In this document: piece after piece, positions 1 to 64,000 of the stretch
How positions within the stretch are numbered: the stretch's first letter is position 1
Layout: every line of letters starts with the position of its first letter
Assembly: GCF_035594765.1 (NCBI RefSeq)
Contig: NW_026943818.1
Coordinates: 18,360,229-18,424,228, forward strand
Origin: Anolis carolinensis
Taxonomy: Eukaryota
Reading direction: 5' to 3'
Length of the DNA stretch: 64,000 nucleotides
The notes under the pieces: generated by a model
What the model saw: only the letters and a program-made list of their open reading frames with translations
What the model was told of the DNA's origin: nothing
Databases searched by the model: none
Translations under genes and position numbers: made by a program

Positions 1-429
1 TTGCTATAGCACAGGATACAAGATGGAACTATCTTCCTGGCTCTCAGGAAGGTATGATGTCTTCTTGGCCCACCCCCCAGCATTGGTTTGATGTTGCTTG
101 ACTATGGATAAAACCAGTCCTAAAAAGCTATCAAAGGGGCAGAATGGACAAATGCATACCGAACAAGAGTATTTCAAGCGAAAACCTTGGCCTGTAATCT
201 CTACCTGCAAATCCCTAACCTGCCTATTGACACTGCCAAGATCCAATGATGTCATTCGGTGTTCACTGCCTGTGAATTTCATCCCCTCCTTTTTCAGACC
301 TGTCTTTTTTTTTTACTTTTTCCAAATATTTTTTATTAAACATTTACTAGGAAAGTATGGGGCGGAAGACAAGAGAAAAGGAAACATTTGGGGATAATAG
401 ATTAGTTATTGTAATAGGGGAATTGCTAA

Positions 430-950
430 GCAAAGAAGTATATCTGGCTACTCTAATTGAATCTAAGTCTCCAGGGCCAGATGAACTACAGCCAAGAGTA
501 TTGAAGGAAGCAGCAGAAGTCATTTCAGAACCACTGGCAATCATTTTTGAGAATTCTTGGAAAATGGGAGAAGTTCCAAAAGAAGACTGGAGGAGCCAAA
601 GGTTGTCCCTATCTATCTTCTGTTCTCTGTGTGAATTCAGAGAGACTGCTGTATATATTGTTGCCCTGTTTGACCTTTTGAACTGAAGTAAAGTTAATGT
701 TACTTGTTACACAAACCTGAGTGACACTTTATTATACTGCAGGGTATATCTTGGTTCAGAATTTATATCTACAACCTCCAACAAGAAAGAGGAGCCAAAC
801 AATGACTGATGTCCAGTCATCCTGACATCAAGACCAGGAAAGGTGCTGGAGCAGATCATGAAGGAGGCAGATTGCAATCACTTAGAAAGAAATACTGGGA
901 TTACCAAAAGTCAGCATGGATTCTTCAAGAACATGTCATGCCAGACCCAA
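430..950 (+). mobile_element. Degenerate CR1 ORF2 fragments
   Basis: KSPGPDELQPRVLKE..ISEPLAIIFENSW, and SQHGF..CQT motifs. Confidence 0.85.
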
Positions 951-1389
951 GCTAGTTAGTAATAATAGTAATCCCAGCAAACAAAAAGGAAAGCCTCCTT
1001 CTCAGAAAACTACTACTACCTAGTTACCTCTCCTCTAGAGTAGAAAGTAGAAACAGCTTTAAGGAAACATTAAACCCAGGTCTCCTCTACAGACCAACCG
1101 GAAAGGATCCCAGAAAGAGTGGCATCTTAACTCTGATGCTTTTTAATCCAGGTCTTAATGAAGGATATAAGGATAAACGATGCCATTGCCTAAAATGATG
1201 GGAAGGGGAACCTGGAGAGCCCTCTTCCCATTGCCACAAATGGGCTGGATCTAGCCATATTTTTCGGTTGCAGTCCGGAAATGTCATTCTGTCTGCACAC
1301 CCATTTTCGGGAGGCGCGGGAAAACAGGTATAGGGGTCTACAGGTATCTGGCCAGCAGAAACGGATCGAGGTTTATCCGAAATACACAA

Positions 1390-1587
1390 GCCTAGTGTCC
1401 TGAGGAGGGCAACTAAAGTGATCAGAGGTCTGGAGACCATGAATAATCCCTATGAGAAGCATCTTAAAGAACTGGGTCTGTTTAGCCTGCAGAAGAGAAG
1501 GTGGAGAAGAGACATGAGAGCCATGTATACATATGTGAAATATGTAAATACGGAAGAGGGAGCAGAGTTGTTTTCTGCTGCCCTGCC
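1390..1587 (+). mobile_element. CR1 fragment
   Basis: RRATKVIRGLE..PYE..LKELGLFSL.KRR. Confidence 0.8.
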
Positions 1588-1939
1588 AGAAAGAGTAGTA
1601 TCTTAACTCTGGTTTTTAAAATCCAGGTCTTAATGAAGGATTTAAGGACAAACGATCCCAGAAAGAGTGGTATCTTAACTCTAGTGTTTTTAATCAAATT
1701 CTTAATGAAGGATATAAGGACAAACGATGCCTAAAATGACAGAAAGGACAGCCTGGAAGGTCTCCCCAAAGCCACCAATGGGTCGGATCGAAACCAAATA
1801 TTTCAGCTTCCTGGATCAAAAATGGATTTCTGTCCTCCCGTATTCAGGCGGCTACTGAAAAATGGATCGAAATTCAGGACATTGAAACGGACCACGGTTT
1901 ACTCGAATTGCACAACTACAAAAGTAAGCAAGCACTTAC

Positions 1940-2488
1940 TTTTCATGAGTTTTCCTGACAGGTCCTTTAGTGCAAAAGAAGGACTGCTTCGGTTGGATGC
2001 AGAGGCTTTGGAAGCATCTCCGGGTTGGTCCGGAGCAGGGCAGTCCTCTGCTTCGGGCGTCCCAAACCCGAGGCGGGGGGCTCGGCCGGCACCGCCCTGG
2101 CAAAGCAGCAAGTGCTTCTGGAGGTTCAAAGTTCGGCCGTTCAGCTCCGCAGCCGGCAATGTGATGGGCGAGGGCCGTCGGGAGAGCGACTCGGAGGAGG
2201 AGGCCGAGGGGCCGGCCGAGGCCTTCTCGTCGTCCGCGAGGCAAGGAGAGAGCGGCTCTGCCAAGGAGCTGTGCTTGACGGTGTTCAGGCTGTGCGCCCG
2301 GATGCGGGCCCAGGCGGTGGAGTGGAAGCTCTCGGCCTCCAGCCAGAAGCGCACTAGGTGCTCCATGCGCCGCAGCTCCATGAACTGGATAAAGTAGGGC
2401 AGTGCCACCGGGTCCCGGAGGACTTGCTCGAGGGTCTTGGAGAGGCTGGATGTGGCCTCCTGGGTCTGGTAGTCCAGGCAGGAGCGGC
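1940..2488 (-). CDS. AKAP10: AKAP10 coding exon 4 (start of first RGS domain); gene continues beyond window start
   Basis: RSCLDYQTQE..LSKTLEQVL..LPYFIQFMELRRMEHLVRFWLEAESFHST..DLSGKLMKS; CTTTCAG acceptor, GTAAG donor. Confidence 0.96.
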
Positions 2489-2774
2489 CTGAAAGGAAAA
2501 GCAAAAAAGGAAGAGACCATCATCATCATCATTCACTTTATGTATACTCCGCTTTCTCCCCGTGTGGAGGGGTGCATGGGACTCAAGGCGGCTCGCAATC
2601 CCACACTTCAGTCAGGTATAAAAAACACAATACAACAGTTAAAAACTATTTTAAAGTACAATTTGGTAAAAACAGATTAAAATAATAAACTTTTTTTCTT
2701 CTTTTTTCCTGGGTGGATTGATTTTATCAAAACAACAAAGGAATAAAAATTCATAATGAAATGGAAATTACTGT

Positions 2775-2940
2775 ATATACATAAACCCCACTTGCTTGTT
2801 TCCAACACAACCTCTGAGGATGCCTGCCGTAGGTGTGGGCGAAACGTCAGGAGAGAATGCTGCTTCTGCAACGTGGCCGTACCACCCCGGAAACTCACAG
2901 CAACCCCGTGTTTCCAGCCATGAAAGCCTTCGACAACACA
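2775..2940 (+). mobile_element. Penelope-like element terminal fragment
   Basis: CTGAGGATGCCTGCC..GGCGAAACGTCAGGAGAGAATGC..GAAACTCACAGCAACCC; related copies at 15380-15508 (minus) and 17110-17485. Confidence 0.75.
2811..2851 (+). ncRNA. Minimal type I hammerhead ribozyme motif in the Penelope-like fragment
   Basis: CCT-CTGAGGA-T-GCCTGC(loop)GTGGGC-GAAAC-GTC-AGG: intact core, stem II, short stem I, palindromic ACGT stem III. Confidence 0.65.
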
Positions 2941-2951
2941 TAATATATATA

Positions 2952-3964
2952 CTGTATATACTCGAGTATAAGCCTAGGTTTTCAGCCCTTTTTTTAAGAC
3001 TGAAAAGCCCCCCATAGCTTATACTCGGGTGAGGGTCCTGGTTGGCTTTTATTTGGGTCAGCTTATACTCGAGAATATATGGTACATTTATTATTTTTCT
3101 CTCTTATTGGTATTATTACATTTATTATTTTACTCTATTATTATTACATTTACTATTGTACTCTATTATTGTTACTACTATTACATTTATTTATTATTCT
3201 ACTCTATTTATTATTACATGTATTATTTTCCTGTAATTATTATTATTATTACATTTATTATTGTACTCTATTATTGTTGCTACTATTATATTTATTTTAC
3301 TCTATTTTTTATTATTATTCATACATTTACTATTTCACTCTGATCTTATTATTACTACAATTATTATTCTACTCTATTTATTATTACATGTATTATTTTC
3401 CTGCATTTATTATTATTATTACATGAATTATTTTACTCTATTATTTATTTATTTATTTATTTCCGGTATTTCTACCCCGCCCTTCTCCCCTAGGGGACTC
3501 AGGGCAGCTTACAAATTGGCAACACAGTGCCATCACATCAACAATACAATACAAAAGGCATTAAAAACTAAAAACATTTAAAACATCATAAAAACCAACA
3601 TACAATAATAAAACATTACCATGCACTGAGGTAATGTCCTTTCATTCACTAGACCTTGTTAATCCAGAATCTTAAAAACCGACCGTGCCAAGCTCGAAAG
3701 TTCATTCATATTATTATTAAAAGGAAACATAAGCACATTTACATTGAAGATGATGAGAATGATTTAATCAGAGTTAGACAGTCTTAATATCCAAAAACAT
3801 TTAACCTACTGATGCCTCAATTAATGTAATTTTTTGGTATCTATTTTTATTTCTGAAATTTCCCACCCTCAGCTTATACTGAAGTCAATTTTTCCCCAGT
3901 TTTTTGTGGTAAAATTAGATGCCTCGGCTTATTTTCGGGTTGGCTTATATTTGAGTATATACGG
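2952..3964. mobile_element. pogo/Tigger-like MITE (TIR ..GTATATACTCGAGTATAAGCC) with internal AT-rich expansion
   Basis: Inverted termini; related copy at 56032-56732. Confidence 0.75.
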
Positions 3965-4186
3965 GTATATTACAAAACAAAATAACATAGAATCATAGAG
4001 TTGGAAGAGACCACATGGTCCATCTAGTGATTTTATTCCAACCCCATGCCATGCAGGAAAAGCACAAACATCCCAGGCAAATGGCCATCCAGCCTCTGCT
4101 TGATGATGATGATAGTAACAATAAACAGAGTTGGAAGAGACCACATGGGCCATCTAGTCCAACCCCATGCCATGCAGGAAACTTAC

Positions 4187-4366
4187 CCAGGTCTCCAAAA
4201 TGAGCAGCTTCCATGTGGCTGGGCTGCTTCTTAAGCGCGGCCGTGCGGCTGCTGGAAGACTCCATGTTGGCCGAGATGGCATTGATGGCCACATGGCTTG
4301 GTCCGGCCGCCTCCAGCAAGGCATGCTTCCGGGTGCTTCTCTGCGGGGAATGTACTGCTGCTGCAG
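4187..4366 (-). CDS. AKAP10: AKAP10 coding exon 3
   Basis: Encodes HALLEAAGPSHVAINAISANMES...KKQPSHMEAAHFGDLG; TTCAG acceptor, GTAAG donor. Confidence 0.95.
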
Positions 4367-4808
4367 CTGAATCAGGGAAAGGAAGAAAGACAACAGCAGC
4401 AAAAATTGAATATGCACAATTGTGGAAACAACAAGCGACACCAACAACAAAAGAAACGGATTACCAAAGTCTTTGAGATGGCGGAGATGGACAGACTATC
4501 TTTAGTCCTCCAGCAAATTAATCTGAAGACTCTACAACAATGGAAACCTTTTATAGACTAGGGGAATTCCAACCCCAAATAGGGAAACCTATCTCTTCCA
4601 GCAGGCCTACCCAGTCAATTTTAATGGTGAATTTTAAACTCTACTGTATGCCTTGTTTTTGTTTTGTGTATTTTGATATTTATTTTATAGAGGTATGTTT
4701 TAATATGTGTATTATACAGTGTTTTAAAATGATTGTGTGTTTGTTTATTACAATGTAGTAATGCTGTAACCCGCCTCGAGCTGTGAGCAGAGATGGGCAA
4801 GAAATAAA

Positions 4809-4845
<37 letters not shown>

Positions 4846-4847
4846 TT

Positions 4848-5188
4848 TATGACACAGCAAACAAGATAGATATGCTGGATTTTGTATCACAAAATCACAA
4901 GTCGAACACTTCCCAAGCATTTAGGACTGTGTGATGATGATGATTATTATTATTATTATTAGAAACACAACAAGATGAGTCCATAGCAGACACTCTTGGC
5001 TGTTGTACTTCCCAAGTGTCTAGGACTTATTATTGTTATTATTATTATTATTATTATTGTTATTTTATTATGACACAGCAAACAAGATAGATATGCTGGA
5101 TTTTGTATTAAAAAATCACAAGTTTTTGATGACACAGCAAACAAAATCACAAGTCGAACACTTCCCAAGCGTTTAGGACTGTGTGATG

Positions 5189-5239
<51 letters not shown>

Positions 5240-5436
5240 TGAAACACATCAAGATGAGTCCACAGCAGATACTCTGCTGGCTTCTGGCTGTTGTACTTCC
5301 CAAGTGTCTAGGACTTATTATTATTATTATTATTATTATTATTTTATTATGACACAGCAAACAAGATAGATATGCTGGATTTTGTATCACAAAATCACAA
5401 GTCGAACACTTCCCAAGTGTCTAGGACTGTGTGATG

Positions 5437-5437
<1 letters not shown>
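4848..5437 (-). mobile_element. Serial 3' ends of R4/Dong-like non-LTR elements in (TAA)n
   Basis: About 5 short copies of ACACAGCAAACAAGATAGATATGCTGG..CTTCCCAAG..AGGACTGTGTGATG, each bounded by TTA runs. Confidence 0.65.
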
Positions 5438-5496
<59 letters not shown>

Positions 5497-5548
5497 ATCG
5501 GGGCAAGGCAAATAGACATTCTGCACAAACCCAAGAGTCGGCACATAC

Positions 5549-5596
5549 CTTTAATAGCCTTGGCTTCTATTGCTTTCTCTTGCTCTTTGCCTTTCA
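5549..5596 (-). CDS. AKAP10: AKAP10 coding exon 2 (VKGKEQEKAIEAKAIK)
   Basis: 48-bp exon with CAG acceptor and GTATG donor; matches recalled VKGKEQEKTSDVKSIK. Confidence 0.9.
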
Positions 5597-6084
5597 CTGC
5601 AAAACACAAAAACATCTCTGTTAGGGGATCGTCTGCAGCAAAGATGGAATTATAGTCAAGCTGGTTTGTGTCTTCTTTGGGGAGATAAAGCGGGTATAAA
5701 TAAATATAATAATAATCTATATCATCAGTACACATAATAAAAGTGAAAAAATGTGTATGCATGTATGTGGCAGAGATGTCCACTTACACAGATAGCCTCC
5801 CGCTTCCACAAACAGCTCTAGTTCCCACTGAGCAGGAGATACCAATGGCCCTCCTTCCACTGATATGCAGGTTATAGTGAGCGCCAAGCCTTGTTTCGAC
5901 AAAAAGCCAAAATTCTCAAAATCCAATCCTCACAGGGACAGAAAGTGAAATGAAGCCTTCCGAGCAGAGGCACAGACAGTAAAGCAAACCCCACAAAGCA
6001 AAAAAAAACAAACCTGTATATTTATGGATGGAGTGACACTTAAAAACTGCCCCTGTTCCAACTTACATACAAAATTCAACTTAA

Positions 6085-7012
6085 GATAATCTACATAATA
6101 CTACTACTACTAATAATAATAATTTCAACTAGAAGATACATCTATATATAATAATAGTGAAGATAATAATAATGACAATAATAATAATTTCTACTAGAAG
6201 ATATATCTATATATAATAATAGTGAAGATAATAATGGCAGTCATAATAATAATTTCTACTAGAGGATACATCTATATATAATAATAGTGAAGATAATAAT
6301 AATGACAATAATAATAATAATTTCTACTAGAAGATACATCTATATATAATAATAGTGACGATAATAATGGCAGTCATAATAATAATTTCTACTAGAGGAT
6401 ACATCTATATATAATAATAGTGAAGATAATAATAATAATGACAATAATAATAATTTCCACTAGAAGATACATCTATATAAATAGTGAAGATAATAATGAC
6501 AATCATAATAACTTCTACTAGAAGATATATCTATATATAATAATAGTGAAGATAATAATAATAATGACAATCATAATAATAATTTCTACTAGAAGATACA
6601 TCTCTATATAATAATAGTGAAGATAATAATAATGACCGTCATAATAATTTCTACTAGAAGATACATCTATATATAATAATAGTGAAGAGAATAATAATGA
6701 CAGTCAAAATAATAATTTCTACTAGAAGATACATCTATATATAATATTAGTGAAAATAATAATAATAATGACCGTCATAATAATTTCTACTAGAAGATAC
6801 ATCTATATAAAATAATAGTGAAGATAATAATAATGACAGTCATAATAATTTCTAGTAGAAGATACATCTATTTATAATAATAATGATGAAAATAATAATG
6901 ACAATCATAACAATAAATTCTACTAGAAGATACATCTATATATAATGATAGTGAAGATAATAATAATAATGACAATCATAATAATAATTTCTACTAGTAG
7001 ATACAGCTATAC
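6085..7012. repeat. AT-rich minisatellite (~60-bp unit, core AATTTCTACTAGAAGATACATCTATATA), about 15 copies
   Basis: Directly visible tandem array. Confidence 0.9.
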
Positions 7013-7399
7013 AGCTTAAGAACAAACCTACAGAACCTCTCTTGTCCGTAACTTGGGGATGGTCTGCAATTTCAAATCATTAGACCTAGTCCTACCGAGA
7101 GCAAAGGAGGACATCCTATCCTCCTGCCGTCTTCTCCTCCTTTCCCAGGCTGAACTTGCCCAACTCTTTCACTCTGCCATTCTCCAGCTGCACAGATGGA
7201 ACTCCCCGCAGTGCTGTTACCCCACGTTACCAATCCTAGTTAGATTACAGGTGTCTGCTGTGATGCCTTGCTTGCGTTTACATAATGGCAATCTCCAGCA
7301 CCACGGGAAACACAATTTTGGAATACCTCCATGACATCTCATGCATCGAGGATGAGAAACAGCCAGGATTCCTGCTCAGCTACTAGTCAGCTGACTCAC

Positions 7400-8300
7400 C
7401 CATCACTTAGGCAGAAAAAATGAAATGCAAAGAGAAGGACAGGTGATGCTTGACTTGACAACAGTCCATGTGAGAATGATCTTGGAGTCTTTGTGGACAG
7501 GAAGTTGAACATGAGCCAAGATTGTGATGCAGCAGCTCAAAAAGCCAATGGGATTCCGGGCTGAATTCAAAGGAGTCTAGTGTCCAGATCGATGGAAGTC
7601 CTGGGCACCACAGTTCAAAAGAGAAATTGACTCTAAGCTGGAAGGGGTCCAGAGGAGGGTGACTAAAATAGCCAAAGATCTGGAGACCATGAATCCCTAT
7701 GAGGATCATCTTAAAGACCTGTATCCGTTTAGCCTCAGAGGAAAAGGTGGAGAGGAGACATGACTGACATGTTTAAATATTTGCAAGGATGTAGAATCAT
7801 AGAGTTGGAAGAGACCCCGTCAGCCATCTAGTCCAACCCCCTGCCACGCAAGTGAAGCACAATCGAAGCACCACCGACAGATGACCATCCAGCCATAATA
7901 ATAATATTAATTAATGTTTTTATTATTGCTGTGAGCCGCCCCGAGTCCCTTCGGGGAGATGGAGCGGGATATAAGAATAAATTTATTATTAAATTTATTA
8001 TTATTAGTAATAATAGTTGGAAGCAACTGCATGGGCCATCTAGTCCAACTCCCTGCCATAAAGGAAATGCACAATCAAAGCACCCCTGACAGATGGCCAT
8101 CCAGCCTATGTTTCAAAGCTTCCACTGGACTTTGAGGCAGAGAGTTCCACTGTTGAACAGCTCTTCTTACAGTCAGGAAGTTCTTCCTCATGTTTAAGAG
8201 GTATCTCCTCTCCTATTATTTGAACCAATGGCTCCTTTGAGTGCTAGTTTCCAGGGCACCAAAAAACAAGCCTGCACCCTCTTCTTTATAACACCCTTTC
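7400..8300. mobile_element. Cluster of CR1 fragments (plus-strand ORF2 piece followed by minus-strand 3' ends)
   Basis: LNMSQ..AA..KANGI and YE..LKDL motifs; tagaatcatagagttggaagagacc reverse tail. Confidence 0.8.
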
Positions 8301-8737
8301 CCATCAAGGCACCAGCCAATCCATCTACAATGCCAGAAATACAGCTTAATGGTGTAACGTTAGAAAATGTTTAATTATTAATTAATATTAACTTCCAGTT
8401 AGAAAATGTTGACCATTTCCACTACCTAGGCAGCCACCTCTCCACAAAAGCCAGCATCAACACTGAAATACAACAAAGTCTGAGCTCTGCGAGTGCAGGA
8501 TTTTTCCGAATGAAGCAGAGAGTGTTTAAGGATCGGGACATTTGTAGGCAGACCAAGAGGCTTGTTTATAAAGCTATTGTCCTCCCAACCCTGTTATACG
8601 CCTGCGAAACATGGACCATCTACAGATGTCACACTCAACTCCTGCAACATTTCCATCAGTATTGCCTCCCAAAAGTCCTGCAAATCTCTTGGAAAGACAG
8701 GCGGACAAATGTCAGCATGCTAGAAGAAGCAAAGACA
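8300..8737 (+). mobile_element. RTE-clade LINE fragment
   Basis: HFHYLGS..; VYKAIVLPTLLYACETWT..ISWKDRRTN. Confidence 0.85.
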
Positions 8738-9475
8738 TGAATCAAAGAGAACTAAAGGGAAGGGCCTGGGATGGCTAACGTATATTACAGAGATCCTACA
8801 CTTTCTGCAAGGAACTATGTCCCGCTATATCTCTCCGACATAACGGCTCATGCAAGGCCAACACCGGCTCTCTCAAGGCCACTAATTACCAATTATGACT
8901 AATTACAAATCCTCCAGGAAGAAGAATATTGCCTTGAGCAGCCGCAAGACTTCCCATACAAAGGCCCGCTGCAACACGTTTGGACACAAACAATAGTATC
9001 CTTTTTCCCTCTTAACAATCACAAAACAGCCCGCCTCTTTCTTCAGGGATTCCCACCAGGCTCGTCATCATCGCCACTTGTTCTCAGAAACGTCATATTT
9101 GTTTTGAGACTACTTTTGACAGCCGGCCGAAATGCTTTTCGAGCAGCCAAGCACCTTGTAGAACTGTCTCTGATTTGGAAAAATGGGAATATTTATGGAA
9201 AAGAGGTTTAAAATTTTCGATAGCTGGATCCATCAGAGAAAACATGTATAAAATGTTCTATAGACACTATAGGTGATAAGCAAAAATAGATAAATCCCAT
9301 TGAGGGGAATGCTGGAGATACAAAATACACAAAGGTACATACAATATAATTTACAATAATATATCATTATAACATATTGTATATACATTTAATATTCATA
9401 ATATTATATTGTAATACAATATAATACTAATAATACAATATAATATTAATTATATATTATATTTTACATGTAATA

Positions 9476-9782
9476 CAGTAGAGTCTCACTTATCCAAGCT
9501 AACAGGCCGCAGAAGCTTGGATAAGTGAGTATCTTGGATAATAATGAGGGATTTAGGAAAAGCCTATTAAACATCAAATTAGGTTATGATTTCACAAATT
9601 AAGCACCAAAACATCATGTTATACAACAAATTTGACAGAAAAAGTAGTTCAATACGCAGTAATGTTATGTTGTAATTGCTGTATTTACGAATTTTAGCAC
9701 CAAAATATCACAATATATTGAAAACATTGGCTACAAAAATGGCTTGGATAATCCAGAAGCTTGGATAAGTGAGACTCTACTG
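9476..9782. mobile_element. Tc1/mariner-superfamily MITE (TIR CAGTAGAGTCTCACTTATCCAA), copy 1
   Basis: TA-flanked TIRs; about 310-340-bp family with 7 copies in this window. Confidence 0.88.
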
Positions 9783-10859
9783 TATTACTAATAATATTAC
9801 AATATATTGATATAGTACAATATAGTAATTTATTGCCAGTATTGTGCTATGCTAATAATATAATACTGTATGTAAATTTAATTTGTAAGCCGCTCTGAGT
9901 CCCCTTTGGGGTGAGAAGGGCGGCATATAAATGTAGCAAATAAATAAATAATTCTTCCATGCTTGGTGGACTTATAGGCTGATGCAGACTTTTTGGGAAA
10001 AGGTAATCATGGAAACAAACAAAATCATGACTAAAAAGATTAAGAAAAACCCAGAAATGTGCCTCTTGGGTTTATTTGGTGAAAAAATAGCAAAATTATG
10101 GAGGGTGGAATAATGTAAGTTAGATGTTTGTAACTGAGGGACGGTCTCGTCAGTCTATAATATAAAAGTTTATGAAAGCTTCTGGCAACCTGAGCCTAAG
10201 AGCAAGCTCTGCCTATATCTTCAAGCCCTGCTCAATGCTTCCGGCTTCTCTTTGCACTGAAGGACACACAGAGGAGGTAAGACGATTGGCAGCTACCAGC
10301 CTAGCAAAGCAATCTTGATTCTCTGACCCACCCTTCATTGTTCTCAGCCTCTCCGCCTATAGAAAAAGAAAGCCTGCTTTATTCTGAAGGCGGCTTGAAA
10401 GCTTTCTAACAGTCAATGCCTTACAATGGGTTTGCTACAGGAACCTTTAAGGGTCACTGGGAGGAATCTTCAAATAATCAGAGTTCCTTTTCCCCAGTAA
10501 TAGTCATCCAGAAAACACTGGATGCCATCCTGGATGCCACTTATTTGCTGAAAAGTGCGGTTTCTTGTTCTGTTTCTGTGCATTTCCCTGTCCTGGGACC
10601 ACATGGATATCAACCATCATTCACCTTCCAAGTCAACTCCCAAAGCTCCTTTATTATTGCATAACAAGGAACACAGAGCTCTCTGTTGCAGTGAACGACA
10701 AGCAGTCACCCAAAATAATAATACTAATAAAGATAATACATGGTTTTCCTTTCTTAAAACAAGACTAAAACAGATTATGTCACTAGAAACAATTTTAAAT
10801 CTACAACATATAAACATGAAATCAGATTAAAGACAAACTTGTTAAAAACAAAATAAGTG

Positions 10860-11605
10860 CTTGGATGCTGCCTTCCTGCACAACAGTAGGGGGCTGGATT
10901 GGATGTCTATCTGTCAGGAGGGCTTAGATTGTGCCTGCCTTATTAATAGAATGGGGCTGCAATGGATATCCATATGTTAAGAGGGCTTGGATGGTGCCTT
11001 CCTATACACCAGAAGGCAGCTGGGTTGGATGTCTATCTGTTAAGACGGCTTGATTGGTGCCTTCCTACACAACAGGAAGGGGCTGGGTTGGATGTCCATC
11101 TGTTAAGAGGGGTTGACTGGTGCCTTCCTATACAACAGAAGGGGGTTGGGCTGGATGTCCATCTGTTAAGATGGCTTGATTGGTACCTTCCTACACAACA
11201 GAAGGGGGCTGGGTTGGATGTCCATCTGTTAAGAGGGCTTGGATGGTGCCTCCCTATACAACAAAAGGGGGCTGGCTTGGATGCCCATTTGTCAAGGGGC
11301 TTGGATAGTGCCTTCCTACACAACAGAAGGGGGCTGGGCTGGAAGTTCATCTGTTAAGAGGGCTTGGGTGGTGCCTCCCTATACAACAGAAAGGAGCAGG
11401 GTTGGATGTCCATTTGTCAAGGGGGCTTGGATGGTGCCTTCCTATACAACAGAAAGGGGCTGGGCTGGAAGTTCATCTGTTAAGAGGGCTTGGATGGTGC
11501 CTTCCTATACAACAGGAAGGGGTTGGGCCGGATGTCCCTCTGTCAAGGGGGCTTGGATGGTGCCTTCCTATACAAGAGAAAGGGGTTGGGCTGGATGGCC
11601 TTCGT
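10860..11605. repeat. 63-bp minisatellite (about 12 copies) derived from the CR1 3' end
   Basis: 21-aa periodicity in spurious ORFs; unit resembles GGATGGCCATCTGTC..TTCCTG..GGGGGTTGGACT. Confidence 0.85.
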
Positions 11606-12235
11606 GGGTCCCTGCAAGGGCCTCCCCTTCCGCTCGCAGGGTTACCTTTCCGCCTGAAGAAGGACATGGCGGCGCGGGAGGGGAGGCCAGGCCCCTTCCT
11701 TCTTCCCCTCAAGGCTTCCGAGGCCTCCTTCCGCCGCCTCCCGCTCCCTTCGCCGAGAAAGAGACGGCCGCCGCCATGTTGTCAACAACCGTCGCCGCGC
11801 AGGCCTCCTCTTTCCGGCCGAGCGCGCGAGGCACGCCGGGAAATCTTAAAAACCGGTTACCTTTTCCTATTGCCCTCAATAAATATGGCCGCTTCGGCTT
11901 CTCCATCAATTCCTTTGCCGCACCCGCCACTTGGGTTTGTTCACCAGAACACAGCTGGGTCTCGTCTTGTACGCCATATTGAGAAAGGGCAACGCCCGGC
12001 TGTGGCTCGGTGGCCATCTTTTCTAAGGGAGACCCCATTTCAAATACTGTAGTTGGGCATGTTCTGGGGCGATGCCATATTGGAAAAGGGCAAACACCTG
12101 GCTTTTGCTCCGTGGCCATCTTTTCTAAGCTTTTTTTCGGCCATGTTGGAAAAGGGCAAAAGAATTCCTCCCGCTGTCGTAGAAAAGCATGCAATTTCCC
12201 GACCTCGCCACAGGATGGCGGCAAAGAACGACCAT
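11600..12235. promoter_or_regulatory. CpG island / promoter of AKAP10 with clustered YY1-type (GCCAT) motifs
   Basis: High CpG density around exon 1; repeated GCCATGTT, GCCATATT, GGCCATCTTT, GATGGCGGC motifs. Confidence 0.7.
11646..11667 (-). CDS. AKAP10: AKAP10 coding exon 1 (MSFFRRK)
   Basis: Reverse strand GCCGCC-ATG TCC TTC TTC AGG CGG AAA G|GTAAC; matches the MSFFRRK of AKAP10; phase 1 joins exon 2; lies in a CpG island. Confidence 0.88.
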
Positions 12236-12290
12236 CCTTGGTTGCATCAATGAGTAGGAGATCTATTTATTTATTATTATTACTACAGTA

Positions 12291-12613
12291 CAGTAGAGTC
12301 TCACTAATCCAAGCTAAACGGGCCGGCAGAAGCTTGGATAAGCGAATATCTTGGATTATAAGGACTGATCAAGGAAAAGCCTATTAAACATCAAATTAGG
12401 TTATGATTTTACAAATTAAGCACCAAAACTTCATGTTATACAACAAATTTGTCAGAAAAAGTAGTTCAGTACACAGTAATGCTATATAGTAATTACTGTA
12501 TTTATGAATTTAGCACCAAAATATCACGATATATTGGAAACATTGACTACAAAAATGGCTTGGATTATCCAGAGGCTTGGATAAGCGAGGCTTGGATTAG
12601 TGAGACTCTACTG
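12291..12613. mobile_element. Same MITE, copy 2
   Basis: TIRs and TA flanks. Confidence 0.88.
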
Positions 12614-25125: not shown

Positions 25126-26948
25126 GATTGGCTTCCAGGCTCTGGGTTTCAGCAATGGGAAGGGCATCCGCTTAGCCAGCCGTGGCCTTTCTGTGGCCTG
25201 TTGTGTGGCTCTGTTTCCTAGGAGCCAGCTGGCCGGCTGTCCATTTGTTGGGATCCGTAATCGGTGGGTCTCCGTCCTTTCTTCTCTGTGTGCTTTTGCA
25301 GCAGCATGTTTGTGCAAGCCAGCAGCGCCCTTCCCAGATCAAACCTTGGGTAGGTCTGCTGCTAATTGGCGTGAGAGCGTTTCAAAACGTGGCACCGCCA
25401 ATGCATTTGATCCTCCCCGGCGTCTGTGCAGCGTTTGCCTTCAGATAATTACTCGCCGTACATTAATATCGAGGCTTTGATGTATTGACAGCTTTCATCT
25501 GGGAAACCAAAGAGGCCGAAAGTGTGCACAGATTTCATAGGCGGCTACGGAGGGAAGTATCTTCCTATAGCTCCCATTTTAAAAAGTGGGAATTCGGGGG
25601 GAAAGGTGGTTGTTTTTGGATGGGAGAGCAATGCCGAAAAGCACAGATGGCCATTAAATGCTGCTAAGTAGCTGCAGGAAAATGTTCAGCATTCACAGTG
25701 GCTTTTGCAATGGGGCCAACCTTCCTTTTGACCCATCAAACCAATTTCCCAGCGGGGTTTTCAACAAATGCTTGGGAGGGTTCCTGTTTTGGGTTGGTTT
25801 TGTCAGATTATATCCCACTAGTTTGGTTCCAAGCCTCACAGATGAGAGGAAAGCGGGATATAAATATAATTTCTGAAAGACATTTTAGCGGCATCAGCAT
25901 TCACTGGATGGCGGAGGAGATTGGAATCCCAAACACTTGAGAAATAAGCGGATAAGGGAAGCCCTTCATTTGGAGCCACTTCCATTTGTATCTGGGTTTC
26001 TCTTGAACCCAACACACCTTGGGTTTTCAAAGGCTGTTTACGGTATACGCCTTTCAAGTCTTTGCAAAATATCTTCAAATCGCAGCTGGAGACCAAAAAT
26101 GCAAAACCTCGAGGGCCTGCGTGAAAGAAACTAAGCAGCATTGGATCCAAGCCATTTGGCAAAGTTCTCTCTCTTTGGGCCTTGTTAGAAAAGCGATGGC
26201 AATAAAACCCGAACCCAGCCACCTGTCGTTGCCAAAATCGGGCCGACGGCAAAGAAAAACTTGGGAGATGAGAGCCCTCCAGACATCTTTCTCAGTTTCT
26301 TAGCCACTGGTGTCTATAAATGCGCTTCTTTCAGAGGTGCCGAGTCAAAAGGCACAGATGAAGGAATGGAAAGGCAAGGAGGAGGAGAACAAGCAGCAAG
26401 CTGTCGATGGTTCCTTTCCCCTTCTGCCTCCAAAATTCCAGGCGGAGAAGCGAAATATGACTCTATCTACTCGAATCTAATGCTCATCTTTGGGGGCTAA
26501 ATGACCTCGCCAAAATGATGGTGTGCATTAGATTTGCTTCATGGGATGCAGGGATTTGTAGTTTGGTGAGGCATCAGCAAGGCCTTGTCAAACTACTGGT
26601 ACATGATTTCATAGCATTTACAGCATAGCATTCATATTCATTTCAGAGTGTAGAAACTACCCAAAGAATGATCCCTACTTTCAAATCCCATTTTTATTTT
26701 CCGGCCACTCCGCAGACGGCAGCGTTTTGCATGCAGCGCCTTCAAAATTATCATCCGAATGAGATTAAATGTGAAAACGCAGTCGAGATGTTTGCCTGGG
26801 AGGGAGGCACACAAAAGCAGGGCGGTTGTGAGAGATAGAAAGGTCTCCCCCCACCCTCCGTTCTTCTCTATTCCTCCTATCCCGTTCTCTCTGAACAAAA
26901 TGTGTAGTCTTCCAGCTGCAGAACTATTATAATTGTATATTTATATTA

Positions 26949-27271
26949 CAGTAGAGTCTCACTTATCCAACACTTGCTTATCCAACGTTCTGGATTATCC
27001 AACGCATTTTTGTAGTCAATGTTTTCAATACATCGTGATATTTTGGTGCTAAATTGGTAAATACAGTAATTACTACGTGGCATTACTGCCTATTGAACTA
27101 CTTTTTCTGCCAAATTTGTTGTATAACATGATGTTTTGGTGCTTAATTTGTAAAATCATAACCTAATTTGGTGTTTAACAGGCTTCTCCTTAATGCCTCC
27201 TTATTATCCAACATATTCACTTATCCAACATTCTGCCGGCCCGTTTATGTTGGATAAGTGAGACTCTACTG
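26949..27271. mobile_element. Same MITE, copy 5 (absent from duplication unit B)
   Basis: TIRs and TA flanks. Confidence 0.88.
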
Positions 27272-28450
27272 TACATGCAATATTACTAATAATATTGCAA
27301 TATAGTAGTATAATATATTGTATGTATATATACTTGTAAACCGCCCTGAATCCCCTTCAGGGTGAGAAGGGTGGGATATAAATGTCGCTAATAAATAATA
27401 AATAAATAATGCAAAAGGGTTGGTGACGGGCTGGATAAATGTCCTTGGTGGGCTATATCTGTCCCGCAGGCCATAGTTTGAGGATCCCTGACCTAAGAGA
27501 ACATCTCCTCCTGCCGTTTCCAGTACAAATGACATTGAACTCAGTTTGCAGCCACTGGAAGAAGACAAGCGCAAAGGCTGAGGAGACTATAGAAAATGGG
27601 ACTCTTTAGAAGTTGATAAGGCAGAGGGTTAACTGGGAACTGTCCCTTGCAAATTGAAGCAAACCAAGCTATGCTGTGGCAGACATAATATGGCAGGCGA
27701 GTTTCAGTGGCTCCTTTCCGCCCTCCATGCTGAAATGGAAAGCAATTGCCTGTCGGAGCTTCCTAATACAGCAGAAAATCAATAAACCAGTGGAGATGTC
27801 TGGAGAGGGTCATCACTTGGGTCTGTTGATATAATCGAGTTGGTTTGAAAACAGTACATTCAAAGGAAGTTAATTACTGGGAATGCCTTCTCCCTGGAGA
27901 CCCCCTTTTTCTTATTAGCTTCTTTGGCCTTCTCCCTCCTTTCTCCGTTTCTTCCATCTACAGCTTATTTTCTCTTTCGGTGCATCAATCTAGTGCAAAC
28001 CAAGATTTTGAGAAGCCAGGGAGAGGAGTATAAAATGGATTTCACAGTATATTAATAGTTGCTGAGCTCTGAGAAATTGCTTATTCCCTTTCCCTGTCCT
28101 CTCTGTATTTTTGGACTGGAGTTTGTTAAAGTTACTAAAACTACACAAAACTTCCACCTTGTGTGGCCAAAAGTTGTTTCTTATACATTTAGTGAAAGTT
28201 GCTTTTATTGGTGCCTATAATTAAAGACACCTGTTGATATATGGTGACCTCATGAAGTGTGTAAAGTATTCTTTGGCCATTGTTTTCTTCAATTATATTA
28301 TTTGTTGTGAGAATCCTTTGGTGACAGTTTGCCCTATTTCTTGGGGTTTTACTTGCCCTTTTGTCAGTCGATCAATGCAGTCAAAAAGAATCGTGGAAAG
28401 ACAGGGAAGAAAAATACATCTTAGATTATTTCATTGAATTAAAGAGCTGT

Positions 28451-28456
28451 TTTATT
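28451..28456 (-). terminator. PolyA signal AATAAA of ATPase copy A
   Basis: AATAAA about 83 nt past the stop; the homologous site in copy B (45261-45266) is the variant AGTAAA. Confidence 0.65.
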
Positions 28457-28538
28457 TCTTATAGGAATAATTTTGACACCATTCCGCCCAAAGGTAACAC
28501 ACCACTAGAACATCTTTAAAATCAGCAAAGTCGTCAGA

Positions 28539-31500
28539 TCAGTAGTAGGTCTCCCTGTCAAACCAACCACCAGGATGTCTGCGGATAATAAGCTTCCGGA
28601 TTTCGTCATAGACGAAAATCAGCAGGCTGAATGGCATGGGGTAAATCCACCACATGAGCTGGAGCGGGTACATGCGCAAGGCAACCTCCATGCCGGGGCA
28701 GTATGACAGGAAGACCGCCAGGGTGGTTTCCTGAATGATGCCGAAGATCAGGATCTTGTTATTCATGCCCTGCTGGAAGACAGAAAGCTTCCGGGTCTTG
28801 CAGGTGATCAGGTCCATCCATTGCACAACCACAATGCTGCAGAAGAAGGCGGTGTGGCAGGTGTATTCGATCACTTTCCGCTGCTCGTAAGTCCACTGCT
28901 GGCCATAGCTGTCCTCCAAGTCATTCTTGGATTGGTCGTCCCAATCCAGGCGGATCCCTAACAAGGTGGTGGGGAAGAACCCGTATTCAGCCATGATCAT
29001 GAAGTAAGTGAAGAAGCCGGCAATGGCTTGCATCATGCCGACCTGCCCGTACGACTTGCTGATGAGGCGTTCATTCACTAGCTTGTCTGTCTTGGAGTTG
29101 CGTGGTTGCCTCTTCATGATGTCACTCTCCGCCTTCTCGTAGGCCAGGGAGATGGCGGGCACCATGTCAGACCCCAGGTCAATGCACAGGATGGCAATGG
29201 TTCCCAGAGGCAATGGGATGCTCAAGATGATAAACATCAGGAAAGGGGAGATCTCTGGGATGTTGCTGGTCAAGGTGTAGGCGATGGACTTCTTGAGGTT
29301 GTCAAAGATCAGCCGGCCTTCCTCCACGCCTGTCACGATGGAGGCAAAGTTGTCATCGAGCAGGATCATGTCTGCAGCTTGTTTGGAGACATCGGAGCCA
29401 GCGATGCCCATGGCGATGCCGATGTCGGCCTTCTTGAGCGCGGGAGAGTCGTTCACTCCATCACCCGTCACGGCCACAATGGCTCCCTGCCGCTGGCACC
29501 CTTCCACAATAATGAGTTTCTGTTGCGGGGAAGTGCGGGCAAAGACAATCTCGCTGTGGTTCCTCAGGACGTCATCCAATTCTTCAGAGGTCATATCTTT
29601 GAGGTCGCTTCCATGAATCACACAGGCCTTGGCTTCTCTTGGGTTCACCTCAGAGACGGGGATGTTGAGTCGTTCAGCAATGTCCTCTACCGTCTCAGTC
29701 CCCTCAGAGATGATGCCCACTCCCTTGGCAATGGCTTTGGCGGTGATCGGATGATCCCCAGTCACCATGATCACCTTGATCCCGGCACTTCGGCATTTCC
29801 CGACGGCGTCTGGCACAGCTGCCCGAGGCGGGTCGATCATGGAGATGAGCCCAACAAAGCAGAGTTTGTTGATGGGGAAGTTGACTTTCTCCACGTCAAA
29901 TTTGAAGGCTCGGGGAAATTGCTTCTCAGGGAGGTAGCTCTGGCAGAAACCCAGCACCCTCTCGCCCAGCCCTCCCAGCTCATGATAAGCATTCTGAAAG
30001 GCCTGATGCATTGTTTTGTCCAAGTTGACTTCCTTCCCATTAATCATGATGGTGGAACATACATCAAGGATCCTCTCGGGAGCCCCTTTCATCACCAGGA
30101 TGTGGCCTTTGGGTTTATCCTCGGCTTCATGGATGGACAGCTGGTATTTGTTGGTGGAGTTGAAAGGAATCTCCACTACTTTAGGGTTCTGCTCCCGCAT
30201 GGTCGCCACAGACCCGTAGGAGAGCTCTACGCTTTTCAGGAGTGCTGACTCAGATGCGTCCCCAGTAGTTTCCCTCTTGGCAACAGGGACGTCCTCCTGC
30301 CCAGGCTTGAAGTCAGCCCGGTTGCAGAGCCCGGCGATACGGGTGAGGGCCAACCAAGTGGGTGAGCGTTTCATCATCACTGCCCCTGCTTGTTGCTCAG
30401 TGGTGTCAGCAGCAAAGATCTCATTGTCATACCACATATGAGCAACAGTCATACGGTTCTGGGTCAAGGTTCCGGTCTTGTCTGAGCAGATGGTGGAGGT
30501 GGAGCCCAGCGTCTCCACTGCCTCCAGGTTCTTCACCAGGCAATTCTTTAAGGCCATGCGCTTGGCTGTGAGGGCCAGGCAGACAGTGACAGTGGGCAAG
30601 AGCCCTTCGGGGACGTTTGCCACGATTATGCCGATCAAGAAGACAACTGCTTCCAGCCAGCGGTAACCGAGTATAATGGCCAGGATGAAGAAGGTAACTC
30701 CCAGGAAAACAGCCACAGAGGTGATGATATGGATGAAGTGTTCAATCTCTCGGGCAATGGGGGTGGATCCTTCCTCCAGGCCGGACGCTAAGGAAGCAAT
30801 GCGTCCCATCACGGTATCATCTCCCGTTAAGATCACGACGCCTCGAGCAGTTCCTTCCACACAGTTGGTTGAGAAGAAACAAATATTGCGCGTTTCCAGT
30901 GGGTTGTCATGGGTGTAATCTGCACTTCGGCTCTGCGGCTCTGATTCACCCGTGAGGGAGGAATTGTCCACCTTGCAGCCGCTGGCCGAGACAATCCGCA
31001 AATCGGCGGGGATCCGGTCTCCTCCTTTGATCTCCACCAAGTCCCCCACCACCACTTCCTCCGCATTGATCTGCGTCCTCTTGCCGTCCCGGATGACCAG
31101 GGCTTTCTGTGGTACCATGTGCTTGAAAGACTCCATGATCTGGGAGCTTTTGGCCTCCTGGTAATAGGAGAAGAAGCCTGTGATCACCACCACCGATGTC
31201 AATACAATACCCAGGTAGAGGTGGTCCATTTGCGCGTGGCTCTCCATGAGTTCCTGGATGCCATAGGCAATGAAGCAGAGGACGGCCCCGATCCACAGCA
31301 GGATGCTGAAGCCCCCAAAGAGCTGGCGACAGAATTTGACCCACTCTGGCGTGGTCGGGGGCGGCGTCAGGGCGTTGGGGCCATCCCGGGCCAAAATTTC
31401 TGCCGCTTGGGTTGTAGTAAGGCCTGTGCTCAGGTCAGTCTTATACTTCTGGGTGAGTTCTTCCAAGGAGAGCTTGTGGTCATCGATGTCCACTTCCTTC

Positions 31501-31568
31501 TTCAGATCATCCAGGTCTTCCCCCTTTTTCTTCTTGCCTTTCTTCGGAGGGGGTTTCTTCTTCCCCAT
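28539..31568 (-). CDS. Intronless Na+/K+-ATPase alpha subunit, alpha2/alpha4-like retrogene, copy A (1009 aa), nested antisense in TMEM211-like intron 2
   Basis: Single uninterrupted ORF with [35 protein letters not shown] and C-terminal ETYY; vertebrate ATP1A genes normally have over 20 exons. Confidence 0.97.
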
Positions 31569-31739
31569 AATGGCAGTGGTCCCTTTCCTCGGGACCTCTT
31601 AATGATATCTAGGGGTACAGAAGGGTGGGCGGGGCAGTCTAATGGAAGAGGAATCAGGAGGAGCAATGAAGGGGAGCAGGATGCCCCCCCAAAGGGACCT
31701 CCCACCCCCCAAAGTTGGACAAGAGTTGGGACAACAGGC

Positions 31740-32000
31740 CACGTTGCCTGTTAAGAGACCCTCCTCACTGACCACCTTGAGAAGACTGAAGACCAAGGCC
31801 CTAGCAACCAACCAAATGTTTGTCTTCTAGTATCTGAGACTCCTCCCCTTAGTAACTGAGGCCACGCCCCCAGCAACTGAAATCACAGCTCCCAGGAAAC
31901 CTAATGGGTCTTGTCTCTTAGCAACCAAGACTCAGCCCACCTCTGATGGCAACAAATGGAGGTATTGCCCTAGAACCTGAGGCCCCGCCACTTCCGTGCA
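31740..32000 (-). promoter_or_regulatory. Putative promoter of ATPase copy A: RFX X-box-like, GC-box and ETS-like motifs
   Basis: CCTAGCAAC (31800), GTCTCTTAGCAAC (31913), ATGGCAAC, GCCACGCCC, GCCCCGCC, ACTTCCG within about 430 bp of the ATG. Confidence 0.55.
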
Positions 32001-32509
32001 AATATATGATTTTTCCTTGATAATAGGGAGATTACAGTCAGTTATTAGAATAATACTATTTTTTGTACAATTTCTAGGTCCTCCAGGGCAACTCTGGGAT
32101 CAACTTCCTCCAAAAGTGCTGGAGGACCAGGTTTTTCTTATACTCAAGGCAGTTTTTGTCAGTTTTTTTATATAGCCTGGGTACCCAGTGTTGTTTGAAA
32201 AAAATGGATGTTATGAATGGACCCATGAGAAATTGATGCAGCTCCATGGCTGATAGGGTTAGCAGTAGTTTGGATGTGGGTGAAGGTACTGCAAATCCCA
32301 TCATCCGTGGTCCATTATCCCCCAAATTGCACCAGGACGTAAGGTGGATCATGGGGGGGGGGCTGTGTGCCATTTGGTTCAGATCTCTTGTTTGTGGGGG
32401 TTGCAGTGATCTGTGAAAGTGGGAACCAAACCTGCCACTCACATACTCCACCGCTCATATACATACCCACAAACATACATACAAACAAACATTGGCTTTT
32501 ATTACTATA

Positions 32510-32762
32510 TTTCAAATCCAGGGAGCAGGGTGAGCTCCCACAGCCTCAGCTTCTGCCAACCCAGCAGTTCGAAAACATGCAAATGTCATTAGATCAATAG
32601 TTACTACTCTGACAAGAAGGTAGCGGCGATCCATGCCGTCATGCCAGCCACATGACCTTGGAGGTGTCTATGGACAACGCCAGCTTAGAAATGGAGATGA
32701 GCACCAATCCACAGAGTCAGACATGACTAGACTTAATGTCAGGGGAAAACCTTTATCTTTAC
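32510..32762 (+). mobile_element. Sauria SINE
   Basis: CAGCAGTTCGAAAACATGCAAATGT..CACATGACCTTGGAGG..GGGGAAAACCTTTA tail. Confidence 0.85.
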
Positions 32763-34137
32763 GTATATAAAATATAGAAATATTACCTACAATGCATAGT
32801 ATTCACTGACAGTCTCCCATGCAAGTACTAATTTAGTTTCCAACATCAAATGGGATCTGGTGCCTTTAGGCCCTACAAGGGATTATAGAAGTTTTCATTT
32901 CATTCAACTCGACAAAAAATTCAAGCTGCTAAAGTGTAATAGAAAAGTATGCAATTAAAATACCCATGGAAGAAAAACTATCATATCTCTCAGTCTGTAA
33001 CCTTTTTTGTTTTCTCCGCCGTCTGTCTGGGGATTCAAGGGACATTAAGGCCAGTTGAATGAGTGTAGCATCAGGGTCAAGAGGAAAGATGGATGCCTCA
33101 TCTCGCAAATCTGAGCGGCTATTATCTGGTCTCTATGGATTTCCCTGTAGAGTGTGAAAAAATGCACCCCAGAACTATAGCAATTGCGATGTTTTGGATT
33201 AAAATCGGGCTGAGTTTGGCTTTCATGAGCAGGACACGTCTCCTGCTTCGCTCGGGTTTGTCCTTCTCTTATTGTGGAATTGATTCAGCAATTTTCTAAT
33301 GCCCAGAGGAAAGGACATCTCCCAATCCACCTTCATAGTTCATTCAAGCAAAATGGCAAAAATCCACTCTCTCCTAAAATTCATTCCTTCCAAGCAATTT
33401 GGGATCTATCCATGGTGCTGAAGTTAACTTTTTTAAAAAATTGCCCAACGGAATTGCTCATCTCTCATCTGTCTATCTCTTTGTCTGCCTGTCCATATCA
33501 GCTCCCTCTCTCTTCATCTCTCTCTCTGTCTGTCTGTTTCTTCATCTATCTATTTATCTACCTGTCTGCCTATTCTATCCATCTATCTCTTCATCTCTAT
33601 CATTCGGTATTCCTTCTTACCTTGCTGTCTGTCTATTAATCCCTTTTTCTTCATTTTTCTCATTCAATCCATCTATCTCCCTGCCTACCTGTCTATCTAT
33701 TTATATATCGCTCTTAACCTCTCTCTCCATCCATCGCTGTGGCTACGAAAAAGAATGGTTAAAGGCAATGGAGATTCCTAGATATTCTCCATCCAAGGCC
33801 TAGACTCCATCCCTCCTCTCTCTTCCTTTTCTTTTGGAAGGGGAAGTCCATTTCTCCTTGCATTTGTGCTTCATGGGCAGTGCTGACTTGGTAGCATTGC
33901 CTTGATGAAGCGGTAAGTCAAATCCTGGCGTCTGGTGCCACCTAGAAGCTCTTGCTCGAAATGCAGCAGTAGCTCTGCTTTGTAGCAGTGGCCCATGCCT
34001 CATCAATACCTTGCTTTGGCCACTGCAGAGCATCCAACCTGGGACATAAAGGATGCCTAGCGAGGATCTATTTTGTCAGATGGATGAAACCGTAGGTACT
34101 AGTCCCGTGGATATAGAGTTTGTCCTGCAATTACATA

Positions 34138-35034
34138 TCATCAAGTTTGCAGACGACACCAAACTGGGAGGGATAGCTAACACTCCAGAAGACAGGAGCA
34201 GAATTCAAAACGATCTTGACAGACTAGAGAGATGGGCCAAAACTAACAAAATGAAGTTCAACAGGGACAAATGCAAGATACTTCACTTCGGCAGAAAAAA
34301 TGGAAATCAAAGATACAGAATGGGGGACGCCTGGCTTGACAGCAGTGTGTGCGAAAAAGACCTTGGAGTCCTCGTGGACAACAAGTTAAACATGAGCCAA
34401 CAATGTGATGCGGCTGCTAAAAAAGCCAATGGGATTCTGGCCTGCATCAATAGGGGAATAGCGTCTAGATCCAGGGAAGTTATGCTCCCCCTCTATTCTG
34501 CCTTGGTCAGACCACACCTGGAATACTGTGTCCAATTTTGGGCACCACAGTTGAAGGGAGATGTTGACAAGCTGGAAAGCGTCCAGAGGAGGGCAACTAA
34601 AATGATTAAGGGTCTGGAGAACAAGCCCTATGAGGAGCGGCTTAAAGAGCTGGGCATGTTTAGCCTGCAGAAGAGAAGGCTGAGAGGAGACATGATAGCC
34701 ATGTACAAATATGTGAAGGGAAGTCATAGGGAGGAGGGAGCAAGCTTGTTTTCTGCTGCCCTGCAGACTAGGACACGGAACAATGGCTTCAAACTACAGG
34801 AAAGGAGATTCCACCTGAACATCAGGAAGAACTTCCTCACTGTGAGAGCTGTTCGACAGTGGAACTCTCTCCCCGGGGCCGTGGTGGAGGCTCCTTCCTT
34901 GGAGGCTTTTAAGCAGAGGCTGGATGGCCATCTGTCGGGGGTGCTTTGAATGCGATTTCCTGCTTCTTAGCAGGGGGTTGGACTAGATGGCCCATGTGGT
35001 CTTTTCCAACTCTACTATTCTATGATTCTATGAT
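34138..35034 (+). mobile_element. 5'-truncated young CR1 LINE (ORF2 C-terminus plus 3' tail)
   Basis: Open frame IKFADDTKLGG...RLDGHLSGVL*, tail ending (ATTCTATG)n; absent at the paralogous site near 49340. Confidence 0.95.
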
Positions 35035-36336
35035 CTCTCAACCAACATCTTAATCCAAGACTAAACGGTTCTGTCCGGTTTCAGCAGAAAATGGTAAGTT
35101 GTTTTATAGCCAGGTCGTAAATCATCTCAGTGAAAAGGATGTGTCAAATGGAAACAGTTGGATGCTGTACGGTTTGGGAAACAGAAGTCAGTGCAGGAAT
35201 TGTCGCCCTCGGCGCCAGGAAGATTAGAAAGCAGCAGAGAATATAAGGTGACCTTCTCTGGGAAATTGATGCCGGTGGCCTGAGCCATAAACCATCTTCC
35301 TGCTGATGCAGATTTTTCTTATCCTGGGTGGCAAAGTACTCCAGGGAAAGTCTCTTAAGGTGATTTAAAGGAAATGAACACAGGGAAACGGACGTTGGGG
35401 GGATCGAAGGCACCTCAAGAAAGGTGAACCTTATATGTCCATATTCCAGCTCTCGGATTTAGGTTTTGCCCCATGCAAAGGAATGGGATCCGTTTCTCTT
35501 GGGACAGGGCACTCCTTCTTCTTTGCTATGTTGACATTGACAGCTGTTCTTAGCGGTGTCTCTGAAAACACCACACTTGGATGGTTTATTGGATACTCTG
35601 CGTCACGGCATTGTTCCTACAGTTGTACTGGATGAGTTCATTTTTCCCCCTCATCTGATATTAATGTCGACAGCAACATGTTCACTCACCATATGTATAA
35701 GTCTATGGTTCATAATGATGGGCTGAGCTCTTGCCTTTCACCACTCTGCTCAGAGAAGGGGATGATCCCTTGTTTGAGGAAAGATTCTTGTACAATGCTC
35801 ATGTTGATAAGCCAACCTGAGTTTGTTGGAGTTGATTGTGGGACTAAAATCTCTAGACAGGAGCATTTGATGTTTGGGTGGACGTCCCTCCTGGGTCCTT
35901 AAAAAGGGACGTCTTAAGGCAAAGAAGTAATTGTCAAGAAAAGAGTTTCACTCCAGTACATCTCATCCTGTGAAAAGACCAGACGCTCACACACTTTGAG
36001 ATATGCTTTTAGTGGCTTTTTAGGGTCACATTTTGTTCCCAAATGCCTCCTCTTAGGGGACATTTGCCACATTTCTTCCAAACAGGACGTGAAGGTTGAT
36101 TGTTGATGTAGAATGAAAGGGAAAAAATGGAAAGGAAAGTGGAGGAAATGGTATCTCCCTGCTGCAGAAATAGTTTCCATTTATCCTCCATGTGTGTCAA
36201 ACCACAACTGTGCCCCAACTGGCCACTTATTTATTACCATTATACATGAAGCCCTTCACACAACACAAAGAGTCCTTTCTGGCTGTCGTCTGTGGTGTTT
36301 TGTCATTGAACTGTATTAGAAATGTTGAGAAATGTT

Positions 36337-36568
36337 GGGCCGGGCTGTGGCGCAGGCTGAAGAGCAAGCCAGCTGCAACCAGCTGCAATGAATCACTCTG
36401 ACCAGGAGGTCATGAATTTGAGGCCCGCTCGGAGCCTATGTTTGTCTTGTCTTTGTTCTATGTTAAAAGGCATTGAATGTTTGCCTATATGTGTAATGTG
36501 ATCCGCCCTGAGTCCCCTTCGGGGTGAGAAGGGCCGAATATAAATGCTGTAAATAAATAAATAAAAAT
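36337..36568 (+). mobile_element. Anolis SINE2-type element (tRNA head, L2-like tail)
   Basis: GGGCCGGGCTGTGGCGCAG head; CCGCCCTGAGTCCCCTTCGGGGTGAGAAGGG..(AAAT)n tail. Confidence 0.75.
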
Positions 36569-36886
36569 AAATGGGAGGGAACGGGAATAAATCATCTTCT
36601 GAGATCTGGGAACGGGAGAAAGTTCTTAAAAACACATGGCCTGGGATCTGTCAGAGTGGATGGGGATTACACTCACTCATGTGATGGTTCAGAATGGGAA
36701 AGGCTGGAAAATATAACGTGTCTGATGAGATCCATAAAATGAAAGGATGTCTTTTTAAACGGAAGGGGATGATACACTTTGTTACAGAGAGGATCCTCGG
36801 TGCTTCCTGCGACGTGTCTGATGAAGTACTTTGAGACTAACGCTTATCTCTTCTTGTCTCCCTTTCCCCCGTCTTTTCTCCTCCAG

Positions 36887-37113
36887 TGTCCATCATGGCG
36901 TTTGGGCTCTTGGTCTACCCTTTTGGCTTGGCTTCTGCAGCTGTGAGGAAGCGCTGCGGAAACGCGGGTGTCTACTACGCGGGTGACTGCCAGATCGGCT
37001 GGGGGTACATGCTGGCCATTGTGGGCGTCATGCTCTCCGTCTTCCTGCCCTTCTTCGCCAAATACACCCCCAAGGAGCAGGCCTCCCCCACCCCGATACC
37101 CACCATTTTATAG
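36887..37113 (+). CDS. TMEM211/LHFPL7-like, last coding exon
   Basis: Strong acceptor; VSIMAFGLLVYPFGLAS...C...YYAGDCQIGWGYMLAI...; phase-compatible with exon 2; total CDS 636 nt = 211 aa. Confidence 0.87.
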
Positions 37114-39794
37114 TATTTTTTCAGCCCTTTTCCACCAAGGATTCCGACGTTCCCGAATTGCGTTGACGCATGTTCGCCATACGCTTGAAAAACACAAGCA
37201 TTCCCGATCGGCGGGAAACAAATCTGGCGGATTGGATGCCTCAAGAGAAAGATAAGAGATCTGGGTTTTTATCCTGGAAATATCTGTCTACCTCCCAGTT
37301 TCTTCTTTATGTATGTGTCTTTTTTCTCTTGAAAACCTTTTTAAAACCTGGATTCACTTTTGTATCTTCTTGACTTCACTTCTGGGCCTTTTTTTTTGAA
37401 GTTTTTAATTGTGTGAGTGATAAGATTAAATAGTGGAAGGACAACACGTTATTCACTGAGGAAGGGGTCTCTTCCTTTTTGGCCTTTTATTTGTGCATGC
37501 CAATCCCGAACAGAGAAAGACCTTTTTTCTACTGTGGTCATTTGAATTTAGTTTAATTTTATTGCTGAATTCATGTGGTGAATCAGATGATTGAAAAGTG
37601 ATGGGGCATATTTCCAAGTGTGGTTTCATACAGGTGTCCCGAATGTGGACCAGGGAGGTCTCCGAGTGAGCCTTGTTTTCCATGAGTGTGGTTTGAGTAC
37701 TGGGACCTCATCACAATAGGAAATACTCCATTTCTGATACAATTTGGGAACGATTTCCAATGGGTTCCATTACACGACGTTTGCCACATCCCGTCAGTAA
37801 TCTGTCTGCAAAATGTCGCAGAACCAGAGTATTTTTATACATGATTCTAATCCTTGCATTTAAAATCATACAAAGTTTTCCATCGCTGAAGTGCTGTTTT
37901 TTTGTGTGATCAAGAAATCAGTATGGATCCCGTCAGCAACTATTAGACTTCAAATTCAGTGGTGTGTCTAGGGGGAAAAGTCTCTTGCCCTTGGACTGTT
38001 TGTGATGGAAGCAGCCACCATTTCTGTTTGGGATGTCGAAGGACCATAAAAGGAAATCGGGAATTGCCACTTTACCTCATTCTATTTTTTTAAAAGATTT
38101 TAACTAGAATCTGTGCAATTTCTTCCTATTAGTCAATAACTATTATGCCTTCTCAGGAGGAGAAGTGGCATTGTCAGAAGCTGCCGTCGCCTCTGCATCG
38201 CCTTGAGTTCAGCTTCATGAAACCGAAGGATGCAGTAAAGGAGCCATATCGAATGAATCAATCTTATCATTTAGAAATCTGATAAGATTAAATTCCTCAG
38301 TAATCCTGATTCAATTCTGCAGTACTCTTTATTTCACACCAAAAGGTAGCAATCAGGTAAATGCATTTACTATGCAGATGTGAGAATGCTTTCAAATCTC
38401 GCAAGAGTGGTAGTTCAAGACTTCGAGGCTACACAATATGAGATTTTTTAAAGGGTCATGGAGGGATGTAGAGAGTTTTCTGAACAGATTGGAGGAGACA
38501 TCCTTCCGTGGTGTGATGAGTCAAAGCGGAGTATTTTCTGAAGGTAAAAATCATAGTATTTGAGTGTGATGGGTCAGTATGCAACCCGTCTGAAAACAGT
38601 ATGCAATCAGGAAAAAAAAAAAACCAATGCGATTCATACTCATAGAAACAGATTACAACCATGGAGACTAAAGTTCGAATCTCCACTCACTGGTCCAGTC
38701 ACATACTTCAGGAAGCCCATGATAAGGTCGCCATGAGTTGGAAATGACTTGAAGGCCCACAACAACAAGGGCCATTCTCATCATTATCGCATTGCCACTG
38801 TGATAATTTCGAAGTGAAATGGGGCGATTTGTGGGTTGGAATAGACATGTGTCAGAGTTTGCCTGACAAATGCCCTCTACAATTCTCTGTAGTGTTTCTC
38901 AGTAGGGATGGGCTTGGCCTAGATGGCCCCTGGAGTACCTTCAGATCCTTATATGTTATCTGTGCTTCCGTTCGCTGGCTAAGAATCCCATATCACTCCA
39001 CTAGCAAAGTTGGTGAGAAATATCAACACTCCAGAGATCTCCTTGTGAAATGGTTTGGAAAACGAACCCATTCCCATCTCCAAAAATAGTCTCCAGTTGA
39101 CCATAATTCTTTCATTGTTGAAAACTGGAATGTGAGCCACAAGTAAGAATACAAGTTTTGTTGATGTGGTTTCTTTGAGCAATAACTCTTTGATTTTTGC
39201 ATTTTTACATTTGCTTCTTTTTTGGTCATTTCTCAGACTAAGAAGGGATGGATAGACCCGCTTCATTTACTTCTCACTTTTCCAACTTTCCTTTCAGGGC
39301 CTGGAGTTTCTCCAGACTTTAACTTGGCTCCTTCCATCCACCAAGAAAAGAAATGGTAGGCAAATTAGTAAACAGTTTTATGTGTGTGTTCACTGGACCC
39401 ATGCCTTTTTTAAGGGTACAGTTTGGCCTTGTATATGCAATTTTGGTAAGCGTGTTTGTCCTATAAGTCCTTCACAATATTGTACAGACAGTCCTCACTC
39501 AGGGATTGACATTCAACCACCATGTTTGCCACAAGCCACATCCCTGATGAATATGGATTTGTTTGGAGTTTTTAAATATCAGAAATAACCAGTTTGTTCC
39601 CAATTTTAGGGAAAGAACACATGCGTTTTGGCTCAAGCCAAAACATTAAAGGAGAATCATGTTTTCTTGGGCTTCCAGAATGTTAATTTGCATGGTCCCC
39701 CCCCCCCTTCAAATAAAGTAGTCATAAAGACTGGCAGGAGGCAAGTGAATTTTCAGGCGTTGTGCCCCCTGCTATAATAGATATCTCCTGTGGA

Positions 39795-39850
<56 letters not shown>

Positions 39851-41047
39851 ATGGATTCCTAAACTATTTTATTTTTTATACTTGTGAAGTTTGGGGAAGT
39901 GCCAAATTTTGGAAGATACTGAGTTTTGATTGACATCTATTGACTCAAAAGTGAAAAAATTCTAGTGAGACTTAAAAAGTATAAATCAAATTAATATAAT
40001 TTCCATTCTTAGTAAGATTCTTTTGTGTTTTATGGAATCCTGCCACATTTCAGTGTCTACATCAAGGGCAATAAATTGCGCCTGAGATATTACTGGACTG
40101 CATCTCCCATAAAACAAACAAATTTTCTAGACATGGTTTTTCCCCTTGAGTGATGCTCATCCCATTTAAAGTCCGATGTGTCTTTATCTCTCATTGCTCG
40201 ATCAAACCAATTTTACCGTGCAAAATTTGTAATAAGAAAGTAAGAGAAATGCAGGGTTAGGGTGGGCTGCCATCTTTTCTGTCCTAACTAGCCTGTGCCT
40301 TTTCAAATCAGGATGAACCATTTGCAGCAGCAAACAATGGCTATTAAATATTAAATGTTCATAACGCAGTGAAAATGGTGTACCGTCTTGTTGTAAAAAA
40401 AAAAAACAGAAAATCAACTCTGTATTTTGTATATGTGTGCTTTTTTCTTTAAACCTGATTTCTAGAACTTGAATGGACTATCCACTTTTCCCCTCCAAAA
40501 CTGGTTACTGTCGCCATTTGTTTCTGAGGTGTCTCTGGGGAAATGCTTGAACAATGCTTCCATTTTGTAATTTGAAAACTCTAGGAACTGTTGCTTTAGG
40601 TTCGACAGTTCCTTAAATACATGGCTATGCAGGTTCAAAACAAAAAATGTTGGATTTCTTGTGGTTCTCGGAGGAGATTGGCTGTGCACTTGTCCCTCCT
40701 CCACATTTGCGTTTTCGACTTCTGTGGATTTGATTATTCACAGATTTGACTGAAAATGTCCTTTCTCCCTTCTTCTGCGAAAGGCGACACGAATGACCGA
40801 TTCAGATCCAATTTTTATTCTAAAACTATATATATATAATATATATATTTAAATATCTATATAAAGATTTTACATGTAACAAAAAAGTTGTGTTTTCCAT
40901 GACTGTGGTTTTTCCCTGTATTTTTTGTCAAAGTGGCCCCTTTTTTTAGACAACTAACTCCCCAATGTCCTTTGTATTTGACTTGTGGAAGGAAATGCTT
41001 TCCATGGTTTGAAGTGTGACTTTTATGACTTGCCAACACTGTGTTAT

Positions 41048-41053
41048 AATAAA
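41048..41053 (+). terminator. Candidate polyadenylation signal of the TMEM211-like gene (about 4-kb 3'UTR)
   Basis: AATAAA preceded by TGTA/U-rich sequence and followed by GU-rich sequence; another AATAAA exists near 39712. Confidence 0.4.
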
Positions 41054-42111
41054 GCAATTCCTTGCTGTTGATTGAGTTTCGCTCTTGCTATTTGTGTCAT
41101 ATCAGGGAAAAGCTTGCATGCCGGCTGCCATCTCGTGTATGGGAGTCTCTTGTTTTAATGCTCATATAATAACTTTACCCATCTTTTGGACTTTAAATTC
41201 AGACACTTCACAGCAAACGTTTCGTGAAAGCTACAAAAAGAACAGATTCCTCATTTCAGCCGTCCCCGCTTTTGCTCTGGGCCCCCAGCCATCCAATGAG
41301 TTAATATTTTGATCTGTTGCAGACTTGAGAGTAATTTCTTGGAAAATGCCCTAAATAAATGGAAAGGTGATTGTCTTGAATTGGTATTGATCTCGCTATT
41401 ACTTCCAATCAATTGTAGCCGGAGGTGTAATTAGTTTGCTTCTGCTGGGTTGAACTAAGTGGTGGCAGGCATCCTAAATGCAAGGAAATTGCCTTAAAAT
41501 CTCATTCTCAACAATAAGTGGCACAAGGGACCAATCTTGCAATTCATGTTTTTCAAGAAGACGGAGAAATAAAGGAAGCCACCAGGAAATCTACTTTGCA
41601 TCTTGTCCCGTTGGGTCTAAGATTCCCTTCAGGCCATTCCTTCTCCTCGCATTGACATTTTCAAAGGTCTTTCTTGAAAAAGTTCCAAAAGAATGGGTTT
41701 CTTTTGTGGGTTAATGTTGTCTTAATGCAGGATGGATGGTATTTTAAATGTTTGGAGCTTTCTTCCTTTGAGACCTGGTTGTATGTTTATTGGCCTGGAT
41801 TCTCGTGTTGTTGAAGAGTGATCAATACTGATGTAAATCCTGTTGGTTCACTTAGAATGGCATCCCACACCTTTCCCTCCACTGTTTCTAAACACTTCTA
41901 GAACAGTTAAGAGACAAAATACAACAGAGCCCATCAAATGGTGCAGACAGGTTTCCGAAATTTAGGGGACAGAAGATGGGGAGTAATTGTCTTCTTGGCT
42001 CACAATGTGCTCAGAAACAGGAAAAGGCCCTTTAAAACACGTAGGATGGGATCTGTCAGATTTGCCCACGTTGAATAATCTTGGTGACAAGAGTAATGGG
42101 CATTCCTAATG

Positions 42112-42272
42112 CTGCTCATCTCCATTTCTAAGCCGAAGAGCCAGCGTTGTCCATAGGCACTCCAAGGTCATGTGGCCAGTATGACTGCATGGAGCACTGT
42201 TACTTTCTCGTTGAAGTGGTACCTATTGATATACTCACATTTGCATATTTTTGACCTGCTTGGTTGGCAGAA
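42112..42272 (-). mobile_element. Sauria SINE fragment
   Basis: Reverse complement of the 32510-32762 body. Confidence 0.75.
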
Positions 42273-43894
42273 CAGCAGGAGTTACTCACATTTGCAGAGG
42301 TAGTGCTCTGTAGGAGAGGTAGCGATCTGTAAAAAGTGCTAGTACAATAAGTACTATAAATAAGTACTGTGTACTATGTCTTTCGCATGGTCCGAGGCTT
42401 TGGGGACCCAACTACTGGTAACATGAGATTTCAAATTTTTCCCAGGTTTTTTTTTTTTTTTAAATAGGAGTGGACGGGAACTAAACTTTGATGTTCTAAA
42501 TTACAAAGAGTGCACTTTTGGCTGCTGTGTATTACATTCGGCAGAAAATATGGTCCTCCATTTCTGAAACAGATTACAGACAGAGTTCGACACATTACCG
42601 TCGGGATGGAGGTGAACGTCGTGTGATGGGACCCATTGGAAATTGTTATCAAACGGTTTCAGGAATGGCATATTTCCTAATGTGATGGAACTCCGTCATC
42701 AAAAGCATTGCCAAAATAACCAGTTGCGGTCTCTTGAGCATAATACAACGGGCTGAGCGATCCCAATGCGCAATTGAATAGTTTGCAGTGTTTTAGTAGC
42801 ACAGAAATTTGTAGTTTCATCTGTTCACTGCAAAGAGATGGAGGGATTCGAAGTCTAAAGGACTGCAAATGCCTTCCCAAATGCGGTTTCCTTCATCTGT
42901 ATGAAATGAGAAACCGTGAACACATATTCTGGATACAGGAGAGGATGAGAAGAACACCAAATCCTGGTTAGAATCAAAACCCTTTTTGGATTTAGATCCC
43001 AACCTGGCCAAAATAGGATAACGTTTGCAACCCATAAAGGGTATATTTCCCAAAAGTCTCAGGCAAAAGCAATTTGCGGCATTCTTTCCCGGTTTATAGT
43101 GTTTTCCCTCATTCGTTCACGGTGTTTTGCCCTCATGAGCAGCCCCACATTTTCATCTCATTTCATTTCATCTCATTTCATTTCATACACATCGTTCTTC
43201 ATCCCACGAAACTCTCTCCATCTTTCCCGGAGAGGCCTATTGTGTATCAATGATCGCGGCTCCCTGCTTTCAAATCCCATTTTTATTTTCCGGCCGCTCC
43301 GCAGATGGCAGCGTTTTGCATGCAGCGCCTTCAAAATTATCATCCGAATGAGATTAAATGTGAAAACGCAGTCGAGATGTTTGCCTGGGAGGGAGGCACA
43401 CAAAAGCAGGGCGGTTGTGAGAGATAGAAAGGTCTCTTCCCACCCCCACCCCCACCCCGTTCTTCTCTATTCCTCCCATTCCTTTCTCTCTGAACAAAAT
43501 GCGTAGTCTTCCAGCTGCAGAACCATCGTGACTGTGATGTCGCTTGAGGGCAAAGAAACGAATAAAGAGATGCCTTCTTGTGAAGCTGCATCATAAAGGG
43601 ATAGTCAGCCTTCCACGTTGGCTGCTGTTAGGGGCACAGGACCCCTTTGTGAAATAGCAGTTTTAAAAACCTAAGACAGGGACCGCAAACTTTTTACGCC
43701 ATGGGCTGGTTCACAGTCCCTCAGATTGTCAAGTGTGCTTTCGGCTGATGAGAGAGTCAAGCTAATTATGATGGTTCTTGCTGTTGCCTTCAAGTTGTCC
43801 CAGACTTATCAGTTTTCTTGTCAAGATTTGTTCAAAGGAGATATTCATTTATCTTCATTTGAGGCTGAGAGAGTGTGGCTTGGCTACAGGCAGC

Positions 43895-44180
43895 CTCCCT
43901 CCCTCTCCTTTTTTCTCCCTCCCTAATTCCCTTCCTTCCTTTTCCTCTTTCTCCCTCCTCCCTTCCTGTCTCATTTCCTTTCTTCTTTCCTCCCTTTTCT
44001 CTCAGCTTCCTTTTATACTTCCTTCACTTGCCCCTTTCTCCCTCCCTCATTCCCTTTCTTCTTTCCTTTTTTCCTTTCCTCTCTCCTTCTTTCCATCCTT
44101 CCTTTCTTTCTTGCCCTTGCTTCCCCCTCTCTCATTCCCTTCCTTCCTTCCTTCTTTCCTTTCTTTCTTCCTTCTTCCTC
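43895..44180. repeat. Long polypyrimidine/polypurine low-complexity tract
   Basis: Nearly pure C/T on the plus strand. Confidence 0.85.
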
Positions 44181-44443
44181 AGTGGCATCTTATGCGAAAG
44201 CAGCGTGAGGGAAATGGCAGCAGCAAAAAGGTGCCAATGCAAAAGGGTTGGTGACAGGGGCCGGATAAATGTCCTTGGTGGGCCTATATCTCTCCCAAAG
44301 GCCATAATTTGAGGATCCCTGACCTAAAACAACATCTCCTCTTGCCCTTTTCAGTACAAATGACATTGAACTCAGTTTGCAGCCACTGGAATAAGACAAG
44401 AGCAAAGGCAGGAGGAGACTATAGAAAATGGGACTCTTTAGAA

Positions 44444-45147
44444 CAGGGGTCCTCAAACTTTTGAAGCAAAGGGCCGGTCCACAATTCTTCAGACTGTTGT
44501 GGGGCCAAATTATCATTTGAAAAAAAATACAAATTCCTATGCATACTGCACATGTCTTATTTGTAGTGAAACAACAACAACAACAACAACAACAATGAAA
44601 GAACAATACAATATTTAAAAATGAAAACAATTGTAACCAACATAAACCTATCAGGATTTCAATGGGAAGTGTGGGCCTGCTTGTGGCCAATGAAATAGTC
44701 AAGTTAATTAGGATTGTTGTTGTTGTGTGACTTCAAGTCATTTCAGACTTTGGCCGAGCCTAAGTCTAAACTTAATTATTTATTTACTGCATTTATTTAC
44801 TACATTTATATCTCACCCTTCTCACCCTGAAGGGGACTCAGAGCAGCTATATGTACATACAATATATTATATTATTAGCATAGCACAATATTAGCATTAT
44901 ATAATTCTATATTGAACTATACCACTATACTATTATATGTTATGTAATATATAACATATAATTAATATTATTATATTAGTATTATATTGTATAACATAAT
45001 ATTATTATCAATATTATATGTATATACAATATATTATATTATTAGAACTGATATAAAAATATCATATTATAAAACTGAGGGCGGGGGCCAGGTAAATGAC
45101 CTTGGAGGGCCGCATTCGGCCCCCAGGCCTTAGTTTGGGGACCCCTG
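44444..45147. mobile_element. Non-autonomous hAT transposon (OposCharlie-like termini)
   Basis: TIR CAGGGGTCCTCAAACT / AGTTTGGGGACCCCTG; 8-bp TSD CTTTAGAA (44436-44443, 45148-45155); empty site in paralogue near 27605. Confidence 0.93.
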
Positions 45148-45358
45148 CTTTAGAAGTTGAAAAGAACTTGCCCTTTTACCCTTTAGTCAGTCAAAAGGAA
45201 TCGTGGAAAGACAGGGAAGAAAAATACATCTTAGATTATTTCATTGAATTAAAGAGCTGTTTTACTTCTTACAGGAACGTTTGTGAGATCATTCTGCCCA
45301 AAGGTAACACACCACTAGAAGTTCTTTAAAATCAGCAAAGTTGTCAAATGTGGACAGA

Positions 45359-48300
45359 TCAGTAGTAGGTCTCCCTCTCTACCCAACCGTCAGGATGTCT
45401 GCGGATAATGAGCTTCCGGATTTCGTCATAGACGAAAATCAGCAGGCTGAATGGCATGGGGCAAAGCCACCACGTGAGCTGGAGTGGGTACATGCGCAAG
45501 GCAACCTCCATGCCGGGGCAGTATGACAGGAAGACCGCCAGGGTGGTTTCCTCAATGAGGCCGAAGATCAGGATCTTGTTATTCATGCCCTGCTGGAAGA
45601 GAGAAAGTTTCCGGGTCTTGCAGATGATCAGGTCTGTCCACTGCACAACCACAATGCTGCAGAAGAAGGCGGTGTGGCAGGTGTATTCGATCACTTTCCG
45701 CTGCTCGTAAGTCCACTGCTGGCCATAGCTGTCCTCCAAGTCGTTCTTGGATCGGTTGTCCCAATCCAGGCGGATCCCCAACAAGGTGGTGGGGAGGAAC
45801 CCGTATTCAGCCATGATCACAAAGTAAGTGAAGAAGCCGGCAATGGCTTGCATCATGCCGATCTGCCCGTACGACATGCTGATGAGGCGTTCATTCACTA
45901 GCTTGTCTGTCTTGGAGTTGCGCGGATGCCTCTTCATGATGTCACTCTCTGCCTTCTCGTAGGCTAGAGAGATGGCGGGCACCATATCGGTCCCCAGGTC
46001 AATGCACAGGATGGTGATGGTTCCCAGAGGCAATGGGATGCTAAAAATGATAAACATCAGGAAAGGGGAGATCTCTGGGATGTTGCTGGTCAAGGTGTAG
46101 GCGATGGACTTCTTGAGGTTGTCAAAGATCAGCCGGCCTTCCTCCACGCCTGTCACGATGGAGGCAAAGTTGTCATCGAGCAGGATCATGTCTGCAGCTT
46201 GTTTGGAGACATCGGAGCCAGCGATGCCCATGGCGATGCCGATGTCGGCCTTCTTGAGCGCGGGAGAGTCGTTCACTCCATCACCCGTCACGGCCACAAT
46301 GGCTCCCTGCCGCTGGCACCCTTCCACAATAATGAGTTTCTGTTGCGGGGAAGTGCGGGCAAAGACAATCTCGCTGTGGTTCCTCAGGACGTCATCCAAT
46401 TCTTCAGAGGTCATATCTTTGAGGTCGCTTCCATGAATCACACAGGCCTTGGCTTCTCTTGGGTTCACCTCAGAGACGGGGATGTTGAGTCGTTCAGCAA
46501 TGTCCTCTACCGTCTCAGTCCCCTCAGAGATGATGCCCACTCCCTTGGCAATGGCTTTGGCGGTGATCGGATGATCCCCGGTCACCATGATCACCTTGAT
46601 CCCGGCACTTCGGCATTTCCCGACGGCGTCTGGCACAGCTGCCCGAGGCGGGTCGATCATGGAGATGAGCCCAACAAAGCAGAGTTTGTTGATGGGGAAG
46701 TTGACTTTCTCCACGTCAAATTTGAAGGCTCGGGGAAATTGCTTCTCAGGGAGGTAGCTCTGGCAGAAACCCAGCACCCTCTCGCCCAGCCCTCCCAGCT
46801 CATCATAAGCTTTCTGAAAGGCCTCTTGCATTGTTTTGTCCAAGTTGACTTCCTTCCCATTGATCATGATGGTGGAACATACATCAAGGATCCTCTCGGG
46901 AGCCCCTTTCATCACCAGGATGTGGCCTTTGGGTTTATCCTCGGCTTCATGGATGGACAGCTGGTATTTGTTGGTGGAGTTGAAAGGAATCTCTGCTACT
47001 TTAGGGTTATGTTCCCGCATGGTCGCCACAGACCCGTAGGAGAGCTCTACGCATTTCAGGAGTGCTGACTCAGATGCGTCCCCGGTAGTTTCCCTCTTGG
47101 CAACAGGGACGTCCTCCTGCCCAGGCTTGAAGTCAGCCCGGTTGCAGAGCCCGGCGATACGGGTGAGGGCCAACCAAGTGGGTGAGCGCTTCTTCATCAT
47201 CACTGCCCCTGCTTGTTCCTCAGTGGTGTCAGCGGCAAAGATCTCATTGTCGCACCACATATGAGCAACAGTCATGCGGTTCTGGGTCAAGGTTCCGGTC
47301 TTATCTGAGCAGATGGTGGAGGTGGAGCCCAGCGTCTCCACTGCCTCCAGGTTCTTCACCAGGCAATTCTTTAAGGCCATGCGCTTGGCTGTGAGAGTCA
47401 GGCAGACAGTGACGGTGGCCAAGAGTCCTTCGGGGACGTTTGCCACGATTATGCCGATCAAGAAGATAACCGCCTCCAGCCAGTGGTAACCGAGTACAAT
47501 GGCCAGGATGAAGAACGTCACTCCCAGGAAAACAGCCACAGAGGTGATGATATGGATGAAGTGTTCAATCTCTCGGGCAATGGGGGTGGTTCCTTGCCCT
47601 AGGCCAGATGCTAAAGAAGCAATGCGTCCCATCACAGTATCATCTCCCGTTAAGATGACGACGCCTTGAGCAGTTCCTTCCACACAGTTGGTTGAGAAGA
47701 AGCAAATATTGCGTGTTTCGAGCGGGTTCTCGTTGGTGTAATCTGCGCTTCGGCTCTGCGGCTCTGATTCACCCGTGAGGGAGGAGTTGTCCACCTTGCA
47801 GCCGCTGGCTGAGACAATCCGCAAATCGGCGGGGATCCGGTCTCCTCCTTTGATCTCCACCAAGTCCCCCACCACCACTTCCTCCGCATTGATCTGCGTC
47901 CTCTTGCCGTCCCGGATGACCAGGGCTTTCTGTGGTACCATGTGCTTGAAAGACTCCATGATCTGGGAGCTTTTGGCCTCCTGGTAATAGGAGAAGCAGC
48001 CTGTGATCAGCACCACCGATGACAATACAATACCCAGGTAGAGGTTGTCCTTTTGCGCGTTGCTCTCCACTAGCTCCTGGATGGCATAGGCAAAGAAGCA
48101 GAGGATGGCCCCGATCCACAGCAGGATGCTGAAGCCCCCAAAGAGCTGGCGACAGAATTTGACCCACTCTGGCGTGGTCGGGGGCGGGGTCAGGGCGTTG
48201 GGGCCATCCCGGGCCAAAATTTCTGCCGCTTGGGTTGTAGTAAGGCCTGTGCTCAGGTCAGTCTTATACTTCTGGGCGAGTTCTTCCAAGGAGAGCTTGT

Positions 48301-48391
48301 GGTCATCGATGTCCACTTCCTTCTTCAGATCCTCCAGTTCTTCCCCCTTTTTCTTCTTGCCTTTCTTCAGAGGAGGTTTCTTCTTCCCCAT
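45359..48391 (-). CDS. Intronless Na+/K+-ATPase alpha subunit, alpha2/alpha4-like retrogene, copy B (1010 aa)
   Basis: Same P2C ATPase motifs; intact ORF ending [12 protein letters not shown]. Confidence 0.97.
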
Positions 48392-48504
48392 AATGGCAGT
48401 GGGGTACCTTTCCTCGGGACCTCTTAATGGTATCTAGGGGTACAGAAGGGTGGGCTGGATAGACCTCCCACACTCCAAAGTTGGACAAGAGTTGGGACAA
48501 CAGG

Positions 48505-48657
48505 CCAAGTTGCCTGTTAAGAGACCCTCCTCACTGACCACCTTGAGGAGACTGAAGACCAAGGCCCTAGCAACCAACCAACCAACCATCTTTGTCTTCT
48601 AGTATGAGACTCCTCCCCTTAGCAACCGAGGCCACGCCCACAGCACCCAGGAAACCT
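48505..48657 (-). promoter_or_regulatory. Putative promoter of ATPase copy B (shorter version of copy A promoter)
   Basis: CCTAGCAAC (48566), CTTAGCAAC (48618), GCCACGCCC; homologous to about 31740-31902. Confidence 0.5.
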
Positions 48658-49878
48658 CTCATCTGTCTATCTCTTTGTCTGTCTGTTTGTCTGTCCATAT
48701 CTGCTCCCTCTCTCTTCATCTCTCTGTCTGTCTGTTTCTTCATCTATCTATTTATCTACCTGTCTACCTATTTCATCCATCTATCACTTCATCTCTCTCT
48801 CTCATTCGGTATTCCTTCTTACCTTGCTGTCTGTCTATTAATCCCTTTCTCTTCATCTTTCTCATTCAATCCATCTATCTCCCTGCCTACCTTTCTGCCT
48901 ATCTATTTATATATCGCTCTTAACCTCTCCATCCATTGCTGTGGCTACGAAAAAGCATGGTTAGAGGAAATGGAGATTCCTAGATATTCTCCATCCAAGG
49001 CCTAGACTCCATCCCTCCTCTCTCTTCCTTTTCTTTTGGAAGGGGAAGTCCATTTCTCCTTGCATTTGTGCTTCATGGGCAGTGCTGACTTGGTAGCATT
49101 GCCTTGATGAAGCGGTAAGTCAAATCCTGGCGTCTGGTGCCACCTAGAAGCTCTTGCTCGAAATGCAGCAGTAGCTCTGCTTTGTAGCAGTGGCCCATGC
49201 CTCATCAATACCTTGCTTTGGCCACTGCAGAGCATCCAACCTGGGACATAAAGGATGCCTAGCGAGGATCTATTTTGTCAGATGGATGAAACCGTAGGTA
49301 CTAGTTCCGTGGATATAGAGTTTGTCCTGCAATTACATATCTCTCCTGGTTAATCCTCAACCAACACCTTAATCCGGGACTAAACTGTTCTGTCCAGTTT
49401 TAACAGAGAATGGTAAGTTGTTTCATAGCCAGGTTGTAAATAATCTCAGTGAAAAGGATGTGTCAAATGGAAACAGTTGGATGGCTTATGATTTCGGAAA
49501 CAGAAGTCAGTGTGGGAATTGTCGCCCTTGGCATCAGGAAGATTAGAAAGCAGCAGAGAATATAAGGTGGTCTTCTCTAGGAAACTGATGCCGGTGGCCT
49601 CAGCCATAAACCATCTTCCCGCTGACGCAGATTTTTCTTATCCTGGGTGGCAAAGTACTCCAGGGAAAGTCTCTTAATGTGATTTAAAGGAAATGAATGC
49701 AGGGAAACTGACATTGGGGGGATCGAAGGCACCTCAAGAAAGGTGAACCTTATCTGTCCATTTTCCAGCTCTCAGAGAAGTGCCTGGATAAGATCCACAT
49801 AGACTCAGGATTTAATAAAGTGTCCTCTGGAGATCAGATGGAAACCGTAACAGAAACAAGTAGTTTATTTTTAAGGTA

Positions 49879-49925
<47 letters not shown>

Positions 49926-50072
49926 GGTAGCACATAACAAGGATGCTAACAGGACTCATATGAGTCCTAGATGGTCAAAACTTTATAGACATTTCAATTT
50001 GTGTCGCTCAAATGATAGACAGCTAGGAATTGAGGCCTTTGCTTCGTCGCTTGAACCTATGGCACAAACGGC

Positions 50073-50264
50073 CTACACTTCGCGGCTCGTTTTCTCGTAT
50101 TTGCCCATCTCGAGGTCCGCAACCTGGACAAAATCTTGGAAAGTGTGCTCCTCATCTGCGGTGGCCGGGCGCACTGAAACGCAGCGCAGGAGCTTCTTCT
50201 TGGCGTCATAGTTCCCCATGCAGCGGTGGACCCGGCCCCGGATCAGCCTTGGGAGGTCCCGATC
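50073..50264 (-). CDS. SPATA22: SPATA22 last coding exon
   Basis: DRDLPRLIRGRVHRCMGNYDAKKKLLRCVSVRPA...ADLEM...TAG; AATAAA at 49864-49869 on the minus strand. Total CDS 1023 nt. Confidence 0.95.
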   Translation of the reverse strand, partial: DRDLPRLIRGRVHRCMGNYDAKKKLLRCVSVRPATADEEHTFQDFVQVADLEMGKYEKTSREV

Positions 50265-51364
50265 CTGACGCCGGTGGAGGAGACACAGTGAGTTCCTTCC
50301 TTTGCTTTACCTCTCAAGATCGACTTAAAAGTTCAATTATTGCATTAAATCATTTTAAATGAAAAGGTTGTGTGGGGAATTTTTGATGCAATAGGAAAGT
50401 TTGCTAGTGACAAAATAAGGAGCTTTGTCTAGCTTGAGCTCTCCTTTTGGAGAGAACAAGAACTGCTTGTAAATAACGAATCATATTCTAGTCAGTGTCC
50501 CAATGTTGGATTTAGTCCAAGACATCGGGAATCACATTTTCATGGGACATATTGATCACTTTCTTGCAGCAAAAATGGGAACCGTCTTCGACCATTGGTT
50601 TTCTGATACGGAAGAGGGTTATTAAAAGTAGAAAAGTAGAAATAAAGTGATACTCAATAAAGGGATCCACAAATGAGAGGTTAAAATCAACAGGCTTATA
50701 GATTCACTTTGTAGGTGTTTGTGTATATAGGTTATTTTTTGTAGATAAAGGTGTGTTGGTTACTTTTGTATATCATGTATTTTAATTTCCTTTTGTGTTG
50801 TAGAATTTTACAAGTATGTTTTTTTTCTTTGTTTGTATGTTTGAATACAAACCATTTACCCAAAAAAAAGAGAGAAAAATTCCAATTTCAAAATGGGTAC
50901 AAATTTGCATCTACTACAGAAATCATATGTATTTGGGGACGTGTTCCATAAGTGATACGTTAGGACTGTTTGTGCATCATGTGAATGTACAGTTAGGTTA
51001 TGGGGAAGGCAAAATAGATAATAGATACATTACAGATCATCAAGCATTTCAGATGAAAAGTGATGGCAGTGTAGACTCATAATCCAGTTCAGAGCAGGTA
51101 ATTTAGATTCAGAGATTGGATTAGATGGTAGAGTAGATCTAGCCTTAGAATCTACATAAGGTGTCTCTTATGTATTTTTGTTGGTGATACTGGAATTAGG
51201 GTGCGGCTTACAATAGATGGTGTCTTACAATGGAAGAAATATAGTAATAAGGAAGAACACGCAAGTCGAAACAGGCTGCAGCAGTTTTTTTTGCCTGAGT
51301 TGACTGGGAAGAGCAAGTATCTGCCTTCTTTTCCTGGCTAAGTTAGATGAGTGCAAATTACATA

Positions 51365-51955
51365 CAGTGATATCTTGATATAAGAGTTTAATTCGTTCTT
51401 GACTGAGCTCTTAACTCAGAATATTTTTCTCTCAAAGCAAATGTTTGCACTGAAATGCTTTAATCCATTCCAGCCCCCAACCACCCTTTTTTTAAAATAA
51501 GAAAATGTACTTTATAAAAAATGTATAAATGCACATTCACATGGAACAATAACAAAAAGACAAATCAATTTTAAGATGCTAGAAGCACAAAGTTATGGCA
51601 CAACGTGAAGAGACAAAAGCATAGTTTTCTTCTTCATCCTGTCCTCGTTCCAGCCTGCCTCCCTCTCTTGCTCTCTTTCTCTCCCTCTCTCATTTCATGA
51701 AGCCAAACAGACCAGGAATAAAAACCACACAAAATCAACTAACCCAAAGTTCCGCAAAGCAGACAAGAGATAAGCAGACAGCAATCTCCCAAAGCGAACA
51801 AGAGCACGAGACCCAGAGGCCGCTCCCTTGAAACCTTAAAGCCTTGGACTGTAACTCTGGTGCTTGGTCTGCAGTTTTTATGTCGAAGCAAAACCAGGCT
51901 GAGCTCATAACTCAAAACACTCTTGTTGGGACACTCTTAAGTTGAAGTTACACTG
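51365..51955. mobile_element. Tigger-like non-autonomous element
   Basis: TA-CAGTG...AAGAGT and ACTCTTAAG...CACTG-TA degenerate inverted ends. Confidence 0.55.
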
Positions 51956-52342
51956 TACTTTTGCACTTTATTACTTGTTGTAAGAGTGCAGTATTTTTAT
52001 CCCTCTTCATCTCTCCCAAAGGAGGCTCAAAGCAGCTTTGACTATGAACTCAGTTGCTAATGGAGTAAGCTGAAAGCAAGAGGGGGCATGTTTAACATCA
52101 GGGGATACTGGAAATAGGAAACGACACAGGATTGATCAAGAACCATGCCTGCCAAATCGGGACCATGGGAGGGTATGTTGTTATAACTTGTGGCAAGGCT
52201 TGTACACATAAGGAAGACAATGCCTGACTCAAAAGTACGTAGGAAAGGGTTGTCTGGACATTGCCCCTAAACACATATTGATTTTACAATTTTTAAAAGC
52301 AATATATTAGAATACTTATTTTTGAATGTGGGCAGTACTTAC

Positions 52343-52440
52343 AATCTCATAGAAGACGCATGGCACACTCTCCTTCCCATCACGCAAAAGGAAATTCTTT
52401 GCACCATACGGCCCAGGGGTAACTGCAGAATCCAGGACAC
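52343..52440 (-). CDS. SPATA22: SPATA22 coding exon 7 (OB-fold)
   Basis: VLDSAVTPGPYGAKNFLLRDGKESVPCVFYEI; ACAG acceptor, GTAAG donor. Confidence 0.95.
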
Positions 52441-52651
52441 CTGTATGAGCGAGCAATAAGTAAGTAAATAAACATAAAATACATAGATTAAAAAAATTGT
52501 AAAAACATAAACCAAACAGGCTGCAAAATCAATATATAGCGGTAATAAAATGCAAATTGAAAACTCATGATTCAGAGTTGATATAGGTATTATTATTATA
52601 ATTTATACCTTCTTTTTTCCCTCTAAAAGAGAGACTCAAAGTGGCTTATTG

Positions 52652-52706
<55 letters not shown>

Positions 52707-52775
52707 GTATACCCCACTTTTTATCTTTAAAAAACAGACTCAAGGCAGTTTACAGTATTGTTGTTGTTGTTGTTA

Positions 52776-52828
<53 letters not shown>

Positions 52829-53370
52829 TATACCCTGCTTTTTCTCTCTCAGAAAGAGACACAAAGCAACTTACAGTGAAACCAGTACAACTGAAAACCT
52901 AAAAGTATACAAACATAACAATAGAATATTCAATTACCATCTTCAAGTTATGTTCTCCCTCCTAGGATTTGAGAGGGATACGAAATAGGATTCATTTAGT
53001 GTGGTCTTACTAGAAAAAAAAATCTATAAGCTTCTCTTTGACTTTAAAAAAAAGTTAAAGCTACAAACAAAATGTAACTTTGAGAAAAAAAATCTATTTA
53101 AAAAGCAAACTGAAGGACAGTATGTTTAACTCCTGTTAAACTTCACAAACTAGGATAAATTTGAGTTCTAGCCCTTGAAGGAATCAGCTGGCTTTGGTTT
53201 AAAATCTCACATACAAATGTGGCAAAATGTATGCTATTGTTTCTACGCAGAAAGGACATTGAGCCGAAATATTACTGGCAGCCGTTGTCTTATTTTGGGG
53301 TGATAGCATTCATATTCCCCTGCATGCAAATTGTCATGGCAAACACCAACAAGAATGCTATTGTACTCAC

Positions 53371-53500
53371 CCAAAACCTCAAACAGCAGTGGGGTTTTTT
53401 CGGCAAACTGGCTCCAGTGCTTCATACTTTCAATGACAGCAGAGAGAATTCTCAGAGTGTTGCCTTTTTCTTTCAGCTTGGAGTAAAGCACCGGCCCTTT
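53371..53500 (-). CDS. SPATA22: SPATA22 coding exon 6
   Basis: KEKGNTLRILSAVIESMKHWSQFAEKTPLLFEVL; 130 bp. Confidence 0.93.
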
Positions 53501-53859
53501 CTTTTGTAAGGAGACAAAGGAAAAGGTCAGAATAGATTCGGGTGAGTCAATACCTTGATACTTTATGTCATTGTAAAAAAAATTGTTAAAAACTGCAAAT
53601 ATGGGAACATAAGACTGATTGTCTGGTTCCCATGTTGGTCTTTGGTATCTTAACCTATGTAGTAGTAGTTGTTGTTGATATTTATTACACACCTCTCCTT
53701 GCAGCTATTATGTATGTATGCATGCCATGTTTTCCCAAGGTAGGTTATCGGCCTTCTTCTGTTCCATGGCATTTTGTATAATTATATTGCGTGCATTTTT
53801 TCTTAAAGCTGAAAATATGTTAAAATGCAAATAGGTTTGTTTTCAGGTGGGGCCGGTTT

Positions 53860-53921
<62 letters not shown>

Positions 53922-54200
53922 TTGCATTTATTATCTGCCTCTCCTGATGGCTCAAATTGAAGTAGAAAAAAGTCAAAAATGTATGAACATAAAATTGCAT
54001 AGATAAAAACACCAACTTATTTTTTTAAACATACATCAAACAGAGATGCAGCATTGACATCTAGTAGCAACAGAATGTACATCAAAAGTTGTGAAAACTG
54101 CCTTCTCAATGACTTTGCCCAAGAAAGGAAGGTCTGAGACTGGTCTGTAGTTTTTTTAGGTTCAGGGGATCAAGTAATATATGTTATGCATATATTATAC

Positions 54201-54528
54201 CTGCATAGTGTTGTCATCTGAAAACATGGGCTTGTCTGTTTTCTCATCTGCTTCCTGTCGGCAAGGATTGGGTTTAAAGGAGTACGCTGCACCTCTCAGC
54301 AAGGTGGATGCGGATGAACCACTTTTTGCCATCGTTCCTGCCTTGTTGCTGCTTTGTGGCAATGCCTTGGGATTCACAGCCAATTTGAGTTGTTTTGGTC
54401 CACTTCCCTTCCAGCAATCCGACCTGGTCTCGGGCTGCGAACTCTGTCTGCTTTCTGTTCCTCTCCCAAAAGCAGGAGAAAAGTCATTCCTTTTCCAAAT
54501 GTTTGCATTGGAACTGTTCTCCTTCAGG
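54201..54528 (-). CDS. SPATA22: SPATA22 coding exon 5
   Basis: Open frame LKENSSNANIWKRNDF...DDNTMQ; ACAG acceptor, GTATA donor. Confidence 0.8.
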
Positions 54529-54779
54529 CTGTATTGAAAAAAATTGTGTGGATTTATTATTGAAACTTACAAGTTATATACGCATACAGGCAGGGAGCAT
54601 CTAAATAATAAAGTTGGCTGGGGCCTAGCTATCTTACTAAAGAACTCACTTCCAGCAGACATCTTGTCTCTCTCCTTGCTCACAGGAGGACTCCAGAGCT
54701 TCCTATGTGGCTCAGAAAAAGGCATGTCCCTGGGATCCCAACAGAAAAAAAAAACATACATTTTGTAAATCTGACTTAC

Positions 54780-54830
54780 CTCCAGTTCCTTCCTGCTTGT
54801 GACGCACTAGACTTTGGGGCATTTTCATGT
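54780..54830 (-). CDS. SPATA22: SPATA22 coding exon 4
   Basis: 51 bp, phase 2 to 2, T-tract AAAG acceptor, GTAAG donor; keeps frame. Confidence 0.7.
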
Positions 54831-54982
54831 CTTTAAGAAAAAAGACGGAAGTGTAGGATATGTTAGCATTCAAAGATTCCGTTTTGGAGATAGATAATGG
54901 AGAAACATGAGGGTTGGAAATCATGTATAACTTTAAGGAAAGGTACAGACATGATTATACGTGTTTTAGTTCCCCTTCCTAC

Positions 54983-55034
54983 CTTGTTTTCTGCAAGGGA
55001 GTTGTTTCCGGCTTGGTGGTTTCCCATCCGAAAT
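54983..55034 (-). CDS. SPATA22: SPATA22 coding exon 3 (DFGWETTKPETTPLQKT)
   Basis: Phase 1 to 2; resembles recalled DWAWEAVNPELAPVMKT; AAG acceptor, GTAGG donor. Confidence 0.75.
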
Positions 55035-55738
55035 CTTTATTAAAGTCAAAAGGACAAAAGGAAGGGTTCATCAAAACCGTGGGATCATGACAGTAAGATA
55101 CATATCAATTTTGCCTATCAGTCAAAAACAACTCAAAAGCAACACAATGATACAATCCAGCTCAGTCACCTAGGCCTTTTCCTCCGATTTTAGTTGTTTC
55201 CTTCTATTTCCTTGCAATGTTTGAAAAGATGTCCTTTGTTCATTCAGATATTGCTCACGCAAAGGATATAAAACTAAACACCATATTGTTTGGAAACTGA
55301 AATGATATTGCCTCTGAACATGGCAAACATGTTTACTGTCATTGTTTACAACCCATCGCTTCCCCATTTCTGGGGAAGTTGCAGTGGAATGCAACCAAAG
55401 GAGTTGACCTTTGAGGTAGGAGAGTGGGGACTTTATCCCCCTCCTCCAGCCCACCCTTTGACTGCAATGAATGGGATTAATTATTGTTACAATAATTAAT
55501 GCAGGCAGGGTTTTGCATAGCAGCCTTTTCAAGACAATTCGAGATGACACAGCACTAGAATAGGGAGAGCAGTTGAATGCCTACAACTTGGCATTCAAAC
55601 CTTCCCCTTAATTCAAGAAGACAAGGAAGGATAGGCCTGCTAGAGGCAGAACTTTCCTTTTGGAGGAGAATCTTTTTCGGAAATGAAAGGAATAGAGATA
55701 GGGATGGTTGGAACTGGTCAATAGCTCCCTCTGCTTAC

Positions 55739-55867
55739 CTGCAAGCATGGCAGAAAAATCGAAATTATCAGCATTGTTGTTGGAACTGAGCTCGTTTTGA
55801 AGCGGGTTCGATGTGAGCGGCTGCCGGGTCCTTTTTCTCTGGTTGAACAAAGGGACAGGAAGGCAGC
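55739..55867 (-). CDS. SPATA22: SPATA22 coding exon 2
   Basis: GCLPVPLFNQRKRTRQPLTSNPL; 129 bp; TTTAG acceptor, GTAAG donor. Confidence 0.93.
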
Positions 55868-56031
55868 CTAAAGTTGGGAGTTGTGGCATAAAAGAGATTG
55901 TTAGTCAACCAATCAGCATTTATTAAAACATGCATTCCATTATTATATTATGTTGTTATCATATTATAGTAATATCATATTATGAGAATATTTTTGTTAT
56001 TATGTTATAATAATATTATATTATTGTTATT

Positions 56032-56732
56032 TTGTATATACGTGAGTATAAGCCGACCCGAATATAAGCCGCGGCACCTAATTTTACCACAAAAACTGGG
56101 AAAACTTATTGACTCGAATATAAGACGAGGGTGGGAAATGCAGCAGCTACGGGTCAAATTAAAAAATAAAAATAGATATTAATAAAATTGCATTATTTGA
56201 GGCATCAGTAGGTTAAATGTTTTTGAATATTTATATAAAACTCTAATTTAAGATAATAATAAGACTTTAATAAGATAAGACTGTCCACCTCTGAATGCCT
56301 ATATACTCAAGTATAAGCCGACCTGAATAGAAGCTGGCCAGGACCCTCACTCAAGTATAAGCCGAGGGGAGCTTTTTCAACCCAAAAAAAAGGCTGAAAA
56401 ACTAATAATAATAGTAATACTTAATTTTTCTATCCTGCCACTATCTCCCCGAAGGGACTCGGGGCGGCTAACATGGGGCGATGCCCAAAACAAAACAGAA
56501 TAAAGCAGTTACAACAAATACCAAAATGAAAACAGTAATAACATAAATCAAATCAAATAAACAATTTAAACATTTTAAAAATACAATAAAACACATAAAA
56601 TCAGAACAAATGAGTAATAATACAGCATCAGCCACTGGAGATAAAAGGGGTCGGCCATATAAAACACAATATCCAAAGCTTTAATAAAGTGCACAAAGTA
56701 CAAAAACTAGGCTTATACTTGAATATATACAG
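56032..56732. mobile_element. pogo/Tigger-like MITE, second copy (opposite orientation)
   Basis: GTATATACGTGAGTATAAGCC ... GGCTTATACTTGAATATATACAG. Confidence 0.75.
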
Positions 56733-57017
56733 TATATTATTGCTATATTATTATTGCTGTTATTACTATTTTGTATTTTTAGTAGTACTGTATTATGTTG
56801 GTTATTTTGTTATTTTGTAATTATATTATTATATTACTCTTTTATGTTGTTATATTATTACAGTTTATTACTGTTATTATTTTATATTGTTATACTGTTA
56901 TTTTATATTGTTATTAGTATCATTGTTATTATTAGATTTTACATTATTATTCTTTTATTATGTTATGTTATTATAGCATATTACCATTATTATTATTTTC
57001 TTGATATTATATTAGTA

Positions 57018-57360
57018 CAGTAGAGTCTAATTTATCCAACATAAATGGGCCAGCAGAACGTTGGATAAGTGAAAATATTGGATAATAAGGAGGAATTAAG
57101 GAAAAGACTATTAAATGTCAAATTACATTATGATTTTACAAATCATAAGCACCAAAACATGTTTTGCAACAAATTGACAGAAAAAGCAGTTTAATACACA
57201 GTAACGTTATGTAGCAATTACTGTATATACGAATTTAGCACCAAAACATTGCAATGTATTGAAAACATTGACTATAAAAACATTGACTACTAAAAGGCCG
57301 ACTGTGTTGGATAATCCAGAATGTTGGATAAGCAAATGTTGGATAATTGAGACTCTACTG
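57018..57360. mobile_element. Same MITE, copy 6
   Basis: TIRs and TA flanks. Confidence 0.85.
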
Positions 57361-57408
57361 TAAATATATATAGATTGAATAATGATTAAATAATAAAATA
57401 AAAATAAC

Positions 57409-57451
57409 CTGCTGTAGTCCGGCCGGTATTCTCAGGGAAATTTCTCTTCAT
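57409..57451 (-). CDS. SPATA22: SPATA22 first coding exon (MKRNFPENTGRTTAG)
   Basis: Matches recalled MKRSLNENSARSTAG; TGCAG acceptor at 57468, G|GTTAT donor. Confidence 0.85.
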
Positions 57452-57894
57452 GTCTTCGGAAAATAATCTGCACAGAAAAAATAATATATATAAATAATTT
57501 AATAATTTATGACTTTAGCTTTGCAATAATACAGATCCTTTATGTGCTCTCTTTCATTTTTATTTAATTTGGGAATGTATATAGCTAGAGAAGAAAAGGC
57601 TAGCCTTTAAAAAAGTATTCTTATTATTTATTTACAGAATTATTTTTTTTACTTCGAATTTATTTCACTCCAAGTCTTTCTCTCAGGGACTTGAGCAAAG
57701 AGAAAATGACCTCACTCAATTCGCTTGAAACCAAAGAACCAAAAAAGTGACCAAATCCTTTGAAATTAGTGAGGATAAATAAAAATCATCATTATAATGA
57801 TTATTTTATTTTAATAGCCTTTTGGGAGAGCAAACTAATGTAAAAGGTGTGGGATTTCCCCCCAAAAAATATGTTTAGAAATACATTATTTGTC

Positions 57895-58560
57895 TGAGGT
57901 GGATCCAAGATGGCGGACTGAGGGGAAGAAGGAAGGAAGATGGCCGCCAAAGAAACCAAGAGCCATTTGTTCACTACTTTGGAGGCCTGCCTTCTCTTTT
58001 AATGACAATTAACCACGTTGTTATTGTTGGATTTGGGGCCTGCCGTTGTTGTTGCTTTTCCACACAGCTTCCTCCCTCCATTTTGTGGTTTTGAAATTGC
58101 CAAAAAATGGCCGCTGTGTTGTTTTTTTTCCCCTACAGACAAAAAGCACACATTTCCGCCATTCATCTTCACATTGGGTTTTCAAAACCCCTCAAAGTGG
58201 ATTACATCACAATGTAGATGGGGTCTTAGAGGACATCTTTCCCACAGCTTCCTCCCTCCATTTTTTAGCTGGGATTCCTTCCAATGGGAATTGCCTCATA
58301 AAGCGCCACAAAATGGCCGCCGTGTTGTTGTTTTTTCCACCCACAGACAAAAGACACACGTTTCCGCCATTCATCTTCACACTGAGTTTTCAAAATCCCA
58401 GTCCTAACTGCAAAGTCGACACAAGATGGATCTATGCTGCCGTATAATCCTAAAATCATCTAGATTCAGAAACTGGATTAAATTGCAGTGTAGATGGAGC
58501 TGCAGAGGACCTCTTTCTCAGTTTCTTCTTCTTGCCACGGCCACCATTTTTGCTTTTTTA
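57895..58560. promoter_or_regulatory. Probable SPATA22 promoter / 5' region with YY1-type motifs and a ~190-bp direct duplication
   Basis: AAGATGGCGG, AGATGGCCGCC, AAAATGGCCGC twice, CCGCCATT twice; about 58057-58190 is repeated at about 58237-58400. Confidence 0.55.
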
Positions 58561-58615
58561 ATGTTTCATTGCCCTTCGCCACACAGACATATCGAATAGA
58601 GGCTTGCTAAATTCC

Positions 58616-58656
<41 letters not shown>

Positions 58657-58660
<4 letters not shown>

Positions 58661-58740
58661 ACAGCAAACAAGATAGATATGCTGGATTTCATATCACAAA
58701 ATCACAAGTCGAACACTTCCCAAGTGTCTAGGACTGTCTA
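58657..58740 (-). mobile_element. R4/Dong-like 3' end in (TAA)n
   Basis: Same sequence as the 4848-5437 units, flanked by TTA runs. Confidence 0.65.
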
Positions 58741-58742
58741 AG

Positions 58743-58774
<32 letters not shown>

Positions 58775-58849
58775 CAGGGTCAGAGACATGAAAGCACCAT
58801 TGTTTAAGATACATGTGGCCTCTTCCTTGCACTTCTTTATTCGAGTCAA

Positions 58850-59040
58850 ACTGCTAAATAATAATAATAATAATAATAACCAATAATAATAATAATATGA
58901 TGATGATGATGAATTGAATGCAAATTGTAGTCTGGGCCTTCCTCATTCTACTAAATTATTATTATTAGTGACTGGCCCTGCAATGAATTGAATGCTAATT
59001 GTTATCATGGCCTTCTATATTCTAATCAAGTTGCTAAATA

Positions 59041-59087
<47 letters not shown>

Positions 59088-59264
59088 ATTAAATGCAAAT
59101 TGTAGTCTGGGCCTTCCTCATCCTACTAAATTATTATTATTAGTGACTGGCCCTGCAATGACTTGAATGCCAATTGTCATCAGAGCCTTCTTTAAACTGC
59201 TAAATAGTAATAGTAATAATAATAATAATAATGCCAATTGTCATCAGGGCCTTCTTTAAACTAT

Positions 59265-59318
<54 letters not shown>

Positions 59319-59425
59319 CCAATTGTCATCAGGGCCTTCTTTATTCTAGTCATAATAAACAATAATAATAATATGATTTTTTGAATGCAAATTGTAGTCT
59401 GGGCCTTCCTCATCCTACTTAAATT
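58850..59425. repeat. Compound repeat: AATGC(A/C)AATTGT..GGCCTTC units separated by (AAT)n
   Basis: About 7 related units. Confidence 0.75.
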
Positions 59426-59452
59426 ATTAAACCATTATTATTATTGTTGTTG

Positions 59453-59577
59453 TTAGATACACAAGATAATCCACAGCAAACAAGATCACTATGCTGACTT
59501 TTGTACTGGATCACGTCGGACACTTCCCGAGTGTCTAGGACTGTGTGATGTATCGGCGAATAACATGTGCGGATCGG
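59453..59577 (-). mobile_element. R4/Dong-like 3' end
   Basis: Reverse strand encodes an ORF end SAHVIRRYITQS*; flanked by TTA/TAA runs. Confidence 0.65.
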
Positions 59578-59849
59578 AATAGTAATAATTATGATAGTAA
59601 TAATTACTATTATTATTACTATTATTATTATTTGGCCCTCCAGTGAATGGAATGCCAATTTTCATGATGGTTCTCTGGCGCCCCCTGGTGGCCACGCTCT
59701 TCCATAGTCCTGCATAAAAAGAGCCCATCATCTCTGGCTCTTTTTATGCATTTCATCTGGCACTTTTGTTTTGTTTTTTTGCCATGCTGGGATGACAAAG
59801 GCAACAACGCCAATCCTGGAGTTGGAAAAAGGGGATCCCTTCCAACTCA

Positions 59850-60480
59850 ATAATAAGGTTTTTAAGCAGAGGCTGAATGGCCATCTGTTGGGAGGGATTG
59901 GATGGTGCCTCAATGGCAAAACAGGGTTGGGACAGGAGAGACTTTTTTGGAGGGGGGTCCCCTCCAACTCTAGCATTCAATAATAATAATACAATAATAA
60001 TAATATCTAGTTTGCTGTGTCATACTATGTTGTGTCAATAATAATATCTAATGATGATTGAATCTCCTTCTCTAGAGCTTTTTAAGCAGAGGCTGGGTGG
60101 CCATCTGTTGGGAGGGATTGGATGGTGCCTCAATGACAGAACAAAGGGTTGGGATCGGAGAGGGTCTACTCCAACTCTAACATTCAATATTAATAATAGA
60201 TAATGATGATGGCATCTCCTTCTCTAGAGGTTTTTAAGCAGAGGCTGGATGGATGGCCTTCTATAGGGAGGGATCGGATGGTGCTTTTCCTGTGTGACAG
60301 AAGGGATTGGATAGCCATCTTTGGGGGAATCCCTCCAACTCTAGTATTCAATAACAATAGTTAATGGTGATTGCATCTCTTTCTCTTTTGAAGCAGAGGC
60401 TGGGTGGACCTCTGTCGGGAAGGATCAGATGGTGCTTCAGTAGGAAGGGAAGGGATTCTTCCAAGTATAGGATTCAATTA
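59850..60480 (+). repeat. Four tandem degenerate CR1 3'-end units
   Basis: TTTTAAGCAGAGGCTG..GGCCATCTG..GGAGGGAT..CCAACTCTA..TTCAAT repeated. Confidence 0.8.
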
Positions 60481-60486
60481 TAACCA

Positions 60487-61210
60487 TGTAATGAAGTACG
60501 AATTTTGGTTTATAGATGTTAAAAGGGTAAGTATTACAGTTATTGCATCTCTGTACTGGTTGCCATGGCTGGTTGCCATGGAGAAGTAGGCGGAGCCAAC
60601 TGCCGTTTAGTTGAAGTGCAGAGTTTAAAAAAGAGAGTCAGTCTGTGCTCTGATGAGGCACAGGGAAGATTGATTCCAAGTTGATGGGATCAAGGAGACT
60701 CAATTGTTCATTTTGAGTCGGTTTTAAATAAGTTTGGTGACTTATTTAATGTAGTCTGTGACTTGGTAAGGCACAGAGAATCTGTGATAGTATATCACAG
60801 GGGTGACTGTGGTTTGAAGTCACTGGATAGTCCAAGTTTTGAAGTAACAGTTAGAAAGGAGCAGAGGAATAGGTTTTAACTAATTTAAGTAAAAGAAGTG
60901 ATACTTTAGAGTTTCATTCATCTCATTCTAGTATTGTAACTGTTAATAAGAATACCTCTACGTGAGAAACAACATAGTAACCACCAAGCTTGTGCCTGAA
61001 TAAACTTGTTATTGTTCTTCCAACATCTAAGCCTCTGTCGCATATATTCTAAACGAAGTTACGCTACCCTTTAAAGTAAAAGGTCTCCTCCCTGAGTCTT
61101 TCGTGGTTTGGTGGCAGTCGTTATTAGTTCTTTACAAATTTGGGGAAGTGGGTAGGATAAAAAGATTCCCCCTGCCTGAAAGAACCTTAGCCGATATTAA
61201 ATCTCTTACA
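60487..61210 (+). mobile_element. Solo LTR (724 bp)
   Basis: TGTAA...TTACA termini, 5-bp TSD AACCA (60482-60486, 61211-61215), internal AATAAA. Confidence 0.85.
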
Positions 61211-61756
61211 AACCATAATAAGCACAAGAGGCAAGTTTGGCTGTATCCTTGGCTTTTTTTTTTTTGTATAAAAGAGAAACACATCAGAGCAGACAGTGAT
61301 GTTGTTGTTTTGGCGGTACCAGGGTTGTGATTGGCAGTGGAGCGAGCGGGCACTGCTTCCCACCCTGAGCCACCAGGAGGCGCTGCTGGGCCGCCGATTG
61401 GAGCCGAGGAGTGTGGATGGATGTGCAAAGTGTGCAGCAAGCAGCGTGCCATGCAGTCCATCAGTCAGTCGCCCCCGTATTCTTTCTTGTTTATCCCAGA
61501 AAAGAGAGAGAAAGAGTCCGTACATTCACTTCCTGTCACAGTGCAGCAGAAGGGGAGGCATCAAAGGGAAGCGGTCTGCGTCCTGCGCAGATCCAGGCCA
61601 AAGTGGAGGAGGGAGAAGTGGAATAGGAGACATCCCCACCCCTTCCATGGAGGAGGGAGGATATGCAGAAATGGGGGCCACCACCAGTAGAGTCAGAGAG
61701 AGAAAAGGGGGACACCCATCTCCATCAAGCCAGGCCAGTCTCAGGCGACGTTTGTC

Positions 61757-61918
61757 CTAGACAAAGGCCTCCTGGTCGGGGGTCCCGTTGACTTTGCAGA
61801 AGAGCTTGTCCTCCTCTGCTTTCTGCCGCTTCTCCCTCTCGAGGCGCCTCCGGAAGCAGATTAAATACAGTGGGAGGCAGAAGCCCAGCAGGCTCAGCCC
61901 CAGGAGGCCCACATTCAC
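61757..61918 (-). CDS. SLC43A2: SLC43A2 (LAT4) last coding exon; gene continues beyond window end
   Basis: [29 protein letters not shown]...[17 protein letters not shown]; CCCAG acceptor. Confidence 0.93.
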
Positions 61919-62308
61919 CTGGGAAAGAAAGGAATACAAGGAAGGGGTCAGCATGGGAAAGCAGGGGCCTCACCCCATGCAGCAGCAACCCTTTCTTCCT
62001 CCTCTGTTGCTGTTCTGCACCAGGGATCTTTTTGCCTTATCATCATCAACAACAAGAGCCCTGGGAGCCCTGAATAAATGCCACCCTTTTGTAGCTTATG
62101 ATTAAATATTATTTACATATTGATTATTGTTGTTGCTGTTATTTGGTTTTCTCCACGTACTCCAAAACACTTTAGCCCTGAACAAACGCCACCCTTTTGT
62201 GGCTTATGATTACATATTATTAAGGCATATTATTATTATTATTATTATTTTGGTGACTGATTTCCTTAATTTGGGATTGCCCTCTTTCTCCATTCTATTT
62301 TCATAGTA

Positions 62309-62626
62309 CAGTAGAGTTTCACTTATCCAACATAAACGGGCCGGCAGAATGTTGGATAAGCGAATATGTTGGATAATATGGAGGCATTAAGGAAAAGCCT
62401 ATTAATCATCAAATTAGGTTATGATTTTACAAATTCAGCACCAAAACATGTTAGACAACAAATTTGGCAGAAAAAGTAGTTCAATACGCAGTAATGCTAT
62501 GTAGTAATTACTGTATTTATAAATTTAGCACCAAAATATGATATATTGAAAACATTTGACTACAAAAATGCGTTGGATAATCCAGAACGTTGGATAAGCG
62601 AGTGTTGGATAAGTGAGACTCTATTG
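62309..62626. mobile_element. Same MITE, copy 7
   Basis: TIRs and TA flanks. Confidence 0.85.
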
Positions 62627-63274
62627 TATTTTTACTCCTTAGCCATATATAGTCTTTAGGTGTATGCCTCCTCCAGCACCTTAATAGGATAATAGTCCCT
62701 GGTACCTACCTCTTTCTTAATTTGTATTTTACAAAACTATTTGCACTTTTCTGGCCCACTACCCCTTTTAGGAGCTAACCCAGGTTTTATCAAAGTGTGC
62801 TAATTGTTTATTGGTATATGTGATTTTGTTTATGATTTGTTTTTATTGTTGAGTTTTATATTGCTTGTTGCCTGGGCTTGGCCCCATGTAAGCAGCCCCG
62901 AGTTCCCTCGGGGAGATGCGGTGGGGTATAAAAATAAAATAATAATAATAATAATTATTATTATTATCATTATTATAGATTTGTACATAACACAGAACAC
63001 AAGCACATTAAGTCCAAGTGTCTGGGCTTAGTCTCTGAATATTGGGCTCTTCCAAAGGCCTGGGATATTAAGAGATATTTTCACAGTTCCGAGAAGTGCC
63101 GTATTCTACAGCATGTGGATTAATGTTCTGTCCAAATTAAGGCTTTTCAGGGTTTCTTGGAATGCCTCCAAATTATTACATTTATTACTGTTATTTGGCT
63201 TTTCCTCACCTTCTCCAAATTGTTTAGCTCTGAACAAATGTCAACCTTTGTGGCTTATTATTGAATAGTATTTT

Positions 63275-63374
63275 GGTCTACAACTCCCAGAAGTCTCAGC
63301 CAGTTTACCAACTATTAGAATTTCTGGGAGTTGAAGGCCAAAACATCTGGGGACCCACAGGTTGAGAACCACTG
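63275..63374. mobile_element. hAT MITE terminal fragment (CAGGTTGAGAACCACTG end)
   Basis: Reverse complement of the CAGTGGTTCTCAACCTG TIR type. Confidence 0.6.
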
Positions 63375-63384
63375 CTACTGTATA

Positions 63385-64000
63385 TAGAATCATACAATAA
63401 TAGAGTTGGAAGAGACCACGTGGGCCATCTAGTCCAACCCCCCGCTATGCAGGAAGCACACAATCAAAGCACCCTTAACAGATGGCCGTCCAGCCTCTGT
63501 TTAAAAGCTTTAGAGGGCTTCCACTGGACTCTGAGGCAGAGAGTTCCACTACTGAACAGCTTGTACGGTTAGGAAGTTTTTCCTAATGTTCAGGTAAGAT
63601 CTCTTCTCCTATCATTTGAATCCATTGCCCCTAGTCTGAATTTCAAGGGCAGCATAGAATCATAGAGTTGGAAGAGACCTCACAGGCCATCCAGTCCAAC
63701 CTCCTGCCAAGAAGCAGGAAAATGATATTCAAAGCAGCCCCAACAGATGGCCATCCAGCCTCTGCTTAAAAGCCTCCAAAGAAGGAGCCTCCACCACACT
63801 CCGAGGCAGAGAGTTCCACTGCTGAACAGCTCTCACAGTGAGGAAGTAGTTCCTAATGTTCAGGTGGAATCTCTTTTCTTGCAGTTTAAAGCCGTTGTAA
63901 TGCATCCTAGTCTCCAGGGCAGCAGAAAACAAGTCTGCTCCCTCTTCCTTAGGACACTCTTTCACACATTTATACATGGCTCATGTCTCTTCATAGGGAT
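63385..64000 (-). mobile_element. Two tandem CR1 3' fragments
   Basis: ORF 63729-63977 GFKLQEKRFHLNIR...RLDGHL; two reverse-oriented CR1 tails. Confidence 0.9.

Follow-up and report, generated by a model that had tools for sequence, protein, structure and literature searches.

The window (the whole 64-kb stretch of Anolis carolinensis DNA that was analysed) holds two Na,K-ATPase alpha genes in tandem, both intact and intronless, and a tract of 757 bp in one of them differs from the other at a single base. Our preferred reading, to which we give a probability of roughly 0.55, is that the tract derives from recent non-allelic gene conversion between the pair and that its position can be accounted for without a selective barrier.

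The two genes, termed copy A and copy B, have the same orientation and a spacing of 16.8 kb (Table 1). Their DNA is 95.8% identical across 3271 bp, with pS of 0.075 and pN of 0.024 over the whole gene, and the differences that remain between them are 56 non-synonymous and 52 synonymous. The full P2C alpha architecture was recovered in both (Pfam domains; PDB matches), including the P-type domains and the catalytic motifs TGES, DKTG, TGD and GDGVND (Pfam). All of the 20 catalytic positions checked are kept in copy A and in copy B (20/20 each). Ion-site positions, among them E327, S775, N776, E779, D804, D808, Q923, D926, E954 and the C-terminal YY, are kept at 23/23 in copy B and at 21/23 in copy A, the exceptions being T807S and E953Q. 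No third copy or fragment of the pump gene was found by tblastn within the window. Copy A is real sequence and no sequencing phantom, since 0.73-0.95 of its words are contained in 20 of the 24 sequencing runs listed (8 studies; one of these runs may be the assembly's own source), while only 46% of its 31-mers are found elsewhere in the window. No RNA run was listed among those containing it, a result that speaks neither for nor against expression. About 40 bases 5′ of each ATG, on the minus strand, there is a pyrimidine run ending in AG (31600-31620 and 48420-48440), which might serve a non-coding first exon as its splice acceptor.

Table 1. Coordinates of the two pump genes, their internal segments and their flanks within the window.
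Feature	Position	Strand	Description
Copy A	28539..31568	minus	1009-aa Na,K-ATPase alpha ORF, intact, intronless, ATG 31568; faster-diverging of the pair
Copy B	45359..48391	minus	1010-aa Na,K-ATPase alpha ORF, intact, intronless, ATG 48391; conservative member of the pair
Near-identical tract, copy A	29227..29983	minus	codons 530-780: last part of the N domain, latter half of the P domain, and M5
Matching tract, copy B	46047..46803	minus	likely donor, on the inferred direction
Second zero-difference patch	30990..31172	minus	codons 133-193, 183 bp
Segment with highest synonymous divergence	30759..30930	minus	cytoplasmic actuator region; synonymous differences 11, amino-acid differences 6
Copy A M1-M2	31164..31319	minus	codons 84-135; 10 non-synonymous and 2 synonymous differences
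Copy A end of M5 to M10	28542..29225	minus	8 of the 13 invariant-site changes
Segment upstream of copy A only	31901..33461		1.56 kb, absent from copy B
Non-coding upstream patch	33723..34139		98.8% identical to 48925-49341; ends at the element inserted in copy A
Truncated LINE with reverse-transcriptase remnant, copy-A-specific	34140..35036	+	897 bp; RVT_1 E 1.8e-4, below the Pfam cut-off
Distal upstream homology	35037..35454		91.4% to 49356-49773; outermost limit of the duplicated unit seen
Downstream homology blocks	26672..27611		homologous to 43261-44443; broken up by copy-specific inserts

The near-identical tract and the patchwork around it

The sole mismatch of the tract (29760 in copy A, 46580 in copy B; A/G) is synonymous in a Thr codon, and mismatches at 29226 and 29984 bound the tract at exactly 757 bp. 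Codons 530-780 carry one synonymous difference in 178 synonymous sites and no amino-acid differences, whilst pS within the gene is 0.092 before the tract and 0.109 after it. Fourfold sites differ at 1/122 inside the tract versus 27/331 outside, and a run of this size was matched in 1 of 20,000 permutations. The sequence-only reading, made earlier from the letters alone, had reported one difference in about 757 bp with third codon positions included, and both statements proved accurate, the first to the base. Its description of the tract as the P and N domains did not hold, as codons 371-529 (the N domain's first 160 codons) retain A/B differences with no homogenisation and the tract crosses M5, covering residues Y771-E779, F783 and F786. 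Of these residues, T774 is assigned to M5 in an abstract (PMC2268108).

Outside the tract, dS heterogeneity persists (P = 0.004 once the tract is removed), so that the comparison of dS along the gene proposed by the sequence-only reading gives a non-uniform result both inside and outside the tract. The peak synonymous windows fall in codons 201-300 (pS 0.23 and 0.17), mostly in the cytoplasmic actuator region. The stretch at about 30760-30930 had been grouped with the divergent membrane segments; divergent it is, but it belongs to the actuator region (Pfam E1-E2_ATPase) and not to the membrane. Likewise, the many differences claimed for M1-M2 are there at the amino-acid level (pN 0.084 vs pS 0.055) but not at synonymous sites. 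The divergence claimed for M6-M10 was confirmed, with 22 non-synonymous and 16 synonymous differences in codons 782-1009. The map does not demonstrate conversion opposed by selection, given an M5 inside the tract, a cytoplasmic dS peak, an M1-M2 with two synonymous differences and a patch of non-coding flank that is equally homogenised.

GC3 is 0.71 both in the tract and across the whole gene, CpG per codon is 0.15 in the tract vs 0.14 in the rest, and the GC/AT direction of differences is 20:21. Since CpG density and GC3 of the tract match those of the rest, its composition marks no mutational cold spot; the balanced GC/AT differences also rule out a GC-biased signal. Uniform divergence along the gene is ruled out by the tract statistics, the residual dS heterogeneity and the simulations described below.

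The patchwork extends into non-coding DNA. The upstream patch has 5/417 mismatches vs 36/418 in the next block (Fisher P = 4e-7), the two blocks being parted by the 897-bp RT-bearing element, which was seen upstream of copy A only. For this patch a conserved promoter could be an alternative to homogenisation. The junctions of the element were located and further copies of it exist in the window; judged by its ATTCTATG tail, it is presumably CR1-like. Copy-specific flank insertions had been noted from the letters alone and are indeed present, the 1.56-kb segment and the RT-bearing element both being absent from copy B. A SINE-like interspersed repeat of ~330 bp occurs in seven copies that are 76-93% alike (9465, 12289, 16761, 22831, 26947, 57005, 62296), one of them in the downstream flank of copy A. 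Minisatellite-like tandem arrays lie at 6083-7011, 10856-11603, 14248-15379, 20489-21302 and 24242-25124. An Rfam search gave 0 matches.

An RGS-domain gene (Pfam RGS, E 2.9e-4) is represented by minus-strand exons at 1899-2519 and 3993-4460, which we take to resemble AKAP10. A minus-strand frame at 53243-53704 holds a short exon that presumably resembles SPATA22 towards its C terminus; searches of PDB and Atlas returned no match naming it. A Kelch-like match for a neighbour gene was discarded, being based on six weak repeats. If AKAP10 and SPATA22 (a meiosis gene) are right, the pumps lie between them, away from the known ATP1A loci.

Simulated and comparative evidence for conversion

Simulations were scored on difference counts, longest run, clustering and dispersion jointly, in 47,583 runs per model. 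With broad, author-set and crude priors, and a veto that was all-or-none at protected residues, joint fits numbered 0 without conversion, 53 with neutral conversion and 7 with a selective veto, the comparison being of two DNA sequences with no outgroup DNA. Conversion is needed because no run without it fitted, and a selective barrier is not needed because neutral conversion fits. Moreover, nine other squamate pairs have 11-18% of their amino-acid differences (10-25 residues) within the tract interval, compared with 0/52 for A vs B. Together with the non-uniform dS, these results support the gene conversion that the sequence-only reading had proposed.

The preferred reading would run as follows. 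A squamate-specific alpha gene, probably an alpha2 retrocopy, would have duplicated in tandem after the split from A. sagrei, and repeated conversions of different ages would have left the patchwork across coding and non-coding DNA. Long tracts would be favoured where the copies were already alike, as in the conserved P domain, and would be stopped by indels. A recent event of B onto A would have produced the 757-bp tract, copy A meanwhile altering its membrane part. Of this, the tract, the patchiness, the ORFs, the clade and the asymmetry of the copies are observed, whereas conversion and its direction, retroposition, timing and function are deduced. The direction was probably B onto A, with 5.9 A-type invariant-site changes expected in the tract and 0 seen (P = 0.003); it is uncertain because purifying selection on the P domain of copy A could equally leave none.

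Copy A and the competing accounts

With A. sagrei as reference, 34 residues are derived in copy A vs 13 in copy B. Positions invariant in 27 other rows are changed at 13 sites in copy A and at 0 in copy B. Twelve of the 13 are membrane-part positions, where 51-55% would be expected (P = 0.002-0.005); this enrichment suggests that something is kept distinct, whilst against the other squamate rows the bias is not significant (12:1 vs 19:11, P = 0.07). The eight between the end of M5 and M10 are T799A, T807S, I850V, V864M, I929T, L951I, E953Q and C983Y (mature alpha1 numbering). N122H is present in copy A only (codon at 31221-31223), Q111 is unaltered in both copies, and at position 120 copy B has K120, as in most of the clade, and copy A M120. 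E953Q was considered as a third-site lesion, an idea weakened by the little effect of E953A on cation affinity given in a meeting abstract (PMC2268108).

The strongest competitor, possible but clearly behind the neutral account, holds that the entire gene is subject to continuing conversion and that selection purges tracts which overwrite membrane residues of copy A, the latter being a neofunctionalised pump that is cardiotonic-steroid-resistant or retuned. The 13 to 0 contrast in invariant-site changes and its membrane bias speak for this account, as does an M1-M2 in which pN exceeds pS, and clusters of amino-acid differences adjoin the ends of the tract. The median distance from a synonymous to an amino-acid difference is 11 bp vs 20 bp (tract removed, P = 0.009; null overall 20-33 bp). 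Such clustering is also predicted by selection against conversion, and neutral-conversion simulations reproduce it (7-23 bp). The account has to contend with the 7 fits of the veto against 53, the cytoplasmic peak of dS and the non-significant comparison with squamate rows. ATP1A1 and ATP1A3 are the toxin's main targets, and resistance in a minor isoform would therefore give little protection unless that isoform were expressed at a high level. N122H raised the ouabain IC50 about 254-fold in the Drosophila enzyme, and R120 belongs to a resistant combination in squamate alpha3, as given in PMC13704064; some anoles eat fireflies, according to PMC9449480. However, Q111 is unaltered, K120 is kept by copy B and not by copy A, and N122H is described as almost completely inactivating in a lizard ATP1A1 background (10.1101/2021.11.29.470343, a preprint whose journal version is marked retracted). 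The sequence-only reading had conversion opposed by selection, as in Leptodactylus frogs, and here the results fall short of it: the neutral model fits more often and a 98.8% identical patch lies in non-coding flank. Of its claim that the membrane part is distinct, the predominance of membrane positions among the changes of copy A, N122H included, stands.

A more doubtful account makes copy A a decaying duplicate under relaxed constraint, merely patched by conversion from copy B, with N122H incidental. It shares the conversion step with our preferred reading and differs only in the fate of copy A. The dN/dS of 0.32 between the copies, about 0.42 for copy A when synonymous changes are split evenly, would agree with relaxation, as would radical changes such as A331P and M845K and the two large insertions upstream. 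Against this, the 1009-codon ORF is intact, dN/dS is well below 1, the core catalytic and ion-site residues are retained, and outside the tract only 1/198 invariant cytoplasmic sites are altered, even though pS there reaches 0.13. On the open frame, the kept catalytic and ion sites, a dN/dS of ~0.4 and the single cytoplasmic change, we predict copy A to be a functional pump whose ligand, transport or other membrane-side properties have changed, rather than a pseudogene.

An origin of the tract in faulty assembly or polishing, with reads from one copy imposed on the consensus of its neighbour, is improbable, for all that 95.8% identity over 3.3 kb is a classic mis-polishing setting. One mismatch persists within the tract, graded patches occur elsewhere (183 bp with no difference, 417 bp 98.8% identical) and the heterogeneity of dS extends beyond the tract. 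The window is free of N, both proteins are on a 41.2-Mb contig, and the tract would be short enough for long reads to bridge with diagnostic sites on either side. The word shares of the sequencing runs are uninformative about the tract, because copy B supplies identical words there. Finally, it is scarcely credible that purifying selection on the P domain and low local mutation preserved the identity with no exchange at all. No other part of the protein is as conserved as this interval (183/251 positions do not vary across 27 rows), but its synonymous and fourfold sites are near-identical too, no run of that model fitted, and within it A. sagrei departs from both copies at 10 residues.

Parentage and comparison with known systems

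Judged by their proteins, copies A and B belong to a fast-evolving squamate Na,K-ATPase alpha clade. In a 33-row tree they group with seven named squamate proteins and one other in a long-branched clade (support 100/99) that stands apart from alpha1, alpha2 and alpha3, with the squamate alpha1 rows inside the alpha1 clade; the grouping of A with B has support 100/92. The gene is thus not ATP1A1, and in this it differs from the frog duplicates with which the sequence-only reading compared it. The nearest named protein is an Anolis sagrei 'alpha-2-like' (91% to copy A, 93% to copy B). The whole squamate clade has in common T781S, R934K/N935L (KTRKLS) and a basic residue at 120, M120 being found in copy A alone. 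Polarised sites join A with B at 10 positions, B with sagrei at 2 and A with sagrei at 3, and the one A. sagrei protein among the matches listed was placed outside the A+B pair; the duplication likely postdates the split from the A. sagrei lineage.

An AU test of the parent isoform, run on 22/28 rows (leaving out Candoia, Crotalus, two alpha1 and two alpha3), made alpha2 the least costly and rejected none (alpha2 P = 0.365, alpha1 P = 0.135, alpha3 P = 0.058). Isoform-diagnostic sites of the pair are mixed, with likeness to alpha3 lowest. Canonical ATP1A genes have about 23 exons, and the introns of the coding region are missing from both copies, which are uninterrupted ORFs and single tblastn blocks. 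From this absence of introns we infer retroposition, and the squamate-specific gene probably derives from alpha2 as a retrocopy. A poly(A) remnant was not seen, in that no A run of at least 10 lies within 1.5 kb 3′ of either stop, and decay of such a tail is expected in an old copy. There was no squamate-labelled alpha2 among the 120 cluster representatives listed for a bird alpha2 query, of which clusters of 732 and 38 members could contain some. The squamate gene may be either a relocated ATP1A2 or an additional paralogue.

Conversion between tandem ATP1A copies is already known, and it is nothing unusual for young tandem duplicates to share a converted tract; the host gene is less ordinary. 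Proteins of the clade are already in databases under automatic 'alpha-2-like' names. Our search of the openly accessible literature found no description of the intronless squamate clade or of the anole pair. Reptile toxin-resistance surveys, which count three paralogues, may have filed the clade as ATP1A2. In the tetrapod ATP1A survey 10.1101/2021.11.29.470343, variation of ATP1A2 at toxin sites is stated to be mostly in squamates, and its Datasets 1-2 may contain sequences of this clade as ATP1A2. The pair is a ready experiment, the catalytic core being identical and about a dozen otherwise invariant membrane positions different, N122H included; it allows a test of N122H on a lizard background and of selection holding N122H against conversion.

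Among the related systems are the squamate 'alpha-2-like' database proteins (A. sagrei P0003, Pogona P0004, Podarcis P0005, Varanus P0006, Salvator P0010, Python P0012, Crotalus P0016, Candoia P0121). The seven of them that were placed in the tree fall in one clade with A and B, and T781S, a basic residue at 120 (in copy B, not copy A) and a variable M1-M2 loop are shared features. Unlike copy A, they are without N122H, A331P, T338A, T807S and E953Q, and one protein was listed per species. Vertebrate ATP1A1, ATP1A2 and ATP1A3 (PDB 7E1Z, 8D3U, 3WGU) share with the pair the P2C alpha architecture, the catalytic and ion-site residues and the C-terminal YY. They differ in that A and B are only 79-81% identical to each canonical isoform, have an uninterrupted coding region and form part of their own squamate clade. 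Mammalian ATP1A4 is alpha2-derived and intron-bearing. Like the squamate gene, this testis paralogue (PDB 8ZYJ) is a lineage-specific, divergent extra alpha subunit; it matches copy A at 1730 bits, lower than alpha1 and alpha3 at about 1840. For the squamate gene, an alpha2 origin is the best-fitting option only.

A bolder reading, which we regard as unlikely, would see here a fourth alpha of the squamates' own, intronless through retroposition and parallel to mammalian alpha4, which was re-duplicated in this anole lineage. Copy A would then be steroid-insensitive or retuned by N122H with compensating membrane changes, and its membrane residues would be defended against conversion. The Leptodactylus ATP1A1 R/S pair resembles A and B in being tandem with a shared orientation, with signs of conversion and one derived copy substituted at 122 (10.1101/2020.08.04.234435). 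As set out by Mohammadi et al. in that preprint, the inference for the frogs is based on both paralogues being common to five species and on enzyme assays, with 12 maintained differences, Q111R+N122D and measured resistance. By comparison, A and B are an alpha2-like intronless squamate gene, seen as a pair in one species, with Q111 unchanged and N122H, known from sequence alone. If the bolder reading were true, they would be a second vertebrate example of the pattern described for Leptodactylus, in another paralogue.

What the first reader, a model, noticed from the sequence alone, without database searches (positions are those of the whole stretch)
28539..48391. Two intact intronless Na+/K+-ATPase alpha retrogenes with alpha4 (sperm-isoform)-like signatures in a lizard
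Seen: two full-length single-exon P2C ATPase ORFs among AKAP10/SPATA22/SLC43A2, not the ATP1A2/ATP1A4 neighbourhood (KCNJ10/IGSF8/CASQ1). Known: ATP1A1-4 are multi-exon, and ATP1A4 is sperm-specific and usually described as a mammalian duplicate of ATP1A2. From recalled human sequences, the backbone is alpha2-like ([31 protein letters not shown]). Many positions instead match alpha4 rather than alpha1-3: [62 protein letters not shown], and the copy B C-terminus [12 protein letters not shown]. Inference: either alpha4 arose before the mammal-reptile split and survives here as retrogenes, or squamates convergently built a sperm-type sodium pump by retroposition.
Basis: partly seen in the sequence, partly recalled or inferred. 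Interest (0 to 1): 0.95.

Follow-up and report, generated by a model that had tools for sequence, protein, structure and literature searches.

The report
Ancient duplicated sodium-pump retrogene in lizards
Two intact, intron-free copies of a sodium-potassium pump gene in an anole are tandem duplicates of one retrogene made long ago from the alpha-2 pump gene and kept across lizards and snakes; it shares more residues with the mammalian sperm pump (alpha-4) than chance allows, for reasons not yet settled.

Summary
There are two intact single-exon ORFs on the minus strand, of 1009 and 1010 aa and 95% identical. Both carry every P-type ATPase catalytic motif.

They are not two retropositions. One retrogene sits antisense in an intron of an LHFPL-like gene, and a tandem DNA duplication of at least 6.5 kb copied it.

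Single-exon orthologues exist in Podarcis, Varanus and Crotalus. Related proteins occur in 11 squamate genera, which NCBI names "alpha-2-like". dN/dS among orthologues is 0.06-0.17, so this is an old, selected gene.

It derives from a tetrapod-type ATP1A2. A placement at the base of the gnathostome alpha-2 clade is rejected.

The alpha-4 resemblance is partly real. The squamate consensus equals primate alpha-4, against the tetrapod alpha-2 consensus, at 17 columns. Simulation under independent origins expects 3.6 (0 of 500 replicates reach 17).

Trees prefer a retrogene+alpha-4 pair, but not significantly (AU 0.16-0.50 for the canonical tree).

I favour parallel change over shared descent, about 2:1. 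No paper describing this gene was found.

The parts
28539..31568 (-). Copy A: single-exon Na,K-ATPase alpha CDS, 1009 aa (P0001). It lies at the ancestral position, inside the host-gene intron, and is the faster-evolving copy.
   Evidence: It has 34 private amino-acid changes, 13 of them at columns that are at least 95% conserved, including N116H (= N122H in sheep alpha-1 numbering), A325P and T800S.
45359..48391 (-). Copy B: single-exon Na,K-ATPase alpha CDS, 1010 aa (P0002). It lies downstream of the host gene's end and is the conservative copy.
   Evidence: It has 17 private changes, only 1 at a conserved column (G1001D).
26672..35457 (.). Duplicated segment around copy A. Relative to B it carries extra insertions at about 31876-33461 and 34140-35036.
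   Evidence: Self-BLAST blocks: 28378-31633 (95.8%), 31696-31875 (91%), 33462-34139 (94%), 35037-35457 (91%), 27408-27611 (92%), 26672-26927 (93%).
43261..49776 (.). Duplicated segment around copy B, the tandem partner of 26672-35457.
31800..31925 (-). Upstream cluster of three sense-strand GTTGCYNRG motifs, 230-360 bp 5' of copy A's ATG. This is a candidate promoter element resembling an RFX X-box half-site.
   Evidence: The exact 9-mer GTTGCTAGG occurs only twice in the 64 kb window, once upstream of each copy. Such clusters lie within about 180-460 bp upstream of the ATG in Podarcis, Varanus and Crotalus too.
48566..48626 (-). The same motif cluster (two copies) upstream of copy B.
28451..28456 (-). 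AATAAA 83-88 nt after copy A's stop codon. Copy B has AGTAAA at the matching place. No poly(A) relic or target-site duplication is visible.
   Evidence: read directly.
13534..14184 (+). ORF holding the first coding exon of the host gene (L_HMGIC_fpl profile positions 1-72).
   Evidence: Pfam PF10242, E 2.7e-6; gene call.
36886..37113 (+). Last coding exon of the host gene (L_HMGIC_fpl profile positions 119-175). Copy A lies in the intron before it.
   Evidence: Pfam PF10242, E 1.5e-12; the gene ends at 37113.

Best explanation
A spliced ATP1A2-type mRNA was reverse-transcribed and inserted, antisense, into an intron of an LHFPL-like gene. This happened in a squamate ancestor no later than the common ancestor of Lacertoidea and Toxicofera. 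The copy acquired its own promoter, a conserved upstream cluster of GTTGCYNRG motifs. It has been kept ever since as a working Na+/K+-ATPase catalytic alpha subunit that evolves several times faster than alpha-2. In the lineage of this anole, a tandem DNA duplication of at least 6.5 kb produced copies A and B. B stays conservative. A is collecting changes at otherwise invariant pump residues, including N122H at the cardiotonic-steroid site. The excess of alpha-4-like residues arose on the retrogene's stem branch. I think it more likely reflects parallel change after leaving the alpha-2 role than shared descent with alpha-4. About half of these residues are reversions of alpha-2-specific states to the alpha-1/alpha-3 state. 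The rest are new states such as N120K, V-to-D in NRAVF and A-to-T before GDASES. Shown here: the gene structure, the duplication, orthology, purifying selection, alpha-2 ancestry and the excess of shared states. Inferred: the retroposition mechanism, pump activity, promoter function, and parallelism rather than common descent. Untested: the tissue of expression.
For: Intact intronless ORFs. Single-exon orthologues in Podarcis, Crotalus and Varanus. The same antisense nesting in an L_HMGIC_fpl gene in Anolis and Podarcis, and a matching flank exon at the same distance and orientation in Varanus. The 14 squamate sequences form one clade (SH-aLRT 100). dN/dS is 0.06-0.17 among orthologues, 0.127 for an unsaturated viper pair, and 0.31 for A against B. 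The flanks are co-duplicated. The retrogene shares tetrapod-alpha-2 states (R402, E646, M108), amniote states (I719, Q511) and sauropsid states (S259, A410, T869). Placed alone, it sits in the tetrapod alpha-2 crown, and fish-level placements are at least 10 lnL worse. The pair at the base of the gnathostome alpha-2 clade is rejected, AU 0.04. The best non-pair topology is the canonical one, and it is not rejected: AU 0.16 under LG+F+G4 and 0.50 under PMSF. The pair's advantage shrinks from 20 to 6.6 lnL under the site-heterogeneous model, as expected for long-branch attraction. PMC12862489 reports sauropsid alpha-2 outside a clade of all mammalian alpha-2 and alpha-4, monotreme alpha-2 and alpha-4 clustering together, and single-copy loci in chicken and turtle.
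Against: Simulations under independent origins never reach the observed 17 shared states (mean 3.6, 0 of 500). A pair tree predicts 10.9, and 32 of 500 replicates reach 17. Lineage-restricted matches to alpha-4 inside the squamate clade show no excess (5 against 3.6), so there is no independent sign of continuing convergence. Every maximum-likelihood analysis puts the pair first. Only two primate alpha-4 sequences, a 758-aa anole alpha-2 and incomplete mammalian alpha-2 models were available. ATP1A2 is not known as a germline-expressed gene, which makes it an odd source for a heritable retrocopy (general knowledge, not tested).
Confidence: 0.6

Rival explanations
1. Shared descent with alpha-4. 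An alpha-2/alpha-4 tandem duplication already existed in the amniote ancestor. Mammals kept the tandem gene. Sauropsids lost it, but squamates kept a retrocopy of its germline-expressed mRNA.
For: The pair is the maximum-likelihood topology under every model tried. Its best positions are sister to tetrapod or to amniote alpha-2. The 17 shared states fit a pair tree (10.9 expected, p about 0.06) and not the canonical tree (0 of 500). The excess sits on the stem branch. Eight of the shared states occur in no other isoform, including N120K, which the alpha-4 cryo-EM paper ties to an alpha-4-specific lipid pocket (PMC11594824). A testis-expressed parent gene is a natural source for a retrogene (inference).
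Against: AU and KH tests do not reject the canonical tree. The retrogene shares sauropsid-alpha-2 states S259 and T869; a pair tree expects 0.5 such columns and 2 are seen (41 of 500). Published trees put sauropsid alpha-2 outside mammalian alpha-2 plus alpha-4, and monotreme copies are undifferentiated. This reading needs at least two extra gene losses in sauropsids. Overall similarity and both region searches favour alpha-2 or alpha-1 over alpha-4.
Confidence: 0.27
2. The copies are unexpressed or functionless relics whose open frames persist by chance.
For: No RNA evidence was obtained here. Copy A carries 13 changes at near-invariant columns.
Against: A 3-kb frame is open in at least 5 genomes after dS of 1 or more, with dN/dS 0.06-0.17. 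All catalytic motifs are kept. An upstream motif cluster is conserved. Small contig sets, guessed to be RNA, hold copy B, while sister runs of the same study do not.
Confidence: 0.03
3. The second copy is an assembly artefact, that is, uncollapsed haplotypes.
For: The two copies are close together and 96% identical.
Against: The flanks differ by large insertions and deletions, and the 6-9% divergence is too high for alleles. Copy B's words are held at 0.57-0.85 by 18 runs from 6 studies. dS between the copies is patchy, 0.014-0.23.
Confidence: 0.02

Closest known systems
ATP1A2 (Na+/K+-ATPase alpha-2), the inferred parent
   Same: About 80% identical. It shares tetrapod, amniote and some sauropsid alpha-2 signature residues. 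It has the same Pfam architecture and catalytic motifs. NCBI names the squamate proteins 'alpha-2-like'.
   Different: It has no introns and lies at another locus, inside an LHFPL-like gene. It evolves several times faster: the clade's stem branch is 0.10 with tip branches up to 0.19, against roughly 0.004-0.06 for clean bird, turtle and frog alpha-2 tip branches. It has reverted about 9 alpha-2-specific residues, and its M1-M2 loop is highly variable.
ATP1A4 (mammalian testis/sperm alpha-4)
   Same: It is also a fast-evolving offshoot of alpha-2. It shares 17 consensus states that tetrapod alpha-2 lacks. These include K at alpha-1 Asn120, D in NRADF, T before GDASES, A in AGFFTY, I in GTITIL and R in VERETYY.
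   Different: Alpha-4 is a multi-exon tandem neighbour of ATP1A2 (PMC12862489), not a retrogene. Overall similarity is lower than to alpha-1/-3. Orthology is unproven, and testis expression of the squamate gene is untested.
Testis-biased functional retrogenes of housekeeping or metabolic genes (for example PGK2, PDHA2)
   Same: It is an intronless copy of a multi-exon parent, has been under long-term purifying selection, and has a new promoter. This comparison rests on general knowledge of retrogenes.
   Different: A 3-kb, ten-helix membrane pump is an unusually long retrogene, and testis bias has not been shown here.

Membership tests
P2C Na+/K+-ATPase alpha subunit | The phosphorylation motif DKTGT, plus TGES, KGAPE, DPPR, MVTGD and [17 protein letters not shown]. 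| tested here: met
   All are present in A and B.
P2C Na+/K+-ATPase alpha subunit | Full-length, high-scoring match to solved Na,K-ATPase alpha chains, above H,K-ATPases and SERCA. | tested here: met
   About 1840 bits to alpha-1 and alpha-3, 1450 to H,K-ATPases, 356 to SERCA. The Pfam set is N-terminal, E1-E2, Cation_ATPase, Hydrolase and C-terminal domains.
P2C Na+/K+-ATPase alpha subunit | The cation-site helix motifs (PEGLL, NIPEI, DLGTDM) and the C-terminal YY. | tested here: met
   Complete in B. A has DLGSDM and A325P next to PEGLL.
P2C Na+/K+-ATPase alpha subunit | Na+/K+ transport with a beta subunit. | not testable with these tools
   Needs heterologous expression.
Functional retrogene | Intronless CDS, where the parent family is multi-exon. 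| tested here: met
   There is a single uninterrupted ORF in Anolis (two copies), Podarcis, Crotalus and Varanus. The 22-23-exon structure of ATP1A genes comes from general knowledge.
Functional retrogene | Located away from the parent locus. | tested here: met
   It is nested antisense in an L_HMGIC_fpl gene. The parent locus itself was not retrieved.
Functional retrogene | Poly(A) relic and target-site duplications. | tested here: not met
   None is visible. That is expected after dS of 1 or more, so it carries little weight.
Functional retrogene | Purifying selection. | tested here: met
   dN/dS is 0.06-0.17 among orthologues.
Functional retrogene | Transcription. | tested here: inconclusive
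ATP1A4 orthologue | Tandem position next to ATP1A2 and a multi-exon structure. | tested here: not met
   It is intronless and nested in another gene. The alpha-4 synteny is from PMC12862489.
ATP1A4 orthologue | Phylogenetic grouping with alpha-4 to the exclusion of alpha-2. | tested here: inconclusive
   The pair is the maximum-likelihood topology, but the canonical tree is not rejected (AU 0.16-0.50).
ATP1A4 orthologue | Alpha-4-specific residues, for example Lys at alpha-1 Asn120. | tested here: met
   K is present in 10 of 12 squamate sequences. Seventeen shared states are seen against 3.6 expected.
ATP1A4 orthologue | Male-germ-cell-specific expression. | not tested

The most novel reading that the evidence does not exclude
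The squamate retrogene is the only sauropsid survivor of an alpha-4 lineage that was already separate from alpha-2 in the amniote ancestor. That would move the origin of the 'mammalian' sperm sodium pump back by more than 100 million years.
Probability: 0.27. Interest if true: 0.85.

Novelty: new member of a known kind. Interest (0 to 1): 0.62.

Why it matters
Vertebrate sodium pumps are usually described as having three widespread alpha isoforms plus a mammal-only sperm isoform. This gene is a further alpha lineage in lizards and snakes. It is old and intronless, and databases know it only as an automatic "alpha-2-like" prediction. It shares an unexpectedly large set of residues with alpha-4, including the Lys that reshapes a lipid pocket beside the ouabain site. 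If the gene is testis-expressed, there are two possible outcomes. It could be an unusually extensive case of molecular convergence between two sperm pumps, which would point to the residues that tune alpha-4's kinetics. Or it could show that alpha-4 is much older than believed. The A/B pair in Anolis also offers a natural comparison at the cardiotonic-steroid site (N122H against N122).

Tried and rejected
1. A region search over residues 396-490 to pull out alpha-4 returned only squamate orthologues and alpha-2. The C-terminal search gave two primate alpha-4 among many alpha-1 and alpha-2. No rodent, marsupial or monotreme alpha-4 could be fetched.
2. The 'careful' treekit tree did not finish in two 300-s runs, so only its quick tree is reported. 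A free search with constraints timed out, background jobs do not survive between calls, and the full C20 evaluation timed out. I replaced these with PMSF scans over fixed placements.
3. The first data sets held flawed models. P0026 looks like an alpha-2/alpha-3 chimera. P0130 has a C-terminal third that is not alpha-2. P0146 and P0137 have aberrant stretches. The tests were repeated on a cleaned set, and the conclusions did not change.
There is no read-level expression or transcript-end data.
5. The Logan contig L004 (a viper) is colinear with the Crotalus genome and shows no splice, so it cannot be called RNA. The run id appears in no paper.
6. The anole alpha-2 protein P0173 is not on record with a contig, so the parent locus could not be inspected for a tandem copy.
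7. Literature searches for an ATP1A retrogene in squamates found nothing. The library is open-access only, so this is not proof that no description exists.
8. The neighbours AKAP10, SPATA22 and SLC43A2 were not verified. Eight of the ten flanking ORFs scanned had no Pfam hit; the other two are the host-gene exons. The host gene's exons were searched one by one and were not joined.
9. The human entry P0077 returned was not used.
Full report
**Observation**

The window holds two uninterrupted minus-strand ORFs: 28539-31568 (1009 aa, copy A) and 45359-48391 (1010 aa, copy B). They are 95% identical in protein. Both match solved Na,K-ATPase alpha-1 and alpha-3 chains end to end at about 1840 bits. 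That is above H,K-ATPases (about 1450) and SERCA (about 356). Human alpha-4 (8zyj) scores lower, at 1730. All P-type catalytic motifs and the C-terminal ETYY are present in both copies. Copy A alone has DLGSDM where DLGTDM is expected.

**Source and context**

The exact proteins are recorded on one contig of assembly GCA_035594765.1. I take this to be Anolis carolinensis, from memory of the accession and from the 91% hit to A. sagrei.

Gene calls and my own Pfam scan show an L_HMGIC_fpl (LHFPL-like) gene on the plus strand. Its first coding exon lies within 13534-14184 and its last exon is at 36886-37113. Copy A lies antisense in an intron of this gene. Copy B lies beyond the gene's end.

**One retroposition, then a DNA duplication**

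Self-comparison aligns 26672-35457 with 43261-49776 in six blocks. The CDS block is 95.8% identical and the flanking blocks are 91-94% identical. Copy A's side carries extra insertions. One of these includes a LINE reverse-transcriptase fragment at 34053-34949. Shared flanks mean a tandem segmental duplication, not a second retroposition.

Between A and B, dS averages 0.079 but ranges from 0.014 to 0.23 along the gene. This is consistent with patches of gene conversion. On the tree, A and B are sisters, with A. sagrei next.

**Age and constraint**

NCBI "alpha-2-like" proteins of 81-91% identity come from A. sagrei, Pogona, Sceloporus, Podarcis, Lacerta, Rhineura, Salvator, Varanus, Python, Candoia and Crotalus. 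In Podarcis raffonei, Crotalus adamanteus and Varanus komodoensis the gene is a single exon.

Two observations point to the same insertion in different species:
- In Podarcis the gene is again antisense inside an L_HMGIC_fpl gene.
- In Varanus a 39-aa flank match lies at the same distance and orientation as window 20048-20179.

The 14 squamate sequences form one clade (SH-aLRT 100). dN/dS is 0.06-0.17 between orthologues, and 0.127 for the unsaturated Crotalus/viper pair with dS 0.106. The insertion therefore predates the split of Lacertoidea and Toxicofera, and the gene has been under selection since. No gecko, skink or tuatara orthologue appeared in the lists, but the searches were not designed to exclude one.

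No poly(A) relic or target-site duplication remains. A short 3' UTR carries AATAAA in A and AGTAAA in B.

**Promoter lead**

The 400 bp upstream of the ATG align weakly across species, but they share sense-strand GTTGCYNRG motifs. There are two or three of them within about 180-460 bp of the ATG in each of the five loci. Background is about 0.07 per kb per strand. The exact GTTGCTAGG occurs only twice in the 64 kb window, once upstream of each copy. The motif resembles an RFX X-box half-site (general knowledge).

**Which isoform it comes from**

Diagnostic columns show that the retrogene carries states derived at three levels of the alpha-2 lineage:
- tetrapod alpha-2: R402, E646, M108
- amniote alpha-2: I719, Q511
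- sauropsid alpha-2: S259, A410, T869

Placed alone on a species-tree backbone, it fits anywhere in the tetrapod alpha-2 crown within 1 lnL. Fish-level placements are at least 10 lnL worse. So it derives from a tetrapod-type ATP1A2.

**The alpha-4 question**

P0223 (macaque, 1029 aa) is alpha-4: it scores 2173 bits to 8zyj against about 1830 to alpha-1. P0222 is the gibbon alpha-4. Only these two alpha-4 sequences could be obtained.

The quick site-heterogeneous tree joins the retrogene clade to alpha-4 (SH-aLRT 93), at the base of the alpha-2 clade. This is a pattern typical of two long branches attracting each other.

I therefore scored fixed placements of both clades on a cleaned 36-row set:

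| Model | Best topology | Canonical tree: lnL deficit | AU |
|---|---|---|---|
| LG+F+G4 | Pair, sister to tetrapod alpha-2 | 20.2 | 0.16 |
| PMSF-C20 (canonical tree as guide) | Pair, sister to tetrapod or amniote alpha-2 | 6.6 | 0.50 |

Here the canonical tree places the retrogene as sister to sauropsid alpha-2 and alpha-4 as sister to mammalian alpha-2. It is also the best of the non-pair trees. Under PMSF, a pair at the base of the gnathostome alpha-2 clade is rejected (AU 0.04). Alpha-4 placed alone is unresolved. The topology tests therefore do not decide the question.

**Site counts decide more**

The squamate consensus equals alpha-4 and differs from the tetrapod alpha-2 consensus at 17 columns. 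I compared this with 500 AliSim replicates under each tree, using posterior-sampled C20 classes and rates:
- Under the canonical tree the mean is 3.6, the maximum is 10, and 0 of 500 replicates reach 17.
- Under a tree with the pair sister to amniote alpha-2 the mean is 10.9, and 32 of 500 replicates reach 17.

Nine of the 17 are reversions to the alpha-1/alpha-3 state (0.76 expected). Eight are states found in no other isoform (2.8 expected; 4 of 500 replicates reach 8).

Four or five of the 17 lie within residues 420-460 of the nucleotide-binding domain (D420, A431, T436, E460). One is K114, which corresponds to alpha-1 Asn120. The alpha-4 cryo-EM paper singles out this Lys as reshaping a lipid/detergent pocket next to the ouabain site (PMC11594824).

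Matches to alpha-4 that are confined to single squamate sublineages show no excess (5 against 3.6). The signal therefore arose on the retrogene's stem branch. In the other direction, the retrogene shares two sauropsid-alpha-2 states, where a pair tree predicts 0.5 (41 of 500).

**Weighing the two readings**

For shared descent:
- The pair is the maximum-likelihood topology in every analysis.
- The 17 shared states fit a pair tree and not the canonical tree.
- The excess lies on the stem branch.
- A germline-expressed parent gene would be a natural source for a retrogene.

For parallel change:
- The canonical tree is not rejected, and the pair's advantage falls by two thirds under the better model.
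- The retrogene carries sauropsid alpha-2 states.
- Published, densely sampled trees and synteny place sauropsid alpha-2 outside all mammalian alpha-2 and alpha-4. Monotreme copies are undifferentiated, and chicken and turtle have single-copy loci (PMC12862489).
- Shared descent requires extra gene losses in sauropsids.
- Half of the shared states are simple reversions of alpha-2-specific residues, which are plausible once the alpha-2 role is left behind.

I put parallel change at about 0.6 and shared descent at about 0.27.

Some of the recalled motifs hold for the whole squamate clade: [20 protein letters not shown] and GTITIL. Others do not:
- MGRIASL is also the sauropsid alpha-2 state.
- EPQSRS varies within primate alpha-4.
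- SEGTET, PFLMFII and H999 occur only in iguanians or a few lineages.
- The D of HPDGW is private to copy B, and macaque and gibbon alpha-4 read HPGGW.

**Copy A against copy B**

With A. sagrei as reference, A has 34 private substitutions and B has 17. Thirteen of A's fall at columns that are at least 95% conserved, against one of B's. A's include N116H (N122H in sheep alpha-1 numbering), C132F, A325P, T332A, T792A, T800S and C976Y. This confirms earlier notes s1-519622 and s1-519722. Copy A is either under relaxed constraint or diverging in function. Its dN/dS against B is 0.31.

**Expression**

Eighteen runs of the same organism, from six studies, hold 57-85% of copy B's sampled words. Several of these are contig sets of only 43-82 million letters. 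Within one study, one run holds 0.76 of the words and two others hold 0.03-0.04. That looks like tissue-restricted RNA, but the run kinds are only guesses and the tissues are coded.

Expression therefore remains untested.

**Novelty**

The proteins exist in databases as automatic "alpha-2-like" predictions. Four searches of the held literature found no description of an ATP1A retrogene in squamates. I rate this as a new member of a known kind: an extra alpha-isoform lineage made by retroposition. It carries an unresolved and statistically real resemblance to alpha-4.

Noticed in passing
window 31221-31223 (copy A codon 116): Copy A has His where copy B and all the other aligned sequences that cover this column have Asn (N122 in sheep alpha-1 numbering). 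This is a classic cardiotonic-steroid-resistance position. The M1-M2 loop is also very variable across the squamate retrogenes, unlike in alpha-1 to alpha-3.
   Followed up: partly
window 34053-34949 (+): A 298-aa ORF with a weak RVT_1 match (a LINE reverse-transcriptase fragment). It lies within the stretch upstream of copy A that is interrupted relative to B, and similar fragments occur in the Podarcis, Crotalus and Varanus flanks.
   Followed up: partly
window 6095-7011, 10856-11603, 14210-15380, 20489-21302, 24242-25124: Several tandem-repeat arrays with 65-90% internal identity lie in the introns and flanks of the LHFPL-like gene.
   Followed up: no
window 9414-9793, 12264-12620, 16761-17096, 22819-23159, 26936-27323, 56991-57375, 62287-62631: A dispersed repeat of about 330 bp, 76-93% identical between copies and present in both orientations. 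It is probably a SINE family.
   Followed up: no
window 44900-45065: A long AT-rich, microsatellite-like tract lies just beyond the end of the duplicated block, downstream of copy B.
   Followed up: no
proteins P0026, P0130, P0146, P0137: Some public alpha-2 models are flawed. Macaque P0026 behaves as an alpha-2/alpha-3 chimera. Opossum 'alpha-2' P0130 (1152 aa) has a C-terminal third that is not alpha-2 and carries alpha-4-like residues (CAIPYS, HPGG, A851), as if a read-through model had fused the tandem alpha-2 and alpha-4 genes. P0146 and P0137 have aberrant internal stretches.
   Followed up: partly
window 50073-58391 (-): A called gene of 423 residues with no Pfam family ends 1.7 kb beyond copy B's upstream flank.
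   Followed up: no
window 20048-20179 (+) and L003 21499-21642 (-): A short conserved coding-like block (56% identity over 39 aa) lies at the same distance and orientation from the retrogene in Anolis and Varanus. Its size fits the missing middle exon of the L_HMGIC_fpl host gene (profile positions about 73-118), but Pfam does not detect it.
   Followed up: partly

Follow-up and report, generated by a model that had tools for sequence, protein, structure and literature searches.

A tandem pair of intronless Na,K-ATPase alpha-subunit genes in Anolis carolinensis, one of which carries His at position 122

The window, i.e. the complete stretch of 64,000 nucleotides of Anolis carolinensis DNA that was analysed (contig NW_026943818.1), contains two intronless genes on the minus strand, copy A and copy B, which according to their translations both encode an alpha subunit of the Na,K-ATPase (a P2C P-type ATPase). 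The features that are discussed below are the following:

26672-35457, unstranded: duplication unit with copy A, whose flank blocks are broken by insertions and are 91-94% identical to the unit of copy B (self-BLAST)
28539-31568, minus strand: copy A, intronless open reading frame for a Na,K-ATPase alpha subunit of 1009 aa, fast-evolving, with H122 (ORF list, translation, PDB matches)
29229-29981, minus strand: codons 530-780, part of the N domain and the P domain, homogenised, with one synonymous difference between A and B (codon comparison)
30990-31172, minus strand: codons 133-193, A and B identical over 183 nt, 3' of the island (codon comparison)
31173-31283, minus strand: island of divergence, codons 96-132, covering the end of M1, the loop and M2 (codon comparison of A and B)
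31221-31256, minus strand: M1-M2 extracellular loop of copy A, from Q111 to H122 (translation and alignment)
31221-31223, minus strand: codon CAC of copy A, His122, residue 116 of the protein (translation, alignment; same residue in L7N020)
43261-49776, unstranded: duplication unit with copy B (self-BLAST)
45359-48391, minus strand: copy B, intronless open reading frame for a Na,K-ATPase alpha subunit of 1010 aa, slower, with N122 and K120 (ORF list, translation)
48044-48079, minus strand: M1-M2 loop of copy B, with the N122 codon AAC at 48044-48046 (translation)

The DKTGT motif with Asp369 (the latter confirmed by alignment), the TGES motif and a motif of 17 residues are present in both translations, and the cation-site residues E327, S775, N776, E779, D804, D808, Q923 and D926 as well as the C-terminal YY are retained in A and B. 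Among solved structures, the best PDB matches of copy A are Na,K-ATPase alpha1 and alpha3 (about 1840 bits), compared with about 1450 bits for the H,K-ATPases and about 360 bits for SERCA. The precomputed Pfam architecture consists of Cation_ATPase_N, E1-E2_ATPase, Hydrolase and Cation_ATPase_C.

The earlier note on this DNA had claimed that copy A carries H122 and copy B N122, and the minus-strand translation gives exactly these two loops: CAC in codon 116 of copy A encodes His and AAC in codon 116 of copy B encodes Asn at the position that is 122 in sheep alpha1. The sheep numbering used there is correct as well, since in an alignment to human alpha1 (7e1z) Q105 of copy A corresponds to Q118 of the precursor and Q111 of the mature sheep protein, and H116 to N129 of the precursor and N122 of sheep. 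The alignment likewise bore out that C104, Y108, Q111, F786, T797 and R880 are kept in both copies, that both have P118A and that B has K120; residue 120 is M in copy A. With Q111 unchanged, N122H is the sole change of copy A at positions 111 and 122. It is an A-to-C point mutation, and one of two like AAC-to-CAC changes in copy A, yielding His117 and His122, which lie five residues apart.

The two copies are a young tandem duplicate of the anole lineage, judging from the paired duplication units and from their low divergence (96.4% identity, mean divergence 3.6%, dS 0.079, dN 0.024). The sole indel between the copies is one in-frame codon, and an insertion of 1.6 kb, which copy B does not have, precedes the ATG of copy A by about 310 bp. 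The differences are distributed in patches. Codons 96-132 contain 10 non-synonymous and 2 synonymous A-B differences, and of these non-synonymous differences 7 are derived in copy A, 1 in copy B and 2 could not be polarised; the island is bracketed by tracts of 81 nt and 183 nt without any A-B difference. The longer of these, codons 133-193, is probably a gene-conversion tract. Outside the island there are 45 non-synonymous and 43 synonymous differences, so that the clustering of replacements in the M1-M2 hairpin between conversion tracts is suggestive and falls short of significance (Fisher p=0.06). Import of the loop by ectopic conversion from a divergent paralogue was rejected, because the island has only 2 synonymous differences; no relative with H122 was found either.

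Earlier protein records of A. carolinensis exist for both copies. UniProt L7N020 has a loop with H122 that is identical to that of copy A and differs from it in 7 residues elsewhere, and XP_008117666 / H9GUW4 is a near-identical version of copy B in which 4 residues differ. The M1-M2 island is the same in two independent records, even though 5 other paralogue-diagnostic residues differ between them.

Both copies belong to an old, squamate-wide family of alpha2-like processed Na,K-ATPase retrogenes that exists alongside canonical ATP1A2. The orthologues are intronless too (3015 nt for 1004 aa in Podarcis, 3030 nt for 1009 aa in Crotalus), and the family is common to iguanians, lacertids, teiids, anguimorphs and snakes; with such a spread, any poly(A) remnant and target-site duplications would be expected to have eroded. 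In an IQ-TREE phylogeny it forms a squamate-only clade with 100% support that adjoins sauropsid alpha2; support for the nodes around this clade ranges from 43 to 95%, and resolution along the alpha1/alpha2/alpha3 backbone is poor. We rejected the retrogene as a replacement of a lost ATP1A2, as canonical ATP1A2 persists in A. carolinensis (XP_062820811, loop QAAMEDEPSNDN) and equivalents are present in A. sagrei, Varanus and snakes. The canonical alpha2 of A. carolinensis has kept the sensitive loop. In a comparison of the flanks of the Podarcis and Crotalus genes with the window, the only matches were to LINE reverse transcriptase. A Logan contig of 3441 nt that contains the orthologue of a viper runs colinear with the Crotalus genome and may represent either mRNA or genomic DNA. 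We found no literature on a squamate ATPase retrogene or on these accessions.

The loop of the family was already divergent, with K/R120 and A118, and K120, the one residue of the loop that nearly all members have in common, has been lost in copy A. At position 122, Asn is found in all family orthologues compared, about 30, among them a set of 9 and roughly 15 further squamate ones, and the 107 other vertebrate alpha subunits in the comparison have it without exception. Among some 140 alpha subunits examined, H122 occurs only in copy A, which goes beyond chance variation.

At the protein level the two copies have evolved at different rates. Copy A has 34 polarised replacements and copy B has 16 (binomial p=0.015), and synonymous changes are near equal (20 in A, 18 in B). 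Omega is about 0.4 for copy A and about 0.2 for copy B, with a family background of 0.06-0.13. Changes at vertebrate-invariant residues make up 12 of the 34 replacements in A and 1 of the 16 in B (p=0.04), and in copy A they include A331P, C138F, C452S, I929T and C983Y besides N122H. A331P lies four residues past the cation-site Glu327 in M4, and T807S adjoins Asp804 and Asp808. About two thirds of the A-derived changes fall in transmembrane segments or extracellular loops (helix spans were assigned by us), among others in the M7-M8 loop (872, 886) and in M10 (982, 983). GC-biased gene conversion is no explanation of the replacements in copy A, because they are without AT-to-GC bias (10 AT-to-GC against 15 GC-to-AT). 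Nevertheless, copy A has an omega that lies significantly under that of neutral evolution (p=0.0004-0.003), and its 3027 nt are without stop or frameshift despite about 4% synonymous divergence on its branch; by these measures purifying selection continues to maintain copy A as a coding gene.

Among the runs that hold the gene, none is on record as RNA. Runs of just 35-82 million letters contain 0.56-0.94 of the sampled words, where the ceiling for a run with copy B only is 0.47. Those small runs that contain copy-A-specific words are probably RNA, and from their word content we infer that copy A may be transcribed.

The reading that we favour, with a probability of about one half, is that, of the two genes in the young anole tandem duplicate, copy A evolves faster and that N122H arose within its asymmetric, relaxed divergence. 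An old squamate-wide, alpha2-like processed retrogene would have been duplicated in tandem in the anole lineage, after which constraint would have relaxed unevenly, leaving copy B near the ancestral protein and allowing copy A to gain about 34-40 replacements, chiefly in the membrane domain. N122H would then be one ordinary point mutation among the 12 replacements at vertebrate-invariant positions.

Provided that copy A yields a functional pump, His122 would be expected to give it a lower affinity for ouabain-type cardiotonic steroids than copy B has, as suggested by mutagenesis in other backgrounds. In the Drosophila enzyme N122H increased the ouabain IC50 about 254-fold (PMC13704064), and H122 is widespread in snake ATP1A1 (bioRxiv 10.1101/2021.11.29.470343). 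The effect of N122H is, however, background-dependent: engineered into a lizard alpha1 it is reported to have nearly inactivated the enzyme (bioRxiv 10.1101/2021.11.29.470343; journal version retracted). The predicted loss of affinity may therefore fail to appear in copy A, or the other changes of copy A may be required to compensate for N122H. The earlier note had proposed a resistant/sensitive pair, which is plausible in so far as the sequence prerequisites are there (an intact H122 copy, an N122 copy, and intact catalytic and cation sites); the selection on toxin sensitivity that it also envisaged did not find such support. Most simply, a difference in affinity between A and B would be a biochemical consequence of asymmetric divergence, which does not imply that it was the target of selection.

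Relaxation does not account equally well for all observations. The replacements are uneven, with the excess in codons 96-132 lying between homogenised tracts, and a local omega above 1 is not what relaxation predicts; such a pattern is expected if selection holds differences in M1-M2 against gene conversion, as reported for Leptodactylus ATP1A1. Also, anoles meet steroid-defended prey and are reported to eat fireflies (PMC9449480). It is possible, though unlikely, that copy A is a steroid-insensitive spare pump and B the sensitive one, in a neofunctionalisation driven by dietary toxins of the bufadienolide or cardenolide type, e.g. those of fireflies, with selection opposing recurrent gene conversion. 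The best-validated resistance site indeed carries a residue that is unique in the family, 7-9 of the non-synonymous island differences are A-derived, the island is unchanged between two independent records in which other diagnostic residues vary, and copy A is under purifying selection and probably transcribed. However, compared with the remainder of the gene the island shows only a marginal excess, copy A is accelerated in general and 11 other invariant residues have changed, far from the steroid pocket (e.g. A331P, C452S, I929T and C983Y). Moreover, copy A has lost the K120 of its family, its Q111 is still ancestral, and the lizard's own canonical alpha2 keeps the sensitive loop, so one resistant isoform would not be protective unless it is expressed in exposed tissue.

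The radical changes at invariant sites (A331P, C138F, C983Y, T807S) are also what would be seen if copy A were a redundant duplicate that is losing function and becoming a pseudogene, with N122H as one of many damaging changes. An omega that is roughly double that of copy B and exceeds the family background 3-4 times, the 1.6-kb insertion upstream of its ATG and the lack of the gene in runs on record as RNA point in the same direction. We regard this as quite improbable, given an omega significantly below 1, an open reading frame without stop or frameshift whose sole indel amounts to one in-frame codon, catalytic and ion-binding residues that are intact without exception, and small runs with a word content above what copy B could provide.

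It is very improbable that selection acted on another property of the pump, for instance its dependence on K+ or pH, its beta or FXYD partner or its membrane environment, and that His117, His122 and the changes in the membrane domain serve that property and not steroid resistance. The location of about two thirds of the A-derived changes and the twofold gain of His by AAC-to-CAC would fit indirectly, but the homogenised cytoplasmic tracts inflate the apparent membrane bias. Although the copies are 96.4% identical and the records show conversion-like mosaicism, it is scarcely credible that the CAC codon, for which the earlier note had considered an assembly error, stems from an assembly or consensus error or from a chimera of A and B, because the independent older record L7N020 carries the identical loop, because a chimera could not make a His that is present in neither copy B nor any relative, and given that at least half of the sampled words were found in 19 runs from 7 studies.

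The resistance of animals to cardiotonic steroids is a classic example of molecular evolution that can be predicted, and pump duplicates of which one is resistant have been described from insects and from one frog genus. N122H itself occurs in ATPalpha1 of the monarch and of further insects adapted to cardenolides, some lineages of which have duplicated copies. Copy A shares with the insects the identical change at the identical site, and in several insect lineages duplication has likewise separated resistant and sensitive copies. In insects, however, N122H is usually accompanied by V, L or T at 111 and the link with host-plant toxins is established, whereas copy A keeps Q111 and a link of it with diet would be hypothetical.

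A vertebrate counterpart is formed by the tandem S and R paralogues of ATP1A1 in Leptodactylus, in which Q111R and N122D were found and both resistance and the compensating role of 10 other differences were measured (PMC13704064). Like the anole pair, they are a tandem duplicate of an alpha gene, comprising a copy in the ancestral state and one that has changed at a major resistance site, with recurrent gene conversion and paralogue differences that survive in patches, including the M1-M2 hairpin. Unlike the frog genes, which encode a housekeeping alpha1, contain introns and differ at both 111 and 122, the anole genes are extra, intronless retrogenes known from sequence, changed at 122 only, and with a derived copy that is generally accelerated. 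Within the squamates, insensitivity has been described for canonical paralogues, with L111 and R120 in ATP1A3 of toad-eating snakes and varanids (PMC13704064, bioRxiv 10.1101/2021.11.29.470343). Those cases concern the same order and the same loop, and in snake alpha1 even the same residue, but they lie in the essential, intron-bearing alpha1 and alpha3, whereas the anole change is in a lineage-specific retrogene duplicate.

A resistant/sensitive pair in the green anole would be a further, independent case among vertebrates, found in a lizard that is tractable in the laboratory and on an unusual substrate, namely an intronless retrogene under gene conversion. We consider it unlikely that anoles of the carolinensis lineage keep a steroid-insensitive spare pump derived from a duplicated retrogene, with selection holding the M1-M2 hairpin against conversion. 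If they do, they would provide the first example in vertebrates of target-site insensitivity that resides in a retrogene, and a lizard parallel to the Leptodactylus pair, possibly linked to a diet of lucibufagin-bearing fireflies, and surveys confined to ATP1A1, ATP1A2 and ATP1A3 would miss a paralogue family of squamates. Such three-paralogue surveys in any case do not separate out the squamate alpha2-like family with its divergent steroid-binding loop. On the more conservative reading, the anole pair is a natural experiment on how many changes at invariant residues are tolerated by an alpha subunit that is still constrained.

A role in ouabain signalling in sperm, also put forward in the earlier note, was not supported. 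ATP1A4, the sperm isoform, is restricted to mammals and is an alpha2-related, intron-bearing DNA duplicate that adjoins ATP1A2. The squamate family resembles it as an extra, faster-evolving alpha2-related paralogue that is confined to one amniote order or class, but is intronless and of independent origin. The family forms a squamate-only clade, and copy A matches the solved alpha4 structure (8zyj, 1730 bits) less well than those of alpha1 and alpha3.

Two tandem, intronless genes of the Na,K-ATPase alpha family lie in the window:

28539-31568, minus strand: copy A, a single uninterrupted ORF of 1009 codons
45359-48391, minus strand: copy B, a single uninterrupted ORF of 1010 codons

The copies share 95% identity at the protein level and 96.4% at the DNA level, keep all catalytic motifs and cation-site residues intact and, judged by sequence, are predicted to be full Na,K-ATPase alpha subunits; their best relatives of solved structure are alpha1 and alpha3. 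The closest proteins are 'alpha-2-like' entries of squamates, namely of iguanians (A. sagrei, Pogona, Phrynocephalus), lacertids and a teiid (Podarcis, Zootoca, Salvator), anguimorphs (Varanus, Elgaria) and snakes (pythons, boas, vipers, elapids, colubrids). We consider this family an ancient additional paralogue that most likely originated as a processed retrogene from alpha2, because the Podarcis and Crotalus orthologues are likewise intronless, canonical ATP1A2 (with the ordinary sensitive loop QAAMEDEPSNDN) coexists with the retrogene in A. carolinensis and other squamates, and IQ-TREE placed the intronless genes in a long-branched clade (100% support) adjoining sauropsid alpha2, on a weakly resolved backbone. 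The retrogene is common to Iguania, Lacertoidea, Anguimorpha and snakes. Its rate of evolution is several times that of alpha2, yet it is clearly under purifying selection (omega 0.06-0.13). The orthologue of Crotalus horridus is annotated as two adjacent 1009-aa copies (Chor_005816 and Chor_005817) that are one residue apart (E/Q 833); either the same retrogene underwent a recent, independent tandem duplication there, or the second copy was created in assembly. The orthologue of Podarcis raffonei (CM049764.1) is nested in an opposite-strand gene whose product has an L_HMGIC_fpl domain; no exons matching this host gene were found in the anole window.

As the earlier note had read, codon 116 is CAC in copy A (31221-31223, minus strand, within the M1-M2 loop at 31221-31256) and AAC in copy B (48044-48046). 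An HMMER alignment with human alpha1 (7e1z) places Q105 and H116 of copy A on precursor Q118 and N129, which are Q111 and N122 when numbered as in the mature sheep or pig protein, so the substitution is indeed N122H. The alignment likewise bears out that C104, Y108, Q111, F786, T797 and R880 are unchanged in both copies, that both have A118 and that copy B has K120 (M120 in copy A). Exact or near-exact versions of both copies are on record among the A. carolinensis database proteins. H122 is not an assembly slip, since an older record of copy A (UniProt L7N020) has the same loop despite seven residue differences from the window copy, all outside the loop. All of 107 other vertebrate alpha subunits, 9 family orthologues and about 15 further squamate orthologues have Asn122, leaving copy A as the only one of the compared subunits with His. 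N122H is real, unique in the family and at the right residue. The His codon arose by a single A-to-C transversion, and the same change made His117, five codons upstream.

The family has a distinctive loop of its own, in which position 120 is K or R and position 118 is usually A, and in several lizards this loop varies at resistance-relevant sites: Zootoca vivipara has lost K120 to M, as has copy A, and Phrynocephalus forsythii has E at 111 (loop EVVMEEKPDRDN).

Copy A has evolved faster than its sister. Polarised with A. sagrei, which falls outside the A/B pair in the tree, derived replacements number 34 in copy A and 16 in copy B (6 unresolved), against 20 and 18 synonymous changes (here Podarcis and two vipers gave the polarity), which gives an omega of ~0.4 and ~0.2, respectively, and compares with ~0.1 for the family. 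Twelve changes in copy A, against one in copy B, fall on residues that are the same in all other sequences (N122H, C138F, A331P, T338A, C452S, T799A, T807S, I850V, V864M, I929T, L951I and C983Y; Fisher p=0.04). No AT-to-GC bias was seen among the copy A replacements.

The copies lie within a duplicated unit of ~7-9 kb with non-coding blocks that are 91-94% identical. Their coding divergence (dS 0.079, dN 0.024) is very patchy, with no differences at codons 133-193, a single, synonymous one at codons 530-780 and a dS of up to 0.14-0.23 at codons 200-330, a pattern that reads as the signature of gene conversion. L7N020 carries the copy B residue at five of its seven differing sites (residues 18, 20, 39, 460 and 792), one of these being T799 where the window copy has A799, which points to segregating conversion tracts or a chimeric older assembly.

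Codons 96-132 (end of M1, loop and M2), flanked on both sides by tracts without any A/B difference, hold 10 non-synonymous (7-9 derived in copy A) and 2 synonymous differences, versus 45 and 43 in the remainder of the gene. This replacement excess at the steroid site is suggestive, with borderline significance (Fisher p=0.06). Import of the loop from a divergent paralogue was ruled out because the region has only those two synonymous differences. The acceleration of copy A is not confined to the steroid pocket, because the C-terminal membrane half is also replacement-rich (17 replacements derived in copy A versus 14 synonymous differences in total).

The best-supported account, to which we give a probability of roughly one half, has a young duplicate diverging asymmetrically under purifying selection that is weakened yet real, with N122H arising as one among many membrane-domain changes. 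The earlier note had proposed an adaptive resistant/sensitive pair. The contrast of H122 with N122 stands and the pattern at codons 96-132 is in favour, but no significant test supports an adaptive origin, and we regard this live rival as doubtful. Decay of copy A is less likely still: the gene evolves at well under the neutral rate (p=0.0004-0.003), contains neither a stop nor a frameshift over 3 kb and is a constrained coding gene rather than a dead one. Selection on another pump property seems improbable, and an artefact, given the identical loop in L7N020, very much so.

Should copy A yield a pump, its sensitivity to ouabain-type steroids is probably lower than that of copy B. In the Drosophila enzyme, N122H raises the ouabain IC50 ~254-fold, and more when combined with changes at 111 (PMC13704064). 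A tetrapod survey (bioRxiv 10.1101/2021.11.29.470343; its journal version was retracted and we use it as a lead only) described N122H as widespread in snake ATP1A1, lizard pumps as nearly inactivated by engineered changes at 122 and steroid-site variation in ATP1A2 as mostly restricted to squamates. Part of the latter might stem from the retrogene family instead of canonical ATP1A2, because NCBI names the family 'alpha-2' or 'alpha-2-like'. Fireflies have been reported in the anole diet (PMC9449480). Our literature search found no description of the retrogene family or of the anole pair; the kind of system is already known, and the pair is a good, directly testable candidate rather than a demonstrated case.

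In a search of sequencing runs, half or more of the sampled sequence words were found in each of 19 runs from 7 studies, none of them recorded as RNA. Several of these are small (35-82 million letters, versus ~1300-1600 million in runs resembling whole-genome data) and contain 0.56-0.94 of the sampled words, against 0.02-0.04 in further small runs from this organism. As the ceiling for a run with copy B only is 0.47, this fits, but does not prove, tissue-restricted transcription of copy A. The proximal ~300 bp upstream is common to both copies (91-93% identity). From ~310 bp before its ATG, copy A has a segment of ~1.6 kb (31876-33461) that the corresponding place upstream of copy B lacks and that could alter copy A regulation.

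The following repeats were found in the window:

34053-34949, plus strand: C-terminal part of a LINE reverse transcriptase (298-aa ORF), in the upstream flank of copy A
9447-9773, 12264-12620, 16761-17096, 22827-23159, 26947-27292 and 62287-62631, both orientations: six copies of a ~330-bp interspersed repeat (86-93% identical), probably a SINE
6095-7011, 10856-11597, 14273-15174 and 20489-21299: four blocks of tandem, satellite-like arrays (self-identity 78-90%)

Fragments related to the LINE ORF occur at ~7400-8300 and ~63400-64000, and the Podarcis locus (CM049764.1) contains an element 78% identical to it.
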